Notes under the pieces: generated by a model | The model's database searches: none | What the model was told of the DNA's origin: nothing | The model's input: the letters and a program-made list of their open reading frames with translations, nothing else | Shown: in pieces, positions 1 through 64,000 of the stretch | Layout of the letters: the number at the start of each line of letters is the position of its first letter | Numbering within the stretch: position 1 is the first letter of the stretch | NCBI GenBank assembly: GCA_044220615.1 | Contig: JBGAQR010000005.1 | Coordinates: 309,974 to 373,973, forward strand | Length of the DNA: 64,000 nt | Direction: 5' to 3' | Source of the DNA: Ferruginibacter sp. | GTDB lineage: Bacteria; Bacteroidota; Bacteroidia; Chitinophagales; Chitinophagaceae | Translations under genes and position numbers: made by a program

Positions 1-19
1 ATATCGCTGATGAGCGATA

Positions 20-115
20 AAACCTATAAGGTTTAATCACAGTCTTTATAATATAGTTTACTCTGAGAAGTTAACACTCTTTTTAACGCAGGTACTTTAC
101 AAACCTTATAGGTTT
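20..115. repeat. Inverted pair of the 15-mer hairpin word AAACCTATAAGGTTT (20-34) and AAACCTTATAGGTTT (101-115) upstream of dinB
   Basis: The two 15-mers are exact reverse complements. Each is itself a 5-bp stem (AAACC/GGTTT). The second ends 5 nt before the dinB ATG. Confidence 0.8.
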
Positions 116-120
116 AACTT

Positions 121-1272
121 ATGAAAGAACCCCGCCGCATCATAGCGCATTTTGACCTCGACTCGTTTTTTGTTTCGGTGGAGATATTGAACAATCCCTC
201 ACTAAAAGGCAAGCCTGTAATTGTGGGAGGCAGGGAGAGAGGCGTAGTGGCTGCATGCAGTTATGAAGCCCGTGCCTTTGGTATTCATTCCGGTATGCCT
301 TCCAAAAAAGCATTGCAGCTTTGCCCCCAGTTAATTGTTTCCAACAGTTCCCGTGCCGATTACAGCCGCTATAGTCGATGGGTAACACAGATCATTGCTG
401 CCAAAGCGCCGCTGTTTGAAAAAGCATCGGTAGACGAATTTTATATCGACCTCACCGGCATGGAAAAATTCTTTAAGCCGCTGCAATGGACCATCAACCT
501 GCGGCAGGAGATCATTGATGAAACTCATTTGCCCATATCTTTCGGGCTGGCCAGTAATAAGATGATGGCCAAGATCGCCACCAATGAGGCCAAGCCCAAT
601 GGATATTTACAGATCCCTTACGGAAAAGAAAAAGAATTCCTGGCGCCTTTGCCGGTAAATAAAATTCCGGGGGTGGGCGATCACACCTACGAGATACTGA
701 GATCAATGGGCATCATTACCATCAGGAATGTGAGCGAAAGAACACCCGAAGAACTGGAAGAACGGCTTGGTAAATGGGGAGCCGATCTCTGGCAAAAAAG
801 CCAGGGAATACATAACCGGGAAGTAACCCAGTATCACGAAGCAAAATCCGTTTCATCCGAAAATACCTTCAATGAGAATAAGACCGATATGCGGTTTTTG
901 AAAAGCGAACTGGTTCGGCTTACCGAAAAGATCGCTTTCGAACTGAGGCAGGATGGAAAAGTGGCCGGTTGCGTAGCGGTTAAAATAAGATACCCGGATT
1001 TTGAGACCACCTCCCGCCAAACCACCATCCCCTACACCTGCGCCGATGATGAGATCATACCGGTGGTGAAGGAACTGTTTGATAAATTATACCATAAAGG
1101 CGAACCGGTAAGATTGCTTGGCGTACGGTTGAGTGAATTAACAAACGACGCCATTCAGACCAACCTGTTTGATGACGTGGAAAAGAAGAACGACCTGTAC
1201 AAAGCCATCGATAATGTTAAAAACCGTTTTGGGAAAAATTTGCTTACCCGGGCCTCTTCTAATAAAAAATAA
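121..1272 (+). CDS. dinB: DNA polymerase IV (Y-family translesion polymerase)
   Basis: 383-aa ORF with Y-family motifs IAHFDLDSFFVSVE and SVDEFYIDLT. Length is typical of DinB. Confidence 0.9.
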   Translation: MKEPRRIIAHFDLDSFFVSVEILNNPSLKGKPVIVGGRERGVVAACSYEARAFGIHSGMPSKKALQLCPQLIVSNSSRADYSRYSRWVTQIIAAKAPLFEKASVDEFYIDLTGMEKFFKPLQWTINLRQEIIDETHLPISFGLASNKMMAKIATNEAKPNGYLQIPYGKEKEFLAPLPVNKIPGVGDHTYEILRSMGIITIRNVSERTPEELEERLGKWGADLWQKSQGIHNREVTQYHEAKSVSSENTFNENKTDMRFLKSELVRLTEKIAFELRQDGKVAGCVAVKIRYPDFETTSRQTTIPYTCADDEIIPVVKELFDKLYHKGEPVRLLGVRLSELTNDAIQTNLFDDVEKKNDLYKAIDNVKNRFGKNLLTRASSNKK

Positions 1273-1315
1273 GATTGTACTTTCATAAGCTCTTACACAC
1301 TTAAAATTTATCACT

Positions 1316-1951
1316 ATGAGTTTACGATTAGGGGATATTGCTCCCAACTTCAAAGCAAAAACTTCGGTGGGCGAAATTGACTTTTATGAATACTTAGGTG
1401 ATTCATGGGGCATCTTGTTTTCTCACCCGGCAGATTACACACCTGTTTGTACTACCGAACTCGGGCGTACTGCTTTACTGAAAGACGAATTTGCCAAACG
1501 CAATGTAAAAGTGCTGGCATTAAGTGTTGATCCCGTGGATAAACATTTAAGCTGGATCAGCGATATCAATGAAACACAGAATTGCAGCGTGGAATTCCCG
1601 ATCATTGCTGATGACGACAGGAAGGTTGCTGAGCTATACGATTTCATTCATCCCAATGCATCGGCAACAGCAACCGTTCGTTCGCTGGTGGTCCTTGGTC
1701 CGGATAAAGCCGTAAAACTGATCATCACTTACCCGGCATCTACCGGAAGAAATTTTGTAGAGGTATTGCGGGTGGTAGACTCTCTGCAACTCACCGCCAA
1801 CTACAGTGTGGCTACGCCGGCTAACTGGGCCGAAGGCGAAAGGGTGATTGTGGTACCTGCGGTAAGTACCGAAGATGCCATTAAAAAATTCCCGAAAGGA
1901 GTGGAGATCGTAAAACCTTATCTGCGTTATACACCGCAACCAAATATTTAG
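1316..1951 (+). CDS. 1-Cys peroxiredoxin (Prx6-like)
   Basis: 211 aa. Peroxidatic site HPADYTPVCTTE. Length and C-terminal extension fit the 1-Cys Prx class. Confidence 0.88.
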   Translation: MSLRLGDIAPNFKAKTSVGEIDFYEYLGDSWGILFSHPADYTPVCTTELGRTALLKDEFAKRNVKVLALSVDPVDKHLSWISDINETQNCSVEFPIIADDDRKVAELYDFIHPNASATATVRSLVVLGPDKAVKLIITYPASTGRNFVEVLRVVDSLQLTANYSVATPANWAEGERVIVVPAVSTEDAIKKFPKGVEIVKPYLRYTPQPNI

Positions 1952-2000
1952 TACCGGTCGGGGACGCTTGAGCTGCCTGGCCTTTTATCTTCTTACATAT

Positions 2001-2032
2001 AAACCTATAGGGCTTTAAAACCTTATAGGTTT
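2001..2032. repeat. Two more copies of the AAACCTATAGG / AAACCTTATAGGTTT word between convergent genes
   Basis: 2018-2032 is identical to 101-115. 2001-2011 is a partial copy. The TAA stop of the minus-strand gene (2023-2025) lies inside the word. Confidence 0.8.
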
Positions 2033-2742
2033 TTTCTTAGCTGCTGGAGCAAGGCCCTTATATCTTTTGGAAGTTCTGCCTGCAGGTCGATGACCGTTCC
2101 ATCCGCATCGGTAAACTTCAGCCGTCCCGAATGCAGGGCCAGCCTGTTCAGCATTGGGCGCTCTTCCTCATCGTGTTTACTTAGCTTGAATTTCTTTTTT
2201 AAGGAAGAAAGAAGGATGGGTTTGCCATCGCCATATAATTCATCACAGGCAAGCGGATGACCCATGTTCTTGCAGTGAACCCGTATCTGGTGTGTGCGCC
2301 CGGTATGCAGTTGAAATTGCAGCAGCGAAAAATATTTAAGGTCCTCCATCACTTCATAATCGGTTACCGAAGGTTTTCCCTTGCGGTGAACAACCATCAG
2401 TCCTTTTTGAGTTGGATGTTCGCTGATGGGTGCATCAAGGGTCCCTTTTTTTTCAGCCAGGGATCCATGCACCAGTCCTATATAATATTTTTCAATTTTT
2501 CTTTCTTCAAATAGTTGAGAAAAATATTTATGAGCTGCTTCTGTTTTGGCAAACAGGATGATGCCACTGGTATCCTTATCCAACCGGTGAACGGTGTAAA
2601 TACTTCCGTATTTTGCCAGCAGTATATCCTTTAATGAGGTTTGGGTTTGTTCCCTGTCGGGGATCGACAAAAGGCCTGCCGGTTTATTTATTGCAATGAA
2701 AGAATCATTTTCAAAAATGATCTCAGGGTTCAGTTTTTTCAC
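2023..2742 (-). CDS. RluA-family pseudouridine synthase (no S4 domain)
   Basis: 239 aa. Catalytic-Asp motif HRLDKDTSGIILFAK and the HQIRVH motif. Confidence 0.85.
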   Translation of the reverse strand: MKKLNPEIIFENDSFIAINKPAGLLSIPDREQTQTSLKDILLAKYGSIYTVHRLDKDTSGIILFAKTEAAHKYFSQLFEERKIEKYYIGLVHGSLAEKKGTLDAPISEHPTQKGLMVVHRKGKPSVTDYEVMEDLKYFSLLQFQLHTGRTHQIRVHCKNMGHPLACDELYGDGKPILLSSLKKKFKLSKHDEEERPMLNRLALHSGRLKFTDADGTVIDLQAELPKDIRALLQQLRKNL

Positions 2743-3766
2743 TCACTTTCCTTTTTGAAGCGTTCATGTATTTAAGTAGCCTGATCTCTTTTTCGCTCAG
2801 GTGACGCCACTTGCTTCGCTCCACATTTTTTTTGGTGAGGTTGGCATACATCACCCGGTCGAGCCCCTTCACATCATAACCCAGGTGTTCAAATATGCGG
2901 CGCACAATACGGTTACGGCCGCTGTGCAGTTCAATGCCGATGATGGATTTGTCTTTGCTGTCGGCATAAGCCAGGCTGTCAACATGTATCATCCCGTCTT
3001 CCAGTTTCAATCCTTTTAAGATCTTATCAAAATCCGCTTTTGCCAGGGGCTTATCCAGTTTTGCTTCATAGATCTTTTTTATCTCGTAGCTGGGGTGCGA
3101 TAGCTTTTGTGTAAGGTCGCCGTCATTGGTGAGCAGCAAAACACCCGATGTGTTCCGGTCGAGCCGGCCAATGGGGTATACCCTTTCGGTAGTGGCATTT
3201 TTTATAAGTTGCAATACCGTCTTTCTTCCCTGCGGATCATCGGTGGTGGTAAGGTAATCTTTTGGTTTGTTCAGTAATATGTACACCAGGTTCTTGGTCA
3301 CAAATAATTTCTTGCCGTTGAAGACGACTTCATCGGTTGACTGAACTTTATATCCTGGTTCAATATTTATTTTCCCATTCACTTTTACTTTACTGCCTGT
3401 TATCAATGCTACGGCATCCCTCCTGGAACATATTCCACAATGCGCCAGGAATTTGTTGAGGGGCATGGAAGCGAAGGCTTCTTGTTTGGAGTTAGTCCCG
3501 CCTGAGGCGGGATGAGGTTTATGGTTTGTGCTTCGGCTATGCTCAGCATGAGTTTGAGGTTTGGAGCCGCCTTTAGCCGGTTTGATATTACTGGCTGCGG
3601 GCTTACCCGTTTTCTTCGCCTGCCTCGCCAGGTACTCTTCTTCTTTTTTCTTTTCAAAGAAGGCATTCCGTTCTTTACGGTATTTTTTCTTTTGCTGGCG
3701 TAACTCTTCTTTTACAACGCTGTTCTTCTTCTTAGCAACAAATTTCTGGAAAGGGGCCTGGCTCAT
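2723..3766 (-). CDS. rluB: RsuA/RluB-family pseudouridine synthase with S4 domain and a ~100-aa Lys/Arg-rich N-terminal extension
   Basis: 347 aa. S4-like LNKFLAHCGICSRRDA, catalytic PIGRLDRNTSGVLLLTNDG, and GRNRIVRRIFE. Overlaps the downstream synthase gene by 20 nt. Confidence 0.8.
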   Translation of the reverse strand: MSQAPFQKFVAKKKNSVVKEELRQQKKKYRKERNAFFEKKKEEEYLARQAKKTGKPAASNIKPAKGGSKPQTHAEHSRSTNHKPHPASGGTNSKQEAFASMPLNKFLAHCGICSRRDAVALITGSKVKVNGKINIEPGYKVQSTDEVVFNGKKLFVTKNLVYILLNKPKDYLTTTDDPQGRKTVLQLIKNATTERVYPIGRLDRNTSGVLLLTNDGDLTQKLSHPSYEIKKIYEAKLDKPLAKADFDKILKGLKLEDGMIHVDSLAYADSKDKSIIGIELHSGRNRIVRRIFEHLGYDVKGLDRVMYANLTKKNVERSKWRHLSEKEIRLLKYMNASKRKVSEKTEP

Positions 3767-3858
3767 GAGCGAAAGTGTTTTACTGTTATTTCAACAGGAG
3801 TGAGGGGCAAAGATACTGTTTTACTGCCGGTAAGAAGTCTGCTGGCAAAAGAAAACTG

Positions 3859-4089
3859 TTACAGGGTGTCCTTTTTGGGTTGCTCCATACTATTCAATTC
3901 CTGTTTTACACGGTTATGTCTTCTTATCTGCATATTGCGCCGGTGCATTCTTATACCATCTCTTTTTGGCTGTTGCCTCTTTAAAGAGATTGTGGTTGCA
4001 TGAATTGGTCTTCGAGTTCCGGGTCTCTGTGCACTGGTATAAAGAGGGAAAATGATCAGTGTTATCAAGGTGAATAATACGTATTTCAT
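3859..4089 (-). CDS. Hypothetical small secreted, very basic protein (76 aa)
   Basis: ATG start. Signal-peptide-like MKYVLFTLITLIIFPLYTSAQ followed by an Arg/Lys/Gln-rich tail. Same strand as both neighbours in an otherwise empty ~400-bp gap. No family recognised. Confidence 0.3.
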   Translation of the reverse strand: MKYVLFTLITLIIFPLYTSAQRPGTRRPIHATTISLKRQQPKRDGIRMHRRNMQIRRHNRVKQELNSMEQPKKDTL

Positions 4090-4163
4090 AGCAGTGATCT
4101 TTGGTGAACTTCACTGACTGCTGAATAGCGCTGTGGTTTAACGTATTTATAGCTGTCCGGAAT

Positions 4164-5204
4164 TTATTTTTTATTTGCCAGTTGCCCGCAGGCCGCATCA
4201 ATGTCCTTACCACGGCTTCTGCGCAGGCGTACATTCACCCGGTGTTTGGCTAAATAATCGGTGAACTGCTGGGTTTTATCCTCATCGGGTTTCATAAAGG
4301 AGGCATTATCGATGGGATTGTATTCAATAACGTTGATAAGATGAGTAGGTATCTGCCGGTATATTTTGATCAGGTCGTTGGCATCTTCAATGGAATCATT
4401 CACGTCTTTGAATAAAATGTATTCCAGGGTGATGTCGTTCTTGGTTTGCTCATAAAAATAATTCAGCGCTTCTATCAGCACTTCAATACTATTGCTTTCG
4501 TTGATGGGCATGATGGCATCCCGTTTTGCATCACTGGCAGCATGCAATGAAAGCGCCAGGTTAAAGCGTACCTTATCATCGCCCAATTGCCTGATCTGTT
4601 TGGCCACACCGGCGGTGGAAACGGTTATCCGCTTCGGGCTCATACCCATGCCGTCGTTTGAAGTGATTCGTTCAATTGCTTGCAATACATTCTTATAATT
4701 GAGCAATGGCTCGCCCATACCCATGAAAACAATATTGGTGAGTTTGGTGCCGTATACTTTTTCGCTCTGCTGGTTCAGTAAAGCCACCTGGTCGTATATC
4801 TCATCAAAATTGAGGTTACGTTTGCGGTCCATATAACCCGTTGCACAGAATTTACAGCTCAGGCTGCAACCGATCTGCGATGATACGCAGGCGGTCTGTC
4901 TTTTTTCTGTTGGTATCAAAACCCCTTCCACAAAATGACCATCAAAGGTTTTGAACCTTGATTTTACAGTACCATCGCCGCTCAGCTGGTTGGTATCAAC
5001 CGTAATGGCAGGCAGTGAAAAGTTCTCCGCCAGTTTTTGCCGCAGTTCCTTGGAAAGATTGCTCATATCATCAAAGCTCTGGGCATTCTTCTTCCATATC
5101 CATTCGTAGGTTTGAATGGCACGGAATTTTTTATCGCCGATGGATTCAAAATATTCCTTCAGTTCGGGCAGGCTCAGGGTGCGTATATTTTTAACTGCGG
5201 TCAT
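4164..5204 (-). CDS. rlmN: 23S rRNA/tRNA A2503/A37 C2-methyltransferase, radical SAM
   Basis: Radical-SAM CSLSCKFCATG plus MGMGEPL and the C-terminal DIDAACGQL motif. I trimmed the start to MTAVKNIRTL (ATG at 5204), because the longer ORF runs into the divergent neighbour. Confidence 0.9.
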   Translation of the reverse strand: MTAVKNIRTLSLPELKEYFESIGDKKFRAIQTYEWIWKKNAQSFDDMSNLSKELRQKLAENFSLPAITVDTNQLSGDGTVKSRFKTFDGHFVEGVLIPTEKRQTACVSSQIGCSLSCKFCATGYMDRKRNLNFDEIYDQVALLNQQSEKVYGTKLTNIVFMGMGEPLLNYKNVLQAIERITSNDGMGMSPKRITVSTAGVAKQIRQLGDDKVRFNLALSLHAASDAKRDAIMPINESNSIEVLIEALNYFYEQTKNDITLEYILFKDVNDSIEDANDLIKIYRQIPTHLINVIEYNPIDNASFMKPDEDKTQQFTDYLAKHRVNVRLRRSRGKDIDAACGQLANKK

Positions 5205-5300
5205 GTTGCAAAGGTACTTCGTATTACCCTTATATCCATTCGTCAAAAGGTTTGGCAGGAATGAGTAAAAAAAATGTAGCTTCCATAAACATATTATCCC

Positions 5301-6407
5301 ATGCGTAAGTACCTTCTTTTGCTCGTAATCTTCTCCTACTCCTGCAGCAGTTGCAATTCTGCTCCCGGAAAAAAAGTTTCTGCTGATACGCCTGCCGATT
5401 CGGTCCGAACACTTAAAAGCGGCCTCAATTATCCCTGGGAAATCCTCTGGGGTAAAGACGATCATATCTGGATGACAGAGCGGGGAGGTAAGATCAGTAA
5501 GGTTGATCCCAAAACAGGCGCAACTGTTTTTTCTGCATCCATTGCCGAAGTGGTCAGCAAAAGCGAGGGCGGGTTACTTGGTATGGTGCAGCATCCCGAT
5601 TTTTTAAGCAACGGCTTGTTTTACGTAGTATATAATTACCGGGCTGGCGGCGAATACCTGGAGAAACTGGTACAGATGAAATTTGAGAACGGAACCATGC
5701 GGCCGGTAAAAACAATTTTAGAGAATATTCCGGCCGCCAATTTTCATAACGGGTCAAGACTTTTAATTTCCGTGGGAAATAATCCCAAACTGTTTATGAC
5801 AACCGGTGATGCAACGGTTAAGCCCAATGCCCAGCTTGTATCATCTGTTTCAGGAAAAGTATTGCGCTTTAACCTGGATGGAAGCATCCCTGCCGATAAC
5901 CCTTTTTCTAATTCACCGGTATGGAGTTACGGGCACCGGAATCAACAAGGCCTGGTAATGGTGAATGGGATCATGTATGCCAGTGAACACGGGCCCGATG
6001 TTGAAGACGAAGTGAACATCATTGAAAAGAGCCGCAACTATGGATGGCCATCGGTGAATGGCCCCTGCAACCAGGTGGATGAGATCAGTTTTTGCAGCGT
6101 TGCCAATGTAAAGGAACCCATCTGGAGCAGCGGCAGCAGCACACTTGCTGTTTGCGGGCTCGACTACTACAATAGCACCCGCATACCACAATGGAAGAAT
6201 TGTTTGCTGATGCTTACGCTGAAGGATGCCAGCCTGCGGGCGCTTAAGCTGAATGCGGATGGCAAAACGGTTGTTGGGCAGCAGACTTATTTTAAAAACC
6301 GTTTTGGCCGGCTCAGGGATATCTGCATCTCACCGGCAGGTACTGTATACATTTGCACCAGCAACGGAAGTAACGGAGATCTGTTGCTGGAAATATCTAA
6401 ACTTTAG
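5301..6407 (+). CDS. PQQ-dependent sugar (glucose/sorbosone) dehydrogenase-like beta-propeller lipoprotein
   Basis: 368 aa. Lipobox-like MRKYLLLLVIFSYSCSSC. Motifs GLLGMVQHPDF, YGHRNQQGL and NYGWP are typical of the soluble YliI/sorbosone dehydrogenase family. Confidence 0.75.
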   Translation: MRKYLLLLVIFSYSCSSCNSAPGKKVSADTPADSVRTLKSGLNYPWEILWGKDDHIWMTERGGKISKVDPKTGATVFSASIAEVVSKSEGGLLGMVQHPDFLSNGLFYVVYNYRAGGEYLEKLVQMKFENGTMRPVKTILENIPAANFHNGSRLLISVGNNPKLFMTTGDATVKPNAQLVSSVSGKVLRFNLDGSIPADNPFSNSPVWSYGHRNQQGLVMVNGIMYASEHGPDVEDEVNIIEKSRNYGWPSVNGPCNQVDEISFCSVANVKEPIWSSGSSTLAVCGLDYYNSTRIPQWKNCLLMLTLKDASLRALKLNADGKTVVGQQTYFKNRFGRLRDICISPAGTVYICTSNGSNGDLLLEISKL

Positions 6408-6487
6408 CCTCTATATTTGTGTTGTTAAGAAGGTACGGTATTGTTCTGCTGTACAAGAGTCCAGGGCCCGACTAATAAAAACAGACT

Positions 6488-7681
6488 ATGCAAACAGTTT
6501 ATGTAATTGATGCGGTACGTACCCCTATCGGAAAATATGGAGGTTCTTTGAGCGGGGTGAGACCGGATGACCTGCTGGCGCATGTAATTAAAGTGCTGCT
6601 GAGCCGTAACCCCAGCATTGATGTAAATGCCATTGAAGATGTGATTGCCGGCGCTGCCAACCAAAGCGGGGAAGATAACCGCAATGTGGCCCGTATGGCG
6701 GCATTGCTGGCGGGCTTACCAAATACGGTGGCGGGTAATACGGTGAACCGGCTTTGTGCCAGCGGATTGCAGGCCATTATGGATGCGGCCCGTGCCGTTG
6801 CCTGCGGTGATGGTGACCTGTTCATCGCCTGCGGCGTGGAGAGTATGAGCCGGGCACCCTTTGTGGTTCCTAAAAGTAACAGCGCTTTTGCAAGAGATCC
6901 GCAGATCGCTGATACAACCCTGGGCTGGCGTTTTGTAAATAAGCGGCTTGCCGAAATGTATTATCCCTACACCATGGGCGAAACAGCAGAGAATGTTGCC
7001 AAACGCTGGAACATCAGTCGACATGCGCAGGATGAGTTTGCATTGGAAAGCCAGCGTAAATACGAACGTGCCCTGGCAGAAAATAAATGGAAGGATGAAA
7101 TAACCCCGGTGCAGGTTCAGATAGAAAAAGAAGTGTTTGATTTTGATAAGGATGAACATCCCCGTTTAACAAGTTTAGAGAAACTGAAATTATTAAAACC
7201 TGCCTTTGCCAAAGACGGAACCGTTACTGCCGGCAACAGCAGTGGCATCAATGACGGGGCAGCCGCTATGTTGCTTGCCAGCGAAGCGGCAGTGATAAAA
7301 TACGGACTGCAGCCCATGGCAAAAATTGTAAGCATGGCGGTAGTGGGTGTTGATCCCGCCATCATGGGTATTGGCCCGGTGCCGGCTACCAACAAAGCAT
7401 TGGAAAGAGCAAAACTGAATGTGACCGACCTCGACCTGATAGAACTGAATGAAGCGTTTGCCTCACAATCCATTGCCTGCATACATGATCTTGGGTTAGA
7501 CCTGGAGAAAGTAAATGTGAATGGAGGAGCGATTGCACTTGGGCATCCGTTGGGGTGCAGCGGTGTTCGGATATCCACCACCTTACTTCATGAATTGAAA
7601 AGACGAAAAGGAAAATACGGGTTGGCTACGATGTGTGTGGGAGTGGGGCAAGGGGCTGCGGTTATTTATGAAGGGTTATAA
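6488..7681 (+). CDS. Acetyl-CoA C-acyl/acetyltransferase (thiolase)
   Basis: 397 aa. Active-site Cys NRLCASGLQA. C-terminal GGAIALGHPLGCSG and CVGVGQG. Confidence 0.9.
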   Translation: MQTVYVIDAVRTPIGKYGGSLSGVRPDDLLAHVIKVLLSRNPSIDVNAIEDVIAGAANQSGEDNRNVARMAALLAGLPNTVAGNTVNRLCASGLQAIMDAARAVACGDGDLFIACGVESMSRAPFVVPKSNSAFARDPQIADTTLGWRFVNKRLAEMYYPYTMGETAENVAKRWNISRHAQDEFALESQRKYERALAENKWKDEITPVQVQIEKEVFDFDKDEHPRLTSLEKLKLLKPAFAKDGTVTAGNSSGINDGAAAMLLASEAAVIKYGLQPMAKIVSMAVVGVDPAIMGIGPVPATNKALERAKLNVTDLDLIELNEAFASQSIACIHDLGLDLEKVNVNGGAIALGHPLGCSGVRISTTLLHELKRRKGKYGLATMCVGVGQGAAVIYEGL

Positions 7682-7709
7682 GGGTTCAATTAATCTCTAA
7701 CTAAAACTG

Positions 7710-7785
7710 TTGTCAGGTTGAGCTTGTCGAAACCGGTATGAGTATAAAGCGTTTTTAACCCGCCTTCGACAAGCTCAGGCTGACA
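7710..7785. terminator. REP-like inverted repeat TGTCAGGYTGAGCTTGTCGAA between convergent thiolase and hisS genes; probable bidirectional terminator
   Basis: Left arm at 7711-7733 and right arm at 7763-7785. The arms are complementary at about 19 of 23 positions, with a ~29-nt loop. Confidence 0.6.
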
Positions 7786-7804
7786 TTTCATTTGAAAAGG
7801 GGAG

Positions 7805-9172
7805 CTACAAATTCTTCAGGTAGTCAACCAGTTTTTCAAGCGCAACAACTTCCTGTACGCCTGTAGCCAGGTTTTTTACTGAACAATTCTTCTCTTCCAT
7901 TTCCTTACTGCCGATGATTATTACAAAAGGAATGTTTTTCTTTTCAGCATAAATGAATTGCTTATTGATCTTCACATTTTCGTGGTATAATTCACAGGCA
8001 ATGCCGCTGCTTCGGAGTTGTTGCATGATGCCGAAAGCAAAGCGGCTTTCTGCTTCACCCATATTAAAGAACAGTGCTTTTGTGCTTACCTGTAAATTCT
8101 CCGGGAACAGGTTCATTTCTTCCAGCACATCATATATCCTGTCTACGCCGAATGAGATACCAACTCCCGGGATATTGGGTACGCCGAATAAACCGGTAAG
8201 GTCATCGTAACGGCCGCCGCCGCCAATGCTGCCCATCTTTACTTCCTCAGGCGCTTTTGCTTCAAAGATGATACCCGTGTAATAATTCAATCCCCTTGCC
8301 AATGTAAAGTCGATGATGAGATTTGTATTTTTTGTTTGATCAAATACAAATTCCACTTCTTCAATTCCCTGCCTGCCGCTTTCTATTGAGCCGATCAAAG
8401 ACCGGATCGCCGATAGTTTTTGTTCGTTGCTTCCGGAAATGCTGAGATAGCGTTCAATTGTTTTTACCTGTTCATTATTCAAGCCACGTTGCTGCAGTTC
8501 TTCTTTTACTTTATCAAGCCCGATCTTATCCAGCTTATCAATGGCAATGGTGATTTCTGTCATCTTATCTGCACCGCCGCATAATTCAGCAAGCGCTGTT
8601 AAGATCTTACGGCTGTTAATTCTTAATTCATATTTCTTAATCCCCAACTGCACAAACACTTCGTGATAAATATTAGCCAGCTCCACTTCATTCACTAAGG
8701 AAAGACTTCCCACCACATCGGCATCGCATTGTGTAAACTCACGGTAGCGGCCCTTTTGCGGACGATCGGCACGCCATACCGGCTGGATCTGGTAGCGCCG
8801 GAACGGGAATGTGAGTTTGGTATGATTCATTGCCACATAGCGGGCAAAGGGAATGGTGAGATCGTACTTTAATGCTCTTTCAGTAATACCCTTTGTATTC
8901 TTCCCCTGCAATACTTTCTCAAAATCTTCTCTTAGTTGTTTCTCTTTTTCTGGATTATCCAGTCCGTTGTTCAGAATCTTGAAAATAAGTTTGTCGCCTT
9001 CTTCTCCATATTTCCCCATCAGTGTTTCCATATTTTCCATGGCCGGTGTTTCCAGCGGTTGAAAACCGTAGAGTTCAAATACATTTCTTATCGTAGAAAA
9101 AATATAATTCCTCTTTCGTACAACTTCTGCAGAAAAATCTCTTGTGCCCTGTGGAATGGATGGTTTGGTCAT
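7805..9172 (-). CDS. hisS: Histidine--tRNA ligase
   Basis: Motifs PQGTRDF, RYREFTQCDADV and GGGGRYD. Start set to MTKPSIPQGT (ATG at 9172). The 14 upstream codons of the ORF read through a repeat arm. Confidence 0.9.
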   Translation of the reverse strand: MTKPSIPQGTRDFSAEVVRKRNYIFSTIRNVFELYGFQPLETPAMENMETLMGKYGEEGDKLIFKILNNGLDNPEKEKQLREDFEKVLQGKNTKGITERALKYDLTIPFARYVAMNHTKLTFPFRRYQIQPVWRADRPQKGRYREFTQCDADVVGSLSLVNEVELANIYHEVFVQLGIKKYELRINSRKILTALAELCGGADKMTEITIAIDKLDKIGLDKVKEELQQRGLNNEQVKTIERYLSISGSNEQKLSAIRSLIGSIESGRQGIEEVEFVFDQTKNTNLIIDFTLARGLNYYTGIIFEAKAPEEVKMGSIGGGGRYDDLTGLFGVPNIPGVGISFGVDRIYDVLEEMNLFPENLQVSTKALFFNMGEAESRFAFGIMQQLRSSGIACELYHENVKINKQFIYAEKKNIPFVIIIGSKEMEEKNCSVKNLATGVQEVVALEKLVDYLKNL

Positions 9173-9174
9173 AT

Positions 9175-9640
9175 ACGTGAGTCGTGAATGGTGAGACGTG
9201 AGTTTAGTAAACAATCATTTTGCTAAGCATTTGAAAAGTTTTCAACATCAACGTTCCGGTTTCGGTTAATTCTTCTTTTTTAAGATATTCTAAATCAACT
9301 GCAATGTCAAAAATAGTGTCTATTTCAATTAATGAACCCCTGGATATTTCGTAAAATCTCCTTCTTTCAGCTACTGATTTTCTTGAACTTCCTTCAGCTA
9401 TATTTAACTGAACCGAAAGAGCCGCTCTTCTTAATTGTTGAACCATATTAAACCGCTCTTCATGTGGTAGTGATCTGGATATTTTGTAGCAGGCCAACAC
9501 AAAACTTTTGCCTGTTTTAAAAACATCCAGTTTGGTATGTGCCAGATCTAAAAACATAAAATTGAATTTCAATAATGAAGCAGAGAAATTTTATTTCTTA
9601 CGCTTGATCACTCACGATTGACGTTTCACGCCTCACGATT
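9175..9640. other. 466-bp inverted-repeat-bounded cassette carrying a four-helix-bundle ORF
   Basis: Arms are 9175-9203 (ACGTGAGTCGTGAATGGTGAGACGTGAGT) and 9610-9640 (ACTCACGATTGACGTTTCACGCCTCACGATT). Both are built from CGTGAG/CTCACG words, with roughly 22 of 29 positions complementary. The ORF fills the loop. Confidence 0.6.
9204..9557 (-). CDS. Four-helix-bundle protein (23S rRNA intervening-sequence protein family)
   Basis: Family motif QLRRAALSVQLNIAEGSSRKS...F..ISRGSL.E. ATG at 9557, with an alternative TTG at 9572. Confidence 0.8.
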   Translation of the reverse strand: MFLDLAHTKLDVFKTGKSFVLACYKISRSLPHEERFNMVQQLRRAALSVQLNIAEGSSRKSVAERRRFYEISRGSLIEIDTIFDIAVDLEYLKKEELTETGTLMLKTFQMLSKMIVY

Positions 9641-10074
9641 AGTTCGCAGGCTTCTTCAATGATGGTAAACACTTCATGGTATCCTTGCTCTGTTCCATAC
9701 CAGGGATCGGGCACATCACGGTCTTGCCCCGGGTAAACCTCGTTTAAAAACAAATCTACTTTAGTTGCGTCGAATTTATTGCGACTGATGCGTTTCATCT
9801 CTTCCAGCACATCGGTTGCCATGGCATAAATAAGATCGTATTGTTCAAAGTCGCCGGCAACAAAGCGCCTGCTTCGTTGCTGGCTGATATCAATGCCATT
9901 CTGCCTGGCCACTTTAATGCTTAAATGATGCGGCGGTTCGCCGGTATGGTACCCGTTGGTGCCGGCGCTTTCCACGGTCCAGTTCAACCCGGCCTTCCGG
10001 GCCTTATCCTGCAAAATACCTTCTGCCAACGGGCTGCGGCAGATATTGCCCAGGCAAACCATTAAAATTTTCAT
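9598..10074 (-). CDS. Low-molecular-weight protein tyrosine phosphatase
   Basis: P-loop CLGNICRSP and a DP motif (DVPDPWYG). Start set to MKILMVCLGN (10074). The last ~14 codons and the stop lie in the cassette arm. Confidence 0.88.
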   Translation of the reverse strand: MKILMVCLGNICRSPLAEGILQDKARKAGLNWTVESAGTNGYHTGEPPHHLSIKVARQNGIDISQQRSRRFVAGDFEQYDLIYAMATDVLEEMKRISRNKFDATKVDLFLNEVYPGQDRDVPDPWYGTEQGYHEVFTIIEEACELIVRRETSIVSDQA

Positions 10075-10087
10075 GGCGCAAAGATAA

Positions 10088-10190
10088 GCTGCAAGCCACA
10101 AGCTTCAAGGGGCAGTTTAATGAATAAGGTCTTCTTTATATTATGCTTGTCCCTTGTGGCTACTTTCCTTGAGTCTTCTTCCTTGTAGCT
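10088..10190. repeat. Word-level inverted repeat (GCAAGCCACAAGCTTCAAGG versus CCTTGTGGCT / CCTTGAG / CCTTGTAGCT) in a divergent promoter region
   Basis: The words CAAGCCACAAG/CTTGTGGCT and TTCAAGG/CCTTGA sit in opposite orientation around a ~33-nt AT-rich loop. Confidence 0.55.
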
Positions 10191-10252
10191 ATTCCCCGCT
10201 CTTTCTTTATGGAATCTCCATACTATCACATCTTACTACCGAACACGGCGCC

Positions 10253-10283
10253 GGTTTTGAATTTATTTTCTGACTTCAAAACC
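10253..10283 (+). promoter_or_regulatory. Perfect 9-bp inverted repeat GGTTTTGAA-N13-TTCAAAACC, ending 7 nt upstream of the tonB ATG
   Basis: Read directly: 10253-10261 and 10275-10283 are exact reverse complements. Confidence 0.5.
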
Positions 10284-10290
10284 CAACTAT

Positions 10291-11124
10291 ATGAACAGCA
10301 ACCTGATCTTGAAAAGCGATGTCCTTGACATTGTTTTCGAAAAAAGAAACAAAGCCTATGGAGCTTATGTGCTTCGTAAGTTTTACGGGAACCGGGTAAA
10401 AAAAGCCCTGGCCATTATGATATTAGCTGCCGGTGGATTTATGGCATTCACATTTATCCCTCAAAGCAAGAATAATGTTACAGGCCGTTTGTATGAAATT
10501 GCGGGGCCAGAGTTAGGCAAAACAGATCCTGTTAAACCGAAGGAGGAGCCTAAAAAACCGGAAACTCCAAAACCGCCGGTTAAACAACCATGGACTGCAG
10601 CCCCGGTTAACGCCGCTAATTTTACTACCAACATTAAAATTGTTGACCGTACCGTTAAAACAGATTCTATTCGGATGATAGATGACAGAACAATTATCAG
10701 CAATACCAATGTGGTGGTAAACGGAAGTCCTAATACACCTATACCCCCAACAACGCCCGATCCCGGAACAGGTAAACCAGAGCCGGTAAAGATTGACCCA
10801 TTGGTACCGCTAGGCCTGGGCGAAGTGGATGAACCCCCTTCTTTTCCCGGGGGAACAGAGGCGCTGCTGAGTTTTTTGCGCAAGCACCTGAATAATCCCG
10901 ATCAGATGGCGGAAGGAGAATCGGTAAGCGTGAAAGTTACTTTTGTGGTGGGGTACGAGGGTAAGCTGAAAGGCTTCAAGATCACCCAGGATGGAGGAGA
11001 TATATTTAATAAAGAGGTAATAAGGGTGTTGAAGAAAATGCCCGACTGGGTACCGGGTAAGGCAAAGGGCGAGAATGTATCGGTATATTATAGTATCCCG
11101 GTAAAGTTTACCGGCGCCGACTGA
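10291..11124 (+). CDS. tonB: Energy transducer TonB (paralog 1)
   Basis: Bacteroidota-type N-terminus DVLDIVFEKRNKAYGAYVLRK, one TM segment, a Pro/Lys-rich linker, and a C-terminal TonB domain (PPSFPGG...YYSIPVKF). Confidence 0.85.
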   Translation: MNSNLILKSDVLDIVFEKRNKAYGAYVLRKFYGNRVKKALAIMILAAGGFMAFTFIPQSKNNVTGRLYEIAGPELGKTDPVKPKEEPKKPETPKPPVKQPWTAAPVNAANFTTNIKIVDRTVKTDSIRMIDDRTIISNTNVVVNGSPNTPIPPTTPDPGTGKPEPVKIDPLVPLGLGEVDEPPSFPGGTEALLSFLRKHLNNPDQMAEGESVSVKVTFVVGYEGKLKGFKITQDGGDIFNKEVIRVLKKMPDWVPGKAKGENVSVYYSIPVKFTGAD

Positions 11125-11151
11125 TTAAAAAATTAATTTACTAATTTCACA

Positions 11152-11170
11152 GCCCCGCCAATGGCGGGGC
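11152..11170 (+). repeat. GC hairpin GCCCCGCC-AAT-GGCGGGGC (CCGCC/GGCGG family)
   Basis: 8-bp perfect stem, 13 nt upstream of the next ATG (11184). No T-tract follows. Confidence 0.7.
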
Positions 11171-11183
11171 ATAATCATAAAGT

Positions 11184-11441
11184 ATGGCGCTGGAAGAATT
11201 TGAAAAAGAACAACTGAGCGAAAGGGATAAACGATATATCCGCATGAAGAGCATCATGGATATTGGCATGGGCATTTTATGGGCCGGTATGGGCGTTTTT
11301 CTCCTGTTCATTAAAAAATTCAACCCCGACCTGGCGCTTCAATACGATGAAAACATCCTCATGATCTTTGGTGCTGTTTGTGTTTTATACGGCCTGTTCA
11401 GAATTTACCGGGGCATCCGAAAAAACTATTTAAGGCATTGA
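11184..11441 (+). CDS. Small 2-TM membrane protein (85 aa), hypothetical
   Basis: Two hydrophobic helices (GMGILWAGMGVFLLFI and ILMIFGAVCVLYGLF). Its TGA stop overlaps the next gene's ATG by 1 nt. Confidence 0.5.
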   Translation: MALEEFEKEQLSERDKRYIRMKSIMDIGMGILWAGMGVFLLFIKKFNPDLALQYDENILMIFGAVCVLYGLFRIYRGIRKNYLRH

Positions 11442-12382
11442 TGAATAAAGATATTTTGCGGCATTGGAAGAGAGTTGGTTTTGGCTTCTTGATAACCTGG
11501 TTTTGTTTATCGGCATGTAACCAGACAGAAAAAGATCCGCTGTACTCACTGAAAAACGGTACCATCCACATCAGCGTGGATGAATCTTTCAAACCGGTTA
11601 TCGAAGAGCAGATAAAGGTTTTTGAAAGATCATTTCCCGGAGCAAAGATCATTGCCGAGTATAAAACAGAAGCAAACTGCTTTAAGGATTTCTTTTCAGA
11701 TACGGCCAATCGCATGATCATTGTTACCCGGGGGCTTACTGTTGAAGAAGATAAGTTTTACAAAGACAGCCTCAACTACTCTCCACGCTGGAGCACAGTT
11801 GCCTACGATGCCATCACCATTATTGTAAACAGTAAAAGCAGCGATACCCTGTTTACGCCTGAACGGTTAAAGCAACAGCTTTCGGGCAAGGGGAACAGGA
11901 ACCAGAAAATGATCTTCGACGGATTAAATGCAACCAGCACCGTTCGGTTTGTTATGGATAGTATCCTTAAAGGAGCAACATTTGATACCAGCGTGGTGAA
12001 GGCGGTAAAAAACAGTCAGGATGTAATTAACTACGTTGCAGCCAATGAAGATGCTATTGGTTTTGTAGGCGTAAGCTGGATCGGCAACCCGGAAGATACA
12101 GCCCAGGTGAATATGTTAAACAAAGTAAAAATAGCCTACGTTTCCTGCGACCTTTGTGTTGACTCGCCTTATGTAAAACCGCTGCAGGCAAGCATCTTAA
12201 CAAGGAGGTACCCTTTGGTACGTGGTTTGTATTACATCGTGAAAGAAGGTTATGGCGGGCTTGGTACGGGCTTTTCAAATTTTATGAGAAACGAAAGGGG
12301 CCAGTTGATTTTTAAAAGAGCGTACCTGGGTACGATAATGGACTTTGAAGTGAGGAATGTGAAGATGACAAAAAAATTATAG
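11441..12382 (+). CDS. PstS-like (PBP superfamily) periplasmic substrate-binding lipoprotein
   Basis: Start set to MNKDILRHWKRVGFGFLITWFCLSACNQ (lipobox). The overall pattern resembles the PstS-family binding proteins found next to Bacteroidota tonB clusters. Confidence 0.65.
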   Translation: MNKDILRHWKRVGFGFLITWFCLSACNQTEKDPLYSLKNGTIHISVDESFKPVIEEQIKVFERSFPGAKIIAEYKTEANCFKDFFSDTANRMIIVTRGLTVEEDKFYKDSLNYSPRWSTVAYDAITIIVNSKSSDTLFTPERLKQQLSGKGNRNQKMIFDGLNATSTVRFVMDSILKGATFDTSVVKAVKNSQDVINYVAANEDAIGFVGVSWIGNPEDTAQVNMLNKVKIAYVSCDLCVDSPYVKPLQASILTRRYPLVRGLYYIVKEGYGGLGTGFSNFMRNERGQLIFKRAYLGTIMDFEVRNVKMTKKL

Positions 12383-12456
12383 AAAGTTTATTAGTAAATA
12401 ACGGCGGGATGTTTTGGAAAATTAATATTATTGTAAAGACTTAAACAGCAAATGAA

Positions 12457-14355
12457 ATGAAGAAGTTAAAATTTACACTGATCCTGTTAAGCAGCCTGAT
12501 AGCTGTGAACATGGTTAATGCACAAAGCATTGACGATGGAAAGAAATTTTTGTACTACGATAAATACATCAGTGCAAAGAATGTGTTCCAGGGATTAGTG
12601 AATGCCAACCCGGCCAATGAAGAAGCGGCTTACTGGCTTGGACAAACATTAATAGCTCCCGATGAAGATAAAGATATTGCCGGCGCCCGCTCGGTATATG
12701 CAAAGGGCCTGGCAGCAAATCCAAACAGTGCATTGCTGAATGCAGGGATGGGGCATATAGAACTGCTGGAAGGAAAGACACAGGAGGCACGCAACCATTT
12801 TGAAACGGCCATCAGCCTGAGCAAAGGCAAAAGCATTGATGTGCTGGATGCGGTTGGTTTTGCAAACGGTGATTTTGATTCCAAACTCGGGGATGCAGCT
12901 TATGCGGTGGAAAAACTGCAGCAGGCTACTAATATTAAAGGCTTTAAAGATCCAAGGGTGCTCACCGACCTGGGCGATGCATACCGCAAAGCAGGCGATG
13001 GCGGTACTGCCCAGCGTACGTATGAAGCTGCATTGGCAATAGACCCCAGGTATGCAAGGGCAAAATACCGCATTGGCAGGATCTACCAGTCGCAGGGTGA
13101 AACACAACGGGATATCTTTTTAAGGTATTACGAAGAAGCGATAGCGCTTGACCCGAATTATACAACCGTATATTGGAAACTGCACCAGTATTTTTATGAA
13201 ACAGATGTTGTTAAATCTGCCATGTACCTGAACAAATACCTGACGGCAAAAGGTTCAGATGAAACCAATGCCTGTTTCCTTCAGGCACAGATGAAATATG
13301 CACAGGGTTTGTTTGCAGAAACTATTTCGGCAGCAAACGCTTGTGTAGCCGCTACTCCTAATCCATATCCAAACCTGTATGGATTGATAGCTTATTCAGC
13401 ATACAAACTGAACGATTCTGTTGGCGCAAAGAATGCATTTGAACAGTATTTCAAAAATCAAAAACCTGAAAAGATTGGTGTTCGTGACCGGTTTACTTAT
13501 GGCGAAATATTGCTTAAATTCCCTGGCAGCGAGGCATTGGCCGGAAGTTTTATTCAACAGGCAGTTGACCAGGACAGTACCGAAGCAGGTAAAGTGGCGT
13601 TATTAAAGTCAGTGGCTTCCACCTATGAAAAAAGAGGGCAGTATGCCGAAGCCGGGGAGTGGTATAAAAAAGTGCTGGGCATTAAAAAAACGCCCACCAA
13701 AACAGAGATATATAATGCCGGGTATAGCTTCTTCCGTATTGGTAAGTTTGCACAAGCCAGCGAGGTATTCGATATCTACACCCAAAAATATCCCGATGAT
13801 ATCTTCGGATATTATATGATGGGTAAGTCTTACTGGGGTATTGATACCGTAATGGCTTATGGTCTTGCCAATAATGCATTTGCAAAAGCCATCGCAGTAG
13901 GTGAGGCAGCTCCCGATAAATCAAAGATCGCCGCACAGTTGCTGGGTAGTTATAAATACATGATCGCTTACTCGGCGAATATTGAAAAGAATAAAGACCT
14001 GGCTTTAAGCTTTGCCGATAAGGCACTATTGGTGGACGCTGCTGACGCAGAAGTGTTGGCCAATAAGGATGTGATCTCTAAAATAACGTTCAAGCCCAAT
14101 ACAAAACCGGCAACAAAGTCCGATAAAGTGTCTATTGCACCAGATGGTACTATTACTTCGGTAGGCAACGACGGATCAACTACGGTTATACAGGGTGGTA
14201 AAGTAACCACCGTAAAAGACGGTATTACCACCATTGTTGAGAATGGTAAAGTAACCATGATCGGTAAGGACGGTAAAGTGATCAATCAAACACCCACGCC
14301 TCCGGGTAAACCAGCACCGCCAAAGACCGGCGGCACCGCTCCAAAAAAAAAGTAA
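12457..14355 (+). CDS. Secreted tetratricopeptide-repeat protein with a Gly/Thr/Val-repeat and Pro/Lys-rich tail
   Basis: 632 aa. Signal peptide MKKLKFTLILLSSLIAVNMVNAQ. Multiple TPR-like A..Y...G / A...Y..AL..DP units. C-terminus contains GKVTTVKDG...GKVTMIGKDGKV. Confidence 0.75.
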   Translation: MKKLKFTLILLSSLIAVNMVNAQSIDDGKKFLYYDKYISAKNVFQGLVNANPANEEAAYWLGQTLIAPDEDKDIAGARSVYAKGLAANPNSALLNAGMGHIELLEGKTQEARNHFETAISLSKGKSIDVLDAVGFANGDFDSKLGDAAYAVEKLQQATNIKGFKDPRVLTDLGDAYRKAGDGGTAQRTYEAALAIDPRYARAKYRIGRIYQSQGETQRDIFLRYYEEAIALDPNYTTVYWKLHQYFYETDVVKSAMYLNKYLTAKGSDETNACFLQAQMKYAQGLFAETISAANACVAATPNPYPNLYGLIAYSAYKLNDSVGAKNAFEQYFKNQKPEKIGVRDRFTYGEILLKFPGSEALAGSFIQQAVDQDSTEAGKVALLKSVASTYEKRGQYAEAGEWYKKVLGIKKTPTKTEIYNAGYSFFRIGKFAQASEVFDIYTQKYPDDIFGYYMMGKSYWGIDTVMAYGLANNAFAKAIAVGEAAPDKSKIAAQLLGSYKYMIAYSANIEKNKDLALSFADKALLVDAADAEVLANKDVISKITFKPNTKPATKSDKVSIAPDGTITSVGNDGSTTVIQGGKVTTVKDGITTIVENGKVTMIGKDGKVINQTPTPPGKPAPPKTGGTAPKKK

Positions 14356-14375
14356 AAAAGAAAGGTAAATAAGTG

Positions 14376-14412
14376 ATCCCCGTTATTGATTCAGTAACGG
14401 GGATTTATTTTT
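14376..14412 (+). terminator. Rho-independent terminator after the TPR gene
   Basis: 10-bp stem ATCCCCGTTA / TAACGGGGAT with a 9-nt loop, followed by TTATTTTT. Confidence 0.75.
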
Positions 14413-14441
14413 CAATCTATTGAATATTGCTTCTGCTGCCT

Positions 14442-14449
14442 TATTTTTG
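14442..14449 (+). promoter_or_regulatory. Candidate Bacteroidota -7 box (TATTTTTG, consensus TAnnTTTG) for the nuo operon
   Basis: Exact match to TAnnTTTG, 25 nt upstream of the nuoA ATG. An ATTG lies about 20 nt further upstream. Confidence 0.4.
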
Positions 14450-14473
14450 CCGGTAATCAGAATAATTAATCCA

Positions 14474-14869
14474 ATGCGTTTTTTTCTGTTACAGGCTACC
14501 GATGTTAACAATGCGGCAAATTACCTGCCCATTGCTCTCCAACTGATTTTTGCCATTGGATTAATAGCTACCATCATTATCGGATCAGATTATTTAGGCC
14601 CCAAAAGAAAAACATCCGATAAACTCCAGAATTTTGAAAGCGGTATAGAGATAAAAGGCAATGCCCGCCAGCCAATGGCCATTAAGTATTTCCTGGTTGC
14701 CATATTGTTTGTGTTGTTTGATGTGGAAGTGATCTTCTTTTATCCCTATGCGGTTAATTTCCGGGAACTGGGATGGAGCGGATTTGCTGCCGTAGTGGTA
14801 TTTGTGGCATTGTTTATAACAGGCTTAGTGTATATTTTTAAGAAAGGCGCCCTTAAGTGGGAAGAATAG
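14474..14869 (+). CDS. nuoA: NADH-quinone oxidoreductase subunit A
   Basis: 3-TM protein of ~130 aa (FDVEVIFFYPY motif), first gene of the nuo cluster. Start trimmed to the ATG at 14474. Confidence 0.85.
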   Translation: MRFFLLQATDVNNAANYLPIALQLIFAIGLIATIIIGSDYLGPKRKTSDKLQNFESGIEIKGNARQPMAIKYFLVAILFVLFDVEVIFFYPYAVNFRELGWSGFAAVVVFVALFITGLVYIFKKGALKWEE

Positions 14870-14885
14870 AATCTGGTAATTAACC

Positions 14886-14965
14886 GATTTGAAAATTTGA
14901 AGATGATAAGAGACCTTGAATTCAGCAGGTATTAGATCATCACCAAATTACCAAATCATCAAATC
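14886..14965. repeat. Hairpin element in the nuoA-nuoB spacer (GATTTGAA / TTCAAATC word family)
   Basis: Left arm GATTTGAAAATTTGAAGATGAT (14886-14907) against ATCATCACCAAATTACCAAATC (14936-14957), 18 of 22 positions complementary. Flanked by GTAATTAA direct repeats. Confidence 0.75.
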
Positions 14966-14976
14966 AAGTAATTAAG

Positions 14977-15540
14977 ATGTCTCGTCCGGTACAATATAAC
15001 AACCACATCAAATTCGAAGGGATCCCCGAAGGATATATGGGCGAAGGGTTCATGGCAACCAATCTCGAAAAAGTGGTGAGCCTTGCCCGTAAAAATTCCA
15101 TCTGGCCCTTACCCTTTGCTACCAGTTGCTGTGGTATTGAGTTTATGGCTACAGCCGCCAGTCATTACGACCTGGCCAGGTTTGGCGCCGAGCGTATGAG
15201 CTTCTCTCCACGCCAGTGCGACCTTATATTGGTGATGGGAACCATTGCAAAAAAAATGGGCCCTGTGTTGCGGCAGGTTTACCTGCAAATGGCCGAACCC
15301 CGTTGGGTGATGGCTGTAGGCGCTTGTGCCTCATCTGGCGGCATATTTGATACCTACTCTGTTTTGCAGGGAATTGACCAGGTGATACCGGTAGATGTGT
15401 ATGTGCCCGGTTGCCCACCCAGACCCGAAGCAATACTGGATGGGTTCATCAAAATACAGGAACTGGTAAATACAGAAGGATTGAGAAGAAGACATAGTGA
15501 CCAGTATAAAGAGTTACTGGCAGGATATGGGATTCAATAA
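14977..15540 (+). CDS. nuoB: NADH-quinone oxidoreductase subunit B
   Basis: N2-cluster cysteines [14 protein letters not shown] and CPPRPE. Confidence 0.92.
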
Positions 15541-15550
15541 ACTCCCTCCG

Positions 15551-15618
15551 CCCCCTAAAGGGGGAACTGGGGGTAAAATACTTTAATGAAATTAAAAGAT
15601 GCAAAGCCCCTTTAGGGG
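15551..15618. repeat. Two CCCCT(AA/TT)AGGGG palindromes in the nuoB-nuoC spacer
   Basis: CCCCCTAAAGGGGG at 15551-15564 and CCCCTTTAGGGG at 15607-15618. Each is followed by a TGGGG word. Confidence 0.7.
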
Positions 15619-15627
15619 TTTGGGGTT

Positions 15628-16125
15628 ATGACCAACGAAACGATACAACTAAAACTAACAGAAAAATTCGGCGACCAGCTAACCAATTGGCAGGAACCTT
15701 ATGGTATGCTCACTTTTACGGCGCCAAAAGATCTTAATTTAAAAGTACTCCAGTTTTTATTTGATGATGCGGAATTAAAGTTTCAGTTTCTTACTGACCT
15801 GCAGGCCGTTCATTATCCCGACCGTAAAGGAGAAGAACTGGCTGTTGTGTATCACCTGCATAATTTAAAAGACAATGTACGGATACGTTTTAAAGTATTC
15901 ACCGCAATAGAAAAGCCGGATGTGTTCAGTGCAACAGCCCTGTACCAGTCGGCCAATGTAATGGAAAGAGAAACCTATGATTTTTATGGGGTGAATTTTA
16001 TTGGCCATCCCAACCTGAAACGTATATTGAATGTAGACGAGATGGATTATTTCCCCATGCGGAAACAATACCCGGTAGAAGACCAGTTGCGGATAGATAA
16101 GGATGATGAGATGTTTGGAAGATGA
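15628..16125 (+). CDS. nuoC: NADH-quinone oxidoreductase subunit C
   Basis: 165 aa of the 30-kDa subunit family (ERETYDFYGV...GHP). Position between nuoB and nuoD. Confidence 0.88.
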   Translation: MTNETIQLKLTEKFGDQLTNWQEPYGMLTFTAPKDLNLKVLQFLFDDAELKFQFLTDLQAVHYPDRKGEELAVVYHLHNLKDNVRIRFKVFTAIEKPDVFSATALYQSANVMERETYDFYGVNFIGHPNLKRILNVDEMDYFPMRKQYPVEDQLRIDKDDEMFGR

Positions 16126-16128
16126 GTT

Positions 16129-16204
16129 GATTTGAAGATTTGGAAATTTGAAGATGTGCTGAAGCCATTACCAAATCACCAAATCATCAAATTTTCAAAT
16201 TGAT
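16129..16204. repeat. Hairpin element in the nuoC-nuoD spacer, same word family as the nuoA-nuoB element
   Basis: Shares the exact 13-mer AAATTTGAAGATG (16144-16156 and 14893-14905) and the exact 15-mer ACCAAATCATCAAAT (16178-16192 and 14950-14964) with the nuoA-nuoB spacer. Confidence 0.8.
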
Positions 16205-16209
16205 TATTT

Positions 16210-17430
16210 ATGAGTGAACATATTATTTTACCCGAAGGAAGTATCGAAAAGCAGACCACCACGCTGAACCTGGGGCCTACGCACCCGGCCACGCATGGCG
16301 TGTTTCAGAATATACTGGAGCTGGATGGCGAACGCATCCTCAAATCCACTTCAACCGTAGGGTATATTCACCGGGCTTTTGAAAAGATAGCAGAACGCCG
16401 CCCGCTGTACCAGATCACCCCGCTTACCGACAGGCTGAATTATTGCTCATCTCCCATCAACAACATGGGATGGCATTTAACCTGTGAAAAATTATTGGGT
16501 ATTAAAACTCCCAAAAGGGTAGATTACCTGCGTGTGATCATCATGGAACTGGCACGAATTGCCGATCACCTGATCTGTAACTCCATTGTTGGGGTGGATA
16601 CCGGCGCTTTCACCGGGTTCCTGTATGTAATGCAATACCGTGAACTAATTTATGAGATATATGAAGAAATATGTGGCTCCCGTCTTACTACTACTATTGG
16701 GCGTATTGGCGGTTTTGAAAGGAATTTCACTCCTGCGGCATTCGAAAAACTCGAAAAATTCCTGAAAGAATATCCCCGTACTCTAAAGGAGTTTGAAAAC
16801 CTCTTTACCCGTAACCGCATCTTCATGGATCGTACCATCGGTTGCGGTCCCATTGCGGCTGAAAGGGCATTGAACTACGGCTTCACCGGGCCAAACCTGC
16901 GTGCCGCCGGGGTTGATTACGATGTTCGGGTGCATACACCCTACAGCAGTTACGAAGATTTTGATTTTATAATCCCGGTAGGTACAACCGGCGATTGTTA
17001 CGATCGTTTCCTGGTTCGTAACGAAGAAATGTGGCAGAGCCTCAGCATCATTGAACAGGCCTACCAGAAAGTGCAGGAATTCAAAGGAGCAGAGGCCGAA
17101 GTGTTTCATGCCGATACCCCTGCCTACTATTTACCCGAAAAGAAAGATGTGTATACCAAGATGGAAGCACTCATCTATCACTTCAAGATCGTGATGGGTG
17201 AAACAGCCATCCCCGAAGGTGAAGTATATAGTGCCGTAGAAGGAGCCAATGGCGAACTGGGATTCTATTTAATAAGTGATGGCGGCAGAACACCATACCG
17301 GTTACATTTCCGCAGGCCTTGCTTTATTTATTACCAGGCCTTTGAAGAACTGGTGAAAGGTGGAATGTTAAGTGATGCAGTGATCACCATGAGTAGTTTA
17401 AACCTGATAGCAGGAGAAATGGATGCTTAG
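16210..17430 (+). CDS. nuoD: NADH-quinone oxidoreductase subunit D
   Basis: 406 aa of the 49-kDa subunit family (LNLGPTHPATHGV; RIGGFERN). Confidence 0.92.
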   Translation: MSEHIILPEGSIEKQTTTLNLGPTHPATHGVFQNILELDGERILKSTSTVGYIHRAFEKIAERRPLYQITPLTDRLNYCSSPINNMGWHLTCEKLLGIKTPKRVDYLRVIIMELARIADHLICNSIVGVDTGAFTGFLYVMQYRELIYEIYEEICGSRLTTTIGRIGGFERNFTPAAFEKLEKFLKEYPRTLKEFENLFTRNRIFMDRTIGCGPIAAERALNYGFTGPNLRAAGVDYDVRVHTPYSSYEDFDFIIPVGTTGDCYDRFLVRNEEMWQSLSIIEQAYQKVQEFKGAEAEVFHADTPAYYLPEKKDVYTKMEALIYHFKIVMGETAIPEGEVYSAVEGANGELGFYLISDGGRTPYRLHFRRPCFIYYQAFEELVKGGMLSDAVITMSSLNLIAGEMDA

Positions 17431-17445
17431 TTAATTAAGAACCTG

Positions 17446-17461
17446 CCTGTCGGTAGACAGG
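17446..17461. repeat. Short hairpin CCTGTC-GGTA-GACAGG in the nuoD-nuoE spacer
   Basis: 6-bp stem. The 25-nt insert is flanked by AATTAAGAA direct repeats at 17433-17441 and 17467-17475. Confidence 0.7.
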
Positions 17462-17477
17462 TTATGAATTAAGAATT

Positions 17478-17972
17478 ATGAGTGTTGAATTTTCAAAAGA
17501 AAAGTTAGCTGAAGTTGCGGAGATAGTAAAACGCTACCCCGAGGGCAAACACAAAAGCGCCCTGCTTCCTGTATTGCATTTGGCTCAGGAAGAATTCGGC
17601 GGATGGCTGGATGTGCCGGTGATGGACTATGTGGCTTCGCTTTTGAAAATTGAACCCATTGAAGTATATGAAGTGGCCAGCTTTTACAGCATGTATAATT
17701 TAAAGCCGGTAGGCAAATACATGTTCGAGGTTTGCCAAACGGGGCCCTGTATGATTAACGGCAGCGATGAGATCATTGGGTATATCAAAGAGAAACTGAA
17801 CATCAAAGTGGGTGAAACAACGGCAGACGGACTGTTCACCTTAAAAACAGTGGAATGCCTGGGCGCCTGCGGTTATGCTCCCATGATGCAGCTGGGAAGG
17901 AACTACCGGGAACACCTGACAAAAGAAAAGATAGACGCCATCATTGAAGAGCACCGTGCAAAAGCAAATTAA
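17478..17972 (+). CDS. nuoE: NADH-quinone oxidoreductase subunit E (2Fe-2S)
   Basis: Cysteine pattern CQTGPC...ECLGACGYAP. Confidence 0.9.
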   Translation: MSVEFSKEKLAEVAEIVKRYPEGKHKSALLPVLHLAQEEFGGWLDVPVMDYVASLLKIEPIEVYEVASFYSMYNLKPVGKYMFEVCQTGPCMINGSDEIIGYIKEKLNIKVGETTADGLFTLKTVECLGACGYAPMMQLGRNYREHLTKEKIDAIIEEHRAKAN

Positions 17973-17975
17973 TCA

Positions 17976-18401
17976 TTGAAGAAGTTCTTAACCATATTAT
18001 TCTTTTTTATTGCAGTCAACGGCTTTGCACAAACCGCAGATGAAGCAAAGCTGGTGCAAACAATGAAGGAATTTCACCAGGCCCTGGTTAATAAGAATAC
18101 GGTTTCTATCAACCAGCAAACAGATAAAGTGCTGAGCTATGGACACAGCAATGGCTGGGTGGAAACAAAAGCCGATGTGATCAAAGACCTGGAAACCGGG
18201 TATATCAGTTACCAGGGTTTTAAAGAAGACAGTATAACGGTTTCTATGAATGGTAATATGGCCAATGTCCGGTTTGTGGCAGATATAACAGCAACCATGA
18301 AGGGCGGAACCAATACCTATCATTTAAAAGTGCTGGAAGTGTGGGTGAAAAAAAGTAAACGGTGGGTGTTGTTTGCAAGGCAGGCGGTGAAGGCCCCCTA
18401 A
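17976..18401 (+). CDS. Secreted NTF2-fold (DUF4440/SnoaL-like) protein embedded in the nuo operon
   Basis: TTG start 3 nt after the nuoE stop. Signal peptide MKKFLTILFFFIAVNGFAQ. ~120-aa mature domain ending in the W.K...RW.L pattern typical of DUF4440-like proteins. Confidence 0.65.
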   Translation: MKKFLTILFFFIAVNGFAQTADEAKLVQTMKEFHQALVNKNTVSINQQTDKVLSYGHSNGWVETKADVIKDLETGYISYQGFKEDSITVSMNGNMANVRFVADITATMKGGTNTYHLKVLEVWVKKSKRWVLFARQAVKAP

Positions 18402-18423
18402 ATCCCCCCGAAGGGGACTTTAG
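18398..18423. repeat. Hairpin CTAAATCCCC-CCGAA-GGGGACTTTAG overlapping the DUF4440 stop codon
   Basis: ~10-bp stem with one bulge, read directly. Confidence 0.65.
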
Positions 18424-18488
18424 AGCCAGTCAACTAAAAACGATTTTTAATGTTGGTAACGAAAAATAAATTATAAAACGTAATTGTC

Positions 18489-18506
18489 CCCCGCCAGCTG
18501 GCGGGG
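18489..18506 (+). repeat. GC hairpin CCCCGCC-AGCT-GGCGGGG, followed by ATAGGGGCT and the nuoF ATG
   Basis: 18-nt perfect palindrome. The ATG follows at 18516. Confidence 0.8.
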
Positions 18507-18515
18507 ATAGGGGCT

Positions 18516-19871
18516 ATGAGTAGAAAATTATTATTAGAAAAAGCACATGTGGAAGGCATCCGCTATTACGACGTTTATCGCCGTGAGGGCGGATACCGCA
18601 GCGTGGAGAAGGCATTAAAGATGGCGCCGGCAGATATCGTGGAAGAAGTGAAGAAGAGCGGCTTGCGTGGACGAGGCGGCGCCGGTTTTCCTACAGGCTT
18701 AAAATGGAGTTTTATTGCAAAGCCCGAAGGCGTTCCCCGCCACCTGGTGGTAAATGCCGATGAAAGTGAGCCGGGAACGTTTAAAGACCGTTACCTGATG
18801 GAATTCATTCCGCATATCTTAATTGAAGGAATGATCGTTTCGTCATTTGCACTTGGCTCCAATGTTTCTTATATATACATACGCGGCGAATACCACTGGA
18901 TCGTTGATATTTTAGAACAGGCCATTGCCGAAGCAAAACAAAATGGTTTTTTGGGAAAGAATATTTTAGGCACCGGTTTCGATTGTGAAATTTATGTTCA
19001 CCGCGGCGCCGGCGCTTATATCTGCGGCGAAGAAACTGCCCTGATAGAATCACTGGAAGGCAAGCGGGGTAATCCAAGAATTAAACCACCGTTCCCGGCT
19101 GTAAAAGGCGCCTGGGAAAGACCTACGGTGGTTAATAATGTGGAAACGATCGCAGCCGTTGTTCCCATCATCAACAATGGCGGCGAAGAATATGCAAAGA
19201 TCGGCGTGGGAAAAAGCACCGGCACCAAACTGATGAGCGCCTGCGGTAATATCAACAAGCCGGGTGTTTATGAAATTGATATGACCATCTCGGTAGAAGA
19301 ATTTATTTACAGTGATGAATATTGTGGTGGTATTCCCAAAGGAAGAAAATTAAAAGCCTGTATCCCCGGCGGTTCATCGGTTCCAATTCTGCCGGCTAAT
19401 TTATTACTTACTACAGCTAAGGGAGAGAAGCGGCTGATGAACTATGAAAGTTTAAGCGATGGCGGTTTTGCAACAGGAAGTATGATGGGCAGCGGTGGAT
19501 TTATTGTACTGGATGATGCACAGTGTGTGGTAAAACATACATACACGCTGGCAAGGTTCTATCGCCATGAAAGTTGCGGACAATGTTCACCCTGCCGCGA
19601 AGGAACTGGATGGATGGAGAAAATATTACTGAATATAGATAATGGCAAAGGAAAGATGAGTGATATCGACCTGCTTTGGGATATTCAGCGCAAGATCGAA
19701 GGAAATACCATTTGTCCGCTGGGCGATGCAGCAGCCTGGCCGGTTGCGGCAGCCATTCGCCATTTCCGTGATGAGTTTGAGTGGCACGTGAACAATCCGG
19801 ATGAATGTTTAAGGAAGAATTACGGACTGGCGCATTATGCGGATCCGATTCATGTGCCAGTACCGGCATAG
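18516..19871 (+). CDS. nuoF: NADH-quinone oxidoreductase subunit F (FMN, 4Fe-4S)
   Basis: GLRGRGGAGFPTG (FMN/NADH site) and ESCGQCSPCREG (N3 cluster). Confidence 0.92.
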   Translation: MSRKLLLEKAHVEGIRYYDVYRREGGYRSVEKALKMAPADIVEEVKKSGLRGRGGAGFPTGLKWSFIAKPEGVPRHLVVNADESEPGTFKDRYLMEFIPHILIEGMIVSSFALGSNVSYIYIRGEYHWIVDILEQAIAEAKQNGFLGKNILGTGFDCEIYVHRGAGAYICGEETALIESLEGKRGNPRIKPPFPAVKGAWERPTVVNNVETIAAVVPIINNGGEEYAKIGVGKSTGTKLMSACGNINKPGVYEIDMTISVEEFIYSDEYCGGIPKGRKLKACIPGGSSVPILPANLLLTTAKGEKRLMNYESLSDGGFATGSMMGSGGFIVLDDAQCVVKHTYTLARFYRHESCGQCSPCREGTGWMEKILLNIDNGKGKMSDIDLLWDIQRKIEGNTICPLGDAAAWPVAAAIRHFRDEFEWHVNNPDECLRKNYGLAHYADPIHVPVPA

Positions 19872-19872
19872 A

Positions 19873-20331
19873 TTTCACGCAAAGAGCGCAAAGGAGCAAG
19901 GATGCAAAGAAGAGTATGACAGAAAACGAGATATCAAAAATAGTTTTTGATTTATGTGTATTGGTTCATAAAAAGTATGGGCCGGGATTATTTGAAAATG
20001 TTTATGAAGAAATAATTTGTCATGAATTAAATAAATTAGAAATCCCTTTCACCCGGCAGCAAGGGATTCCTTTGATACATGATGAAATTAGAATGGAAAT
20101 CGGATTCAGGGCAGATATAATAGTTGAGAATAAAGTCATTTTGGAATTGAAATCGATCGAGGCATTAGCTGAAATTCATTATAAGCAATTGCTGACTTAT
20201 TTGAAACTAACAGATATTAAATTAGGAATGTTGATCAACTTTAATGTTCCGCTTATTAAAGATGGAATACACCGTATTGTAAATAAACTATAAAACTTGC
20301 GCCTTTGCTCCTTTGCGAACATTGCGTGAAA
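19873..20331. other. 459-bp inverted-repeat-bounded cassette carrying a GxxExxY ORF; fills the nuoF-nuoG junction
   Basis: Arms are 19873-19899 TTTCACGCAAagagCGCAAAGGAGCAA and 20305-20331 TTGCTCCTTTGCGaacaTTGCGTGAAA, with 23 of 27 positions complementary. It starts 1 nt after the nuoF stop and ends 5 nt before the nuoG ATG. Confidence 0.65.
19916..20293 (+). CDS. GxxExxY protein (PD-(D/E)XK nuclease-like small protein family)
   Basis: 125 aa. GLFENVY signature and ADIIVENKVILELKS (D...ExK). Start trimmed to the ATG at 19916, because the longer ORF overlaps nuoF and reads through the repeat arm. Confidence 0.8.
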   Translation: MTENEISKIVFDLCVLVHKKYGPGLFENVYEEIICHELNKLEIPFTRQQGIPLIHDEIRMEIGFRADIIVENKVILELKSIEALAEIHYKQLLTYLKLTDIKLGMLINFNVPLIKDGIHRIVNKL

Positions 20332-20336
20332 CAAAT

Positions 20337-21467
20337 ATGGCAGACGAAATAAAAAAAGAAGCACCTGCAAATTTTAAAGTAACCATCGACAACATCACGA
20401 TCGAAGTTGCGCCGGGTACTACTATATTAAATGCAGCCCGGCAGATCGGTGGAGACGTTACACCGCCTGCCATGTGCTATTACAGCAAGTTACAGGGCAG
20501 TGGCGGTAAATGCCGCACCTGCCTGGTGGAAGTGGCTGCCGGTTCAACCGCCGACCCAAGGCCTATGCCTAAATTAGTTGCCTCATGCCGTACCAATGTA
20601 ATGGATGGCATGGTGGTAAAAAATATTACCAGCGATAAAGTAACGGATGCAAGAAATGGCGTGGTTGAATTCTTGCTCATTAATCACCCGTTGGATTGCC
20701 CCATCTGCGACCAGGCCGGCGAATGTCATTTGCAGGACCTCGGTTATGACCATGGTAAAGAAGGCACACGCTACGAATTTAAAAGAAGAACATTCGAGAA
20801 GGAAGATATCGGCCCATACATCCAGTTGCACATGACAAGGTGTATCCTCTGTTATCGCTGCACTTATGTTGCTGATCAATTGACCGATAAAAGAGTACAT
20901 GGTATTTTAGACCGCGGCGATCATGCAGAAATATCAACCTATATTTCCAAAGCCATTGATAATGATTTCAGCGGGAATATGATCGATGTTTGCCCGGTAG
21001 GTGCATTAACCGATAAAACATTCCGCTTTAAGAACAGGGTTTGGTTCACCAAACCGGTGGATGCTCACCGCAATTGCGAAAACCCTAAATGCTGCGGCAA
21101 AGCAACCTTATGGTTACGTGGCGATGAAGTGTACCGTGTTACCGCACGTAAAGACGAATGGGGCGAAGTGCAGAGTTATGATGGTAAACCCGGATGGATC
21201 TGCAATACCTGCCGCTTTGATAAAAAGAAAACGGCTGACTGGACCGTAGAAGGATTAACAACCATCAGCCGGCATTCGGTTATTGGCGCCAATAAATACA
21301 GCGGGCTGGAAATGCCGAAAGATACTGTTAAGGAAGTGATGGGTGGAAGAGATCCAAAGCTGCTGATGGATATTCACAAGGTGAGTGGAGTGAATGATCC
21401 CGGCATCAATTTAAGTGCGATCAACCGGCCGGCGCACAGCGATGACTTTTCAAAGAACGGAAAATAA
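20337..21467 (+). CDS. nuoG: NADH-quinone oxidoreductase subunit G, short form (Fe-S domains only)
   Basis: 2Fe-2S CYYSKLQGSGGKCRTC, His(Cys)3 cluster HPLDCPICDQAGEC, and 4Fe-4S CILCYRC...CP. Only 376 aa, so it lacks the molybdopterin-like domain. Confidence 0.85.
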   Translation: MADEIKKEAPANFKVTIDNITIEVAPGTTILNAARQIGGDVTPPAMCYYSKLQGSGGKCRTCLVEVAAGSTADPRPMPKLVASCRTNVMDGMVVKNITSDKVTDARNGVVEFLLINHPLDCPICDQAGECHLQDLGYDHGKEGTRYEFKRRTFEKEDIGPYIQLHMTRCILCYRCTYVADQLTDKRVHGILDRGDHAEISTYISKAIDNDFSGNMIDVCPVGALTDKTFRFKNRVWFTKPVDAHRNCENPKCCGKATLWLRGDEVYRVTARKDEWGEVQSYDGKPGWICNTCRFDKKKTADWTVEGLTTISRHSVIGANKYSGLEMPKDTVKEVMGGRDPKLLMDIHKVSGVNDPGINLSAINRPAHSDDFSKNGK

Positions 21468-21493
21468 AAGAAGAACATTTTTAATAAAGGAAT

Positions 21494-22546
21494 ATGCTTT
21501 TAGCGATCGATTGGCTTTTAATAGTGGAGAAACTGGTTCTCATCGTTATCGTGGTGATGGCATCATTGCTCATTGCCATGTATACCACGTTTGCTGAAAG
21601 AAAGGTAGCAGCAGTTCTGCAAGACAGGCGTGGACCCAACCGGGCCGGACCTTTTGGTATTCTGCAACCGGTAGCCGATGGATTGAAATTATTCTTCAAA
21701 GAAGAGATCATCCCGAATTTTTCTTCTAAATTCTTATTCATACTTGGCCCTTCGCTGGCCATGCTTACGGCCATCATGACCGGCGCCGTTGTTCCCTGGG
21801 GAAATACCGTACACCTCTTCGACCGGGATATCAGTTTGCAGATAGCCGATGTGAACGTAGGTATATTATATGTGTTTGCGGTGGTGAGCATGGGCGTATA
21901 CGGCATTATGATCGGCGGCTGGGCAAGCAACAACAAATATTCTTTAATGGGCGGATTGAGGGCAGCCTCACAGATCATCAGTTACGAACTGCCCATGGGT
22001 ATTTCACTGATCGCCCTGCTGATGGTTACCGGAACGCTCAGCCTGAAAGAAATGGTATTGCAGCAGCAATGCGGTTTATGGAACATCGTTTACCAGCCGC
22101 TGGGATTCCTGATATTCCTTATCTGCGCATTTGCAGAATGTAACCGTACGCCATTCGACCTGCCCGAAGCAGAGAACGAACTGATCGGTGGTTATCATAC
22201 GGAGTATTCATCCATGAAACTGGGCTTCTACCTTTTTTCTGAGTACATCAATATGTTTGTAAGCAGTGTGATCATGAGTACCTTGTTCTTTGGCGGATAC
22301 GATATACCGTTCTTAAATGAGGCAGATTATAACCAGAACTGGATGGCTTTTTTCGGAATAATGGCGCTGATGGCAAAAGCATGCTGCTTCATCTTCCTGT
22401 TCATGTGGGTACGGTGGACCATTCCAAGATTCCGGTACGATCAGCTGATGAACCTGGGATGGCGGATATTAATTCCACTGGCATTGGCAAATATGCTGGT
22501 AACAGGCGCATTGGTTTTATTCAAACAAAACAATTGGCATTTTTAA
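21494..22546 (+). CDS. nuoH: NADH-quinone oxidoreductase subunit H
   Basis: 350-aa polytopic protein. Contains AERKVAAVLQDRRGPN and CNRTPFDLPEAE(N)ELIGGYHTEYS. Confidence 0.92.
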   Translation: MLLAIDWLLIVEKLVLIVIVVMASLLIAMYTTFAERKVAAVLQDRRGPNRAGPFGILQPVADGLKLFFKEEIIPNFSSKFLFILGPSLAMLTAIMTGAVVPWGNTVHLFDRDISLQIADVNVGILYVFAVVSMGVYGIMIGGWASNNKYSLMGGLRAASQIISYELPMGISLIALLMVTGTLSLKEMVLQQQCGLWNIVYQPLGFLIFLICAFAECNRTPFDLPEAENELIGGYHTEYSSMKLGFYLFSEYINMFVSSVIMSTLFFGGYDIPFLNEADYNQNWMAFFGIMALMAKACCFIFLFMWVRWTIPRFRYDQLMNLGWRILIPLALANMLVTGALVLFKQNNWHF

Positions 22547-22560
22547 TTTTATCAAACGAA

Positions 22561-22590
22561 TTGTCAGGCTGAGTTTATCGAAGCCGGCTT
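22561..22590. repeat. Solo arm of the TGTCAGGYTGAG..TCGAA family plus the palindrome AAGCCGGCTT, in the nuoH-nuoI spacer
   Basis: TGTCAGGCTGAGTTTATCGAAGCCGG matches 7711-7736 at about 22 of 26 positions. AAGCCGGCTT (22581-22590) is a perfect 10-nt palindrome. Confidence 0.65.
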
Positions 22591-22600
22591 AATAAACAAT

Positions 22601-23155
22601 ATGCAAGCATTAACTACAAGGGTAAAACAGGTCGACCGCAGGGAAATGAGTTTCCTGGAGCGGCTTTACCTGGTTTCTATTTTCAAGGGCATGATGATCA
22701 CTTTCATGCACATGTTCAAGAAGAAGCCCACCATTAATTACCCGGAGAAGACACGTCCGTTCAGCCCGGTGTTTCGGGGGTTGCACATTCTAAACAGGGA
22801 TGAAGAAGGAAGAGAGAACTGCACGGCCTGCGGGTTGTGTGCCGTTGCTTGTCCCGCCGAAGCCATTACCATGGAAGCGGCAGAAAGACAAACCGGGGAG
22901 GAGAAATTATACCGGGAAGAAAAATATGCAGCCAAATACGAGATCAATATGCTGCGTTGTATTTTCTGCGGCTTGTGTGAAGAAGCATGTCCGAAAGACG
23001 CCATTTATTTAAGTGAAACATTTGCGCCGGCGGATTACCAGCGCAAACAATTTATCTATAACAAAAACGAATTACTGATCCCTCATCCCATCAACGAACC
23101 CGAAGCGTATAAGAAGGCATTGGGTAACCGGGTGAAAAGAGAAAAGATTAATTAA
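22601..23155 (+). CDS. nuoI: NADH-quinone oxidoreductase subunit I (2x 4Fe-4S)
   Basis: CTACGLCAVACP and CIFCGLCEEACP. Confidence 0.92.
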   Translation: MQALTTRVKQVDRREMSFLERLYLVSIFKGMMITFMHMFKKKPTINYPEKTRPFSPVFRGLHILNRDEEGRENCTACGLCAVACPAEAITMEAAERQTGEEKLYREEKYAAKYEINMLRCIFCGLCEEACPKDAIYLSETFAPADYQRKQFIYNKNELLIPHPINEPEAYKKALGNRVKREKIN

Positions 23156-23160
23156 GGTTT

Positions 23161-23667
23161 ATGAGCATTACTGAAATATTATTCTGGGGATTATCTCTGC
23201 TGGCGCTTGGCGCTGCCATTATGGTGGTTACCAGCAAAAGCCCGGTGCACAGTATCCTGTCGCTGATCGTGGTTTTTATCGCCATTTCGGGTCATTACAT
23301 CCTGTTGAATGCACAGTTTTTGGCCATCGTAAATATTATTGTATATGCCGGCGCCATCATGGTGTTGTTCTTGTTTGTGGTGATGCTGATGAACCTCAAT
23401 GCCGAGTCGGAACCAAAAAAGAACCGCCTTTTGCAGTTTGCAGGATTGATCTCCGGTGGTTGTTTATTCCTGGTATTGATTTCCGCCATAACAAAATCAA
23501 GTTCTGCAAATAATGTAATGCAGATGGGCAGTGGCAACAGCGGCCTTATTAAAGAGCTTGGCAAGGTATTGTTCAACGATTATGTGATCCCCTTCGAGAT
23601 AAGCAGCGTATTGTTTTTAAGTGCAATGATCGGGGCTGTTGTAGTTGGTAAAAAAGAAAAAGTATAA
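23161..23667 (+). CDS. nuoJ: NADH-quinone oxidoreductase subunit J
   Basis: 168-aa hydrophobic protein in the nuoJ position (VYAGAIMVLFLFVVM). Confidence 0.85.
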   Translation: MSITEILFWGLSLLALGAAIMVVTSKSPVHSILSLIVVFIAISGHYILLNAQFLAIVNIIVYAGAIMVLFLFVVMLMNLNAESEPKKNRLLQFAGLISGGCLFLVLISAITKSSSANNVMQMGSGNSGLIKELGKVLFNDYVIPFEISSVLFLSAMIGAVVVGKKEKV

Positions 23668-23742
23668 CACGAATTGAAACGAATTACACGAAGTGATTTA
23701 AAATGGATAGTAGATAATTCGTGTAATTGGTGTAATTCGATT
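23668..23742. repeat. Hairpin element in the nuoJ-nuoK spacer (CGAATTACACGAA / TTCGTGTAATTCG words)
   Basis: Left arm 23668-23692 and right arm 23718-23742. An 11-nt block and a 6-nt block are exactly complementary. The element starts at the base after the nuoJ stop. Confidence 0.75.
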
Positions 23743-23757
23743 AATTAGTGAACTAGT

Positions 23758-24090
23758 ATGGAAATTAAATGGTACATAGGTTTGGCAGTGGCTTTATTCT
23801 GCACCGGCATTGTGGGGGTACTTACCCGCCGCAATTCCATCATCATCTTTATGTGCATAGAGCTGATGCTGAATTCGGTGAACTTGTTGCTGGTGGCATT
23901 CTCAAAAATGCATGCCGCTTCGCCGGTGGCGCAGAGCCTTCCCAATGTGGTAAGTGATGCACAGATATTCGTGTTCTTCATCATGGTGGTGGCAGCGGCC
24001 GAGGTAAGTGTGGGATTAGCGATCATTGTCATGATGTATCGTAATATTCACTCGGTGGATATAAACTTTTTAAACAGGTTGAAAAATTAG
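23758..24090 (+). CDS. nuoK: NADH-quinone oxidoreductase subunit K
   Basis: 110 aa, 3 TM segments, with IELMLNSVNLL and AAAEVSVGLAI motifs. Confidence 0.9.
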   Translation: MEIKWYIGLAVALFCTGIVGVLTRRNSIIIFMCIELMLNSVNLLLVAFSKMHAASPVAQSLPNVVSDAQIFVFFIMVVAAAEVSVGLAIIVMMYRNIHSVDINFLNRLKN

Positions 24091-24096
24091 GCCCCA

Positions 24097-24116
24097 TCTC
24101 CGCCAACTGGCGGAGA
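24097..24116 (+). repeat. GC hairpin TCTCCGCC-AACT-GGCGGAGA
   Basis: 8-bp perfect stem, 6 nt after the nuoK stop. Confidence 0.8.
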
Positions 24117-24162
24117 GAAAGGCAGGAGTATTAATAATATTTTGAAATAAAAACAAAAATTC

Positions 24163-24178
24163 TCCGCCAACCGGCGGA
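24163..24178 (+). repeat. GC hairpin TCCGCC-AACC-GGCGGA, followed by ATAGGGGT and the nuoL ATG
   Basis: 6-bp perfect stem. ATAGGGGT at 24179-24186 and the ATG at 24187. Confidence 0.8.
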
Positions 24179-24186
24179 ATAGGGGT

Positions 24187-26085
24187 ATGAGAAATGTATT
24201 ACACATGGTTTGGTTAATTCCCGTGCTGCCTTTGCTGGGATTCTTACTCAATGGCCTGGGCCGCAAGAAGGTTTCCAAAAGCCTGGCCGGCATCATTGGC
24301 AGCGGCACAGTTTTTCTTTCATTCCTCATCAGTGTGTACGTCTTCTTCAGCGTTAAAGGAGGCAATACATACGTTGCCCATTATTTCGATTTTATAAACA
24401 CCGATGCACTGAAGATCGGTTTCGATTTCCAGGTAGACCAGCTTTCTTCCCTCTTTTTATTGATAATAACCGGTGTTGGCTTTTTGATACATGTGTATTC
24501 AACGGCTTACATGCACGACGAAGAGCCGAAGGATTTTGCAAAATATTTCGCCTACCTCAACCTGTTTGTGTTTTCCATGCTTTTGCTGGTAATGGGAGCC
24601 AATTATGTGATCATGTTCATTGGTTGGGAAGGTGTGGGGCTTTGCTCTTATTTATTGATCGGCTATTGGTTTAAAAATACCAATTACAATGTGGCGGCTA
24701 AGAAGGCCTTCATCATGAACCGCATTGGCGACCTGGGATTTTTGCTGGCGGTGTTCTGGCTGGTTGCAAAAGTTGGTTCGGTTGACTTTCATAATGTGTT
24801 TGCGAACGTTTCTAAACTATCAGCAACTGATGTAACCGGTATTACTCTTTTATTATTTGTTGGCGCCATGGGCAAAAGCGCCCAGATACCTTTATACACC
24901 TGGTTGCCTGATGCGATGGCGGGTCCAACTCCGGTGAGCGCCCTGATACATGCTGCCACCATGGTTACAGCCGGTATCTACATGATCGCAAGAAGCAATA
25001 TATTATATACCATGGCGCCCGTTTCTCAAAACGTGGTTGCCATTGTTGGATTGTCTACGGCCATTCTTGCCGCTACCATTGCACTGAAACAAAATGATAT
25101 TAAGAAAGTGCTGGCTTACTCAACCGTTAGCCAGTTGGGATATATGTTCTTAGCGCTGGGTGTTGGCGCCTATACCGGCGCTGTATTTCATGTAATGACG
25201 CATGCATTCTTTAAAGCGCTGTTGTTCCTGGGGGCCGGAAGTGTTATTCATGCCATGAGCGGCGAACAGGATATACGCAACATGGGCGGATTGAAAAAAT
25301 ACATGAGCGCTACGCATATCACTTTCCTGTTGGGATGTTTGGCCATTGCCGGCATGCCTCCTTTCTCCGGTTTCTTTTCAAAAGATGAGATACTGGCTGC
25401 AGCCTATGCCAAAAGCCCCATCCTTTGGGTGGTGGGTGTTGGAGGCGCTATCATGACCGCATTCTATATGTTCCGTTTATATGCCATGACCTTCCTCGGA
25501 AAATTCAGGGGAACGCATGACCAGGAGCATCATTTACATGAAAGTCCGAAAGCAATTACAATACCCCTCATCATACTCGCCATTCTTTCTGTTATCGGTG
25601 GCTGGATCGGCATACCGGAGATATTTATGCATGGCGGACACAGGCTGGAAGAATTTCTGGCGCCGGTATTTGCACAGGGCAACGCCCTCACCGTAAAACA
25701 TCACATGTCTCATTCAACCGAATACCTGTTAATGGGTGTTTCGGTTGCACTGGCGCTGGGCGCTTTATTATATGCCTGGAATAAATTCAGCAAATACCAG
25801 AAAACAGGTAAAGAAGAAACAGGCCTTGGCAAAGTGCTGGAGAATAAATGGTATGTGGATGAACTGTATGATAACATCATTGTAAAACCGGTGCTGGCCA
25901 TTGGAAAATATTTTAACAACGTGGTAGAGAAGAAAGGCATTGATGGTTTTGTGAACGGCATCGGCAAAGCGGTTAACTACAGCAGCCGGCAGATACGTTT
26001 GCTGCAATCCGGCCAGGTAGGCGCTTATGTGCTGATGATGGTGCTGGGCATTTTAATTTTATTCATCGTTCAATTGTTTTTGTAA
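24187..26085 (+). CDS. nuoL: NADH-quinone oxidoreductase subunit L
   Basis: 632-aa antiporter-like subunit (WEGVGLCSYLLIGYW; SALIHAATMVTAG). Confidence 0.92.
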   Translation: MRNVLHMVWLIPVLPLLGFLLNGLGRKKVSKSLAGIIGSGTVFLSFLISVYVFFSVKGGNTYVAHYFDFINTDALKIGFDFQVDQLSSLFLLIITGVGFLIHVYSTAYMHDEEPKDFAKYFAYLNLFVFSMLLLVMGANYVIMFIGWEGVGLCSYLLIGYWFKNTNYNVAAKKAFIMNRIGDLGFLLAVFWLVAKVGSVDFHNVFANVSKLSATDVTGITLLLFVGAMGKSAQIPLYTWLPDAMAGPTPVSALIHAATMVTAGIYMIARSNILYTMAPVSQNVVAIVGLSTAILAATIALKQNDIKKVLAYSTVSQLGYMFLALGVGAYTGAVFHVMTHAFFKALLFLGAGSVIHAMSGEQDIRNMGGLKKYMSATHITFLLGCLAIAGMPPFSGFFSKDEILAAAYAKSPILWVVGVGGAIMTAFYMFRLYAMTFLGKFRGTHDQEHHLHESPKAITIPLIILAILSVIGGWIGIPEIFMHGGHRLEEFLAPVFAQGNALTVKHHMSHSTEYLLMGVSVALALGALLYAWNKFSKYQKTGKEETGLGKVLENKWYVDELYDNIIVKPVLAIGKYFNNVVEKKGIDGFVNGIGKAVNYSSRQIRLLQSGQVGAYVLMMVLGILILFIVQLFL

Positions 26086-26091
26086 GAAGAT

Positions 26092-27579
26092 ATGGACCCG
26101 AAAAATATTTGGATAACATTCCCGGAGCTGCTCGTTTGGTTTCCCTTGCTGGCAGGGGTGGTTGCTTTTATCATCCGAGATGAGAAGAAGGTAAAGACCT
26201 GGGCATTGATCGCTTCGCTGATCACCCTGGGCATTTCAATAACAAGTTTGGTTTATTCAGATAACACAAAACATTTTTACATCAATAATGTAAGTTACTT
26301 CTGGCTGAAATATGTAGGCAGTAACCTTAGCCTGGGGCTTGATGGAATGGGGCATATGCTTACGGCTTTAACAGCAGTTGCCTTCCCCCTCATCTTTATT
26401 GCAACTAGTAAACCGAATTTTAAAAATGCCAATGCATATTACGGGTTGATGCTGTTAACGCAGGCGGGATTGATGGGTGTGTTTACCGCCATGGATGTAC
26501 TGATCTTTTATTTCTTCTGGGAGCTTGCGGTTATACCTGCTTACTTCCTATGCAGCCGCTGGGGCGGCGAGCGAAGGATACAGGCCACTTTCAAATTCTT
26601 TGTGTATACGTTTGCCGGTTCCTTGTTGATGCTCATCGGCATCATGTATGTGTACACACATACGTATCCAACAGCTTATTCCGAGCATTCGTTTTCGATG
26701 AGCGCTTTTTATAACGCTACCCTTACTGCCAATGAACAAAACTGGGTGTTCTGGTTATTCTTTGTTGCGTTTGCTATTAAGATGCCGGTATTTCCTTTTC
26801 ATACCTGGCAGCCCGATACCTATGAGCAGGCGCCTACTTCCACTACCATGGTGCTGAGCGGTATCATGGTCAAGATGGGCATCTTTGCCGTGATCAGGTG
26901 GCTGGTGCCGGTTTTTCCTGCGGCAGCAGCCCGGTTTGATAATATAGTGATCGGACTTTCGGTGGTAGGGATGATCTATGCAAGCCTCATCGCCATTAAA
27001 CAAGACGACCTCAAACGTTTTGTAGCCTATTCATCCATTGCACATATCGGGTTGATGTGTGCGGCCATCTTTGCCAAAAGCAGTATTGGTTTACAGGGAG
27101 TGATGATACAGATGTTCAGCCATGGTATCAATATCATCGGCATGTGGATAGTGGTTGACCTGGTGGAAAAACAAACCGGTACCCGTAAAATATCCGAACT
27201 GGGTGGTATTGCTCATAAAGCGCCCGCACTTACCATTTTTTTGGTAGTGATTGCCCTGGCAAATATTGCACTGCCACTGACCAATGCTTTTGTGGGAGAG
27301 TTTATGATGTTCAGCGGGTTATTCAAATTCAATATGATCTATACGGCCGTGGCCCTGGTAAGCATCATACTGGCTGCCGTGTATACATTGAATATGGTGC
27401 AAAAGGTTTTTTACGGAGAAGCGAATGCAGTTACCAATGCGGTACAGGAAATTTCATTGAACCAGAAATTAGTATTGAGTGTGCTGGTGATCTTTATTTT
27501 CCTGTTTGGTGTTTTTCCGCAGCCACTACTTGATTTAACGAAGGATACCGTAATGGCTATATTAACAAGATTTAAATAA
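26092..27579 (+). CDS. nuoM: NADH-quinone oxidoreductase subunit M
   Basis: 495-aa antiporter-like subunit (PFHTWQPDTYEQAPT). Confidence 0.9.
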   Translation: MDPKNIWITFPELLVWFPLLAGVVAFIIRDEKKVKTWALIASLITLGISITSLVYSDNTKHFYINNVSYFWLKYVGSNLSLGLDGMGHMLTALTAVAFPLIFIATSKPNFKNANAYYGLMLLTQAGLMGVFTAMDVLIFYFFWELAVIPAYFLCSRWGGERRIQATFKFFVYTFAGSLLMLIGIMYVYTHTYPTAYSEHSFSMSAFYNATLTANEQNWVFWLFFVAFAIKMPVFPFHTWQPDTYEQAPTSTTMVLSGIMVKMGIFAVIRWLVPVFPAAAARFDNIVIGLSVVGMIYASLIAIKQDDLKRFVAYSSIAHIGLMCAAIFAKSSIGLQGVMIQMFSHGINIIGMWIVVDLVEKQTGTRKISELGGIAHKAPALTIFLVVIALANIALPLTNAFVGEFMMFSGLFKFNMIYTAVALVSIILAAVYTLNMVQKVFYGEANAVTNAVQEISLNQKLVLSVLVIFIFLFGVFPQPLLDLTKDTVMAILTRFK

Positions 27580-27595
27580 CAAAACCAAATGGTGG

Positions 27596-27611
27596 TCCGC
27601 CGGTTGGCGGA
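27596..27611 (+). repeat. GC hairpin TCCGCC-GGTT-GGCGGA, followed by ATAGAGGT and the nuoN ATG
   Basis: 6-bp perfect stem. ATAGAGGT at 27612-27619 and the ATG at 27620. Confidence 0.8.
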
Positions 27612-27619
27612 ATAGAGGT

Positions 27620-29014
27620 ATGAACGCAATTATTTTAACAGCAGCATGGGGAGTAGTGATGATGTTGGGCGGCGCTTTTATTAAAAGTAAGTCCACCCCA
27701 AAATACCTGGCCATAACCGGCCTGGTGCTGGCACTTGTGCTGAACTGCATGGAACTGAACAGCGGAATGCCGCTCTTTTCTATAGGTGTAAAGGACATGC
27801 TACGTTTCAACAGCTTTAATTTAACGTTCATCAATATAGCATTAGGCTGTACCCTGCTTTACTTCTTACTCAACGGAAGGGATATTGAAAAAGTAGGGGA
27901 GCATGTATCGGAATATTTTGCACTGCTGTTCTTTGTTTTGTGCGGGGTAACACTCATTTCAACATTTAATACGCTGCTGATGCTGTTCATTGGTATTGAG
28001 ATCGTTTCTATTCCCTTGTATATTTTAACCGGCAGCGACAAGCGTAACCTCAAGAGCAATGAAGCGGCCCTTAAGTATTTTTTAATGGGGGCTTTCTCCA
28101 CCGGCATCATGTTGCTGGGTATTGCTTTTCTTTATGGAGGAAGTGAGACTGGCTCTTTCTATATAAGTAATATCATTTCAGGAAGCGGCCCTATGCCGCC
28201 CATGATAGCCGTGGGGTTGGTGCTGTTGCTGATATCGATGTCGTTCAAAGTTTCTGCAGCTCCTTTTCATTTCTGGACTCCCGATGTGTACGATGGAGCG
28301 CCAACGGTTTTCACTTCGTTCATGGCTACGGTTGTAAAAGCGGCGGCCTTCTTCGCTTTTGTGCGCCTGTTTGAAAATGCATTTGGTACCATGCATGCCC
28401 AGTGGCAGAAACTGATTGTGATACTTATTGCGGCTACGCTGCTCATCGGTAATCTTACTGCCGTATTTCAGCAAAGCGTAAAACGGATGCTGGCTTATTC
28501 CAGTATTGCCCAGGCAGGCTTCATGCTGTTTTCTTTATTTGCATTGAACGGCATGGCAAAAGAGGGCCTTGTACTTTATGCAGCGGCTTACAGCCTGGCC
28601 AGTATCGGCATCTTCGCCATCCTGGTAAAAATGAACGATTATACCATCGATGGATTCAACGGTTTGGGAAAACAGCAACCGGTGCTGGCGCTTACGGCAA
28701 CCATATTCCTTTTATCGCTTACCGGTATTCCGCTTACGGCTGGTTTCCAGAGTAAATTCTATATGTTGCTGGCGGCCGTGCAAAACGGCCAGCACATCTG
28801 GCTGGTGATCCTGGCTGTTTTGTGTGCAGCCATCAGCGCCTATTACTATTTCCGGGTGATACAGGCCATGTATTTTAAAGACAGCACTGCTGCTGACAGC
28901 ATGGATAGCTCCGGCATAACCACTGCCTTTAAGGTACTGCTGGTGATCACAGCCGTACTCATCATTGTACTGGGCATGTTCCCTAATCTTATTACCGACT
29001 GGCTTTATTTTTAA
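27620..29014 (+). CDS. nuoN: NADH-quinone oxidoreductase subunit N
   Basis: 464-aa antiporter-like subunit (APFHFWTPDVYDGAPT). Last gene of the operon. Confidence 0.9.
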   Translation: MNAIILTAAWGVVMMLGGAFIKSKSTPKYLAITGLVLALVLNCMELNSGMPLFSIGVKDMLRFNSFNLTFINIALGCTLLYFLLNGRDIEKVGEHVSEYFALLFFVLCGVTLISTFNTLLMLFIGIEIVSIPLYILTGSDKRNLKSNEAALKYFLMGAFSTGIMLLGIAFLYGGSETGSFYISNIISGSGPMPPMIAVGLVLLLISMSFKVSAAPFHFWTPDVYDGAPTVFTSFMATVVKAAAFFAFVRLFENAFGTMHAQWQKLIVILIAATLLIGNLTAVFQQSVKRMLAYSSIAQAGFMLFSLFALNGMAKEGLVLYAAAYSLASIGIFAILVKMNDYTIDGFNGLGKQQPVLALTATIFLLSLTGIPLTAGFQSKFYMLLAAVQNGQHIWLVILAVLCAAISAYYYFRVIQAMYFKDSTAADSMDSSGITTAFKVLLVITAVLIIVLGMFPNLITDWLYF

Positions 29015-29034
29015 ATAAACGGTTAGCCGTTTAT
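29015..29034 (+). terminator. Possible terminator hairpin ATAAACGG-TTAG-CCGTTTAT after nuoN
   Basis: 8-bp perfect stem immediately after the stop. It is AT-rich and followed by AAAAGTTTT rather than a clean T-tract. Confidence 0.45.
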
Positions 29035-29090
29035 AAAAGTTTTGCAGCCCAATGCCTATCTCTTGTTAACTTTAGGGAGAATAACAGCTC

Positions 29091-30371
29091 ATGACTCTTA
29101 AAGATACCTTTGCACTTTCCTGGCGTAATATCTCCGGCAATAAATTGCGGACCGGCATCACCGTTGCCATTATCGCATTTGGTATCATGGCACTTATCGG
29201 TATCATCACTTCCATACAGGCAGCAAGTGCCAGTCTTACCACCAGCTTTTCAACCATGGGTGCCAATTCATTCAGCGTTCGTTATAAAGAAAGAAATGTA
29301 CGGATCGGGGGTGGCCGGCAACGGGAGAATACCAAACTCCGTAAATCGGCATTAAAGGAAAAAAAATCGAACATGGGAAAAGTGATCACCTATGATGAGG
29401 CAAAGGCTTTTAAGGACCGGTATAATTTTCCTGCCAGGGTTGGCTTGGCGCTGAACGGCCCAAGAGGGATCGTGGTAAATAACGACCGGAAGAAAACAAA
29501 TCCGGATGTGTTTATACTGGGCGGAGATGAAAATTACCTGGAGCTGAACGGGTATAAGATAGCGTATGGAAGAAACCTTACTCCCACAGAAGTGGAATCG
29601 GGCCAGAGTATTTGTTTATTAGGGAGCGGTGTGGCTCAAAAGCTGTATCCCGAAAATCCGGAAAAGGCGATCGACAAAGTAGTGAGTGTGGATCATATTC
29701 CTTACCGGGTGATCGGTGTACTGGAAGAAAAAAGTTCCAGCGCTTTTTTTAATACCAGCAGAATCGTCATTACTTCCTATAACAATATCAGGCGGCTCTA
29801 TGCCAATCAAACATCTTCTTTTAATGTAGGCGTGATGGTGAATGATATAAAGATGATGGATGCTGCCATCGGGGAAGCGAAGGGAACATTCAGGCCGGTG
29901 CGTAAACTGGATGTGAAGGAAGAAGATAATTTCTATATTGATAAAAGTGACAGCATTGCCGAAAGCCTGATCACTAACCTGGGCTTCCTCGAAAAAGGAA
30001 CGATCGGTATTGCATTCATCACCCTTATTGGCGCCGCCATTGGGTTAATGAATATCATGCTGGTGGCGGTAAATGAGCGTACAAAGGAAATAGGGTTGGT
30101 AAAGGCGCTTGGCGGAACCAAACGGGATATCCGTTTCCAGTTCCTGGGAGAATCAATTTTGATAAGCCTGATAGGCGCTGTAGTAGGTATCATCCTGGGA
30201 ATCCTTCTGGGTAACGGGGTAGCTGTTTTGGTAAAGTCGGGTGTGGTGATACCATGGGGTTGGGTAATAGCAGGGATATTTGTTTGTTCAATGGTAGGGC
30301 TGGCAGCAGGATTATACCCGGCCCACAAAGCTTCTAAACTTGATCCCATTGTGGCGCTTCGCTATGAATAG
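29091..30371 (+). CDS. ABC transporter permease, FtsX/MacB-type, with no adjacent ATPase
   Basis: 426 aa. N-terminal TM, large periplasmic domain, and three C-terminal TM segments with the [19 protein letters not shown] motif. Confidence 0.85.
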
Positions 30372-30652
30372 TGCATCCGTTTTCATATTATACTAGGCTT
30401 CCCGGTTCGTTTTTTTCCAATATTTTATCCACTTTCGGAATAAATTTATGTAAATGCCCCATTTTGTCATCGTAAAAAAATATTTATAAAATAAAAATTT
30501 CGTAAGTTGGGGCCTTCAATTATTTATTTACCTTGTGCGCCTGCATGGGCAGTACAATGGTAAAGGATGGTTGATGATGTTCAACATAGTTAAATCTTAA
30601 TTTATCATTAAACAGAGAACCAAACTTTAAACACACTAAAAATTTGAATTTT

Positions 30653-31507
30653 ATGGCAGAGACAAAAGCAACCGTAAAACCATCCACATCCGTTCAGGCA
30701 AAAAAATCCGGCAACGCTATTTCATTGTTAGCACCCGTTATTTGCCTGGTTGCCGGCTATTTGATCTGGAGATTTGGATTAGGTAATCCCAGTAATTTTG
30801 GACAACCAGCTACCGAAGGCTGGTTTTGGCCCAGTCATAAAGACCCAAAAACTGCTTTAAGTAAAATGTACCTGGGTGGTATAATTGTACCCATCCTGAT
30901 CGGAACATTCTTAACCATGCTCACTTTTGTTATTGAACGGTTCCTTACCATTGCCAAAGCAAACGGTACAGGGAATAATGCCGATTTCATCCGTAAGGTT
31001 CAATACCAGCTTGCGAATAAAAACATTGATGCTGCACTGGCAGAGTGCGATAAACAAAAGGGATCTGTAGGCAACGTAATGAAAGCAGGATTACACCGCT
31101 ACAAAGAAATGACTACCAACACAGAGCTTACTACCGACCAGAAAGTAATGGCTATTCAGAAGGAAGTGGAAGAAGCTACTTCTCTGGAGTTGCCTATGCT
31201 TGAAAAAAACCTGGTATTCTTATCTACCATCGCATCCATCGCCACCCTGTTGGGTCTGTTGGGAACGGTATTGGGTATGATACGTGCCTTTGGTAACCTG
31301 GGAGCCGATAGTGGCGGATCAGGAGCAGCCAACGAGTTATCAGTTGGTATCTCAGAAGCCTTGTATAATACGGCCCTGGGTATCGGCACCTCCGCATTTG
31401 CCATTGTGTTCTACAATATTTTCACTACCAAGATAGATGGTATCACCTATGGTATTGACGAATCAGGATTTACTTTAACTCAAACGTTTGCATCTCTGTA
31501 CAAGTAA
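30653..31507 (+). CDS. exbB: MotA/TolQ/ExbB proton-channel protein
   Basis: C-terminal IATLLGLLGTVLGMIRAF...ISEALYNTALGI motif. Start set to the ATG at 30653. Confidence 0.88.
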   Translation: MAETKATVKPSTSVQAKKSGNAISLLAPVICLVAGYLIWRFGLGNPSNFGQPATEGWFWPSHKDPKTALSKMYLGGIIVPILIGTFLTMLTFVIERFLTIAKANGTGNNADFIRKVQYQLANKNIDAALAECDKQKGSVGNVMKAGLHRYKEMTTNTELTTDQKVMAIQKEVEEATSLELPMLEKNLVFLSTIASIATLLGLLGTVLGMIRAFGNLGADSGGSGAANELSVGISEALYNTALGIGTSAFAIVFYNIFTTKIDGITYGIDESGFTLTQTFASLYK

Positions 31508-31563
31508 TTGTATGGATTGATCATGACTTTGCATCTTAAGTAAAAATTGAAAACAGATTAGAT

Positions 31564-32217
31564 ATGCCAAAAGTTAAAATACCAAGGAAAAGCACAAACA
31601 TCGACATGACGGCGATGTGTGACGTGGCCTTCCTGCTGTTGTCGTTCTTCATACTGGCAACCAAGCAAAAGCCACCGGAAGTGCTGGCTGTTAAAACGCC
31701 TACTTCTGTTTCCAGCAAAGCAGCCCCGGATAAATCCATCCTCATTACCCTTACCAAAGAGGGAAAAGTGTTCTTAATGCTGGGCGACGATACCAAGAAG
31801 GCTGCGATCATTGATGATATCAATAAAACCAGGAGCCTGCAGTTATCGGCTACCGAGCTTGCAAAGCTTAAGAAATCTGATTATATCGGGGTTCCATTGA
31901 ATCAATTGAAATCATACCTGAATGCCACCAGCGAAATTCCGGCCACTACCCTGGCAGGGATACCTTCGGATACAACCAATAACGAATTGAGTTACTGGAT
32001 ACGCAGCGTAACCAATGTATATGCAGGCGAAGACCAGCGTAAACTGCAGGAGATGCTGCTCGTTAAAGGAGATGCCGAAGCTTTATATCCTGTATTCAAG
32101 AATATAAAGAATGCGCTGAAGGCAAATGAGATATATAAATTCAGGATCGTGACCGAAGGGGAAACCGTTCCGGTAGGATCTGAACTTTATAAGACAGGTA
32201 AGAACAAGGAAAAATAA
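31564..32217 (+). CDS. exbD: ExbD/TolR family protein (long form)
   Basis: N-terminus IDMTAMCDVAFLLLSFFIL, followed by a 217-aa periplasmic extension. Confidence 0.85.
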   Translation: MPKVKIPRKSTNIDMTAMCDVAFLLLSFFILATKQKPPEVLAVKTPTSVSSKAAPDKSILITLTKEGKVFLMLGDDTKKAAIIDDINKTRSLQLSATELAKLKKSDYIGVPLNQLKSYLNATSEIPATTLAGIPSDTTNNELSYWIRSVTNVYAGEDQRKLQEMLLVKGDAEALYPVFKNIKNALKANEIYKFRIVTEGETVPVGSELYKTGKNKEK

Positions 32218-32244
32218 AGTTTTAACAACTAAAAAGAATTTGCT

Positions 32245-32793
32245 ATGGCAGAAATGGATACCTCGTCGGGTGGCGGACATAAGAAAGGCCCCGGCGTCAA
32301 AAAAGGAAAAAAGCTTTCTACCCGTGTAGATCTTACACCGATGGTAGACCTTGGATTCCTCCTGCTTACATTCTTCGTGTTCACCACTACCATGAGCCAG
32401 TCAACGGCCATGAATATGAATGAACCAAAAGATGAAAAAGATAAGGAATTGAAGGTGAAGAACTCAGGTGCTATGACCATCCTGCTTGGAAAAGGAAACC
32501 AGGTGTACTATTATTATGGCCAGTTGGATCCCAATACAGTGAGTGAGCAGTTCAAATCAACCACTTTTAAGGAGATGCGCAAACTGATCCTTGATAAAAA
32601 GAACGGTACGCCTATTGATGACCTGATGTATATTATCAAATCAGATAAGAATTCCACGTTTAAAAATGCCATCGACATACTGGATGAAATGACCATATCG
32701 GCTGTTCCCCCGGGACACTATGCCGAAGTGGATATGACGCCGGTAGAGGAGATGCTTATTAAACAAACAGAAGAAGCAAACGGCATCAAGTAG
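32245..32793 (+). CDS. exbD: ExbD/TolR family protein
   Basis: STRVDLTPMVDLGFLLLTFFVFTT motif. Confidence 0.85.
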   Translation: MAEMDTSSGGGHKKGPGVKKGKKLSTRVDLTPMVDLGFLLLTFFVFTTTMSQSTAMNMNEPKDEKDKELKVKNSGAMTILLGKGNQVYYYYGQLDPNTVSEQFKSTTFKEMRKLILDKKNGTPIDDLMYIIKSDKNSTFKNAIDILDEMTISAVPPGHYAEVDMTPVEEMLIKQTEEANGIK

Positions 32794-32839
32794 TATGGAA
32801 TAAGCCCTATTTCGAATCTAATTAACAAAAGAGATTATA

Positions 32840-33664
32840 ATGGAAGCTAATAAAATCTTAAGTGCCGATATACTGGACATCATCTTCGACGGTAAGAACA
32901 AAGAATACGGTGCTTACCAGCTGAGAAAGTCCTATAAGAAGACGCTTACAAAAGCCCTCATCATAACCGGGTCGGCATTATTACTGATACTGCTCGGAAC
33001 CGTGTTTGCAGGGATCATAGAAAAAAACAGCCCAAAGGAATTTAAGGTAGTGGATACCCAGATGGCTGAGGTTAAAAATGATGAACCACCACCTCCTCCA
33101 CCTCCTCCACCTCCTCCTACGCCACCACCACCACCGGAGATCAACCAGGTGAAATTCACTCCTCCAAAAATTGTGAAGGATGAAGAGGTGAAACCTGATG
33201 AAAAGATCGAGGAGATTAAGGAAGACCAGGTGATCAGTACAAAAACTGTGGAAAGCGAAAATAAAACACAGGTTGTACAGGCGCCGGTTGAAGAAACGGG
33301 AACCAAAGTGGTAGAAGTAAAAAAAGATGATGACGAGAACAAGATATTCACTAAAGTGGAAGTGGAAGCAGAATTTCCAGGTGGACAGGCAGCGTGGATC
33401 AATTACCTGAATAAGAATCTGAATAACCAGACGCCTGCCGATAACGGGGCTCCCGGCGGAAAATATACGGTGATCGTTAAGTTCATTGTAAGCAGGGATG
33501 GAAGTTTAAGTGATGTAACCTGCGAGAACGATCCCGGTTATGGTATGTGTCAGGAAGCAGTACGGGTAATTAAAAAGACCAAGAACTGGACCCCGGCCAT
33601 TCAAAACGGGCGTAATGTAAATGCATACAGAAGACAACCCATTACCTGGGTTGTGGAAGAATAA
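32840..33664 (+). CDS. tonB: Energy transducer TonB (paralog 2) with an 18-residue proline tract
   Basis: N-terminus DILDIIFDGKNKEYGAYQLRK, PPPPPPPPPPPPTPPPPP linker, and a C-terminal TonB domain (AEFPGGQAAW...RQPITW). Confidence 0.88.
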   Translation: MEANKILSADILDIIFDGKNKEYGAYQLRKSYKKTLTKALIITGSALLLILLGTVFAGIIEKNSPKEFKVVDTQMAEVKNDEPPPPPPPPPPPTPPPPPEINQVKFTPPKIVKDEEVKPDEKIEEIKEDQVISTKTVESENKTQVVQAPVEETGTKVVEVKKDDDENKIFTKVEVEAEFPGGQAAWINYLNKNLNNQTPADNGAPGGKYTVIVKFIVSRDGSLSDVTCENDPGYGMCQEAVRVIKKTKNWTPAIQNGRNVNAYRRQPITWVVEE

Positions 33665-33689
33665 GATCAACAGTTATAAAAGCGGATTA

Positions 33690-33729
33690 AAAAGAATTGC
33701 CCCGGACTTAAGTCCGGGGCAATTCTTTT
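33690..33729 (+). terminator. Perfect 40-nt palindromic terminator AAAAGAATTGCCCCGGACTT/AAGTCCGGGGCAATTCTTTT
   Basis: The two 20-nt halves are exact reverse complements. The core is GC-rich, with an A-run on the 5' side and a T-run on the 3' side. Confidence 0.85.
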
Positions 33730-33771
33730 GTGGAAACACCTGCTTCTACCGTCTTAATAAAAACTAATGTT

Positions 33772-34290
33772 ATGGCAGAAATTGAAATCAAAAGATCTTC
33801 TTCCGGAAATAAACGGATGAAAAAGAAAAGCACTCGTGTTGACCTTACACCCATGGTAGACCTGGGGTTTTTACTCCTTACTTTTTTTGTGTTTACCAGT
33901 ACCATGATGGAACCTAAAATTGTGGGGCTTCATGAACCCATTGATACGGATATAATCCGGGATGAGATATGCAACTCCTGTGTGCTCACCATTTTTCTTG
34001 ATAAGGATAACAAGATCCGTTATTATGAAGGGATGCCCGAGACCAACCCGCTGGTAAAGCAAACATCTTTTTCTGTAAAGGGCATCCGGGATGTATTGCT
34101 GACCAAGAAAGAGAAAGTAGGGCGGATAATGGGTAGTACCGACCGTTTTGTGCTGATCATAAAACCAGGTAAAGAATCAACCATGCAGGATTTTGTACGT
34201 ATTATGGATGAAGTTGCCATCAACGACATAAAACATTACTACATTTCAGAAACAGACGCAGCAGATAAAAAAATATTGCAGCTTCCATAA
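33772..34290 (+). CDS. exbD: ExbD/TolR family protein (third copy, close paralog of the second)
   Basis: STRVDLTPMVDLGFLLLTFFVFTS is nearly identical to the motif at 32245-32793. Start trimmed to the ATG at 33772, because the longer GTG ORF begins inside the terminator. Confidence 0.8.
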   Translation: MAEIEIKRSSSGNKRMKKKSTRVDLTPMVDLGFLLLTFFVFTSTMMEPKIVGLHEPIDTDIIRDEICNSCVLTIFLDKDNKIRYYEGMPETNPLVKQTSFSVKGIRDVLLTKKEKVGRIMGSTDRFVLIIKPGKESTMQDFVRIMDEVAINDIKHYYISETDAADKKILQLP

Positions 34291-34328
34291 AGCTTTGTGG
34301 AAGAAAGCGGAGTGGGTATCTTTGCCGG

Positions 34329-35711
34329 ATGCTGAACAATACTTCAGGTTGGGATGACACGATTGTGGCATTGGCCACGCCGCCGGGCATTGGCGCCATA
34401 GGGGTGATACGGCTGAGTGGTAAGGATGCCATCAGCATTATTAATAAACTTTTTCCATCCAAAGACCTTACCCAGCAACAATCGCATACCATCCACGTAG
34501 GCTTTCTCAAAGACAAAGGGAATGCTATCGATGAAGTGGTTATTTCTCTTTTTAAAAATCCCAAAAGCTATACCGGCGAAGATGTGGTGGAGATCAGTTG
34601 CCACGGGAGCCCGTTTGTACAACAACAGGTGGTGCAGGCATGTATACGAAACGGGGCCCGGCTGGCAAAGCCCGGCGAGTTTACACAACGTGCATTTCTA
34701 AATGGTAAATTGGATCTTACACAGGCCGAAGCGGTGGCCGACCTGATCGCATCCAATACATCCGCTTCTCAAAAAGCAGCCTTACATAATATCAGGGGAG
34801 GATTCAGCACCGTGTTGAAAGACCTGCGGGAGAATCTTATCCAGTTCTCGGCATTAATAGAACTGGAACTTGACTTCAGCCAGGAAGACGTGGAATTTGC
34901 AGACCGTACCAAATTCTATGCTTTGGTAGAAGGAGCGGACTCAGTAACCAAACAATTGCTTGAATCATTCAAGCTCGGCAATGTGATCAAGAACGGGGTG
35001 AGTGTAGCCATAGTAGGAAAACCGAATGCCGGTAAAAGTACTTTGCTGAATACACTCCTGAATGAGAATCGTGCTATTGTAAGCGATATTGCCGGCACCA
35101 CCCGGGACACCATTGAAGAACTGATCAATATCGACGGAATACTTTTTCGCCTGATTGATACAGCCGGCATAAGAGATAACAGCAACGATGTGATTGAACT
35201 GATCGGTATTGAAAAAAGCAGGGAGAAAATAAAAGAATCGGATGAAGTGATCTACATCTTTGATGTGAACACAGAAAGCCGAGCCGATGTAGAAGCAGCG
35301 ATGGCACTGCTGAGAGATGCCAATCCAGATTATTTGTTGGTAGGTAATAAGGCCGATGTGTTGGGCCCGGATACAGCCGCACAAAAATTTGCAGGAGAAG
35401 ATATCCTGTTCATTTCGGCAAAAGAGAAACTGCATATCGATATGCTTAAAGAACGACTGGCTGATAAAGTGATCCAGGGAAATATCAATGCGGAGAATAC
35501 CATCATCACCAATGCACGGCATTATGAAGCATTAAAAGAAGTAGACAGGTCATTGACCGATATAAAGGCCGGTCTTGATAAAAAAATACCAGGCGACCTG
35601 CTGGCTCTCGACATCCGCCGCTGCCTGCATTATATATCTGAAATAACCGGTGACATATCCAATGAAAATGTGCTGGATTATATTTTCTCTAAGTTCTGTA
35701 TCGGCAAGTAA
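34329..35711 (+). CDS. mnmE: tRNA uridine-5-carboxymethylaminomethyl modification GTPase
   Basis: N-terminus DTIVALATPPGIGAIGVIRLSG, G1 motif GKPNAGKSTLLN, and the C-terminal FCIGK motif. Confidence 0.92.
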   Translation: MLNNTSGWDDTIVALATPPGIGAIGVIRLSGKDAISIINKLFPSKDLTQQQSHTIHVGFLKDKGNAIDEVVISLFKNPKSYTGEDVVEISCHGSPFVQQQVVQACIRNGARLAKPGEFTQRAFLNGKLDLTQAEAVADLIASNTSASQKAALHNIRGGFSTVLKDLRENLIQFSALIELELDFSQEDVEFADRTKFYALVEGADSVTKQLLESFKLGNVIKNGVSVAIVGKPNAGKSTLLNTLLNENRAIVSDIAGTTRDTIEELINIDGILFRLIDTAGIRDNSNDVIELIGIEKSREKIKESDEVIYIFDVNTESRADVEAAMALLRDANPDYLLVGNKADVLGPDTAAQKFAGEDILFISAKEKLHIDMLKERLADKVIQGNINAENTIITNARHYEALKEVDRSLTDIKAGLDKKIPGDLLALDIRRCLHYISEITGDISNENVLDYIFSKFCIGK

Positions 35712-35791
35712 CTGTCTCCGGCAATATCCCCGATCTTACACATTAATTCCGGTGGGTTAAAAAAATCCTTACCTTCCCCAAAAACCTTTTT

Positions 35792-37177
35792 ATGAAAAAT
35801 AAATACCTGCTTTCAATATTATTTACATTGCTGGTTGTTTTGAATATTGGCTGCAACGAAGAAAAAAAGAAAGAACCGGAGGTTGCAGTAGTGCTGTCAC
35901 AAAATTCTTCTCATCCTTCCTGGAGCGCCCAGAGCAATATTTACGAAGTGAACCTCCGACAGTACTCCTCTTCCGGCTCTGTAAAGGAGTTTGAAAAACA
36001 TTTACCAAGGCTGAAGGAAATGGGAGTGGAGGTATTGTGGTTCATGCCCATTACACCTATCGGAATAGAAGGCAGAAAGATGACCGAAAAAGAACTGGGT
36101 AGTTACTATGCCGTAAAAGATTACAAAGGATTTAATGAAGAATTTGGAACAATGACCGATTGGATATTTTTTGTGAAAAACGCACAGGCAATGGGTTTTA
36201 AAGTGATCACCGACTGGGTGGCCAATCATTCTGCTGTAGATAATCATTGGATGCAGGCACATCCCGGATTTTACATCAGGGATTCAGCCGGTAAAACAGT
36301 AACTCCTTACGACTGGACGGATGTACGCAGGCTGAACTATCAAAACCGGGAACTGAGAGACAGCATGATAGATGCGATGAAATTCTGGGTGGTGGAAACA
36401 GGCATTGATGGTTTCCGCTGCGATGTGGCCGAAGACGTGCCGGTTGATTTCTGGAAAGAATGTATTGACAGCCTGCGTAAGTATAAAAATGTTTTCATGC
36501 TTGCCGAAGGTGAGAAAGCCAACCTGCATGAAGCAGGATTTGATGAGACCTATGCCTGGGACATGATGAGAGCCACCACCGAACTGTATTCCGGTAAAAA
36601 AACACTTGCTCAGTTTGATTCTGCCCTCAATGCAACTATTGCTAAATTTCCAACCAGCGCCTACCGCATGTACTTTACCACCAATCATGATGAGAACAGC
36701 TGGAACGGAACCGAGTTTGAAAAATATGGAAATGCATATAAAACCTTTGCCGTGTTTTCACAAACCATGTATCAAAGTGTTCCATTGATATACTCCGGGC
36801 AGGAAGCCATGAATAGAAAGCGCTTGAAATTTTTTGTGAAAGATACCATCTCCTGGGGCGCAAAATTTGAAATGGCAGGCTTTTATAAAATAATGCTTGG
36901 GTTACGGAAAGCCAACCCGGCACTTGCAGCAGGAGCTTCTTATAAAAAACTGGCAAGCTCTGATGAGACAGCCGTATTCGCATACCTGCGGGAAGCTGGA
37001 GGACATAAGGTAGTGGTTGTTTTAAATCTGTCTAAACAACCTCAGAAATTTACTATAAAAGATGCGGCAATAAATGGCGAACCAATGAACGTATTCCTGG
37101 GTATGAAAGAGAAAGTGGATACGGGTCATGAGTTTAGTATTGAGCCCTGGGGCCATATCGTATACAACTATCAATAA
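35792..37177 (+). CDS. GH13 alpha-amylase-family lipoprotein
   Basis: Lipobox LNIGC. GH13 regions DWVANH, GFRCDVA, FMLAEG and FTTNHDEN. Confidence 0.88.
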   Translation: MKNKYLLSILFTLLVVLNIGCNEEKKKEPEVAVVLSQNSSHPSWSAQSNIYEVNLRQYSSSGSVKEFEKHLPRLKEMGVEVLWFMPITPIGIEGRKMTEKELGSYYAVKDYKGFNEEFGTMTDWIFFVKNAQAMGFKVITDWVANHSAVDNHWMQAHPGFYIRDSAGKTVTPYDWTDVRRLNYQNRELRDSMIDAMKFWVVETGIDGFRCDVAEDVPVDFWKECIDSLRKYKNVFMLAEGEKANLHEAGFDETYAWDMMRATTELYSGKKTLAQFDSALNATIAKFPTSAYRMYFTTNHDENSWNGTEFEKYGNAYKTFAVFSQTMYQSVPLIYSGQEAMNRKRLKFFVKDTISWGAKFEMAGFYKIMLGLRKANPALAAGASYKKLASSDETAVFAYLREAGGHKVVVVLNLSKQPQKFTIKDAAINGEPMNVFLGMKEKVDTGHEFSIEPWGHIVYNYQ

Positions 37178-37194
37178 TGTGCTGACCGAACATG

Positions 37195-37231
37195 AATACC
37201 AGGCCGGAATATTTTTTTGCCGGTTGGTATT
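37195..37231 (+). terminator. Possible terminator hairpin after the first GH13 gene
   Basis: AATACCAGGCCGG / GCCGGTTGGTATT pair as 8+4 bp with one bulge. The loop and the downstream sequence are T-rich. Confidence 0.45.
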
Positions 37232-37293
37232 TTATTGTATTTTTAGAAAGTGTACTTTTTACACAATTGCCATAACCAAACAAAACGATTGCT

Positions 37294-38616
37294 ATGTCAG
37301 AGATCGCCCAATGGGAAAAGCCCAAATTAAGTCTGTCCCAGATAATCAATATGAGTGTTGGTTTTTTTGGGATCCAGTTTGGATGGGATCTGCAACGTGC
37401 CAACATGGGGCCCATCTATGAACACCTTCATGCAAATGCCGATGAGATACCCCTGCTTTTTTTGGCGGCTCCTTTAACCGGGTTGATCGTGCAGCCTATC
37501 ATTGGTTATATGAGCGACAGAACATGGCACCCAAAGTGGGGCAGAAGAAGACCCTATTTTTTTATAGGTGCTTTGTTTAGTACGATTGCATTGGTGTTCA
37601 TGCCACACAGCAGTGCTCTTTGGATGGCCGCGGGGTTACTTTGGGTGATGGATGTTTTTGGGAACGTTGCCATGGAACCTTTCAGGGCTTTTGTAGCTGA
37701 TAAGCTGAATGAGAAACAGCGTACCCAGGGATTTGTGATGCAAAGCCTGATGATCGGGTTAGGAGGCAGTATAGCTTCTGCATTACCCTGGATGATGACG
37801 AATTGGTTCCATTTCAGCGAGACTGCTGCCAGTGGTGTTATTCCTGATAATGTAAAATGGAGTTTTTATATTGGTGCCTTCTTTTTTCTAAGTGCAGTTT
37901 TGTATACTGTTTTTACATCAAAAGAATATCCGCCGCCCAATATCGGGTTTAAAGAAAAGGTAAAAGAATCAAACAGGGGTTTTGGAGCCGGCATAAATGA
38001 GATATTAAGTGCCATTGGCCATATGCCGAAACGAATGAAGGTATTGTCGCTGGTTCAATTCTTCACATGGCCGGGATTGTTTCTGATGTGGTTTTATTAT
38101 AATGCTGCTGTTGCCCGTAATGTTTTTCATGCAACTGATGTAACAGACCCTCTTTATGGAGAAGGAACTAATTTCGGCGGCCTTACGCTGGCTTTTTATA
38201 ATGTAGTTACATTTTTGTTTGCCTTTGTGTTACCCGGCATTGCAACAAGGCTCGGCCGGAAACTCACTCACAGTATATGCCTGCTATGCGGCGCAATAGG
38301 ACTAATAAGTGTGGCATTTGTTGAAAATAAATACATGTTATATGGTTGTATGACCGGGGTAGGGATTGCCTGGGCAAGTATTTTGTCGATGCCCTATGCC
38401 ATGCTTAGCGGGGTATTACCTGAAAATAAGATCGGTGTATACATGGGCATCTTTAACTTTTTTATAGTTCTTCCTGAGATCATTGCCTCTTTTTGTTTTG
38501 GCTGGATCATGAAGAACCTGCTTGATAATGACCGCTTGGTTGCAGTTCAAATTGGAGGAGGGTTGATGATCATTGCAGCGCTGATCTGTTATTTCTTTAT
38601 TAAAGAAAAAGATTAA
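37294..38616 (+). CDS. MFS sugar transporter (GPH/SLC45-like; probable maltose/maltodextrin importer)
   Basis: 440 aa, 12 predicted TM segments, with the signature DRTWHPKWGRRRPYFFIGA. Lies within the starch locus. Confidence 0.8.
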   Translation: MSEIAQWEKPKLSLSQIINMSVGFFGIQFGWDLQRANMGPIYEHLHANADEIPLLFLAAPLTGLIVQPIIGYMSDRTWHPKWGRRRPYFFIGALFSTIALVFMPHSSALWMAAGLLWVMDVFGNVAMEPFRAFVADKLNEKQRTQGFVMQSLMIGLGGSIASALPWMMTNWFHFSETAASGVIPDNVKWSFYIGAFFFLSAVLYTVFTSKEYPPPNIGFKEKVKESNRGFGAGINEILSAIGHMPKRMKVLSLVQFFTWPGLFLMWFYYNAAVARNVFHATDVTDPLYGEGTNFGGLTLAFYNVVTFLFAFVLPGIATRLGRKLTHSICLLCGAIGLISVAFVENKYMLYGCMTGVGIAWASILSMPYAMLSGVLPENKIGVYMGIFNFFIVLPEIIASFCFGWIMKNLLDNDRLVAVQIGGGLMIIAALICYFFIKEKD

Positions 38617-38618
38617 AG

Positions 38619-40478
38619 ATGAAAAAAATAACACTTTGCATTTTAAGCATCGTTTTTTGTTGTGCAGTTTTTTCGCAAGATGGATATAAATGTTACCCCA
38701 CCCATTGGTGGACAGGTATGAAGTGGAATAAAGTGCAGGTGATGGTACATGGAGATAAAATCGCCGATCATTTTCCCATGATAAAAATGGGGCCGGCAGG
38801 AATAAAGCTGGCAGCAGGCGTAAGCCTTGTTAAGATCAACCGGGTTGAAAATCCCAATTACGTTTTTCTTGACCTGGTAATTGATGCAACAGCTAAACCT
38901 GGCAAGATTAGTTTTCCCTTTGTAAAAAATATCGATCTTAAATATGAATTAAAACCCCGCCGGGCAGGCAATGGTACCACCTATGCAATGGGTGTTACCT
39001 CAAAAGATTTTATGTACCTCATCATGCCCGATCGTTTTAGTAATGGCGATGAAAGCAATGATCGCATCCCCGGGATGAAAGACCAGAGTTTGAAAAGAGA
39101 TACAGTTTATAACAGGCATGGCGGCGATCTGAAAGGAATACAAAATCATCTTGATTACCTTCAATCGCTAGGGGTTACCACGCTGTGGCTTAATCCTGTT
39201 CTGGAGAATGATATGCCCGACCGTACAGAACACGGCTATGCATTTACCGATCATTATAAAGTTGATCCCCGGTTGGGTGGCGATAAAGCGTATCATGATC
39301 TGATAGACGCCACCCATGCGAAAGGAATGAAAATGATCCAGGATGCCGTATATAATCATGTTGGCCTGTATCATTTTACCGTGCAAGACATGCCCATGCA
39401 AGACTGGCTGCACCAATGGCCCGAGTATACCAACACCAGCTATAAAGACCAGACCTTGTTTGATCCGCACGGGAGCAGCATGGAAAAGAAGATAATGGCC
39501 GATGGCTGGTTCACTAAAATGATGCCCGACCTCAATCAACACAACCCCTTTGTTGCAAATTTTTTAATTGAACATGCTTTGTGGACAGTGGAGGAGTTTG
39601 GTATCGACGGATGGCGTATTGATACCTATGCCTATAACGACCTGGAATTTATGAACCGTTGCAATAAAGCATTGGAGGATGAGTATCCAAAGATCACCCT
39701 GTTTGGAGAAACCTGGGTACATGGAGTGATCAACCAGAGTTATTTTGTTCAGAATAATTACAACACCCCATTTAAAAGTAACCTGCAGGCGCCAACCGAT
39801 TTTCAAACGCTGTGGAGTATCACCGATGCCATGACGAAAGATTTTGGGTGGACCGATGGGGTGAATAAACTGTATACCGTACTTGCACAGGATTTTGTGT
39901 ATAAAGACCCCATGCGTAATGTTATCTTTTTAGATAACCACGATATCTCTCGTTTCTATTCGGTAATAGGAGAGAATACAATGAAGTATAAAACATCCAT
40001 CAATTGGTTACTTACCTGCCGCGGCATTCCGCAGTTCTATTATGGAGGCGAAATAGGTATGACCGGGGTTACCAGTCCGAACGATGGGTTTGTTCGGCAG
40101 GACTTTCCCGGTGGCTGGCCATCCGACCCGGCAAATAAATTTACCAATGCCGGGAGAACGGATAAGGAAAGAGATATATGGAACCATATAGCCCGGCTGG
40201 CAAACTATCGTAAAAGTTCATCGGCACTTACAACAGGAAAAATGATGCAGTTCCTGCCACAGGACGGGGTGTATGTATATTTTCGCTACAACAACGAGCA
40301 GACCATCATGGTGATCATGAATACGGCAAAGGAAAAGAAGAATGTTACTATGAAACGGTTTGCCGAAAGAACAAATGGATTTACGAGGGTAAAAAACATA
40401 CTTACCGGAACAACAAACGAGCTGGGCGACCTTTCTCTTGAATCATATGACAGTGTTGTATTTGAACTGCTGAAATAA
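38619..40478 (+). CDS. GH13 neopullulanase/cyclomaltodextrinase-like enzyme (SusA-like)
   Basis: 619 aa. N-terminal YPTHWWTGMKWNKVQVMVHG domain. GH13 regions DAVYNHVG, GWRIDTYA, LFGETW and FLDNHDISR. Confidence 0.85.
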   Translation: MKKITLCILSIVFCCAVFSQDGYKCYPTHWWTGMKWNKVQVMVHGDKIADHFPMIKMGPAGIKLAAGVSLVKINRVENPNYVFLDLVIDATAKPGKISFPFVKNIDLKYELKPRRAGNGTTYAMGVTSKDFMYLIMPDRFSNGDESNDRIPGMKDQSLKRDTVYNRHGGDLKGIQNHLDYLQSLGVTTLWLNPVLENDMPDRTEHGYAFTDHYKVDPRLGGDKAYHDLIDATHAKGMKMIQDAVYNHVGLYHFTVQDMPMQDWLHQWPEYTNTSYKDQTLFDPHGSSMEKKIMADGWFTKMMPDLNQHNPFVANFLIEHALWTVEEFGIDGWRIDTYAYNDLEFMNRCNKALEDEYPKITLFGETWVHGVINQSYFVQNNYNTPFKSNLQAPTDFQTLWSITDAMTKDFGWTDGVNKLYTVLAQDFVYKDPMRNVIFLDNHDISRFYSVIGENTMKYKTSINWLLTCRGIPQFYYGGEIGMTGVTSPNDGFVRQDFPGGWPSDPANKFTNAGRTDKERDIWNHIARLANYRKSSSALTTGKMMQFLPQDGVYVYFRYNNEQTIMVIMNTAKEKKNVTMKRFAERTNGFTRVKNILTGTTNELGDLSLESYDSVVFELLK

Positions 40479-40559
40479 TATCCCGGGATCATGTATTGGA
40501 AGTAGCAAAACCAGGTTTCTCAATACCCGTCATTGAATTATTTTGCAATTCTTAAAATA

Positions 40560-43500
40560 ATGTGTTTATTTTACACATTAAAACGATTGCACTTGAAAAA
40601 GCTATTCCTTCTCCTTACTGTATTTTCTATTGCCCATACATTACCAGCGCAACGGTTATTAAGCTGGACGCCTGAATTCCCGGTAGATAATTCAACCCTG
40701 GCCATGACGGTTGATTGTAACAAAGGCAACCAGGGACTCTTGAATTTTGAAGGAGGGAATTCCGCCAATGTATATGTTCATGTAGGACTGATCACTGATT
40801 TAAGTACAAGTCCTACAGACTGGCGCTATGTTAAGTTTACCTGGGGTACTGCTGATCCTGCAGCCAAAGCAACTCCGCTTGGAGCTAATAAGTACCAATA
40901 CACGATCAATAACATCCGCACTTTTTTTGCAGTTCCTGCAGGGGAAACAATTAAAAAGGTCTGTGTCATTTTCAGGAATGCAACCGGAAGTTTAAAACAG
41001 GTTAATTCCGATGGAAGCGATATGTATAACCCGGTGTATGGCAGCAGCGAGTATGGCGTCCGGATAAATCTTCCTCCCTTTGAACCAAGATATATTCCCT
41101 GGATAGAACCCATTAGTGTAAATGTAGGAGGAAGTATAAGTATCACAGGTGTTGCATCTGTCAACTCGAACCTCACTTTAAAGCTGAATGGCAATACCAT
41201 TCAAACGGCAACAAATACAACTACCATTTCTGCCAATCCTGTTATTGCTACAGCCTGCGCCCAACAGGTTTTTTTAGAAGGTAATAACGGCTCGGTTACT
41301 GTAAAAGATTCATTCAGTTTTTATATTCCTCCAACTACCACGGTAGCGCCTTTGCCGGCAGGTGTTCAGGAAGGGATCAACTATCTTCCCGGCAATACCT
41401 CTGTTACATTGGTATTGTATGCGCCCACAAAAAACAATGTAGTGGTGATCGGGGATTTTTCAAACTGGGCTGTTCTATGTTCTAACCAGATGAATAAAAC
41501 TTCTGATGGTAATTATTTCTGGCTAACCATCAATGGCCTTACTCCGGGTACGGAATATGCTTACCAGTACCTCATTGATAACAATATCAAAACGGCCGAT
41601 CCGTATGCACAAAAAGTGCTTGACCCCGACAACGATGGGTTCATTGATGCGGTAACCTATCCCAATCTTAAGCCGTATCCAACTGGCTTAACTACGGGTA
41701 TTGTGAGTGTACTGCAAACAGCCGAGCCGCAATACAACTGGCAGGTGAATAATTTTATCAAACCGGATAAACGAAACCTAGTTGTTTATGAATTACTGAT
41801 ACGTGATTTTACGGCACAGCACAGTTATCAGTCGCTGATCGACTCATTGGCCTATTTAAAGAATATCGGTATCAATGCCATTGAACTGATGCCCATCAAT
41901 GAATTCGATGGCAATGAAAGCTGGGGTTATAACCCATCGTTTTATTTTGCGCCGGATAAATATTATGGAACAAAGAACAAACTGAAAGAGTTCATTGATA
42001 AATGCCACCAGAATGGCATTGCAGTTATACTGGATGTAGTGTATAATCATTGTACGGGCAACGCACCCCAGGCAAAAATGTACTGGGACCCCGTGAACAA
42101 CCGCCCTGCGGCAAACAATCCCTGGTTAAATACAACAGCGCCGCATGCGTATGCATTCTTTAACGACTTTAATCATACTTCTGCAGCCACGCAATACCTG
42201 GTGCAGCGTTCTTTGAGTCATTGGTTAGCCGAATATAAAGTGGATGGCTTCCGGTTCGACCTGGCGAAGGGATTTACACAAACAGCAAGCAATACCACCA
42301 CTATTGAAAATTATGACGCCAGCCGGGTAACAAACCTGAAACGGTATTATGATGGAACTGTTCCGGCAAACCCGGGCACTTATATGATACTGGAATTCCT
42401 TGGCACACTTCCCTGCCAGGAAGAACAGGAATATGCAGCACACGGATTTATGCTTTGGGGCAATAACAATTTTACTTACAACCAATGTACGATGGGGTAT
42501 CCTTCCAATTCGGATATTTCACCGGTAGTTTACAGCGATCCTAAAAGAGCATTTAATAACCCGGCCGAAGTAGGTTATATGGAAAGTCATGACGAAGAGC
42601 GTACGATGTATAAGAACTTAACCTTTGGTAATTCATCCGGAAGTTATAATGTAAAAACACTTTCAACTGCGTTGGCAAGAGAAGAAGCGGCAGCTACGGT
42701 ATTCTTCACGGTACCCGGTCCTAAAATGATATGGCAGTTTGAAGAAAGGGGATACGATATTCCAATAAACTTTGGAGGGTCAAATGTGGCCAATAAACCC
42801 CCGCATTGGGAGTACATGACCATGCAGGACAGGGTACACCTGTACAATACCTATAAAAGTATAATTGCCTTGCGGTTGAATAATCCTGCCATTTTCAATA
42901 ATACATCGTTCACGTATGATTTCAATAATGGAGGAGGCCTTTATAAATTATTCCAGATCGCTGATCCCAACAGCAGCGGATTAAAAATTACAGTAGTTGC
43001 CAATCTTGATGTGGTAGCTCAATCCAGGTCGGTTACTTTTCAATCAACAGGCAGCTGGACAAATTATATCAGCAATGGTACCGGTACCGGCATCAATGGC
43101 GCTACCGGAACAAATTTTTCAGTAACTGCTACAACACAAACCATCAGCCTTCAGCCGGGCGAATATCATATTTATGTCAGCGTACCCGCTTGTGTTACTG
43201 CAGCGCCCACTGCGGTTACCCCGGTTAGCTATTGCCTGGGAGCAACTGCTGTTCCTTTAACTGCTTCAGGAACAAACCTTCTTTGGTATACTACTGCAAC
43301 AGGTGGAACAGGAAGTGCAACGGCTCCAATTCCTTCAACAGCTGCAGTAGGAAGTACAACGTATTATGTAAGTCAAACGGTTGGATGCGAAAGCCCACGT
43401 TTTGCCATCGTAGTTAATGTAACAGCTACTACTGCTGCTCCAACGGTTACCAGTCCGGTTACATACTGCCGCAACTCAACTGCATTACCACTTACAGCAG

Positions 43501-44222
43501 GAGGTACAAATCTTCTTTGGTATACCACGGCAACTGGTGGAACAGGAACTGCCACCGCACCAACTCCATCTACCGCTACGGCGGGAAGTACAACCTATTA
43601 TGTCAGCCAAACCCAAAGTTGTGGTGAAAGCCAGCGGGCCGCTATTACCGTTGTGGTTACTGCTACACCAGCAGCCCCAACTGGTTTGAATGTTACGGGT
43701 ATAACAACAACTTCGGCTGTTTTAAACTGGGCAACAAGTGCCGGTAATTTTTATACCGTAGATTATAAGCCGGCGACTTCGTCTGTCTGGATCAATGCCG
43801 CAACTTCAGTAAGCACGGGTTCTGTCTTGATATCTAATCTCAGTGCTGGTGTAACCTACGACTGGCGGGTAACAGTGAACTGTTCAAATACCCCGATCAA
43901 TAATTATACTACGGGGCAATTCACTGTTAATACTTTCAATAGCCAGATAACGAATATCAGAAATGGATTTGGGCTTAAAATATCGCCGGATCCTGTTAAT
44001 GAGAATCCTTCATTGGATTATATCGTTCCCGGTTCAGGAGAAGTAACGATCATATTGTTCAATTCATTCGGGCAACGTATAAAAACAGTTTTCAGCGCCC
44101 CACAAACGGCCGGACAATACCGGATATCGCTGGCTGGCCAGTTTACTGTCATTGCCCGGGGATGTTATTTCCTGAGGCTGATACAAAACGGTAAGGGACA
44201 TTTTATAAAATTCATTAAGTAA
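40560..44222 (+). CDS. Large multidomain GH13 amylase/pullulanase-like enzyme with 2 Ig-like repeats, an FN3 domain and a T9SS C-terminal sorting domain
   Basis: GH13 regions DVVYNHC, GFRFDLAKG and YMESHDEER, two 78-aa repeats, an FN3 domain (LNVTGITTTSAVLNW...) and a C-terminal beta-rich tail. The start is ambiguous: TTG 40533, ATG 40560, or TTG 40593 (MKKLFLLLTVFSIAHTLPAQ). Confidence 0.8.
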   Translation: MCLFYTLKRLHLKKLFLLLTVFSIAHTLPAQRLLSWTPEFPVDNSTLAMTVDCNKGNQGLLNFEGGNSANVYVHVGLITDLSTSPTDWRYVKFTWGTADPAAKATPLGANKYQYTINNIRTFFAVPAGETIKKVCVIFRNATGSLKQVNSDGSDMYNPVYGSSEYGVRINLPPFEPRYIPWIEPISVNVGGSISITGVASVNSNLTLKLNGNTIQTATNTTTISANPVIATACAQQVFLEGNNGSVTVKDSFSFYIPPTTTVAPLPAGVQEGINYLPGNTSVTLVLYAPTKNNVVVIGDFSNWAVLCSNQMNKTSDGNYFWLTINGLTPGTEYAYQYLIDNNIKTADPYAQKVLDPDNDGFIDAVTYPNLKPYPTGLTTGIVSVLQTAEPQYNWQVNNFIKPDKRNLVVYELLIRDFTAQHSYQSLIDSLAYLKNIGINAIELMPINEFDGNESWGYNPSFYFAPDKYYGTKNKLKEFIDKCHQNGIAVILDVVYNHCTGNAPQAKMYWDPVNNRPAANNPWLNTTAPHAYAFFNDFNHTSAATQYLVQRSLSHWLAEYKVDGFRFDLAKGFTQTASNTTTIENYDASRVTNLKRYYDGTVPANPGTYMILEFLGTLPCQEEQEYAAHGFMLWGNNNFTYNQCTMGYPSNSDISPVVYSDPKRAFNNPAEVGYMESHDEERTMYKNLTFGNSSGSYNVKTLSTALAREEAAATVFFTVPGPKMIWQFEERGYDIPINFGGSNVANKPPHWEYMTMQDRVHLYNTYKSIIALRLNNPAIFNNTSFTYDFNNGGGLYKLFQIADPNSSGLKITVVANLDVVAQSRSVTFQSTGSWTNYISNGTGTGINGATGTNFSVTATTQTISLQPGEYHIYVSVPACVTAAPTAVTPVSYCLGATAVPLTASGTNLLWYTTATGGTGSATAPIPSTAAVGSTTYYVSQTVGCESPRFAIVVNVTATTAAPTVTSPVTYCRNSTALPLTAGGTNLLWYTTATGGTGTATAPTPSTATAGSTTYYVSQTQSCGESQRAAITVVVTATPAAPTGLNVTGITTTSAVLNWATSAGNFYTVDYKPATSSVWINAATSVSTGSVLISNLSAGVTYDWRVTVNCSNTPINNYTTGQFTVNTFNSQITNIRNGFGLKISPDPVNENPSLDYIVPGSGEVTIILFNSFGQRIKTVFSAPQTAGQYRISLAGQFTVIARGCYFLRLIQNGKGHFIKFIK
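43200..43670 (+). repeat. Tandem 234/237-nt coding repeat (two Ig-like modules)
   Basis: AAPTAVTPVSYCLGATAVPLTASGTNLLWYTTATGGTGSA...YYVSQT is repeated as AAPTVTSPVTYCRNSTALPLTAGGTNLLWYTTATGGTGTA...YYVSQT. Confidence 0.85.
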
Positions 44223-44248
44223 TATCAAGCGAAATAAAATATAAGACT

Positions 44249-44989
44249 ATGGCATCCGCAACAAATGGCAACCCGGCAATGAATATTAAAACTCTTCAGG
44301 CCATACAAACAGAAGTGCAAGGCAGTAACCGAATCGCTTTGTCAGTAGACTGTGTGATCTTCGGGTTCGATGAAAACAAACTGAAAGTACTGCTTATCAG
44401 GAGTGACCTGAAAAAATACCAGGGGCTATGGTCGTTGCTGGGAGACCTGGTTGCTGCAAAAGAAGATATTCATGATGCTGCTTATCGCATCCTGAAAGAA
44501 AGAACCGGCCTTGATGATGTTTACCTTGAACAGGTTCATACGTTTGGTTCTGTAAGCCGACACCCGGCTGGCCGGGTGGTTACCGTAGCATATTGCTCGC
44601 TTATAAACGTGCAACACCATAAGCTGAAAATACTGGATAATGAATTGCACTGGCACGATGTGCAGAGTGTTGCCGATCTGGCCTTCGATCACCAGGAGAT
44701 TTTTGAAGCCTGCTACCGGTGGTTGCAGAAAAGGATACAGGAACATCCGCTCGGATTTAACCTGCTGCCCAAAAAATTCTCATTGCGTGACCTTCAGAAT
44801 TTATACGAAGCCATCCTGGATACAAAGATGGACAGGCGGAATTTCAGGAAGAAATTCTTTGCGATGGATTTCCTGATCGATATCGATGAAATGGAACAGG
44901 ACGTGCCCCACCGGCCCGGCAAATTGTATAAGTTCAACTTTGACAAGTACGCCAAAAAGAAGAAAAAATGGGTGGGGATAGACTTCTAA
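44249..44989 (+). CDS. NrtR-like transcriptional regulator (Nudix domain with degenerate Nudix box, plus a C-terminal winged-helix domain)
   Basis: 246 aa. Nudix-like GDLVAAKEDIHDAAYRILKERTGL, where the EE pair is replaced by ER. C-terminal F.L..LQ.LYE.I......RRNFRKK is typical of NrtR-family DNA-binding domains. Confidence 0.75.
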   Translation: MASATNGNPAMNIKTLQAIQTEVQGSNRIALSVDCVIFGFDENKLKVLLIRSDLKKYQGLWSLLGDLVAAKEDIHDAAYRILKERTGLDDVYLEQVHTFGSVSRHPAGRVVTVAYCSLINVQHHKLKILDNELHWHDVQSVADLAFDHQEIFEACYRWLQKRIQEHPLGFNLLPKKFSLRDLQNLYEAILDTKMDRRNFRKKFFAMDFLIDIDEMEQDVPHRPGKLYKFNFDKYAKKKKKWVGIDF

Positions 44990-45120
44990 AAGCCCCTTCC
45001 GGCAGGTTCATCAGGTAAATCCCGGAAAACAGCTATTCCCCGGCCCGTAAGGGTTTAAGGAATCGGGTTTTTCAAAAAAAAATAATTAACAAAAAATTGG
45101 TATTAACGAAAAAAGCCCTA

Positions 45121-45167
45121 CTTTGCGTAAGTTTTACACATTTTGAGTGTGTAAAAAGTACGCAAAG
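45121..45167. promoter_or_regulatory. 47-bp near-perfect palindrome upstream of susC (candidate operator or 5'-UTR hairpin)
   Basis: CTTTGCGTAAGTTTTACACA - TTTTGAG - TGTGTAAAAAGTACGCAAAG. 18 of 20 arm positions are complementary. It ends 35 nt before the susC ATG. Confidence 0.7.
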
Positions 45168-45202
45168 TGATTGCAAATTTTTAAAACGAAACGCTTGTTA
45201 TT

Positions 45203-48184
45203 ATGAGAAACAGTATTAAACAACTCTCTTGCATTTTTTCTTTCTCTCTTTTCGTGTTGTTGTTTCCTGTTGCTGCATTGGCACAAGATGTGGTTACGGG
45301 TAAGGTGACAGACTCTAAAGACGGTTCGCCTGTTTCGGGTGTTACCGTTACAGTGAAAGGAACAAAAACAGTAACACAGACTGCTGCTGACGGCACTTAT
45401 AAAATATCAGCAATGGGAAGTGCAACCTTGGTTTTCACTTCTATTGGGTATGCAAACTATGAAATACTGGTGGGTGGAAAGACATCCATCGATGTAAGTA
45501 TTTCACAGGTTAATCAGCAACTGAATGAAGTAGTGGTGGTTGCCTACGGGTCTAAAAGAAAAGGAGACCTGACGGGTGCCGTTACATCTATTTCAAGTAA
45601 AGATTTTCAAAAAGGGTTCATCCCTTCAGCTGAGCAATTATTGCAGGGCAAGGTTGCCGGTCTGCAGGTGACCAGCGGTGGTGGCACTCCTGGTGGAGGA
45701 AGCCGTATCCGCATTAGGGGCACTTCTTCACTGAATGCAAGCAACGATCCATTGATCGTGATCGATGGCGTGCCGGTGGAAGGAAACAGCATCAATGGAG
45801 GAGGTAACCTGCTTAACAGTATCAACCCAAACGATATCGAGTCAATGACGGTATTGAAGGATGCTTCTGCAACTGCACTCTATGGTTCAAGAGCAACCAA
45901 TGGGGTATTGATCATCACCACAAAAAAAGGAACAAGCGGCAAAATAAAATTCAACTATAACACAACGCTCTCATTGAGCTCAATCGCCAAGAAAGTAGAC
46001 GTATTCAGCGGAGATGAGATACGCAGCATTGTAAATGCCGACGCAACCAAAACGGGCAGCGACGGGTACAAGAAACTGTTGGGTAAGGCAAATACAGACT
46101 GGCAGGACCTAATCTATCAAAAGGCTTTCGGCTGGGACAATAACCTCAGTGCTTCCGGTTCTATCAAGAATGTGCTTCCTTTCCGTCTCTCTGCCGGTTA
46201 CCTGACCCAGGAAGGTATCCTGCTTAACGATAAATTCAACAGGGCTACTGTAGGGCTCAACCTTTCTCCAAAATTATTGAAGGATCATCTTTCTGTGAAC
46301 ATCAATGCGAAGTATGCTAACACCAAGTACCACCATGCAAATGGTGATGCAGTTGGTGCAGCGGCTTCCTTCGACCCAACACAGGATGTTTATGCACCCA
46401 ATAAATACGGCGGATACTTTGAGTGGCTGGATGGTAACGGTCAGCCACAGGGCAACAACGGTAATGCATCCAATCCCAATCCACTGAGTTTACTGAAATT
46501 CCGCAGCAATATCGAAACGATCAACCGGATCATCGGTAATGTGCAGCTTGATTATAAACTGCATTGGCTGCCCGATCTGCATATTCTCGCCAACATCGGC
46601 ATCGATGCTACTACCCAGAATGGAAATGATAATACCGACTCGATCCTCGTGACCAATCAAAGCACCGGCGGAAGGTATGTACAATACAAGCAGAAAAAAC
46701 AAAACACACTCTATGAAGTGTCGTTGTCTTATTCTAAAGAATTAAAGAGCCTTAAAAGTAAATTTGATTTGCTTCTCGGACATGGATACCAGGCCTTCGA
46801 AACAGATGTATTTAACTACGCATCATACAGCCAGGCCGGCAAACTGATTGCAGGCAGCACTCCTGTATTTGCCACCGACAAACAGGAGAACAGGATCGAA
46901 TCCTATTTCGGAAGGCTCAACTATACATTCAATAACAAATACCTGATCACCGGTACCTTAAGAAGAGATGCCAGTTCACGGTTCTCGAAAGATAACCGGG
47001 TTGGTTATTTCCCTTCCGTGGCCGCTGCCTGGAAGATCAAGGATGAGTTCCTGAAAAATGTTCATTTCATAAATGAATTGAAACTGAGGCTTGGATGGGG
47101 TGTTACCGGCCAGCAGGATGGCATCGGTAACTATGGTTATTTGGCAAATTATAGCCAGAGTTCTAATACGGCCCAGTACCAGTTCGGAAATAACTTCTAT
47201 TATTTCTACCGCCCGAGCCCTTATTACCCGAACCTGAAATGGGAAACCACCACTACCCAGAACCTGGGCATCGATTTTGGCTTCCTCAATAACAGGATCT
47301 CCGGTTCGATTGAATTTTACAAAAAGAAAACCAAAGACCTCTTGGCCAGTGTAGGACAAGCACCTGGTCAGAACTTCGATATCCAGTTGCTGAGAAATAT
47401 CGGTAACATGGAGAACAACGGTATCGAATTCAACCTGAATACAACTCCCGTTCGTAAAAAGAACCTGACCTGGGATTTCGGGTTCAACATCACCATGCAG
47501 GATATCAAGATCACGAAACTGCAGGCAATTGTTGATCCAACCTTCATTGGTAACGAAGCAGGAAACATCAGCGGGGGTACCGGTAATACCCTGTTCTATC
47601 ATCAAGTGGGATATGCTCCTAGTACTGCCTATATCAGGCAACAGGTATATGATGCAGTTACCGGAATGCCTATTGAAGGACTTTATGAAGACCTGAACAG
47701 GAACGGCGTTACAGATGATCGTTATTATTACAGTAAAACAAATAACCCACCATTGTTCTTTGGAATTAATACTCAGGTTGTATATAAGAAATGGTTACTC
47801 GGACTTGCAGCGCATGGCACATACAATAACTACCTGTATAATAACTACGCATCACGTACAGGAGTACTTAATGCCATCCAGAATGGTTCCCTGCTTACCA
47901 ACGGATCGAAAGATTACCTGAATACCGGTTTCCGAAATCAGCAGTACTTATCTGATTACTATATGCAGAACGCCTCTTTCCTACGCCTGGATAACATCAA
48001 TATCGGATACAATTTTGGAAAGATCATCCGCAGCAAGGCAACCCTGAGGCTGGGTGCAAGTGTTCAGAATGTGTTTGTAATCACGAAATACAAAGGGCTT
48101 GATCCTGAGAACTCAGGTACAACAGATAATAATATTTATCCACGCCCGAGAGTATTCTCTTTATCAGCAAACCTTGACTTTTGA
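45203..48184 (+). CDS. susC: SusC-type TonB-dependent outer-membrane transporter
   Basis: 993 aa. Signal peptide, carboxypeptidase-regulatory-like domain (VTGKVTDSKDGSPVSGVTVTVKG), plug domain and barrel. C-terminal ...LSANLDF. Confidence 0.92.
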   Translation: MRNSIKQLSCIFSFSLFVLLFPVAALAQDVVTGKVTDSKDGSPVSGVTVTVKGTKTVTQTAADGTYKISAMGSATLVFTSIGYANYEILVGGKTSIDVSISQVNQQLNEVVVVAYGSKRKGDLTGAVTSISSKDFQKGFIPSAEQLLQGKVAGLQVTSGGGTPGGGSRIRIRGTSSLNASNDPLIVIDGVPVEGNSINGGGNLLNSINPNDIESMTVLKDASATALYGSRATNGVLIITTKKGTSGKIKFNYNTTLSLSSIAKKVDVFSGDEIRSIVNADATKTGSDGYKKLLGKANTDWQDLIYQKAFGWDNNLSASGSIKNVLPFRLSAGYLTQEGILLNDKFNRATVGLNLSPKLLKDHLSVNINAKYANTKYHHANGDAVGAAASFDPTQDVYAPNKYGGYFEWLDGNGQPQGNNGNASNPNPLSLLKFRSNIETINRIIGNVQLDYKLHWLPDLHILANIGIDATTQNGNDNTDSILVTNQSTGGRYVQYKQKKQNTLYEVSLSYSKELKSLKSKFDLLLGHGYQAFETDVFNYASYSQAGKLIAGSTPVFATDKQENRIESYFGRLNYTFNNKYLITGTLRRDASSRFSKDNRVGYFPSVAAAWKIKDEFLKNVHFINELKLRLGWGVTGQQDGIGNYGYLANYSQSSNTAQYQFGNNFYYFYRPSPYYPNLKWETTTTQNLGIDFGFLNNRISGSIEFYKKKTKDLLASVGQAPGQNFDIQLLRNIGNMENNGIEFNLNTTPVRKKNLTWDFGFNITMQDIKITKLQAIVDPTFIGNEAGNISGGTGNTLFYHQVGYAPSTAYIRQQVYDAVTGMPIEGLYEDLNRNGVTDDRYYYSKTNNPPLFFGINTQVVYKKWLLGLAAHGTYNNYLYNNYASRTGVLNAIQNGSLLTNGSKDYLNTGFRNQQYLSDYYMQNASFLRLDNINIGYNFGKIIRSKATLRLGASVQNVFVITKYKGLDPENSGTTDNNIYPRPRVFSLSANLDF

Positions 48185-48212
48185 TTCTAACCAAAAAATA
48201 AATTGATTCTAT

Positions 48213-49892
48213 ATGAAAAATAATTCAATAAAATATGCAGGAATAATGGTGACCGCCGCCATTGTACTCGCATCCTGCGCCAAAAAACTCGACCTGCTCC
48301 CGCAGAACGATTTTACCCCTGAGAAGGTATACGCAACACCGGCTGGGTATAAAGGAGTGTTGGCAAAAATTTACGGCGGAATGTCGATCGGTGGCAATAC
48401 CGGACCAAACGGGGCTCCTGACATATCGGGTGGGCTGGATGAAGGATCACAGATCGCATTCATCCGCATGTTCTTCAATTGCGAGGAATTGCCGACAGAA
48501 GAAGCGGTTTGTTTCTGGAACGACCAGACCATCAAAAACTATCATGGCTTCTCTTATACCGCAGATGATCCATTTCTGAAAGGAATGTATGCCCGCCCAA
48601 TCTGGAACATTACCCTGATCAATGAATACCTCAGAGAATCAACTGACGACAAGCTGGCAGAACGTACCATCACCGGAGCAGATGCAGATGCCATCCGTAA
48701 ATCACGTGCCGAGATACGTTTCCTGCGTGCATTTAACTACTGGGCAATGATGGACATTTTCGGTAAATCAACATTCATCACAGAATCATATGGTGTTGCA
48801 CAGAATGAAACACCGCAGGAAATCAGCCGTGCAAATCTTTTCGCTTATATCATGAGCGAACTGAGAGCAGTTGATGGATCGATGGTTGCAGCAAGGTCCG
48901 CCGAGTATGGCAGGGTAGATCAGGCAGCGAACTGGGCATTGCAGGCACGTATTTATCTCAATGCAAATATTTACCTGGGCTCCTCCACCACCTCTTATTA
49001 TGATTCAGCAGTGGCTTATGCACAAAAAGTGATCAATGCAGGATACACACTGAACAGTGCAACTGTAAATGGATACAATGGTTATGCCCAATTATTCATG
49101 GCCGACAATGATAAAAGGACCAATGAGATCGTTTGGGCCATTACCTGCGACGGTTTGAAAACACAAGGCTATGGTAATACCACGTTCCTCGTGAATTGCT
49201 CAAGCGGGGATGACAAAGGATCTGATTATTTCAAAGGCGCAGGTGGCGCAGGCTGGAGAGGATATGTAGCTACAAAAGGATTAGCCAACCTGTTCTCAGA
49301 TCTTACCGGCACAACCGATAAAAGAGCGATGTTCACAACATCAAAATTTGGTGTGAGCGCTACACAAATAGAATTACCTGTTCTGCCCAATGCGAGTGAA
49401 GTGAATTTTCCGGATGCAAGCAGCGGTTTACATATCAATAAATATAAGAACATCCGGTCGGATAATGGGGAGATCAGCGACATCAACAACCGTACGTTCG
49501 CCGATATAGATTTCCCTGTATTCCGTTTGTCTGAAATGTACCTGATCTATGCCGAAGCTGTTTTACGGGGAGGCAACGGAAGCAGCGCTACGGCTCTTCA
49601 GTACGTCAATAATGTACGCACCCGTGCTTACGGAAACACGAGTGGTAATATCACTGCCGGTCAGTTGAATCTGCAGTTCATATTGGATGAGCGTGGAAGG
49701 GAATTGTATTGGGAAGGTCACCGCAGAACAGACCTGATCCGGTATAACCTGCTTACCAGCGGCACTTATGTATGGCCATGGAAAGGTGGTGTAGCTAGCG
49801 GCACAGGTGTGGAAAGCAAGTACAACCTGTTCCCAATACCATCAAGTGCCCGTAACAGTAATCCTAATTTATCTCAAAACCCGGGATTCTAA
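48213..49892 (+). CDS. susD: SusD/RagB-family starch-binding lipoprotein
   Basis: 559 aa. Lipobox LASC. Directly downstream of susC. C-terminal ELYWEGHRRTDLIRY motif. Confidence 0.9.
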   Translation: MKNNSIKYAGIMVTAAIVLASCAKKLDLLPQNDFTPEKVYATPAGYKGVLAKIYGGMSIGGNTGPNGAPDISGGLDEGSQIAFIRMFFNCEELPTEEAVCFWNDQTIKNYHGFSYTADDPFLKGMYARPIWNITLINEYLRESTDDKLAERTITGADADAIRKSRAEIRFLRAFNYWAMMDIFGKSTFITESYGVAQNETPQEISRANLFAYIMSELRAVDGSMVAARSAEYGRVDQAANWALQARIYLNANIYLGSSTTSYYDSAVAYAQKVINAGYTLNSATVNGYNGYAQLFMADNDKRTNEIVWAITCDGLKTQGYGNTTFLVNCSSGDDKGSDYFKGAGGAGWRGYVATKGLANLFSDLTGTTDKRAMFTTSKFGVSATQIELPVLPNASEVNFPDASSGLHINKYKNIRSDNGEISDINNRTFADIDFPVFRLSEMYLIYAEAVLRGGNGSSATALQYVNNVRTRAYGNTSGNITAGQLNLQFILDERGRELYWEGHRRTDLIRYNLLTSGTYVWPWKGGVASGTGVESKYNLFPIPSSARNSNPNLSQNPGF

Positions 49893-49918
49893 ATCGCATA
49901 CTTTTAAAAGCATACTAT

Positions 49919-50737
49919 ATGAAAAATACTTTTAAGACATTACTGTTTTCAATTGTTGCAGCAATTTCATTTTTGTCATGTAAAAAAAACGAGAACAAAG
50001 TATACTATATTGGTGGCACTCCACCATCGCTGAATGCCAACCCAACCACGCCGATGGTATTGTTGATTGCGAACAAAGACAATGAAGCGATGAAGTTTGA
50101 TTGGACCAATCCTAATTACCAGTTCAATACGGGTATCAGTTCACAGGACATTACCTATACACTCCAGTTCGATACTACTGGTTCTAATTTCACCAACCCG
50201 AGCATTGGCCAGAAATCGATCTCTAAAGATCTTTCCGTAACACTTACTGTTAAGGACCTGAATACAATTCTTCTGGGTATGGGATTAGTGGAAAACATGG
50301 CTCATAACATAGAGATCAGGGTTCGGTCTACCATGGCCAACCTGAGTGCCCCGCTTTATTCCAATGTGATCAAAGTGGTGGTTACTCCTTACCTCGATGT
50401 AGTATATCCCGTTCCTGCAAAATTGTACATCACCGGAAGTGCCACACCAGGGAACTGGATGGCAGGTGGCGATCCGGAACTGGTAAGCCAGCGGTTTACT
50501 AAAGTGAGCGCTTCTAAATTTGAACTCACTATTACACTTTCTGCCAATAACTCATTTTTGTTTGTTCCGGTGTATGGAGATTGGGGCAATAAATATGGGT
50601 TTACAGGCCCCAATAACACCAACAATGTGAACGGTGATGATTTTATGCCCAATGGCGGCGATATGAAAGCGCCGAGTGCAACCGGGTCTTATAAAGTAAC
50701 TGTGGATTTCAAAACCGGTAAATATTCGGTTCAATAA
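49919..50737 (+). CDS. susE: SusE-like outer-membrane lipoprotein
   Basis: 272 aa. Lipobox FLSC. N-terminal SusE-type domain (FDWTNPNYQF...YTLQFD). Position after susD. Confidence 0.7.
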   Translation: MKNTFKTLLFSIVAAISFLSCKKNENKVYYIGGTPPSLNANPTTPMVLLIANKDNEAMKFDWTNPNYQFNTGISSQDITYTLQFDTTGSNFTNPSIGQKSISKDLSVTLTVKDLNTILLGMGLVENMAHNIEIRVRSTMANLSAPLYSNVIKVVVTPYLDVVYPVPAKLYITGSATPGNWMAGGDPELVSQRFTKVSASKFELTITLSANNSFLFVPVYGDWGNKYGFTGPNNTNNVNGDDFMPNGGDMKAPSATGSYKVTVDFKTGKYSVQ

Positions 50738-50762
50738 ACTAATAAACACTAAAAAAAACTGT

Positions 50763-52553
50763 ATGAAATATATTTCAAAAATTTTGGCAGCCTTCCTGAT
50801 GATCCTGTTGGCATTCTCAGCCTGCAAAAAAATTGACGTAAGTGAATCTGCAGCTGATTTGCCGGTGTATGAACAAGGTATTTTCCCGGTATTAAGCAGT
50901 TCAGTTGCCACAGTAGCGCCAACTCTTGCGGATTCGAATAATACGGTGATCACGTTTACGTGGACCGATCCGAAACATGCAACAGATTTCTCCAATACCA
51001 AGTTTGTGTTGATTATCGACTCTACCGGTAAAAACTTTGGAGCAGTTAATAATACAAAAACGGTGAATGGAGTTTTGACCACCGGCCTTACTGGCCGCGA
51101 ACTGAATGCCTATCTATTGAACATAGGGTTTAAAGTGGGTGTTTTACAATCGATTGATGTGATGCTGGTGTCATCCTACAAGAATAACAACGACCGACGT
51201 TATTCCAATACGCTCACCATTAAAGTGACCCCATATGTAGATCCTTCTATCCTGGTTTCTCAAAACAGTTCCGTGGTTTGTACATTGCCAAATGCGGCCT
51301 TGCCATCAAATATCTTCTGGTGGACACCAACCTTCACCGGTTATTCAGGAAGTATAACCTATACACTGCAATACGATTCTGCCGGCAAAAATTTTGTGGC
51401 ACCAATCGATATAGCAGTGGGAACATCAATATTGGCAAAGGGATTAACGCAGGGCGAAATGAATACCACGGCATTAAATTCCGGAATTCCGGGCGGTAAC
51501 ACAGGTAAGGTGGAATACCGTATCAAAGGTGTTCTGTCGAACGGAACAATTGTTTATTCCAATGTGGTTACGGTTACCATACAGAGCTATGTACCTATTT
51601 TACGGGTATACCTGCCAGGTGGCTACCAGGGATCAACCGGTAACGGAAATGACTGGGATCCCGGAACGGCTCCTGAATTAATAAGAGACCTTCGTTCTGC
51701 AGTATTCAATAAGATGTACTATACCTATATTTATTTACCTGCCGGTGCCGAGTTCAAGATCACTATCGGCAGAAGCTGGGCAGTAAACTATGGTGGAAGC
51801 GGAGGTAACTTATCTTCTGGCGGCGCTAACCTTAGTGTGCCAGCTGCAGGCTACTATCGTATCTCTGTTGATATAAGCGCTCTCAAATATAACATCATGG
51901 CAGGCAGGATGGGATTTGTGGGCGGAGCAACCGGTGCAGGATGGAATCCTCCGGGCGTATTTCCAACCTATGCATTGGGTAACTCAGGAACCAACCTCTT
52001 CGTTGGTCTTACCAATTTTACTAACGGTGGATGGAAGCTGATCGATAACAATGCCTGGAACAGCGGAAGTAATACCGTTGATGAAACAAGAAGTTATGGT
52101 ACACCGGGTGGTGATGGAAGTACACTGGAAACCAACGGAGCCAACTTCAATGATTATCCTGCTGCAGGCCGGTACCGTGTTATCTGGGATGGACGTGACA
52201 GGGATAATGTAAAATATTTTACAAGCTCCGGAACTGAAATGAGGGTGGTAGGAGATGGTATCAATCAGCCAGGTGTTAACGACTGGGATCCGCCAACATC
52301 GCCACAAATGACATACAGCGGAAATGGTATCTGGACAATAAGCATTACCCTTAAAGCAAATAAGGATATTAAATTCCTGGCTGGTAACGCATGGGGCGCT
52401 TTCGATTATGAAGATAACAGCGGCGGAAGCCAGGCAACCGGAACAGCAAGACCCATTAAGTGGGAAGGAGGATCTAATTTTAAGACCCCGGCTACTGCAG
52501 GAACATACACCATTACTTTAAATGAGAACCTGCAAACGGTAACCATAAACTAA
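50763..52553 (+). CDS. susF: SusF-like outer-membrane starch-binding lipoprotein
   Basis: 596 aa. Lipobox FSAC. Repeated SusE/F-type modules (FTWTDP..., YTLQYDSAGKNF) and C-terminal W/G-rich CBM-like repeats. Confidence 0.65.
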   Translation: MKYISKILAAFLMILLAFSACKKIDVSESAADLPVYEQGIFPVLSSSVATVAPTLADSNNTVITFTWTDPKHATDFSNTKFVLIIDSTGKNFGAVNNTKTVNGVLTTGLTGRELNAYLLNIGFKVGVLQSIDVMLVSSYKNNNDRRYSNTLTIKVTPYVDPSILVSQNSSVVCTLPNAALPSNIFWWTPTFTGYSGSITYTLQYDSAGKNFVAPIDIAVGTSILAKGLTQGEMNTTALNSGIPGGNTGKVEYRIKGVLSNGTIVYSNVVTVTIQSYVPILRVYLPGGYQGSTGNGNDWDPGTAPELIRDLRSAVFNKMYYTYIYLPAGAEFKITIGRSWAVNYGGSGGNLSSGGANLSVPAAGYYRISVDISALKYNIMAGRMGFVGGATGAGWNPPGVFPTYALGNSGTNLFVGLTNFTNGGWKLIDNNAWNSGSNTVDETRSYGTPGGDGSTLETNGANFNDYPAAGRYRVIWDGRDRDNVKYFTSSGTEMRVVGDGINQPGVNDWDPPTSPQMTYSGNGIWTISITLKANKDIKFLAGNAWGAFDYEDNSGGSQATGTARPIKWEGGSNFKTPATAGTYTITLNENLQTVTIN

Positions 52554-52577
52554 GTTTTGATCTTTCATGTGTTTTGT

Positions 52578-52614
52578 AAAAGAGCCATCCCGACAAAGTC
52601 GGGATGGCTCTTTT
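52578..52614. terminator. Bidirectional terminator with a 17-bp perfect stem
   Basis: AAAAGAGCCATCCCGAC-AAA-GTCGGGATGGCTCTTTT, between convergent genes. Confidence 0.88.
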
Positions 52615-52636
52615 CTTATATACCGGTTAATTAAGT

Positions 52637-53149
52637 TTATGCTCTCAGCGCAACCTTAAATGCAAGACTCAGGTAGGTATAGAAACTTCCTGGTAGTTCT
52701 TCCGATGCAGCAGCCCATTCCTGGCCACCATTGTATGGAAGATGATTAACACTTCCTGCGGCTTCTCCCACACCAATAAGTCCTGTTTCGCTTTTTAAGC
52801 GGAAACCATAGGTCATTCCTTTTTGAAGACGTAACCCGTTGAGCGGAAACGATACCCATTTACCTGTATCCATATTATTGAACTCAACCTTTGAAGCTCC
52901 CAATACAGGACCCCAGGCTTTTGTTTCGGCATTAAATGCATGAATGGTAAGGTTAACAGGTCCGCTATTGGTAACATGTGATGAGAATATCTCTATGCAA
53001 TCCAGTTCGCCTTCTGAAGGACAAAGGAATGTTTGGCCACTTACCCTGTTCTTGGCTTCTCCTTTCCACTGGCCTATCCAGGAAGTGGCGTTGTTGGTAA
53101 CTTGCTGAACTACAGCCCTTAAATGAGATTTTGATTGATTAGTTTCCAT
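52637..53149 (-). CDS. Hypothetical cytoplasmic beta-rich protein (170 aa), family not recognised
   Basis: Clean ATG ORF bounded by a terminator. No signal peptide. Alternating beta-strand-like pattern (GKWVSFPLNGLRLQKGMTYGFRLKS). Confidence 0.55.
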   Translation of the reverse strand: METNQSKSHLRAVVQQVTNNATSWIGQWKGEAKNRVSGQTFLCPSEGELDCIEIFSSHVTNSGPVNLTIHAFNAETKAWGPVLGASKVEFNNMDTGKWVSFPLNGLRLQKGMTYGFRLKSETGLIGVGEAAGSVNHLPYNGGQEWAAASEELPGSFYTYLSLAFKVALRA

Positions 53150-53342
53150 AAGGTTATTTTTTTTAATGAGTGAATGTGAGGGGTTACGGAATTTAAAATA
53201 CTTAAGATACTAACTTAAACAGGGAGGTAAATATTGTACAGACCAGGCTCTATTTTACGTGGTAAAACTGTTAAAATATGTTATATGAAAAACAAGCGAA
53301 GAGATATGCAGCAGACCAGGAGAAGAAAGAAATGATCAGTTA

Positions 53343-53597
53343 TCAAAACCGGAAATAAACAAACAGTCTCCCGAAATTCTTACTATCGTTCTCTATCCGG
53401 TGATACAATGGTTTGATATGCGGCTGCTGCAGGAAGCGTTCCACTTTTTTTCGCAACTGCCCGCTTCCTTTGCCGGGGATGATCTCTACTTCCCGTATCT
53501 TTTTATCTACCGCATCATCAAATGCCTGTTGCAAAGCTTTATCTATTGCTTTGCTGTTGTTGTAAATATCGTGGAGGTCAACTTTTATCCGGGCCAT
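53343..53597 (-). CDS. Stand-alone Smr (small MutS-related) domain protein, 84 aa
   Basis: Smr-domain pattern VDLHD...EVEIIPGKGSGQLRKKV. Confidence 0.75.
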   Translation of the reverse strand: MARIKVDLHDIYNNSKAIDKALQQAFDDAVDKKIREVEIIPGKGSGQLRKKVERFLQQPHIKPLYHRIENDSKNFGRLFVYFRF

Positions 53598-53633
53598 TTA
53601 ATAATGCATGATTAAAAATGAAGAATGAGATCC

Positions 53634-54476
53634 TTAAACGAGTTTAATCCCTGTTTTCTCAAAACTTATTTTTCGTTGTTTGTATAAGTTACCGGTAGTC
53701 ATCTTAAATGTTTTCTTACTCATACCAAAGAAGGAGTAGATCTCTTCCGGGTCACTTTTATCATAGTACGGGAGGTAACCATTGTTCTCGTTAAGCAACC
53801 GGAGTATTTTTTCTGCTTCATCTTCCACCCGTTGATAACCAGGTTTGCCTGCTGCCACATCTATCTTATTGTCTGCCGGGTATATCTTTTTAATAAAACC
53901 GGCAAAGCGGTCACCGGCAGTAATGTTCCTGTATATTTCATTGTGGTGTAAAACGCCGGTGTGCTTGTTGTTGATGATAACCACGTAACCAATATCGGTG
54001 CGGCGATACACAAGAAGATCAACAACCTCCAGTTCTTTTACTGTTAAAGGATCATTGCTTAAGTAGGGTTCTATCTTTTCCGTAGCGGCCAGCCTGCCGG
54101 TTTGTTCATCCAGGTAAATTTTTACCAGGTACTCGCCGTTAGGTATCATCTTGTGCTGCTGTTTGGATAACGGTACAAAAAGGTCCTTCATCAGCCCGTT
54201 ATCTAAAAAAGCGCCCTGTGGAGTAACCGAAACAACTTTCAGTTTTACAATATCACCCAATATGCCTTTTGGTTTTTGCGTGGTGGCGATAAGCCTGTCT
54301 TCACTATCGTGGTATAAAAATACGGTCACTTTATCTCCGGTCTTTGTGTTGGCAGGAACAAAGCGCTTTGGCAGTAAAATTCCTTCTGCCCCGTCTTCCA
54401 GGTAAACGCCAAAATCAACTTCCCTGATCACTTCCAGCGTGTTGTATTTTCCTACTTCTATCGTTTTAGAACTCAT
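53634..54476 (-). CDS. CvfB/YitL-like S1-domain RNA-binding protein
   Basis: 280 aa. Three S1-like repeats (GKYNTLEVIREVDFGVYLE; GDIVKLKVVSVTPQGAFLD; ...) and a C-terminal winged-helix-like tail. Confidence 0.75.
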   Translation of the reverse strand: MSSKTIEVGKYNTLEVIREVDFGVYLEDGAEGILLPKRFVPANTKTGDKVTVFLYHDSEDRLIATTQKPKGILGDIVKLKVVSVTPQGAFLDNGLMKDLFVPLSKQQHKMIPNGEYLVKIYLDEQTGRLAATEKIEPYLSNDPLTVKELEVVDLLVYRRTDIGYVVIINNKHTGVLHHNEIYRNITAGDRFAGFIKKIYPADNKIDVAAGKPGYQRVEDEAEKILRLLNENNGYLPYYDKSDPEEIYSFFGMSKKTFKMTTGNLYKQRKISFEKTGIKLV

Positions 54477-54539
54477 GCTGGCAAAGGTAGATGATCGGGC
54501 TGTTAAAATCCCATAAAAACCATGCTGGCCTGGCCCGGA

Positions 54540-57500
54540 TCATTTCAGGTGTTTTTTATTCAGCTCATCATATAAAAGCAGGTGATCATTGGCTTTCCCA
54601 TTCCTGTCGAAGAAACGTTCCCAGGTGTTCAGCGGCTCCCAGATACAACTGCCCTTGCCCCTGCCGCCTGCCACGGTAAATGATAATTCATTCACTTCTT
54701 TTTTTACATGAGAATATTCCACAACGATCACATCTTTATTATAGCGATGAGAGAGATCAGTAAGATTGTAATCAAGGTCGGCCAGGGTATTATGCCATTT
54801 AGGATAGTAAGACAAACCGATCACATCAAATTGTACCCCACGACTGATCATATTATCGATGAAAAATTTGCTCTCATCGTTCTGGCCGCCCAATGCAATA
54901 TGCAACATGATGCTGGTTGATGGCGAAGCAGCTTTAACGCCCTGCACGCCTGCAAAGAACAACTGCGCCAGGTTATCAAAATTGGTTACACTGCCTGCAG
55001 GCCATACCATTCCATGATTTATTTCATTGCCAACCTGTACCATATCAGGCGCCGTGCCCTGGTCTTTTAAAGCCTGCACCACCATTTTTGTATATTCATA
55101 CAGGGCTTGTTTTAATTCAGGTATAGATTTACCGATCCATGCTTTGGGCATCCATTGCTTTTGCGGATCGGCCCAGTAATCGCTGTAATGAAAGTCGAGC
55201 AGTATTTTCATACCGGCTGCTTTTATACGTTTTGCCATTTGCAGGGTATGGGGCAGATCGCAGAACCCGGATTTTGGGGAATAACCACTGTCTCTTGCCG
55301 GGTCATTGAAAATACGAAGCCGTATATAATTCAATCCATGCTCCTTCAGGATACTGATGGCATCTTTTTCTTTACCATCGGTATCATAAAATTTCATGCC
55401 CTTGTTTTCCAGTTCGGGCAAGAAGGAAATATCGGCACCCAGCATTTTATCTACCTGTGTTGGTTTAAATGGCAATACAGGAAATGTATTGCCCGAGGTT
55501 CTTACATCTGTTACCGGCGCCGGATGGATCGTCATGATATCTGTGGCACCCGTCCACATACTGTCTGTCTTTGCTTCAAAATGGATCATGGATGTGGTAA
55601 TGCCTGCCTGTACGATCACCTGGCATTTTCCGTTGAACAAATGACGTTGTGCTGTTGTATCAAAATACTTATCCTGTTCATGACTGCTGGGATCGCCATT
55701 ACCAACGCCAATTATCTTTGCATCGCCCTGCAATGAAAAACGAATGAGGTTATTGGCATCGGGCACTTCACGGCCTTCCCGGTCAATAACACTGATGTTG
55801 ATCACCGTTGCATCCTTTCCATCGGCAAACATTGTGGTCTTGTACGGGCTTATAACAACCTCAGCCGGCTTACCCGTTGTTTCAACCTTCGCCTGTAATC
55901 TTTTCCCTTTTTTGTATGCGATGGCTTCTAATTTTCCCGGCTCATAATTTACCATCCAGTTCAGGTGCCCGTTCCTGGGCATATCTTTTTTACCTAAGCT
56001 CTTTCCGTTTAAAAATAATTCCACATCATCGGCATTACTGTTTACCCAAACATCAATGGGTTCTCCCTCTTTTCCTTTCCAGTTCCAATGTGGCGAAATG
56101 TGTAATACATCTTTATCCGTCCACCAGGATTGGTAGTAGTAATAAATATTTTTTGGAAACCCGCATATGTCCATGATCCCAAAATGTGAACTCACATTGG
56201 GCCAGGTGAACGGAGTGGGTTCGCCGCGGTAATCGAGCCCGGTCCATACAAATCCACCAAGCCAGTAATCGTTTGCAGCAGCAATTTTCCACCAGGCTTC
56301 TGCCGTACTGGCCCACCAGGGAAAACTGATGTCCTGGTCGGGTACATAACCAATCACCGAATCTCTTGCATACTGCCCTCTTGTGGTAACCGTACTTCCC
56401 ATCTCTGTTCCCATGAGTGGTTGATCCGGATGTTCGTTATGGTATCTTTCCACTTCTTTGTGCCGGTAATTGAAACTTCGCACCGGGATCACTTCGTTCA
56501 CACCAAAAAATTGTCTGCCGTTATCGGCAGCATACGTACTAAGTCTTGTTGGATCTAATTCTTTTTGTTTGGCGAGCAATGATAAAGCAATAAGTTTCCC
56601 GGTTCCGTTGCTGTGTACCCATTGTTCTTCATTTCCTATCGACCACATGAATACCGAAGCCCTGCTCCTGTCACGTTTTATCAGCCATTCAAGGTCATTC
56701 ATATATTGCGGGCTGCTGTTGAGTAGCCGGTTCTCATCCAATACCAGCATGCCCAGGCTGTCGCACGCATCCAATAGTTCTTTGGTGGGCGGGTTGTGAC
56801 TTGTTCGGTAAGCATTGGAGCCCATTTGCTTCAGTAAGAAGATACGATAGTACTGCAGGTAATCCGGAAGAGCGCTTCCCACACCCGCATGATCCTGGTG
56901 ATTGTTGGTTCCTTTTAGCTTCAGGTATTTTCCATTAAGAAAAACGCCGTTGGTTCTGATATCGATGGTTCTTATTCCAAACCGCATCTTATCTGTATCA
57001 ATGATCTTGCCGGCTGATTTCACAACAGGAATGACCCGGTATAAATAAGGGTCTTCCAAAGACCATAGTTTCGGGTTACTGATCTTAAGTGATTGTTTTA
57101 TCGTTCTTTTTTCATTCACTGCAAGAGAAATGCTGCTTGCCATTGTTTCACCGATCTTATTTCCTTCCCGGTCGGTAATGATCGCCGATACAGAAACAGT
57201 TGCCGGGGCGTTGGATTCATTCTGAACAGACGTTTCCACGTAAACCGTAGCCATATTCTTTTGAACAGTGGTATGAACAAATACCGGGTTCTCATCCAGG
57301 TGAACCGGGTTGTATTGGTTCAGCCATACATGACGGTAAATGCCGGCGCCTTCGTAAAACCAGCCTTCGTATTGCGTTGCATCTGCACGAACAGTGAGTA
57401 TATTTTCTCCTCCATATCTTATGTAATCACTGATATCGTACGAGGTACCCACATAACCGCTTTTATTATTACCTAGGTAAAAACCATTTAACCAGAAGCT

Positions 57501-57947
57501 GGCATCCCGGTAAACTCCGTCGAACTGCAGTTGAAAACGCTGGCCCGAATCGGCCCGGTTAACCGTGAAATGTTTCCGGTACCAGCCGATGCTTGTTTCG
57601 GGATAGGCGCCGCCAACGGGCTTATACCCGTGTGATTGTTCATCAAAACTTTTTGAGTAAACGAAGGGGAGTTCCACCGCCCAGTCGTGTGGCAAGGAAA
57701 GCTTGCGCCATATACTGTCATTAAACTTTGGATCAATGGCGGTTCCCTGTGCAGAGCCGGTCTTTGCAAAAATGGTAGCAACACTGTAATTAAAATCCTT
57801 TAACGGGTCATTGGCATTGCCAAAGGCAAATTTCCAGTTGTCGTCTAAATTTATTCTTTTACGCTGTTGTGCATTCATATTGTTCATGCTGCAAACAAGC
57901 ATCGCTATAAAGAAATAAATGGTGTTTATCCGTTTCATGATTCGCAT
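54540..57947 (-). CDS. Fusion enzyme: GH2 beta-galactosidase (N-terminal) plus GH53 endo-beta-1,4-galactanase (C-terminal, about 54543-55445)
   Basis: GH2 part: NAYRTSHNPP, WSIGNEE and MGTEMG. GH53 part: DFHYSDYWADP, VQVGNEINHG and VVEYS. Secretion signal MKRINTIYFFIAMLVCSMNNMNAQQ. Start is ATG 57947 or 57938; the TTG at 57968 is unlikely. Confidence 0.85.
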   Translation of the reverse strand: MRIMKRINTIYFFIAMLVCSMNNMNAQQRKRINLDDNWKFAFGNANDPLKDFNYSVATIFAKTGSAQGTAIDPKFNDSIWRKLSLPHDWAVELPFVYSKSFDEQSHGYKPVGGAYPETSIGWYRKHFTVNRADSGQRFQLQFDGVYRDASFWLNGFYLGNNKSGYVGTSYDISDYIRYGGENILTVRADATQYEGWFYEGAGIYRHVWLNQYNPVHLDENPVFVHTTVQKNMATVYVETSVQNESNAPATVSVSAIITDREGNKIGETMASSISLAVNEKRTIKQSLKISNPKLWSLEDPYLYRVIPVVKSAGKIIDTDKMRFGIRTIDIRTNGVFLNGKYLKLKGTNNHQDHAGVGSALPDYLQYYRIFLLKQMGSNAYRTSHNPPTKELLDACDSLGMLVLDENRLLNSSPQYMNDLEWLIKRDRSRASVFMWSIGNEEQWVHSNGTGKLIALSLLAKQKELDPTRLSTYAADNGRQFFGVNEVIPVRSFNYRHKEVERYHNEHPDQPLMGTEMGSTVTTRGQYARDSVIGYVPDQDISFPWWASTAEAWWKIAAANDYWLGGFVWTGLDYRGEPTPFTWPNVSSHFGIMDICGFPKNIYYYYQSWWTDKDVLHISPHWNWKGKEGEPIDVWVNSNADDVELFLNGKSLGKKDMPRNGHLNWMVNYEPGKLEAIAYKKGKRLQAKVETTGKPAEVVISPYKTTMFADGKDATVINISVIDREGREVPDANNLIRFSLQGDAKIIGVGNGDPSSHEQDKYFDTTAQRHLFNGKCQVIVQAGITTSMIHFEAKTDSMWTGATDIMTIHPAPVTDVRTSGNTFPVLPFKPTQVDKMLGADISFLPELENKGMKFYDTDGKEKDAISILKEHGLNYIRLRIFNDPARDSGYSPKSGFCDLPHTLQMAKRIKAAGMKILLDFHYSDYWADPQKQWMPKAWIGKSIPELKQALYEYTKMVVQALKDQGTAPDMVQVGNEINHGMVWPAGSVTNFDNLAQLFFAGVQGVKAASPSTSIMLHIALGGQNDESKFFIDNMISRGVQFDVIGLSYYPKWHNTLADLDYNLTDLSHRYNKDVIVVEYSHVKKEVNELSFTVAGGRGKGSCIWEPLNTWERFFDRNGKANDHLLLYDELNKKHLK

Positions 57948-57964
57948 TTGTGCGGTAAAAAAAA

Positions 57965-58990
57965 TCAATTAAAAGCATTCAGTGCAGCAGTTGGTTTGCC
58001 TGAATTATCAAAAGCGCCCAATGTATAGCCCTGCCAGTTATTATATGCTTCGGGTTCCCAGTAAAAAACGCCGATACCTTTGCTGTTGCTTACCGATTTT
58101 ACTTTTGCGATGATATCTGTTATGAATGCATTGCATGCTGCCGGCTGATCCCAGCTCATACCTACTTCACAAACCATTACTTCCGATCCGTAACGGGCAA
58201 CCATATCGTTCATATTGGTTAAGCATTGACTGTTAAGTGTACTCCAGTTTGCCACGGACGGGTACAGCGACATACCGATCACATCCCAGCTGGCGCCATT
58301 GGTTTTCAATCCATCAAGGTTCCAGCGGAACAAGGCATTGTCGTACCCGTTGGAAACATGTACCATCACTTTAGAAGAAGGACTTACTGCCTTAACCGCA
58401 TTGTAACCGGCAATAAAGAATTTGGCGTAGTTGGCCATGTTCACCGAAGCTTTTCCTTCGGGCCAAAGCATGCCATCGTTGGTCTCGTTTCCTACCTGTA
58501 CCCAATCGGGTGTAATACCGTTCCCTTTCAACGTATTCATCACACTGTATGTATGATTGTAAACGGATGTTTGCAAGGTGGCAACATCCTGTGCTGCCCA
58601 TGCAGCAGGTTTGGTTTGGTTACCGGGATCAGCCCAGGTATCGCTGTAATGAAAGTCGATCATTATTTTCATTCCCAGGTTCTTTGCCCGGATGGCTTTG
58701 GCGGCTACATCAGCTGCACTGTTCCATCCACCCACCGGGTTTACCCAAACCCGTAGCCGGATGGAATTCATACCAAGATTCTTAAGCAGTAACATGCATT
58801 CTGTTTCAGTACCGCTGCTGTTGTAAAATTTCACTCCTCCGTTTTCCATCTGGGTCAGCCAGCTTACATCTGCACCTTTGGCAAAAAAGGAAGTACTGGG
58901 GGGAGAAGGTTGTGGATCGGTTCCTTTTTCTTTACAGGTAACCCCCGAAAAGACCAGAATCAATAACAGGTATAGACTGCTCAACTTCAT
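57965..58990 (-). CDS. GH53 arabinogalactan endo-beta-1,4-galactanase lipoprotein
   Basis: 341 aa. Lipobox SGVTC. Motifs DFHYSDTWADP, VQVGNETNDG and VCEVG. Confidence 0.88.
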   Translation of the reverse strand: MKLSSLYLLLILVFSGVTCKEKGTDPQPSPPSTSFFAKGADVSWLTQMENGGVKFYNSSGTETECMLLLKNLGMNSIRLRVWVNPVGGWNSAADVAAKAIRAKNLGMKIMIDFHYSDTWADPGNQTKPAAWAAQDVATLQTSVYNHTYSVMNTLKGNGITPDWVQVGNETNDGMLWPEGKASVNMANYAKFFIAGYNAVKAVSPSSKVMVHVSNGYDNALFRWNLDGLKTNGASWDVIGMSLYPSVANWSTLNSQCLTNMNDMVARYGSEVMVCEVGMSWDQPAACNAFITDIIAKVKSVSNSKGIGVFYWEPEAYNNWQGYTLGAFDNSGKPTAALNAFN

Positions 58991-59146
58991 AGTTGTTTAT
59001 TTAAACTTATACATTTATAAACCGATAACAAAATAAAATTTTGGATACCCGTTAGTGGCAGGGTTAGTGTGCAACTCCTCCTTTTTTGCGGATACAGCCC
59101 TGGCTTAGCAGCATTTATATTCCGGTATATCTTATGCTGGTGTAGC

Positions 59147-59154
59147 TATATTTG
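59147..59154 (+). promoter_or_regulatory. Candidate -7 box TATATTTG (TAnnTTTG) for the DEAD-box helicase gene
   Basis: Exact consensus match, 32 nt upstream of the proposed TTG start at 59186. Confidence 0.4.
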
Positions 59155-59185
59155 CTATCTTCACCCGATTTTTAAAAACGATATT

Positions 59186-60409
59186 TTGAAATTTACAGAT
59201 TTTGGATTTGACCAGCGATTGATGGAAGGAATAGATGCTTCGGGTTATGAAGACGCCACACCGGTACAGGAACAGGTAATACCCCTTGTTATGGCCGGAA
59301 AAGATGTGATCGCTTCTGCACAAACCGGTACCGGAAAAACGGCCGCTTTTTTACTTCCGCTTATTAATAAAATCATCACCGATTCGCACGAAGATCATAC
59401 CAACAATGCCCTGGTGATAGTACCCACCCGGGAACTGGCCATACAGATAGCCCAGCACATGGAAGGCCTTTCTTACTTTACTTCGGTAAGCTCTATTGCC
59501 GTTTATGGCGGAGGAGATGGCAATGCATTTGTGCAGGAAAAAAAAGCATTGAGTCATGGTGCTGATGTGGTGATATGTACTCCCGGTAAAATGATGGCGC
59601 ATATAAAAATGGGCTATGTAAAATTAAGCGGGCTGAAATATTTAATACTGGATGAGGCCGACCGTATGCTGGATATGGGTTTTTACGACGACATCATGTT
59701 CATCATAAATCACCTGCCTAAAAAAAGACAGAATCTTTTGTTCTCGGCTACCATGCCGCATAAGATACGGGAAATGGCACGCAAGATATTGCATCAGCCT
59801 GCCGAAATAAATATCTCCATCAGCAAACCAAATGAACGGATAAAGCAGGAAGCATTTGTGGTATACGATACCCAGAAAATTCCGTTGGTGAAATACCTGC
59901 TTCAGAAAAATGATTTTAAATCGGTGCTGATCTTCTGCAGCAGTAAGCTGAGCGTTAAGCAACTTACCCGAGACCTGAAACGGGCCAGGTTCCTGGCCGA
60001 CGAAATTCACAGCGACCTGGAGCAGGATAAACGGGAAGAGGTACTGATGAAGTTTAAAAGCCGCAGGCTACCCATACTTGTTGCCACCGATATTTTAAGC
60101 CGGGGTATTGATATTGATAATATCGACCTGGTGATAAATTATGATGTTCCGCATGACGGCGAGGATTATGTTCACCGCATTGGCCGAACGGCTAGGGCCG
60201 AAGCGGACGGAACCGCTTATACATTCATCAGCCAGAAAGAGCAACGTAAATTCCAGGGTATAGAAAAACTGATCGGCAACGTTGTACCCAAAGCCGTTGT
60301 CCCGCCCGAACTTGGTGAAACCCCGGCCTATAATACTTCTTCAGCCAGGCCACCCCAGGGAAACAGGCGATTCAAAAAACCGGGACATTACCGGAATAAA
60401 ACAAGATAG
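59186..60409 (+). CDS. DEAD-box ATP-dependent RNA helicase with a basic C-terminal tail
   Basis: Q-motif region KFTDFGF...GYEDATPVQ, then AQTGTGKT, DEAD, SAT and HRIGRTAR. Start set to the in-frame TTG at 59186. The 39 upstream codons are hydrophobic or Cys-rich and lie upstream of the -7 box. Confidence 0.85.
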   Translation: MKFTDFGFDQRLMEGIDASGYEDATPVQEQVIPLVMAGKDVIASAQTGTGKTAAFLLPLINKIITDSHEDHTNNALVIVPTRELAIQIAQHMEGLSYFTSVSSIAVYGGGDGNAFVQEKKALSHGADVVICTPGKMMAHIKMGYVKLSGLKYLILDEADRMLDMGFYDDIMFIINHLPKKRQNLLFSATMPHKIREMARKILHQPAEINISISKPNERIKQEAFVVYDTQKIPLVKYLLQKNDFKSVLIFCSSKLSVKQLTRDLKRARFLADEIHSDLEQDKREEVLMKFKSRRLPILVATDILSRGIDIDNIDLVINYDVPHDGEDYVHRIGRTARAEADGTAYTFISQKEQRKFQGIEKLIGNVVPKAVVPPELGETPAYNTSSARPPQGNRRFKKPGHYRNKTR

Positions 60410-62582
60410 CCCTGACTTTTCCAACAAGGATAGCAGTAATGCTGATTGTATATTTGTAAAAACAGGGTTTATCAGCCAGGCCTCCTCCATATTAAATAAT
60501 CCGATCGAGTACATACAGGGCGTAACCGCATTAAGGGCCGACCTGCTTAAAAAGGAGCTGGGCATCTTTACGTTTAAAGACCTGCTGGAGCATTATCCCT
60601 TCCGCCATTTAGATAAAACAAAACTGGATAAGATCGCCGGGCTTTCTGCAGCCAACGAATATGCACAGGTGACCGGTAAGATCACCGAAATAAATATACT
60701 GGGTGAAAAAAGAACCAAACGTTTGGTGGTTACGCTTGAAGATGAAACCGGTGAAATAGAACTGGTATGGTTCCAGGGGATAAACTGGATACAAAAAGCC
60801 CTTTATGAAGGACAACAGTACCTGGTTTTTGGCCGCCTGGGCTTCTTCATGGGTAAGCCGCAGATAGCCCATCCCGAAATAGAAACATTTACCCCGCAAA
60901 AGGCCGATGGAAAAAATTTCCTGGAGCCTGTTTATCCAACTACTGAAAAATTAAAAGTAAAGGGACTGAATGGGCGGGTGCTTGGCAAACTTACTGCGGC
61001 CATGCTTCAACTGGTAACAGAAAAAGACCTGCCCGAAAATTTACCCGAACCCATCATTAAGCAATACAAATTCATCAGCCATTTTAGCGCATGCAGGCAA
61101 ATACATTTTCCCACTTCGGATAAGCATTACCAACATGCCGTGCGGCGGTTGAAATTTGAAGAATTGTTTTTTGCCCAGTTGCGGATGGGGCTGATAAGGT
61201 CTGCCCGGCACAGGCACAGCAAGGGTTTGCTGTTTGGCCAGGTAGGAGATCTGTTCAATACTTTTTATAATAATTACCTGCCTTTTGAACTTACCACAGC
61301 GCAAAAAAGAGTGCTTAAGGAGATACGCAAAGACGCAGGCAGCGGCAAACAAATGAACCGCCTCTTACAGGGAGATGTGGGCAGCGGAAAAACTATTGTG
61401 GCATTAATGTTGATGCTTATTGCAGCGGATAATGGCTTCCAGGCGGTGTTGATGGCGCCCACCGAAATACTGGCGCAACAACACTTCAACAGCATCACTT
61501 CGGTTTTAAAAGATATGCCGGTTTGTGTAAAAATGCTCACCGGTTCATCCAAAGCAAAAGAGAGAAAAGAGGTGCTGAAACTTTGTGAAGATGGTTCTTT
61601 GCATATTTTAATAGGCACCCATGCCGTGATCGAAGATAATGTTGTGTTTAAGAACCTGGGCTTTGCCGTAATAGATGAACAGCACAAATTTGGCGTGGCA
61701 CAAAGAGCGCAGTTGTGGAAGAAGAATACCATACCACCGCATGTACTGGTAATGACGGCAACACCCATTCCACGTACGCTTGCCCTTACGGCTTACGGCG
61801 ATCTTGATTACAGCGTGATTGATGAACTGCCGCCCGGAAGGCAACCGGTGCTTACCCTGCAGCGTTCGGAAAACACCCGGCCCCAGGTAATGGACTTTGT
61901 AAAAGAAGAGATCGGTAAAGGAAGGCAGGCATACATTGTTTATCCGCTGATAGAAGAAAGCAGCAAAGTGGATTATGAGAACCTGCAGAAGGGGTATGAG
62001 GAAGTAAAATCTTTTTTCCCCGAACCTAAATACTGGATAAGTATGGTGCATGGAAAACAGGACGCAGCGCAAAAGGAAACCAACATGCAACGCTTTGTAA
62101 AAGGCGATACGCAGATCATGGTAAGTACCACGGTGATTGAAGTGGGCGTGAATGTACCCAATGCCAGTGTGATGGTGATAGAGAGCGCCGAAAAATTCGG
62201 CCTGTCGCAATTGCACCAGTTGCGGGGAAGGGTGGGAAGAGGAGCCGAAAAAAGTTTTTGCATATTATTAACGGGTCCAAAAATATCAAACGATGCCAGG
62301 GAACGATTAAAGATCATGACGGCCACCAACGACGGATTTAAAATAGCAGAAAAAGACCTGGAGATAAGAGGGCCCGGCGATATTGAAGGCACCCGGCAGA
62401 GCGGACTCTTAAACTTTAAACTGGCAAACATAGTCCATGATAAACTCATGCTGGAAGCTGCAAGAGCTGCTGCGGAGAATATACTGGATACCGATCCTGA
62501 TATGAATGAAGAAGTTAATGCACCTGTTAAAATCCATCTTCAGCAGCAAAAAGGTAAAACAGCGTGGAGCAAAATCTCGTAG
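60282..62582 (+). CDS. recG: ATP-dependent DNA helicase RecG (start uncertain)
   Basis: Wedge-domain region, GDVGSGKT, DEQH and QLRGRVGRG. The conserved N-terminus begins near NPIEYIQGV (~60492). The only canonical in-frame starts (TTG 60282/60297/60312, GVG-free GTG 60315) overlap the upstream gene by 95-128 nt. Confidence 0.8.
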   Translation: MYPKPLSRPNLVKPRPIILLQPGHPRETGDSKNRDITGIKQDSPDFSNKDSSNADCIFVKTGFISQASSILNNPIEYIQGVTALRADLLKKELGIFTFKDLLEHYPFRHLDKTKLDKIAGLSAANEYAQVTGKITEINILGEKRTKRLVVTLEDETGEIELVWFQGINWIQKALYEGQQYLVFGRLGFFMGKPQIAHPEIETFTPQKADGKNFLEPVYPTTEKLKVKGLNGRVLGKLTAAMLQLVTEKDLPENLPEPIIKQYKFISHFSACRQIHFPTSDKHYQHAVRRLKFEELFFAQLRMGLIRSARHRHSKGLLFGQVGDLFNTFYNNYLPFELTTAQKRVLKEIRKDAGSGKQMNRLLQGDVGSGKTIVALMLMLIAADNGFQAVLMAPTEILAQQHFNSITSVLKDMPVCVKMLTGSSKAKERKEVLKLCEDGSLHILIGTHAVIEDNVVFKNLGFAVIDEQHKFGVAQRAQLWKKNTIPPHVLVMTATPIPRTLALTAYGDLDYSVIDELPPGRQPVLTLQRSENTRPQVMDFVKEEIGKGRQAYIVYPLIEESSKVDYENLQKGYEEVKSFFPEPKYWISMVHGKQDAAQKETNMQRFVKGDTQIMVSTTVIEVGVNVPNASVMVIESAEKFGLSQLHQLRGRVGRGAEKSFCILLTGPKISNDARERLKIMTATNDGFKIAEKDLEIRGPGDIEGTRQSGLLNFKLANIVHDKLMLEAARAAAENILDTDPDMNEEVNAPVKIHLQQQKGKTAWSKIS

Positions 62583-62659
62583 ATTAGAATCATATTAACA
62601 GGGCGAACAAAACCCGTAAAATTTTGGTTTTATTTTAGTACATTGTAAAAAAGAAACAG

Positions 62660-64000
62660 TTGAAGATCCTGCGTAAAATATCATATCCTGCCTTTTTCAT
62701 TCTTTCGGGTTTATTAAGTACAAAAACGGCAACAGCCCAGATTGAGTTCATACAAAATAAAGGCCAGTGGGACAGCCGGGTGGTGTACCGGGGCGATTTT
62801 TCCACCGGATCATTTTTTTTGGAGAACCAGGGCTTTACTGTTCTGATACACAATACCGATGACCTTAAGAACCTGTCGGACCAGATGCATGGCCATAACC
62901 CTGCCAATCCTACCAGCGGGCAACCTATAACACTACGCTCTCATGCCTATAAGGTTAAGTTTTTAAGCACTTCCTCTTTCAGGCCTGAACAGATTGTGGC
63001 GGATAAAATACAGCCTTATGAAAATAACTATTACCTGGGCAATGATCAAAGCAAGTGGGCTTCTGGCTGCCAGTTATCGCAGGCCGTAACCTATAAGAAT
63101 GTATATCCCAATATTGATGTACGCTATTACAGCGATGCATCAAAACTGAAATACGATATCATTGTTCATCCCGGCGGCAATATCAATGCCATTGCCATGC
63201 AGTATACCGGGGCCGATAAGATAGAAGTGAAGAATAAAGAACTGATGATAAAAACCTCGGTGGGTGATGTAAAAGAATTATATCCCTACAGTTACCAGGT
63301 GCTGGAGGGTCAAAAGCAGGCCGTGGATTGTAAATATGTGGTAAAGGATAACATTGTATGTTTTAAAGTAAGTGGTTACGATCCAAAAACAACCATCATC
63401 ATCGATCCCACCTTGATATTCTCCACCTTTACCGGCAGCACGGCCGATAACTGGGGCTATACGGCAACACCCGGCCTTGATGGAACATTTTATGCAGGTG
63501 GTATCGCTTTTTCAGGCGGGTATCCCACCAATGCCGGTTCGATACAAACCGTATTTGGTGGCGGTGTTAATGAAGACGGCAATGGACCTTATGATATTGC
63601 CATTATAAAATATTCTTCTAACGGATCAAACAGGGTATACGCCACTTACCTGGGCGGTTCGGGAAATGAACAACCGCATAGCATGATCTGCGATCCGCAG
63701 GGCAACCTGATAATTGCAGGAAGAAGTAATTCATTAAATTATCCAACAACAAGGCTCCTCATAGGAAGCGGCGGCGGTTATGATATTGTGGTAACAAAAT
63801 TAAACCCCAACGGAACTGCTATGGTGGGCTCCGTCAAGATAGGCGGATCGGGAAACGATGGGTTGAATGTTCGGGGAAAATATGTAACACCGGATGGCCC
63901 AGAAGCTACCCGGCGTAATTACGGCGATGATGCCCGTAGCGAAGTGATAACAGATGCCGGGGGTAATATTTATGTGGCTTCCTGTACACAGTCTGCTAAC
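62660..64000 (+). CDS. 5' part of a large secreted beta-propeller/SBBP-repeat-like protein (continues past the window end)
   Basis: Open frame from TTG 62660 to the window edge (447 codons), not listed in the ORF track. Signal peptide LKILRKISYPAFFILSGLLSTKTATAQ, then IEFIQNKGQWD... and repeated GG.G.D....I..D..GN.Y.AG units. Confidence 0.7.
   Translation, partial: MKILRKISYPAFFILSGLLSTKTATAQIEFIQNKGQWDSRVVYRGDFSTGSFFLENQGFTVLIHNTDDLKNLSDQMHGHNPANPTSGQPITLRSHAYKVKFLSTSSFRPEQIVADKIQPYENNYYLGNDQSKWASGCQLSQAVTYKNVYPNIDVRYYSDASKLKYDIIVHPGGNINAIAMQYTGADKIEVKNKELMIKTSVGDVKELYPYSYQVLEGQKQAVDCKYVVKDNIVCFKVSGYDPKTTIIIDPTLIFSTFTGSTADNWGYTATPGLDGTFYAGGIAFSGGYPTNAGSIQTVFGGGVNEDGNGPYDIAIIKYSSNGSNRVYATYLGGSGNEQPHSMICDPQGNLIIAGRSNSLNYPTTRLLIGSGGGYDIVVTKLNPNGTAMVGSVKIGGSGNDGLNVRGKYVTPDGPEATRRNYGDDARSEVITDAGGNIYVASCTQSAN

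Follow-up and report, generated by a model that had tools for sequence, protein, structure and literature searches.

What is a gene for a small four-helix-bundle protein doing between a phosphatase gene and hisS, enclosed by two inverted repeats, and how did it come to lie there? The question is raised by a 64-kb stretch of Ferruginibacter sp. DNA, here called the window. On its minus strand, the small gene and its two flanking arms form a unit of 466 nt that exactly occupies the interval from the phosphatase gene to hisS (Table 1). The arms are named according to the orientation of the enclosed ORF, so that the upstream arm is the one at the phosphatase gene and the downstream arm the one at hisS.

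Table 1. Features of the two window cassettes, of ORF-less hairpins in the window and of the counterparts in Xanthomonadaceae. Positions are those of the window unless a locus is named.
Feature	Position	Strand	Remarks
hisS	7805-9172	-	true start is the ATG at 9172
Downstream arm	9175-9203	-	four 7-nt words, ACTCACGTCTCACCATTCACGACTCACGT; abuts the four-helix-bundle stop; ends 2 nt before the hisS ATG
Four-helix-bundle gene	9204-9557	-	117 aa plus stop, ATG at 9557; PF05635/TIGR02436
Inner 5' spacer	9558-9609	-	52 nt, from the upstream arm to the four-helix-bundle ATG
Upstream arm	9610-9640	-	about four 7-nt words, AATCGTGAGGCGTGAAACGTCAATCGTGAGT; inside the phosphatase 3' end
Low-molecular-weight phosphotyrosine phosphatase gene	9598-10074	-	
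ORF-less inverted pair, CAAGG-type words	10085-10195	-	directly upstream of the phosphatase ATG; weaker fold, z -1.3
ORF-less hairpin	14870-14976		nuoA-B spacer; similar to that at 16126-16209
ORF-less hairpin of ~7-nt words	16126-16209	+	fills the nuoC-nuoD spacer; cassette design without a gene
Upstream arm, second cassette	19873-19907	+	begins 2 nt past the nuoF stop
GxxExxY / PDDEXK_3 gene	19916-20293	+	125 aa, between nuoF and nuoG
Downstream arm, second cassette	20297-20331	+	ends 5 nt before the nuoG ATG
ORF-less hairpin	23668-23757		similar to that at 16126-16209
Four-helix-bundle locus between accB and accC	L175:1984-2440, L176:1983-2440, L178:1984-2430		Xanthomonas arboricola, X. sacchari, Stenotrophomonas

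An earlier note on this DNA had described an inverted repeat around a minus-strand ORF of the four-helix-bundle family, and this description was confirmed. The arms pair over 28 nt (9176-9203 with 9610-9637) and are 79% complementary (22/28 positions). Their words read CGTGAGT / CGTGAAT / GGTGAGA / CGTGAGT. In the whole window CGTGAG occurs six times, four of them within these arms. The encoded protein matches Pfam PF05635 (E 2e-29, 102 bits, cut-off 33.8) as well as TIGR02436 (E 2e-27, 95 bits, cut-off 24). Its best PDB match is 2GSC (E 1e-17), which is XCC0516, a four-helix-bundle protein from Xanthomonas campestris. The cassette interior (9200-9600) has a G+C of 0.32-0.36, compared to 0.46-0.54 in the flanking genes. 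Scored by the procedure of the census described below, the flank repeat reaches z = 4.7 and is among the weaker arm pairs. The predicted RNA folds (both MFE and centroid) retain a long-range stem in this cassette and in the second cassette of the window, located between nuoF and nuoG; whole-cassette fold stability shows no gain over shuffled sequences (z -1.2).

The surroundings of the gene were searched for further signals. No terminator-like site was found among the phosphatase, four-helix-bundle and hisS genes in an intrinsic terminator scan, and the matches in sigma-70 promoter and intrinsic terminator scans stayed at chance level, with Bacteroidota promoters lying outside the models. A comparison to Rfam yielded no RNA family and no rRNA in the window, nor in 20 related loci without clear arms. 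Domain searches found no transposase domain at the window cassette, the PADLOC defence models gave no match for either the four-helix-bundle or the GxxExxY protein, and PHROGs gave no meaningful match. No direct repeats outside the arms were seen by inspection; the age of the insertion prevents a clean comparison between filled sites and empty ones.

The cassette extends into its neighbour. In orthologues without an arm the phosphatase ends in ..C-D-x-I-I-K-K-Y-x-x*, whereas at every locus with an upstream arm it ends in ..C-E-x-I-V-(R/K/S)-R-E..*. This difference indicates that the cassette replaced the native tail, and in the window phosphatase the residues past ..ACELI are encoded by the cassette. 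The proposal of the earlier note that the cassette donates the phosphatase 3' end thus holds, since the orthologues lacking the repeat also lack these terminal residues. It had further assigned the last ~14 codons and the stop codon to the repeat itself. This is correct for IVRRETSIVS, which is encoded by the upstream arm; the three codons for the terminal DQA and the stop, however, are located at 9598-9609 (stop at 9598-9600) and constitute the first 12 nt of the inner spacer. On the side of hisS, all orthologues have their start at the ATG corresponding to 9172. It follows that the longer ORF, which starts with TTG, reads the downstream arm in frame and that its N-terminal extension is spurious, as had been supposed.

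To what extent this packaging is shared by related genes was addressed by a census. The HisS scan, with one genome per species, provided 80 Ferruginibacter/Chitinophagaceae loci. By phmmer and jackhmmer, no other four-helix-bundle gene was found in the window and these 80 loci, and one further GxxExxY gene was detected. The census was for that reason drawn from metagenome contigs, where a scan with the window protein gave 80 further loci. The final set contained 61 distinct cassettes with enough flank, and a flank inverted repeat was considered significant at z >= 5. Such repeats are present in 43 of the 61 distinct relatives, compared to 3 of 189 ordinary control genes. The hairpin-loop packaging proposed from the window alone is hence general, and four-helix-bundle genes at other sites do possess paired flanks.

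The architecture of these cassettes is uniform. A period of 7 gives the best fit for 74 of the 86 arms, and the median arm measures 28 nt (four 7-nt words) in a median unit of 476 nt. The upstream arm precedes the ATG by a median of 53 nt, and the downstream arm follows the four-helix-bundle stop after a median of 13 nt. The polarity is constant: the upstream words are G-rich and the downstream words C-rich. The upstream neighbour has the same orientation in 35 of 37 cases, and the upstream arm begins a median of 2 nt past the stop of this neighbour. For the downstream neighbour this orientation was found in 29 of 35 cases, the other six being convergent, and the downstream arm ends a median of 7 nt before the ATG of this neighbour. 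The sites are junctions of housekeeping genes, among them mrdA-rodA, ftsK-pth, nqrC-nqrD, copA-recQ, hemH and hemL. Paralogues of the cassette thus occupy other gaps between co-directional genes.

The packaging is also common to two unrelated families of small ORFs, as the earlier note had argued from the window and as the four-helix-bundle and GxxExxY cassettes now both confirm. The arms of the nuoF-nuoG cassette are 35 nt long and 83% complementary. The close GxxExxY relatives examined (74-86% identity) are without exception located at the nuoF-nuoG junction of other genera, where the arms are conserved (TTTCACGC... and ...GCGTGAAA). The flank packaging was found at seven other nuoF-nuoG GxxExxY loci; L163 and L164 score weakly. 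In L004, a different GxxExxY gene is present at another site and is flanked by arrays of TGATT-type words.

Some variation was noted around nuoF. In L164:2390-3110, L165:250-900 and L166:100-750 each nuoF-nuoG arm is duplicated, giving two upstream and two downstream copies, with an extra short hairpin between the copies of the downstream arm. The gap upstream of nuoF holds other genes: a DUF4440 gene in the window (17976-18401), DUF4440 together with a 177-aa ORF in L161:93-1077, a glyoxalase-family gene in L162:585-989 and a methyltransferase in L163:242-1072. Such lodger genes seem to settle in the nuo operon preferentially.

The phosphatase-hisS site of the relatives bears on the age of the window cassette. 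In the HisS scan, 78 of the 80 loci have the phosphatase gene as the immediate upstream neighbour of hisS, and in none of them is a four-helix-bundle gene found in between. The comparison of this interval that the earlier note had called for thus finds the two genes adjacent, without the small gene, in 78 of 80 genomes, and it also brought solo arms and empty pairs to light. With metagenome loci included, 83 phosphatase-hisS sites were classified. Five are occupied (the window, L081, L082, L085 and L116), two have both arms around a gene-less loop of 128 nt (L050 and L055), ten have kept the downstream (CTCAC-type) array alone, immediately in front of the hisS ATG, and 66 show no trace of the cassette. 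A further occupied site, beside the 83 classified, is represented by L169-L172. In the 128-nt loops, a search for gene or leader remnants gave nothing above shuffled controls, so that a deletion derivative and a precursor are indistinguishable here.

The solo arrays are located ~30-40 nt before the hisS ATG (L003, L004, L005, L006, L007, L012, L014, L015, L016 and L029). In each case it is the C-rich, G-poor downstream arm that is present; the G-rich upstream arm never occurs solo (10 vs 0). That only the hisS-proximal arm survives in this way suggests that the array was retained as a hisS leader.

The occupied sites are scattered over the hisS tree and occur in lineages down to 61% hisS identity. 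In addition, the identity of the four-helix-bundle proteins tracks that of hisS (91% with 94-99%, 77% with 72% and 57% with 61%). Both observations speak for an old cassette that is often lost and against a recent insertion. Most likely, the phosphatase-hisS cassette is an old resident that has been vertically inherited and, in most relatives, lost, with solo arms or empty pairs as its remains. A recent insertion is not supported, as both window cassettes are old residents, inherited vertically at fixed sites.

The arms appear to share the history of the gene. The four-helix-bundle tree groups by site, and nGTGAGn words are common to the sister clades at phosphatase-hisS, ftsK-pth, mrdA-rodA and nqrC-nqrD. 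In 1.45 Mb of related DNA, no CGTGAG-type arrays were found away from four-helix-bundle sites. This combination of shared words in sister clades and absence from other arrays indicates that the arms descend with the ORF and that the arm words follow the phylogeny of the gene. The earlier note's description of a vehicle defined by structure and not by sequence is not supported in this form by the same data.

The copA-recQ site gives a closer view. Here, cassette identity correlates with host-gene identity (Spearman 0.65), and the arm words differ by clade (CGTGAGT/CGTCAGT, CGGCAAT or GGTGAGT), always on both arms. The arm words thus change in concert, with the complementarity being preserved. 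On the sense strand, the arm mismatches comprise 31 G-U, 43 A-C and 84 of transversion type, and no excess of G-U is seen. In view of this missing preference, it may be processes acting on the DNA, namely slippage of the arrays and copying from one arm to the other, that keep up the complementarity, rather than selection on an RNA helix. The absent G-U excess weakens an RNA role of the arms without excluding it. For the gene itself, differences at third codon positions exceed those at first and second positions about three- to four-fold, which shows that it evolves under purifying selection.

The same build was found in another phylum. In Xanthomonas and Stenotrophomonas a four-helix-bundle gene is located between accB and accC (Table 1). 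In all three loci (3/3), the upstream arm, located behind the accB stop, consists of four GGGAATC-type words, and the downstream arm, their complement, extends precisely to the accC ATG. The annotated start codon of the four-helix-bundle gene lies inside the upstream arm. The stem-enclosed design therefore spans Bacteroidota and Gammaproteobacteria. An arm of this kind can be recognized in the literature: the table of GGGAATC heptamers lists a 28-nt array of four units, 6 nt past accB, which overlaps the annotated start of XCC0516 (PMC4692102). Numbered 15 by Rehm et al. 2015 (PMC4692102), this array forms the upstream arm of XCC0516.

The design can be compared with several known systems, in the first place with the intervening sequences (IVSs) of 23S rRNA. 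The IVS of Coxiella burnetii has a length of 428-444 nt, a terminal-repeat stem of 28 bp and an ORF of the PF05635 family, and it is cut in mid-stem by RNase III; the IVSs of Leptospira and Salmonella are also cleaved by RNase III (PMC4990558). The Coxiella IVS is low in G+C relative to its genome, and S23p, the protein that it encodes, is apparently not made (PMC4990558). The window cassette resembles it in protein family, in the position of the gene in the loop, in its low G+C relative to the surroundings and in its dimensions, with 28-nt arms against a 28-bp stem and 466 nt (census median 476) against 428-444 nt. Terminal repeats that can form a stem of ~28 bp around an ORF loop of ~400 nt, a feature of the IVSs, are thus present. 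The defining location in 23S rRNA is not shared: the IVSs are found in helix 9, 25 or 45, whereas the window cassette is placed between protein-coding genes. The build from 7-nt words is known for the arms of the operon cassettes, the IVS stems having been compared by length. Cleavage by RNase III is a demonstrated feature of the IVSs, whereas for the operon cassette it is predicted. Finally, the Coxiella protein is apparently not made, whereas the operon gene is clearly under the purifying selection described above, which leaves the analogy incomplete.

The arms also resemble the inverted heptamer pairs described by Rehm et al. 2015, which consist of 7-nt units, usually four (28 nt), and are intergenic, begin a few nt past the upstream stop and are frequent inside operons. 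The census arms have the properties by which these heptameric inverted pairs are defined. In that study, however, the arrays are treated as G-quadruplex-forming, the loops measure 21-67 nt and no connection is drawn to an enclosed gene or to IVS elements (PMC4692102). The words of the Chitinophagaceae, in contrast, are diverse and mostly not G-rich.

A homologous four-helix-bundle fold is found in Avd, the accessory variability determinant of DGRs, with 2GSC aligning with Avd 4DWL, and PF05635 is the commonest family beside DGR reverse transcriptases (PMC10053308). The cassettes differ from this situation in that their neighbours are housekeeping genes (phosphatase, hisS; mrdA, rodA, ftsK, pth, copA, recQ). 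Neither a reverse transcriptase nor a template/variable repeat pair was found among the neighbours.

In RAYT/REPIN systems one gene has a short repeat, in inverted orientation, on its two sides, and the repeat is also dispersed in the form of gene-less intergenic hairpins. The cassettes share with these systems, and with MITEs, both the bracketing of a gene by inverted short repeats and the gene-less hairpins. They differ, however, in having no Y1 transposase and no target-site duplication that could be seen, in words that vary between cassettes and in copies that are stable at fixed sites. Literature searches found no published description of an intergenic cassette packaging outside rRNA, and a stem-enclosed gene cassette of the IVS type in operons does not seem to have been described previously.

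How, then, would such a unit persist within an operon? The reading considered moderately probable is that of an old, vertically inherited and often lost cassette of the IVS type, which resides in operons, rides in the transcripts of its neighbours and is closed by a stem of the RNase III type. According to this mechanism, the cassette would be transcribed together with the neighbouring genes. In the transcript the arms would pair to form a stem of ~28 bp, the base of which would bring the upstream stop and the downstream start together, and the 466-nt insert would be topologically silent for the operon. By analogy with the 23S IVSs of Coxiella, Leptospira and Salmonella, the stem would be a substrate of the type cut by RNase III. 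Cleavage would free the mRNA of the small gene as a stem-closed molecule. As the cassette leaves no room for signals of its own and no terminator-like site was found, we infer co-transcription, and likewise stem formation in vivo and RNase III cleavage. Because the downstream neighbour is convergent in 6 of 35 cassettes, the joining of stop and start is not a universal role.

Alternatively, the cassette could be a mobile element acting at the DNA level, which is rather unlikely. The arms would then form the two termini of a transposable or homing unit of a non-classical kind, recognized or processed as a hairpin or cruciform, and the ORF-less pairs would be its non-autonomous derivatives. The enclosed protein would act in trans, either as a four-helix-bundle nucleic-acid binder or as a GxxExxY nuclease of the PD-(D/E)XK type, in a manner comparable to RAYT/REPIN. 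Mobility as such we infer from the multiplicity of sites alone: related cassettes (71-79% identity) with shared arm words are found at no fewer than, that is at least, five sites (phosphatase-hisS, ftsK-pth, mrdA-rodA, nqrC-nqrD and copA-recQ), and the cultured Ferruginibacter sp. SUN106 combines an empty arm pair at phosphatase-hisS with a full cassette at ftsK-pth. The absence of a G-U bias in the arms would also fit a DNA-level process. The same applies to the period-7 arrays, which are greatly over-represented in related genomes (72, vs 0-12 for each other period from 4 to 12) and for the most part form inverted pairs with short loops in intergenic spacers. In addition, the Xanthomonas arms use the GGGAATC word, of which ~186 dispersed arrays have been reported (PMC4692102). 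However, the copies cluster by site and track the divergence of their hosts, so any movement must have been ancient and rare. Moreover, target-site duplications are not visible, neither a transposase nor a recombinase was found and the four-helix bundle lacks a catalytic motif. The confinement of the CGTGAG-type arrays to four-helix-bundle sites in the 1.45 Mb searched also means that the ORF-less hairpins are not obvious copies of the cassette.

Less probable still is an origin in host hairpins. Intercistronic hairpins of word arrays, with a role in mRNA stability, processing or translational coupling, would have existed first, and small selfish ORFs would have lodged in their loops later. 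ORF-less hairpins of the same build do occur in the nuoA-B, nuoC-D and 23668-23757 spacers and in relatives, and in Xanthomonas inverted heptamer pairs with 28-nt, four-unit arms are found in the groES-groEL, atpA-G, atpD-C and gltB-D spacers (PMC4692102). The two sites with both arms and no detectable gene remnant, as well as the solo survival of the hisS-proximal arm, can be understood along the same lines. On the other hand, the arm words follow the phylogeny of the gene across sites, which would be unexpected if the arms belonged to the site. The invariable polarity (G-rich upstream, C-rich downstream) likewise argues against this origin, and a mechanism that drops an ORF into hairpin loops is not known.

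That a hisS leader of low complexity and the 3' end of the phosphatase gene are complementary by chance, as the imperfect window pair (22/28, z 4.7) might have suggested, has a negligible probability. This reading is refuted by the census (43/61 vs 3/189), and the arrangement moreover recurs at the orthologous site in L081, L082, L085, L116 and L170 as well as in another phylum. The evidence speaks for arms that accompany the gene, with the mobile element and the host hairpin as less probable alternatives.

Beyond the old, inherited cassette of the IVS type, a wider proposal can be made, albeit a speculative and unlikely one. Inverted arrays of 4 x 7 nt and their small genes (four-helix bundle, GxxExxY and perhaps others) would constitute a hitherto unrecognized cross-phylum class of semi-autonomous genetic elements. 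The 23S IVSs would be the rRNA-resident members of this class and the gene-less heptamer hairpins its non-autonomous derivatives, with the proteins binding, cutting or copying the arrays in a RAYT/REPIN-like fashion. If this is true, these gene-less hairpins would account for the long-noted excess of heptameric repeats in bacterial genomes. The finding ties this excess together with the small proteins and with the ORF-bearing 23S IVSs, the origin and function of which have been enigmatic since ~1990. The four-helix-bundle and GxxExxY proteins are very abundant, with thousands of relatives, and uncharacterised. Should the stem-closed design indeed let a gene sit harmlessly in an operon or rRNA, this would amount to a general rule for tolerated insertions and offer a ready-made way of nesting a gene in an operon.

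Several other hairpins were encountered in the window and its relatives. The three ORF-less hairpins of the nuo operon (Table 1) fold with z-scores of -3.9 to -4.8. Pairs of arrays ~510-620 nt apart in L005, L009 and L069 were considered as further cassettes and rejected, as they are neighbouring short hairpins that flank nuoC. A second class of elements was noticed in the nuo spacers, at 15541-15627, 18402-18515, 24091-24186 and 27580-27619 of the window. These consist of two short G+C-rich hairpins (e.g. CTCCGCCAACTGGCGGAG) at the ends of an A+T-rich core, and their outer ends are complementary (GCCCCAT... and ...ATAGGGGT). For the element at 24091-24186, the fold is much more favourable than in shuffled versions (z -5.7).

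The build of this second class is shared by the flanks of an insert in L099. There, recQ (L099:2253-4694) contains an in-frame DUF559 domain (Vsr-like endonuclease; PF04480, E 5e-30) between DEAD and Helicase_C. The insert spans ~2878-3362. On both sides it has mini-hairpins rich in G+C and, further out, an inverted repeat (ACCTCACCCC... / ...GGGGATGAGGT), and these flanks are translated along with the rest of the gene. It gives the impression of a third family of small genes, with hairpin packaging of a second type and, in this case, within a coding sequence. Lastly, the 20-nt word GTCAGGYTGAGYTTRTCGAA is present at 7712-7731 and 7765-7784, the two copies giving a hairpin in the interval that separates hisS from the convergent thiolase gene. 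A single further copy is found at 22563-22582, in the spacer 22547-22600, which brings the matches to three where none is expected by chance.

Follow-up and report, generated by a model that had tools for sequence, protein, structure and literature searches.

The nuo (complex I) operon of the analysed window (a 64-kb stretch of DNA from a Ferruginibacter-like member of the Chitinophagaceae, Bacteroidota) carries at least three unrelated kinds of element in its gene junctions. We consider it fairly probable that its spacers represent several unrelated families of dispersed self-complementary repeats, which would be co-transcribed with the nuo genes and split their mRNA into segments. The gene map from nuoA to nuoN was confirmed by Pfam; an extra DUF4440 gene lies between nuoE and nuoF, and Pfam identifies a PDDEXK_3/GxxExxY ORF between nuoF and nuoG. 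The whole nuo mRNA would measure ~14.6 kb, with all junction elements transcribed inside it.

Hairpins in the nuo junctions

A first-pass annotation had counted hairpins in 10 of the 14 nuo junctions. Nine of them were found in place (A-B, B-C, C-D, D-E, DUF4440-F, F-G, J-K, K-L and M-N), whereas H-I contains only a solo repeat arm (Table 1). The other junctions, E-DUF4440, G-H, I-J and L-M, are 3, 26, 5 and 6 nt long; all lengths agree with the annotation except that of F-G, previously given as 465 nt. By objective criteria hairpins are present in 9/14 nuo junctions versus 4/29 other codirectional junctions of the window (Fisher p = 0.0014), or in 10/14 if H-I is included (p = 0.0003). Compared with dinucleotide shuffles, only five spacers pass the cut-off for strong structure (z <= -3): A-B, C-D, D-E, J-K and K-L. 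B-C, DUF4440-F and M-N reach z -1.4 to -1.9 and owe their significance to enrichment: the window's four CCGCC-N4-GGCGG sites and its CCCC-N3-4-GGGG palindromes all fall in nuo junctions. H-I, with z -1.5 in one shuffle run and -1.1 in another, lacks a convincing hairpin. An Rfam search of the elements gave no family matches at E <= 1. The proposal that one vehicle accounts for all ten elements did not hold in view of the different kinds found; likewise, the label of word-repeat hairpins is apt for A-B, C-D, J-K and the F-G arms, but the GC hairpins are neither word repeats nor cassette arms.

Table 1. Elements found in the nuo junctions of the window, with spacer lengths and z scores against dinucleotide shuffles
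Junction	Length (nt)	Element	Position	Strand	z	Remarks
A-B	107	word-arm hairpin	14886..14965	+	-4.1	MFE -21 to -22.6 kcal/mol
B-C	87	bipartite GC element	15541..15627	+		two hairpins, AT-rich linker between
C-D	84	word-arm hairpin, A-B paralog	16129..16204	+	-3.8	common exact k-mers
D-E	47	short hairpin CCTGTC-GGTA-GACAGG	17443..17463	+	-3.0	hairpin 17446-17461
DUF4440-F	114	bipartite GC element	18390..18515	+		left hairpin 18403-18417, right 18489-18506
F-G	466	cassette	19872..20337	+		35-nt word arms around GxxExxY ORF
H-I	54	solo arm TGTCAGGCTGAGTTTATCGAAGCCGGCTT	22562..22590	+		full hairpin of family at 7711-7785; arm itself no hairpin
J-K	90	word-arm hairpin, words CGAATTACACG / CGTGTAATTCG	23668..23742	+	-4.95	
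K-L	96	bipartite GC element	24091..24186	+	-4.8	25-nt terminal inverted repeats
M-N	40	solo right end TCCGCC-GGTT-GGCGGA, then ATAGAGGT	27596..27619	+		hairpin 27596-27611; directly before nuoN ATG

Word-arm hairpins and the F-G cassette

The word-arm hairpins at A-B, C-D and J-K are AT-rich and resemble in architecture the arms of small ORF cassettes. At A-B a free loop separates arms that are built from 8-nt words (GATTTGAA / AATTTGAA ... CCAAAT / TCAAATC). The paralogy of A-B and C-D, already noticed in the first pass, is borne out by an exact 13-mer at 14893 and 16144 and an exact 15-mer at 14950 and 16178. Members of the C-D family were also found at the C-D junction of seven relatives (L002, L005, L012, L016, L025, L027 and L062). 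The J-K family is present at J-K in L007, L011 and L015 and outside nuo in L106 (12284); in L005, L008 and L009 this junction is just 5-6 nt long. One word family may fill several junctions of the same genome (L004, L008, L012, L039).

Orthologs of the A-B element were found in seven other genomes. Across all eight, identity is 85% and 79% in the two arms, 51% in the loop and 47% at 4-fold sites of nuoB: the arms are conserved far above neutral sites, which argues for an old and constrained element and not for a recent insertion. Base-for-base conservation, named beforehand as the mark of an ancient spacer and as counting against the first-pass reading, is thus seen in part, namely in the A-B arms while the loop drifts. 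Only one compensatory pair was observed and the sequence itself is kept, which is equally compatible with RNA structure, protein recognition and homogenisation.

The arms of the F-G cassette (19873-19907 and 20297-20331; words CACGCAAAG / GCGCAAAGG) pair across 389 nt in the MFE fold, giving 34 bp and an arm duplex of -46.4 kcal/mol. They enclose an ORF (19916-20293) for a GxxExxY PD-(D/E)XK protein of 125 aa (PF13366, 125 bits; TIGR04256, 131 bits). At least 13 relatives carry this ORF within the same arms at F-G. GxxExxY ORFs at this junction of relatives always lie between CGCAAAG-word arms (CACGCAAAG/GCGCAAAG) and 23S_rRNA_IVP ORFs always between AAAAGTCAAAA-word arms (AAAAGTAAAAA/TTTTGACTTTT), the latter family assignment, to a four-helix bundle, being Pfam-checked for the L019 representative. 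Versions that keep these arms but have a frameshifted ORF or none are found at F-G and at other nuo junctions of relatives, and nested cassette versions also exist. The idea of empty or decayed vehicles is therefore correct in kind, but does not extend to the GC hairpins. Neither the window nor the 160 loci yielded an ORF-bearing cassette made of the words of these hairpins (GATTTGAA, CGAATTACACG), so it is the shared architecture that suggests an empty cassette at A-B, C-D and J-K. Toxin-antitoxin-like and other accessory genes were also found in nuo junctions.

A bipartite GC element ahead of start codons

The elements at B-C, DUF4440-F and K-L share a transcription-oriented layout of stop codon, hairpin, AT-rich linker (40-90 nt), hairpin, GGGG and ATG, with the right hairpin and G tract ending 1-5 nt before the downstream ATG. 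At B-C a left compound hairpin (ACTCCC..CCCCCTAAAGGGGG..GGGGGT, core 15551-15564) is paired with a right hairpin CCCCTTTAGGGG (15607-15618) that is followed by TTTGGGGTT and the ATG; the linker is kept in L007 and L088 although hairpin types are swapped. The left hairpin of DUF4440-F overlaps the DUF4440 stop codon region and has the same left end in L003, and the right one, CCCCGCC-AGCT-GGCGGGG, precedes ATAGGGGCT and the ATG. K-L, near-identical in L003, consists of a left half GCCCC-ATC-[TCCGCC AACT GGCGGA]-GAGAAAGGCAGG, the AT-rich linker and a right half AAAATTC-[TCCGCC AACC GGCGGA]-ATAGGGGT before the ATG; the same architecture stands before trpE, trpD and other genes on metagenome contigs.

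Hairpins at this position are a recurrent feature: in 15/52 relatives (1.1 expected) the nuoN start is preceded by one that ends at a distance of 4-20 nt, with many different stems, and pre-ATG hairpins occur in 69/621 junctions (6.5 expected). A metagenome scan found the GC right end before at least 45 non-nuo ORFs, often with a left partner; the genes behind it include hisS, trpE, trpD, atpF, coxII, der and ruvX. With dozens of unrelated housekeeping genes behind it, the GC element is not nuo-specific. Right ends were forward in 12 cases and reversed in one, left ends in 10 and none.

Two junctions hold other sequences. The D-E hairpin lies within a 25-nt stretch between direct repeats AATTAAGAA (17433-17441 and 17467-17475), and the D-E spacers of L003 and L005 (18-21 nt) have no hairpin. 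The H-I arm belongs to the TGTCAGGCTGAG-family (TGTCAGGCTGAGCTTGTCGAAGCC-type), a third element kind whose full hairpin is also found at a non-nuo site (L126, 2208-2282); the arm is kept at H-I in L002, L009 and L015. H-I also holds a 10-nt palindrome.

Enrichment and turnover in related genomes

In 81 genomes, perfect GC hairpins have a density of 0.97/kb in nuo spacers, compared with 0.20/kb in the intergenic DNA of the flanks and 0.15-0.18/kb within coding DNA (p = 1e-9); for long imperfect hairpins the three values are 1.11, 0.48 and 0.01-0.02/kb (p = 3e-5). The first-pass annotation had made its reading depend on nuo being denser in hairpins than other intergenic DNA; per kb intergenic this is the case (2.3-5 times the flanks), but clade-wide, z < -3 is reached by 13% of nuo spacers and 19% of other codirectional spacers, so nuo shows no excess by this measure. 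The window, with five strongly structured nuo junctions, ranks first among 57 related genomes, the next having three, and part of the pattern therefore reflects how the finding was selected.

Among relatives a junction can be as short as 2-6 nt or as long as several hundred. On a 62-genome tree the Fitch minimum is 13-21 occupancy changes per junction versus 4 for L-M. Empty junctions are common (J-K <= 30 nt in 20/71, I-J in 43/69), so that no single element is essential. Sister genomes carry unrelated sequences at the same junction, and the window's word families are also present at non-nuo sites. Dispersal and turnover across relatives justify the term REP-like, taken to mean self-complementary intergenic repeats that are dispersed and polymorphic. 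Target-site duplications gave no signal above a permutation control and neither a transposase nor a donor copy of the elements was found; hence it is the distribution that points to mobility.

Alternative explanations

These observations could mean neutral selfish DNA, i.e. MITE-like debris and decayed cassettes tolerated in nuo spacers with no consequence for the operon. The highly variable occupancy, the many unrelated families at the same sites, the frameshifted ORFs, half elements and nested insertions, and the accessory genes that land in the same junctions agree with such an origin. We nevertheless regard it as rather unlikely, since the A-B arms are far better kept than neutral sites, the GC element points along transcription in 22 cases against 1 and stops at a set spacing from start codons 10 times as often as chance predicts, and target-site duplications were not detected.

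Alternatively, nuo-specific RNA structures could have arisen in place, and not from dispersed repeat families, as translational coupling or stoichiometry devices of the host. Orthologous A-B and C-D sites keep their arms, hairpins form repeatedly ahead of nuoN from many different stems, C-terminal codons of nuoC resemble the adjoining words, and in the K-L fold the GCCCC that follows the stop codon pairs with the GGGGT ahead of the ATG, whereby upstream translation could unmask the start. This origin is improbable, however, given the GC element in front of dozens of unrelated genes, word families at non-nuo sites and as ORF cassette arms, and unrelated sequences at the same junction of sister genomes.

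It is still less probable that the hairpins serve as internal terminators or attenuators and the linkers as internal promoters, dividing nuo into several units. Strong GC hairpins do follow stop codons directly, before an AT-rich stretch; in 8/54 metagenome copies of the GC element a gene on the opposite strand lies no more than 200 nt upstream, a setting in which a promoter would be expected; and promoters are known to arise from Correia elements (PMC2649163). Against it, none of the nuo junctions has a U-tract terminator on the + strand, a single stem-plus-T-run site lying upstream of nuoA, and sigma-70-like matches are at chance level (39 versus 31 +/- 5). The Bacteroidota-type promoter consensus is TTTG / TAnnTTTG, and no such pattern was seen by eye in the linkers. 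Chance palindromes of AT-rich spacers are hardly credible: 4/10 spacers are no better than shuffles, but five reach z <= -3, hairpins are enriched in window and relatives, and exact family members recur at other loci and in independent genomes, which refutes this reading.

Relation to known repeats and a possible role

The closest known systems suggest how dispersed repeats of this type could act. The 23S rRNA IVS of Coxiella, Leptospira and Salmonella with its S23p / 23S_rRNA_IVP ORF (PMC4990558) is similar in size (~430-530 nt), in terminal inverted repeats forming a ~28-35 bp stem, in tandem 7-9-nt words in the arm, in a small decay-prone ORF in the loop (in our relatives of the very same Pfam family, PF05635) and in its insertion in a highly transcribed non-coding spot. 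In Coxiella the terminal stem has 28 bp, with tandem heptamers in the arm and the S23p ORF in the loop, and the IVS is excised by RNase III (PMC4990558). In contrast to the IVS, which sits in 23S rRNA helices, the nuo elements lie between the operon's protein-coding genes, the window's ORF is a GxxExxY PD-(D/E)XK protein and the set is dominated by ORF-less 60-110-nt derivatives.

REP / BIME / REPIN sequences of Proteobacteria are likewise short imperfect extragenic palindromes, often intercistronic and co-transcribed, whose occupancy differs among relatives; REPs are believed to shield the mRNA upstream of them against 3' exonucleases (PMC3733652). The nuo elements contained no GTAG or CGTC tag at the stem foot, no RAYT gene was seen, and unlike REPs the GC element is bipartite, is fixed in position relative to stop and start codons and belongs to the phylum Bacteroidota. 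Correia elements (CREE / NEMIS) of Neisseria share a size of ~100-150 bp, terminal inverted repeats, frequent co-transcription with neighbours and strain polymorphism, and their hairpin RNA is bound and either cleaved or protected by RNase III (PMC2649163). Their sequences are unrelated, however, the nuo elements showed neither a TA duplication nor an IHF site, and Correia elements are neither tied to start codons nor transcription-oriented. TAACTGA heptamers are intergenic tandem direct repeats upstream of start codons in Beggiatoaceae, Cyanobacteria and a few Bacteroidetes, with a proposed post-transcriptional role (PMC4679880). Tandem short words near start codons and a lineage-specific distribution are common to both, but the heptamers lack a complementary second arm, whereas the nuo word arrays are always matched by their reverse complement and so can form a hairpin.

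The folding models indicate that the repeats probably form hairpins within the nuo mRNA and, by analogy with IVS, REP and Correia elements, they are probably RNase substrates or RNA-end protectors. In the first kind, tandem 7-9-nt words and their reverse complement would form a 25-35 bp stem around a free loop or small ORF (the GxxExxY nuclease here, the 23S_rRNA_IVP four-helix protein in relatives), giving the anatomy of a 23S rRNA intervening sequence set between protein genes. A double-strand-specific RNase such as RNase III would cut these long word stems as it does those of IVS and Correia elements, although RNase III may act poorly on AU-rich stems that are interrupted by a bulge every 6-8 bp. 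If the GC element were cut in its AU-rich linker, the upstream segment would end in a 3' hairpin and the downstream segment would begin with a 5' hairpin. Cleavage at such sites would split the polycistronic RNA into segments of different stability and could thereby influence subunit stoichiometry. Over the time in which species diverge, the elements themselves are passed on by descent or lost, replaced by others and nested.

Hairpins in the nuo spacers of the window

Pfam searches identify a complete codirectional nuoA-N operon with a DUF4440 gene between nuoE and nuoF and a 125-aa PDDEXK_3 ORF between nuoF and nuoG; by NCBIfam the latter is a GxxExxY protein (TIGR04256, 131 bits). The first-pass annotation had reported hairpins in ten nuo junctions, and we found the junction lengths and the listed sequences as claimed, F-G alone measuring 466 nt instead of 465 nt. 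The 13-mer and the 15-mer said to be shared by A-B and C-D were verified at both junctions. Only at H-I could no credible hairpin be found: this spacer contains a solo arm of the 7711-7785 family and a 10-nt palindrome without loop. When each spacer's fold was compared with dinucleotide shuffles, A-B, C-D, D-E, J-K and K-L reached z <= -3, whereas B-C, DUF4440-F, H-I and M-N stayed within the range of the shuffles (see table). The short GC palindromes are real, yet too small to stand out by whole-spacer energy. At F-G, the 35-nt arms that surround the GxxExxY ORF are 83% complementary and pair with each other when the entire spacer is folded to minimum free energy, forming 34 bp with a duplex energy of -46.4 kcal/mol.

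Features of the window with positions and fold z-scores against dinucleotide shuffles
Feature	Position	Spacer z	Remarks
Full hairpin, 26-nt arms, TGTCAGGCTGAGCTTGTCGAAGCC family	7711-7785	-4.5	between convergent thiolase and hisS genes
Word-arm hairpin, GCTGCAAGCCACAAGC / CCTTGTGGCTAC words	10085-10190	-3.5	divergent intergenic region adjoining low-molecular-weight phosphatase gene
GC hairpin GCCCCGCCAATGGCGGGGC	11152-11170		13 nt before start codon at ~11184
Terminator-like hairpin AAAACCCCGTTAT...ATAACGGGGTTTT	14375-14405		+ strand, between TPR gene and nuoA
nuoA-N operon	14420/14474 to 29014		+ strand
A-B spacer	13-mer at 14893, 15-mer at 14950	-4.1	word-arm hairpin
B-C spacer		-1.4	full GC unit
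End of nuoC and adjoining words	16105-16156		GATGAGATGTTTGGAAGATGA, GATTTGAAGATTTGGAAATTTGAAGATG
C-D spacer	13-mer at 16144, 15-mer at 16178	-3.8	word-arm hairpin
D-E spacer	direct repeats and insert at 17433-17475	-3.0	hairpin in 25-nt insert
GTAG sites	17453, 23710		both in loops
DUF4440 gene	17976-18401		signal-peptide-like N-terminus
DUF4440-F spacer		-1.6	full GC unit
H-I spacer		-1.5	solo arm
J-K spacer		-4.95	word-arm hairpin
K-L spacer		-4.8	full GC unit
M-N spacer		-1.9	solo right end of GC unit
Hairpin ACTTTGCGTAAG...TACGCAAAGT	45120-45168		CGCAAAG-like words, upstream of gene at 45203

By objective criteria a hairpin is present in 9/14 nuo junctions and in 4/29 other codirectional junctions of the window (P = 0.0014). 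The nuo spacers make up about 15% of its intergenic DNA and hold every CCCC-N3-4-GGGG palindrome, each of the four CCGCC-N4-GGCGG sites and the GATTTGAA and CGAATTACACG arrays of the 64 kb. The observation of the first-pass annotation is confirmed, with the caveat that this operon is the richest in hairpins among 57 related nuo operons. Outside nuo, the hairpin with CGCAAAG-like words at 45120-45168 and the GC hairpin at 11152-11170 are the sole such elements of the window. The 7711-7785 hairpin has a near-identical counterpart in locus L126 (2208-2282), and the words of the 10085-10190 hairpin recur at B-C in the related nuo locus L060.

Turnover of junction contents among relatives

A NuoH search with one genome per species yielded 80 loci (77-97% identity), all from Ferruginibacter or other Chitinophagaceae and comprising MAGs and isolates; the source of the window is accordingly a Ferruginibacter-like bacterium of the Bacteroidota. 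Their nuo genes were mapped by tblastn and each junction was measured. J-K spacers fall into three size classes, <= 30 nt (20 genomes), 31-200 nt (27) and 530-620 nt (24). The extremes are 12 and 707 nt for D-E and 2 and 197 nt for I-J, while L-M nearly always has 3-15 nt. The same junction carries different occupants even among the closest relatives: J-K contains a CGAATTACACG hairpin in the window, a GC unit in L002 (95% NuoH identity) and only 5-6 nt in L005, L008 and L009, and I-J is 5 nt long in the window and a GC unit of 39-48 nt in L002, L003, L007, L009, L010 and L012. When junction states were placed on a neighbour-joining tree of 62 genomes, M-N required at least 21 changes, J-K 19, G-H, H-I, I-J and K-L 13-15 each, and L-M 4.

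Junctions also differ in their genes. A DUF4440 gene recurs as a stable E-F insert in 24 relatives; elsewhere this junction is empty or occupied by a VOC/glyoxalase-like gene (19 genomes) or an Asp_protease_2 gene (10). An ORF of 175-198 aa with a signal peptide lies between nuoJ and nuoK in 23 genomes (e.g. L052, L013, L017); a 189-aa representative gave no Pfam match, and it may encode a lineage-specific complex I accessory protein. Toxin-antitoxin-like genes are found within nuo as well (a HepT-like gene beside a nucleotidyltransferase gene at H-I of L050, a HEPN gene at G-H of L057), and DUF6036 and AAA-ATPase genes occupy other junctions. In some loci, adjacent junctions carry hairpins of the same family that bracket nuoC (L008, L037), nuoK (L039) or nuoE (L064); such inverted repeats might form an RNA duplex that spans a cistron, or favour rearrangement of the DNA.

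Conservation and origin of the hairpins

The A-B hairpin is present in eight genomes. Mean pairwise identity is 85% in its 5′ arm, 79% in its 3′ arm and 74% in the tail up to the ATG, compared with 51% in the loop, 56% at third codon positions of nuoB and 47% at 4-fold sites of nuoB. As the arms are so much more similar than the 4-fold sites, the element is old and its arms are kept under constraint, which counts against pure decay. A compensatory double change was seen in only 1/15 pairs; covariation is scarce because the arms are conserved in sequence, and sequence is constrained no less than pairing. The element is flanked by GTAATTAA. In L002 (3118-3145), L007, L027 and L036 the 5′ arm lies within the 3′ end of nuoA. 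The nuoA stop codon TGA is inside the word GATTTGA, so the element supplies C-terminal codons.

At C-D, the conserved last codons of nuoC resemble the adjoining words, which may have been born by local duplication of the nuoC end and not by insertion. The D-E hairpin sits in an insert between two copies of the 9-nt direct repeat AATTAAGAA; L003 and L005 have a spacer of 18-21 nt with one similar copy, and the repeat looks like a target duplication. For the 64 nuo hairpins as a whole, flanking direct repeats of >= 7 nt were counted at 11% versus 4.8%, not above the permutation control.

Is nuo a favoured location?

Perfect GC hairpins occur at 0.97/kb in nuo spacers, 0.20/kb in flanking intergenic DNA and 0.15-0.18/kb in coding DNA (P = 1e-9 for the enrichment in nuo spacers); for long imperfect hairpins the values are 1.11, 0.48 and 0.01-0.02/kb (P = 3e-5). 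The hairpins in the flanks are mostly terminators composed of an A-run, a stem and a T-run, and the word type is nearly restricted to nuo. About 14 word-type hairpins, members of the window's CGAATTACACG and TGTCAGGCTGAG families included, were nevertheless counted in unrelated contexts (355 kb) of similar organisms. By rough estimate nuo is perhaps enriched 2-3-fold per intergenic kb, a favoured habitat among others. The share of spacers with z < -3 across the clade showed no excess for nuo (13%) over other codirectional spacers (19%). Because this measure misses GC palindromes that are short and A/T arms of low complexity, hairpins were then counted explicitly.

A bipartite GC element in front of many genes

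Aligned examples show that the GC unit is composed of two parts. The left part begins immediately after a stop codon with (A/G)CCCC and 2-4 nt, followed by a hairpin (CCCCC-TRAA-GGGGG or TCCGCC-N4-GGCGGA) and a tail, for instance AACTGGG or GAGAAAGGCA. The two parts are joined by 40-90 nt of AT-rich linker. In the right part, AAAAGC or AAAATTC precedes another hairpin, and WWW-GGGG-Y then leads to the ATG. The hairpins are perfect palindromes of 14-18 nt with loops of 3-5 nt, and compound left ends reach about 30-35 nt. The K-L element has 25-nt terminal inverted repeats, and the same ends are found on elements of 87-328 nt. Among B-C orthologs the linker is kept and the hairpins switch between CCCC and CCGCC types. 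GC hairpins and TGTCAGGCTGAG words are also inserted in each other. At D-E of L006 the loop of a left GC hairpin contains a TGTCAGGCTGAGCTTGTCGAAGCC word, and at H-I of L008 the middle of such a word is replaced by a TCCGCCGGTTGGCGGA hairpin.

The element is oriented with respect to transcription: in the nuo loci 12 right ends are forward and one is reversed, and all ten left ends are forward. GC hairpins that end 4-20 nt upstream of a start codon were found in 69/621 junctions (6.5 expected). When metagenomes were scanned for a right end followed by ATG, at least 120 stretches matched, before many different genes. Among the matches listed, 54 have a real ORF and only about eight of these belong to nuo; among the rest are hisS, trpE, trpD, metF, aroK, ruvX, dapF, recO, gcvT, mreC, atpF, atpC, coxII, pth, leuD, der and scpB, names that were given by eye from translations and not by family search. 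A codirectional gene lies <= 200 nt upstream in 32/54 of these matches, and the left partner is present in many. Since right ends precede so many unrelated genes, we rejected a GC unit specific to nuo: it is a dispersed, oriented and mostly intercistronic family of low-GC Bacteroidota-like genomes and no nuo device. With only 1-5 nt between them, its G tract and the ATG are closer than a canonical Shine-Dalgarno site allows; in Bacteroidota, Shine-Dalgarno pairing is largely unused and translation initiation is unusual.

Word-arm hairpins and ORF cassettes

The word-arm hairpins had been suggested to be empty versions of the ORF-bearing cassettes. GxxExxY ORFs at F-G of the relatives always have CACGCAAAG / GCGCAAAG words on their 5′ side and CTTTGCG words on their 3′ side, and ORFs of the 23S_rRNA_IVP family always lie between AAAAGTAAAAATTCAAAAG and TTTTGACTTTTGACTTTT words. 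The latter assignment was checked on the representative from L019 (PF05635, 76.8 bits); similar ORFs with the same cassette architecture occupy the same junction in L025, L043, L064 and L072. Frameshifted ORFs are found in L004, L020, L029 and L033, ORF-less hairpins built of these arms in L013 and L016, a single arm in L005 and multiple arms in L049. ORF-less AAAAGTCAAAA hairpins account for 26/64 long nuo hairpins and are located at B-C, C-D, D-E, J-K and K-L of L004, L008, L012, L025, L039 and others. Because the ORF type matches the arm words and ORF-less versions exist elsewhere, the suggestion is right in kind. However, no ORF cassette with GATTTGAA or CGAATTACACG arms was found in the window or 160 loci, and the tie of A-B, C-D and J-K to the cassettes is for this reason only architectural.

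Matching arms in the window and 160 loci enclose no ORFs other than GxxExxY and 23S_rRNA_IVP. A distant GxxExxY homolog before scpB on a metagenome contig has a different word pair, CACGGAGA / TCTCCGTG. The F-G spacer of L038 is nested: AAAAGTAAAAA word arms come first, CACGCAAGG word arms next and a GxxExxY ORF last, apparently through insertion of one cassette type into the hairpin of another. An orientation test by 'A-rich arm first' was dropped for word hairpins because an inverted repeat reads identically on both strands.

Comparison with known elements

The nearest known anatomy is that of the intervening sequences (IVS) of 23S rRNA, up to the ORF family seen in relatives, here located between protein genes and mostly without an ORF. 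The F-G arms match the terminal IVS stem of about 25-30 bp. The loop ORF of an IVS is S23p / 23S_rRNA_IVP, whereas the F-G ORF of the window is GxxExxY / PDDEXK_3 and relatives have the IVS type; an IVS resides in a 23S rRNA helix, this cassette between nuoF and nuoG. The first-pass annotation had also considered REP-like elements. The GC hairpins do resemble the 20-40-bp imperfect extragenic palindromes of REP/REPIN sequences, but the GTAG/CGTC tag is absent from every stem foot, the only two GTAG sites lying in loops. Terminal inverted repeats as in MITEs are present on the K-L element; an autonomous parent transposon sharing these ends, or any transposase-bearing element with them, was found neither in the window nor in 160 loci. 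REP/BIME and Correia elements are functional analogues whose defining sequence tags and partners were not seen here. No description of the present elements was found in the searchable literature on GxxExxY/PDDEXK_3, on Bacteroidetes REP/MITE elements and on nuo-operon hairpins.

Signals and a possible mechanism

No terminator-like site with a G+C-rich stem and a T run was found on the + strand of any nuo junction. The single + strand terminator-like hairpin of the nuo region precedes nuoA and is conserved at orthologous sites in L002, L004, L005 and L008. A sigma-70 scan gave promoter-like matches at chance level, inspection of the AT-rich linkers for the promoter words TTTG and TAnnTTTG revealed no consistent match, and Rfam covariance models had no match at E <= 1 on either strand of 14000-29500.

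Alongside the fold potential, family structure, dispersal, turnover, orientation and arm conservation that we observe, a mechanism may be sketched. The elements would be transcribed as part of the nuo operon. By analogy with IVS stems, the long word stems could then be substrates of double-stranded RNases: the Coxiella IVS has a 28-bp stem with tandem heptamers in its arm and an S23p ORF in its loop and is excised by RNase III (PMC4990558), and Correia elements act much like IVS stems as substrates of this kind (PMC2649163). A GC unit might be cut in its AU-rich linker; the upstream RNA would then carry a hairpin at its 3′ end and the downstream RNA one at its 5′ end. A broader proposal, which we consider improbable as a whole, would make the GC element a portable intercistronic expression module of Chitinophagaceae that sets how the mRNA is processed and how translation of the downstream cistron is initiated, and the word-arm cassettes one mobile class that homes into heavily transcribed non-coding spacers and lies behind both the classical 23S IVS and the operon insertions, with the GxxExxY PD-(D/E)XK protein as mover.

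Implications

The spacers explain why the nuo operons of this clade exceed their expected length by 2-4 kb and why small 'hypothetical' ORFs, toxin-antitoxin-like genes and DUF4440 are found inside them. If the broader proposal is wrong, this is one more lineage with REP- or MITE-like clutter; the elements would gain weight if a role in processing or at start codons were demonstrated. The word stems and the bipartite GC unit form a sequence-defined pair with which processing by RNase III and single-strand RNases can be sought in Bacteroidota, as can control of internal start codons. To our knowledge, the origin and spread of IVS elements have been unclear ever since their discovery. If the proposal is true, hairpin-armed cassettes would form a wider class with the 23S IVS as one of its habitats, a class that also settles between the genes of essential operons and leaves ORF-less hairpins there.

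Follow-up and report, generated by a model that had tools for sequence, protein, structure and literature searches.

A GxxExxY gene cassette bounded by inverted word repeats fills the nuoF-nuoG junction of a complex I operon

The 459-bp unit between the nuoF stop (19871) and the nuoG ATG (20337) may belong to a very large family of selfish 'hairpin cassettes', DNA units that are expressed by read-through and decay to hairpins. The probability of this reading is estimated at about one half. A cassette consists of a GxxExxY gene of about 125 codons between terminal inverted repeats of three or four 8-9-nt words. Arms and ORF would be passed on jointly as one unit and would reside, sense-oriented, in the intercistronic spacers of operons. 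Gene cassettes with gain and loss in operon junctions form a very large class, apparently undescribed, that resembles the ORF-bearing intervening sequences of rRNA.

The analysed DNA is a 64-kb stretch, called the window. The host genes are nuoF upstream (18516-19871, plus strand; TIGR01959, 7e-175), with the stop codon TAG at 19869-19871 in the ORF list, and nuoG downstream (20337-21467, plus strand; TIGR01973, 1.5e-84). The nuoF stop and the left arm (19873-19907, plus strand) are one base apart, and the nuoG ATG lies 5 nt past the right arm (20297-20331, plus strand). The junction is exactly filled, as an earlier note on this DNA had described, and all its coordinates for the cassette were correct on recheck. 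The left arm has the layout TTTCACGCAAAG-aG-CGCAAAG-GA-GCAAG-GAT-GCAA, in which words of 8-9 nt (nCGCAAAG type) follow one another in tandem. The right arm, TTGCGCCTTTGCTCCTTTGCGAACATTGCGTGAAA, has the mirror words CTTTGCG and the terminal GCGTGAAA. The inverted repeat reported for 19873-19899 and 20305-20331 is present, with 24 of 27 positions complementary and not 23 as counted before. It can be extended to the full 35 nt of both arms with 29 complementary positions (83%). The 125-codon GxxExxY/PDDEXK_3 gene (19916-20293, plus strand) was characterised by profile matches, invariant residues, GC content, dN/dS and an AF2 model. Its GC content is 29.9%, against 46.9% in nuoF and nuoG. The co-orientation with nuo and the lack of own signals were both verified: candidate promoters and terminators are within the range expected by chance. 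Lacking its own promoter and terminator, the cassette is expected to be expressed by read-through, here on the nuoA-N transcript.

Short inverted repeats are common, and an ordinary small gene between nuoF and nuoG could be flanked by one fortuitously. In the window as a whole, however, no other inverted repeat within 700 nt is as long as the focal pair of arms. The word pair CGCAAAGN{1,4}GCAAAG matched twice in the window, with 0.01 matches expected, and both matches are in the focal arms. The same arms occur in dozens of independent loci. A chance origin has a negligible probability and is refuted by this family-wide result.

Inverted repeats around other family members, also expected by the earlier note, were detected for 85% of 79 cassettes from other contigs (75 GxxExxY and 4 four-helix), compared to 4.7% of 898 control genes at the same loci. 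The flank inverted-repeat test gave a median z of 9 for GxxExxY cassettes. Their common arm design has TTTCACGCAAAG outermost, followed by two or three further nCGCAAAG words, and is mirrored on the opposite side. The focal arm consensus recurs in most GxxExxY cassettes elsewhere. Junctions unrelated to one another, namely nuoF-nuoG and three or more further recurrent ones, have the same arm sequence, as do contigs with flanks of 29-63% GC, and it occurs in two topologies. Conservation of the words over unrelated junctions and very different GC contents indicates sequence-specific recognition and not pairing alone. The tandem words would serve for recognition, and the simplest candidate for the recognising factor is the protein that the cassette itself encodes. 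The association of word variant and protein lineage is weak and significant (p = 0.0005).

The two arm sides are kept matched by compensatory changes. In 24 anchored arm pairs, 82% of the cells are paired, in comparison to 70% in shuffles (0 of 500) and 35-49% when the arms are slid. Changes on both sides were present in 15 of these 24 pairs. The arms of the window and of loci L164 and L028 are about 80% identical and include double changes (GCAAAG/CTTTGC to GCTAAG/CTTAGC), with saturated synonymous sites in the ORF. Cassettes are co-oriented with both neighbours in 40 of 45 cases, with median gaps of 54 and 49 nt. The spacing from left to right arm is bimodal: 29 pairs lie less than 100 nt apart, 5 at 100-300 nt and 55 at 300-520 nt.

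The cargo belongs to the GxxExxY family, in agreement with the earlier assignment. TIGR04256 matched with 2.1e-38 and 131.3 bits (cutoff 35) over profile positions 2-116 of 116, and PF13366 (PDDEXK_3) with 1.9e-36 and 125.4 bits (cutoff 22). The motif GLFENVY covers residues 24-30 (G24-L-F-E27-N-V-Y30). Invariant residues of GxxExxY are E27, D67, E77, K79, Q91 and Y95; for D67, E77 and K79 the comparison comprised 11 diverged and 35 close homologues. The AF2 model (pLDDT 83) has the order alpha-alpha-beta-beta-beta-alpha-beta. All best Foldseek matches are of the PD-(D/E)XK type (Cas4 SSO0001, lambda exonuclease, tRNA-splicing endonuclease), with a weak resemblance (E of at least 0.013, TM 0.37-0.47). 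Sequence searches revealed no solved relative in the PDB. The gene probably encodes a minimal PD-(D/E)XK nuclease-type protein with a putative activity. The dN/dS of 0.06-0.12 in orthologous GxxExxY pairs indicates purifying selection. The cargo ORF has a lower GC content than its flanks in 66 of 67 loci, with medians of 32% and 43% (about 11 points). The cargo is foreign, yet functional. GxxExxY and four-helix-bundle genes are among the commonest small genes of 'unknown function' in Bacteroidota and Cyanobacteria. To our knowledge, both families are without an accepted role. Clustering at 50% identity gives 14,840 or more protein clusters for the GxxExxY family, from several phyla. A literature search for the protein families, by name and by TIGR or Pfam accession, and for the arm sequences found no description of these cassettes, nor was a biochemical report on GxxExxY proteins found in the literature searched.

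The nuoF-nuoG junction was compared among 79 species of related Chitinophagaceae. It is empty in 40 of them, which established the turnover suspected before. The closest relative (96% NuoF identity) has an empty junction with a 24-nt spacer. Ferruginibacter sp. SUN002 is a cultured carrier of the cassette, and the site is empty in Ferruginibacter sp. SUN106 (L007). GxxExxY cassettes are present in 13 relatives (10 intact, 3 decayed) and four-helix-bundle cassettes (Pfam 23S_rRNA_IVP) with the same layout in 8 (6 intact, 2 decayed). ORF-less CGCAAAG hairpins were found in about 6 relatives and unrelated genes in 8. Pseudogenisation at this junction is frequent. The GxxExxY ORFs of relatives L028 and L075 are frameshifted. 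In L026, a 217-nt remnant is left with the two arms and the final 35 codons. The hairpin loop of L042 has kept the sequence AATAATTTATAA, which corresponds to the N-N-L-stop with which the ORF usually ends. A life cycle may lead from the intact ORF through frameshifts and internal deletion to an ORF-less hairpin and an empty site. The empty site could later be reoccupied by another GxxExxY lineage, a four-helix-bundle cassette of like construction or unrelated genes. Replacement is evident between L087 and L096, with 96.9% identical NuoF, only 68% identical GxxExxY proteins and different word types. Overall, NuoF and GxxExxY identities are not correlated (rho = -0.05, 253 pairs), a result of limited power because NuoF is highly conserved and its identities have a narrow range (81-98%). 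According to these comparisons, the cassette lineage does not seem to follow the host lineage.

Larger inserts at nuoF-nuoG (an AAA_15 ATPase, FkbM, MNT/HEPN and uncharacterised proteins of about 280 aa) are without arms. This makes the arms specific to the two small-ORF families. As armless genes are also taken up, the junction could be a general recombination hotspot with homologous exchange and no element-encoded mobility. The nuoE-nuoF junction is as variable as nuoF-nuoG.

A second cassette in the window, which the earlier note had pointed out, is real. It lies on the minus strand and carries a four-helix-bundle protein (9204-9572; TIGR02436, 2.8e-27; GC 32.8%). TIGR02436 is the protein family encoded in the intervening sequences (IVSs) of 23S rRNA. 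The 3' (ORF-distal) arm (9176-9203, minus strand; CGTGAGTCGTGAATGGTGAGACGTGAGT on the plus strand) is 3 nt from the hisS ATG (9172). The 5' arm (9610-9637, minus strand; ACTCACGATTGACGTTTCACGCCTCACG on the plus strand) overlaps the phosphatase-like ORF called upstream by approximately its last 13 codons. The arms consist of CGTGAG/CGTGAA words and are paired in the MFE structure. The fold of the whole region is unexceptional (z = -0.8); the flank inverted-repeat test gave a z of 3.3 to 4.7. Among four-helix-bundle cassettes, the arm sequence varies and the design is constant. Gene calls are affected as well: the call for hisS is too long by 14 codons, and that for the phosphatase-like ORF extends into the arm of this cassette. 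Arms mislead the calling of start and stop codons.

Word hairpins of 85-94 nt without an ORF are located at four or more other nuo junctions in the window (nuoA-B, C-D, J-K and K-L) and at several junctions in relatives. In view of these, the focal cassette is less special than the earlier note implied. Within one genome (relative L004 or the window), the hairpins share words, not loops or the exact arm sequence. Complementary arrays that appeared to bracket host genes (NuoB and NuoH in L042, NuoF in L057) were rejected as a third topology; they arise from hairpins with the same words at adjacent junctions.

The word-array hairpins could instead be ordinary intercistronic elements for mRNA stability, processing or translation in Chitinophagaceae operons. 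The GxxExxY and four-helix genes would then be useful accessory genes, for example in defence or nucleic-acid housekeeping, swapped at a recombination hotspot by homologous recombination in the conserved flanking nuo genes. The ORF-less hairpins, the strong purifying selection on the protein, the variability of nuoE-nuoF and the armless, defence-like genes at nuoF-nuoG agree with this explanation. Tandem heptamer repeats (TAACTGA) by start codons in Beggiatoaceae, Cyanobacteria and Bacteroidetes also fit; they were proposed as regulator binding sites (PMC4679880). Against it, hairpins at a given junction are not kept even between very close relatives, as at nuoJ-K with 90 nt in one and 6 nt in the other between flanks of about 90% identity, and 40 relatives have an empty nuoF-nuoG junction. 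The systematically lower GC content of the cargo, the frequent pseudogenisation and the CGCAAAG arms that accompany GxxExxY genes wherever these reach unrelated hosts and junctions also argue against a host feature, which is considered quite unlikely.

Pairing of the arms, which the earlier note had proposed, dominates the predicted RNA fold. The fold of 19860-20345 has -122.6 kcal/mol, in comparison to -96.1 +/- 4.4 kcal/mol for shuffled sequences (z = -6.1); none of 100 shuffles was as stable, and the MFE and centroid structures alike have arm paired with arm. In the nuo transcript, arm pairing would close the ORF into a loop and bring the nuoF stop and the nuoG start about as near as in an empty junction. 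With the ORF looped out and the distance restored, the insertion would be tolerable. The paired arms would give 22 bp or more of duplex, the type cut by RNase III in rRNA IVSs and Correia elements.

These properties allow an IVS-like reading, in which selection keeps the stem in the nuo transcript. RNase III or the nuclease-fold protein of the cassette would cut the stem, free the ORF RNA and split nuoA-F from nuoG-N without religation, as in 23S rRNA IVSs. Besides the stable fold, the compensatory changes, the strong sense co-orientation with host operons and the arms abutting stop and start codons, with a short spacer restored in the folded RNA, are consistent with it. RNase III cuts the stem of the Coxiella IVS, which has tandem heptamers (GACAGAT, three times; PMC4990558). 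It also binds the hairpins that Neisseria Correia elements form in mRNAs, and either cuts or protects them (PMC2649163). tRNA-splicing endonucleases among the Foldseek matches add a weak resemblance. The focal element lies outside rRNA and is by definition not an IVS, which limits the earlier proposal. The analogy gained weight by the 23S_rRNA_IVP genes, a true IVS ORF family, in the nuoF-nuoG junction of other species with the same architecture, and by the Coxiella heptamers. Excision of the focal cassette by RNase III is a plausible prediction.

Other observations speak against the RNA stem as the target of selection. Arm mismatches on the sense strand show no excess of G.U over A.C (70 versus 79), although this comparison does not decide the matter, since most mismatches are in non-conserved spacer positions. 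Without a wobble excess, there is no sign of selection on an RNA stem over inverted symmetry at the DNA level. The duplex energies of the sense and antisense arms are equal (-53.1 and -52.4 kcal/mol). Spacer positions between the words are often non-complementary, yet the words themselves are conserved across distant hosts, which is unexpected under a pure pairing constraint. An Rfam search of the 64-kb window matched no family and no rRNA. The RNA-based explanation is regarded as unlikely. For a selfish DNA cassette, the stem would be a tolerated or exploited consequence and not the primary selected feature.

In the selfish-cassette reading, the unit would move as DNA. Traces of recent movement were not detected. 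Transposition would place the same exact protein in different contexts, and the proteins P0030 (23 contigs) and P0100 (12 contigs) each have one context. No target-site duplication is visible between occupied and empty (L004) nuoF-nuoG and nuoJ-K junctions, in which the spacers have also diverged. The window has no further copies of the focal CGCAAAG arms. The GxxExxY family had no match in phages and eight distant matches on large plasmids or chromids, and is essentially chromosomal. We know of no transposition by a lone PD-(D/E)XK protein of 125 residues. The lack of recent movement and of target-site duplications, the small size of the protein and its weak fold match to solved nucleases (best Foldseek E = 0.013) weigh against a selfish cassette. 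So does the sharing of words only among the hairpins of one genome, unlike copy-and-paste MITE families. The four-helix cargo has the same architecture without a nuclease fold; either mobilisation depends on an enzyme other than the cargo protein, or unrelated proteins have converged on one design.

A further reading is mobilisation in trans. Arms would be structure-specific recombination sites, comparable to integron attC or REPINs, for an enzyme encoded elsewhere (a tyrosine recombinase, RAYT/HUH or similar), with GxxExxY and four-helix genes as the commonest cargo. One architecture for two unrelated cargo families, the existence of ORF-less versions and the four-helix arms, which like attC vary in sequence and not in design, point in this direction. 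The arrangements L-ORF-R, R-ORF-L and L-R-ORF-L-R all occur. Yet no recombinase adjoins any cassette examined, the neighbours being housekeeping genes, and arrays of many cassettes were not seen. Arms are on both sides of the ORF, attC on one, and the arm sequence of GxxExxY cassettes is strongly conserved, unlike structure-only sites. Mobilisation in trans is considered improbable.

The selfish-cassette reading may be extended. As a tentative hypothesis, less probable than not, GxxExxY cassettes, four-helix-bundle cassettes and ORF-less word hairpins all belong to a single large class of mobile elements in bacteria that is so far undescribed. The small protein would recognise the 7-9-nt words repeated in the arms of its cassette and drive DNA mobility or RNA excision. 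Classical ORF-bearing 23S rRNA IVSs would be elements that landed in rRNA, and the heptamer arrays of Cyanobacteria, Beggiatoaceae and Bacteroidetes would be footprints. This would offer an origin for rRNA intervening sequences, the source and mobility of which have been in question since 1990, and may explain hairpins and heptamer arrays in operon junctions of these phyla. A cassette bounded by inverted words with a cycle of gain, decay and loss gives the GxxExxY and four-helix-bundle families a concrete, testable biology. Long stems in the mRNA of an essential operon likely affect the processing and stoichiometry of complex I subunits.

Several known systems share features with the cassettes. 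Integron cassettes are also promoterless, sense-oriented single-gene units with read-through expression, bounded by imperfect palindromes that are set more by structure than by sequence. They differ by attC on one side only, an intI/attI platform and arrays, none of which is at the focal locus. Free-standing homing endonuclease genes are small nuclease-fold genes between conserved genes, with diverged copies at the same site in many species. In both, intact, frameshifted and deleted copies exist alongside empty sites, and the tree of the cargo does not follow that of the host. They are without terminal inverted repeats, the nuclease activity of GxxExxY is only putative, and four-helix-bundle cassettes behave alike without a nuclease fold. 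Correia/CREE, ERIC and REP/REPIN elements share terminal inverted repeats, a location in intergenic spacers of operons, mRNA hairpins and presence or absence between close relatives. The ORF-less hairpins of 85-94 nt resemble this class. MITE-like repeats have a unique terminal repeat and many near-identical non-coding copies per genome, a feature not found for the focal element within the 64-kb window. The cassettes have arms of tandem 8-9-nt word arrays, a conserved protein gene, no visible duplication of TA or another target, and copies within a genome that share words, not the whole sequence. No cognate transposase for the cassettes is known to us. Heptamer repeats (cyanobacterial STRR; TAACTGA, PMC4679880) are also intergenic 7-9-nt tandem words a few bases from start codons, patchily spread over the same phyla and of unexplained function. 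They are direct arrays and not paired inverted arrays around a gene, and a link to GxxExxY or four-helix genes had not been made. In 23S rRNA IVSs (Leptospira, Coxiella, Xanthomonas; S23p/four-helix ORF), a unit of about 400-500 nt likewise has a small sense ORF inside inverted repeats that form a long stem. It has no own promoter, a sporadic presence and decaying ORFs, and in Coxiella tandem short repeats in the stem like the focal cassette (PMC4990558). IVSs lie inside an rRNA helix, the focal unit between protein-coding genes of an mRNA operon. The S23p of Coxiella is decaying and apparently untranslated, whereas the focal cargo is under strong purifying selection. The IVS ORF is a four-helix bundle and the focal cargo a PD-(D/E)XK-type GxxExxY protein; the four-helix-bundle ORF is shared by the second cassette of the window and the nuoF-nuoG cassettes of 8 relatives.

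The nuo operon of the window is from a Ferruginibacter-like member of the Chitinophagaceae; the top NuoF matches were to Chitinophagaceae and Ferruginibacter genomes with at most 96% identity. The 465-nt gap between nuoF (18516-19871) and nuoG (start ATG 20337) contains an ORF (19916-20293) that matched TIGR04256 'GxxExxY protein' with 131 bits (cutoff 35) and PF13366 PDDEXK_3. Its product is a member of this family, as the earlier note had assigned it. The extended arms (19873-19907 and 20297-20331) are complementary at 29 of 35 positions and form the longest inverted repeat in the entire window at a search span of 700 nt. The complementarity reported in the earlier note stood, with a corrected count of 24 instead of 23 of 27 positions. 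In the RNA fold of 19860-20345, arm pairs with arm in the MFE and centroid structures, and the proposed dominance of this pairing over shuffled sequences was borne out (z = -6.1). Promoter-like and terminator-like signals at the cassette were not above chance, in agreement with the claim of no terminator on either side.

The inverted-repeat-bounded GxxExxY cassette was confirmed and generalised: the repeats characterise the family and are not coincidental. Metagenomes supplied 80 GxxExxY loci and genomes 80 nuoF loci; 79 cassettes had enough flank for analysis (75 GxxExxY, 4 four-helix-bundle). Inverted repeats between upstream and downstream flanks, expected by the earlier note for other family members, reached z > 3 in 85% of the 79 cassettes versus 4.7% of the 898 remaining genes from these loci; the median z of GxxExxY cassettes was 9. 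At unrelated junctions, on contigs with flanks of 29% to 63% GC, the left-arm consensus is TTTCACGCAAAG-nCGCAAAG-nCGCAAAG, mirrored in the right arm, which terminates in CTTTGCGTGAAA. Word variants (GCAGAG, GCAGCG, CACAAAG, TCTCGC) altered both arms together. In the set of 24 arm pairs anchored at their termini, 82% of cells were paired, compared with 70% in shuffles (0/500 as high) and 35-49% with a slid partner, and 15 pairs had changes on both sides. The arms of the window, Ferruginibacter sp. SUN002 (L164) and the relative L028 are ~80% identical with compensatory double changes, unlike their ORFs, in which synonymous sites are saturated. Arm spacing in ~1 Mb of loci was bimodal, with 29 left-to-right pairs below 100 nt, 5 at 100-300 nt and 55 at 300-520 nt. 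All eight testable cassettes for four-helix-bundle proteins, the family encoded in 23S rRNA intervening sequences (IVS), follow the same design, with words that are specific to the lineage: CAAAAGT, GAATAGTGATT or CGTGAG. Word type and protein lineage correlated weakly (p = 0.0005).

An IVS-like element acting as RNA and excised by RNase III would fit the cassette architecture. The existence of four-helix-bundle cassettes strengthens this explanation, as do the heptamers repeated in tandem within the IVS stem of Coxiella (PMC4990558). It is nevertheless unlikely: G.U-type arm mismatches were not in excess over A.C-type mismatches (70 vs 79), sense and antisense energies showed no difference and positions between words were often unpaired. 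The interpretation in the earlier note was partly supported. It held for architecture, mobility-like turnover and IVS kinship, but the putative RNA excision was not favoured by the mismatch comparison, an indirect test.

Variants of the arm arrangement were also present. In L045, L126, L128, L133, L153, L163 and L144, the arm upstream of the ORF is CTTTGCG...GTGAAA and the downstream one TCACGCAAAG..., so that the conserved TTTCAC termini point toward the ORF. These loci are mostly the highest-GC contigs and probably originate from other phyla. Complete hairpins flank the ORF on both sides in L105, L125, L127 and L160.

Co-orientation with both neighbours was observed for 40 of the 45 cassettes with two called neighbours, at a median distance of ~50 nt on each side, which is the arm itself. 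The arm starts 1-10 nt past the upstream stop and ends 4-25 nt ahead of the downstream ATG. The ORF was more AT-rich than the host in 66/67 loci (median GC 32% vs 43%; focal ORF 29.9% vs 46.9%), yet followed host GC (r = 0.80). A dN/dS of 0.06-0.12 shows purifying selection on the protein, in which E27, D67, E77, K79, Q91 and Y95 are invariant. The family is very large, with 14,840 clusters (50% identity, E <= 1e-3) and was not found in phage records. Proteins of 265-295 aa with two GxxExxY stretches (P0121, P0123, P0124, P0131 and others) are tandem-domain or fused versions.

Both cassette families coexist in one genome, as in the window. They lie adjacent or a few kb apart on one contig in L135 (1431-1826 and 2456-2875) and L072 (83-445 and 4183-4572). 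The second cassette that the earlier note placed at 9175-9640 is real: a TIGR02436 four-helix-bundle gene (9204-9572, minus strand) between arms of CGTGAG/CGTGAA words, with a phosphatase-like ORF and hisS as neighbours, all on the minus strand. Cassette arms distorted the calls of gene ends. The phosphatase-like ORF (9598-10101, minus strand) as called extends ~13 codons into the cassette arm in the region 9598-9640. In the region 9170-9214, the longest hisS ORF begins at a TTG (9214) within the cassette, the likely ATG being 9172.

Among 79 species-level relatives, the nuoF-nuoG junction was empty (0-67 nt) in 40, including the closest relative L004 (96% NuoF identity, 24-nt spacer) and L007-L009; the empty sites sought by the earlier note thus exist. 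GxxExxY cassettes were intact in 10 and decayed in 3 relatives, four-helix-bundle cassettes intact in 6 and decayed in 2. About 6 had an ORF-less hairpin with CGCAAAG-type arms, 8 carried armless genes unrelated to the cassettes (AAA_15/AAA_21 ATPase, MNT/HEPN, FkbM methyltransferase, unknown ~280-aa proteins) and the remaining few other ORF-less inserts. Decay was visible as frameshifts in L075 and L028 (the latter with 83% identity to the protein of the window), as a 217-nt remnant with both arms and the final 35 codons in L026, and as a hairpin loop in L042 still ending in the usual N-N-L-stop codons. Judged from sequence comparison, cargo history appears decoupled from host history: L087 and L096 share 96.9% NuoF but just 68% GxxExxY identity, with different word types, and L114 and L012 share 93.5% and 55%. 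The overall correlation was absent (rho = -0.05), in a test with power limited by the narrow range of NuoF identity.

The nuoF-nuoG junction has the appearance of a general hotspot for integration within the operon. Armless defence-like genes, tightly packed and co-oriented, were located there in L005 (5351-6879), L011 (5360-6935), L065 (5354-6920), L035 (5354-6601) and L016 (1448-2264), comprising an ATPase (AAA_15/AAA_21) accompanied by a partner ORF, a nucleotidyltransferase/HEPN pair and an FkbM methyltransferase. The nuoE-nuoF junction was as variable, with at least 351 nt in 39/75 relatives (loci L004-L083); in the window it holds a DUF4440-type ORF (17976-18401). A 524-nt insert between nuoD and nuoE of L004 encodes a small signal-peptide-like protein. 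That a host feature or a recombination hotspot explains the cassette is improbable, somewhat more so than excision as RNA.

The window's nuo operon contains several inverted word-array elements, the focal cassette among them. ORF-less hairpins (fold z -2.9 to -5.8) lie at nuoA-B (14870-14976) and nuoC-D (16126-16209) with GATTTGA/TCAAATC words, nuoB-C (15541-15627) with CCCCTAAAGGGG-type palindromes, nuoJ-K (23668-23757) with ACGAATT words and nuoK-L (24091-24186) with nested TCTCCGCCAAC..GGCGGAGA arms. At nuoJ-K, the window differs from L004 by the hairpin alone, a clean indel of 84 nt (90 nt vs 6 nt) between flanks of ~90% identity. L004 has CAAAAGT-word hairpins with unrelated loops at three nuo junctions (576-659, 1161-1255, 9099-9172); this is also the word type of four-helix-bundle cassettes at nuoF-nuoG in other species. 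Hairpins of one genome have words in common, but not loops. Members of a word family share the word and not the full sequence, a pattern for which simple copy-and-paste fails to account.

Other hairpins were recorded. In L042, NuoB lies between complementary word arrays, and so does NuoH (ATGTGAAA and CGTGAGAC types; 482-520, 1113-1255, 6631-6660, 7766-7845). These arrays are parts of hairpins at adjacent junctions and could allow RNA pairing across an entire host gene. A further long word-array hairpin (GCAAGCCACAAGCTTCAAGG / CCTTGTGGCTAC..CCTTGTAGC, fold z = -6.1) lies in a divergent intergenic region of the window (10075-10290). Strong hairpins downstream of genes at 7682-7804 (26-nt arms at 7711-7785), 33665-33771 (perfect 20-nt palindrome at 33690-33729), 45120-45168 (21-nt arms) and 52554-52636 (terminator-like stem 52578-52614) are likely to be ordinary terminators or to belong to other repeat families.

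The favoured reading, at a probability of about 0.5, is a selfish DNA cassette. Arms and ORF would be inherited as one unit that survives in intercistronic spacers and is expressed via operon read-through; the insert would be tolerated because the arms fold the cassette away. Deletion would leave an ORF-less hairpin and finally an empty site, open to re-occupation. Conservation of the words suggests that they are recognised by sequence, and the simplest candidate for this role is the protein of the cassette itself. Three results speak against active mobility: identical proteins were each found in just one context, no target duplication was apparent between the occupied and empty junctions compared, whose spacers have also diverged, and the GxxExxY fold resembles solved nucleases weakly. 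Mobilisation of the cassette in trans is less probable still than a host feature or a recombination hotspot.

Literature on the GxxExxY and four-helix-bundle families and on the arm sequences gave no account of the cassettes or arms, within a coverage that mostly excluded subscription journals, so that an earlier mention is possible. Database family descriptions may allude to repeats. The focal cassette was rejected as an integron cassette and as a classical MITE. It was also rejected as an IVS due to its location outside rRNA, although the layout is common to both. The closest parallels are ORF-bearing IVSs, Correia-type repeats in mRNAs (PMC2649163) and the unexplained arrays of intergenic heptamers in Cyanobacteria, Beggiatoaceae and Bacteroidetes (PMC4679880). 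To these is added the cycle of gain, decay and loss of homing endonucleases.
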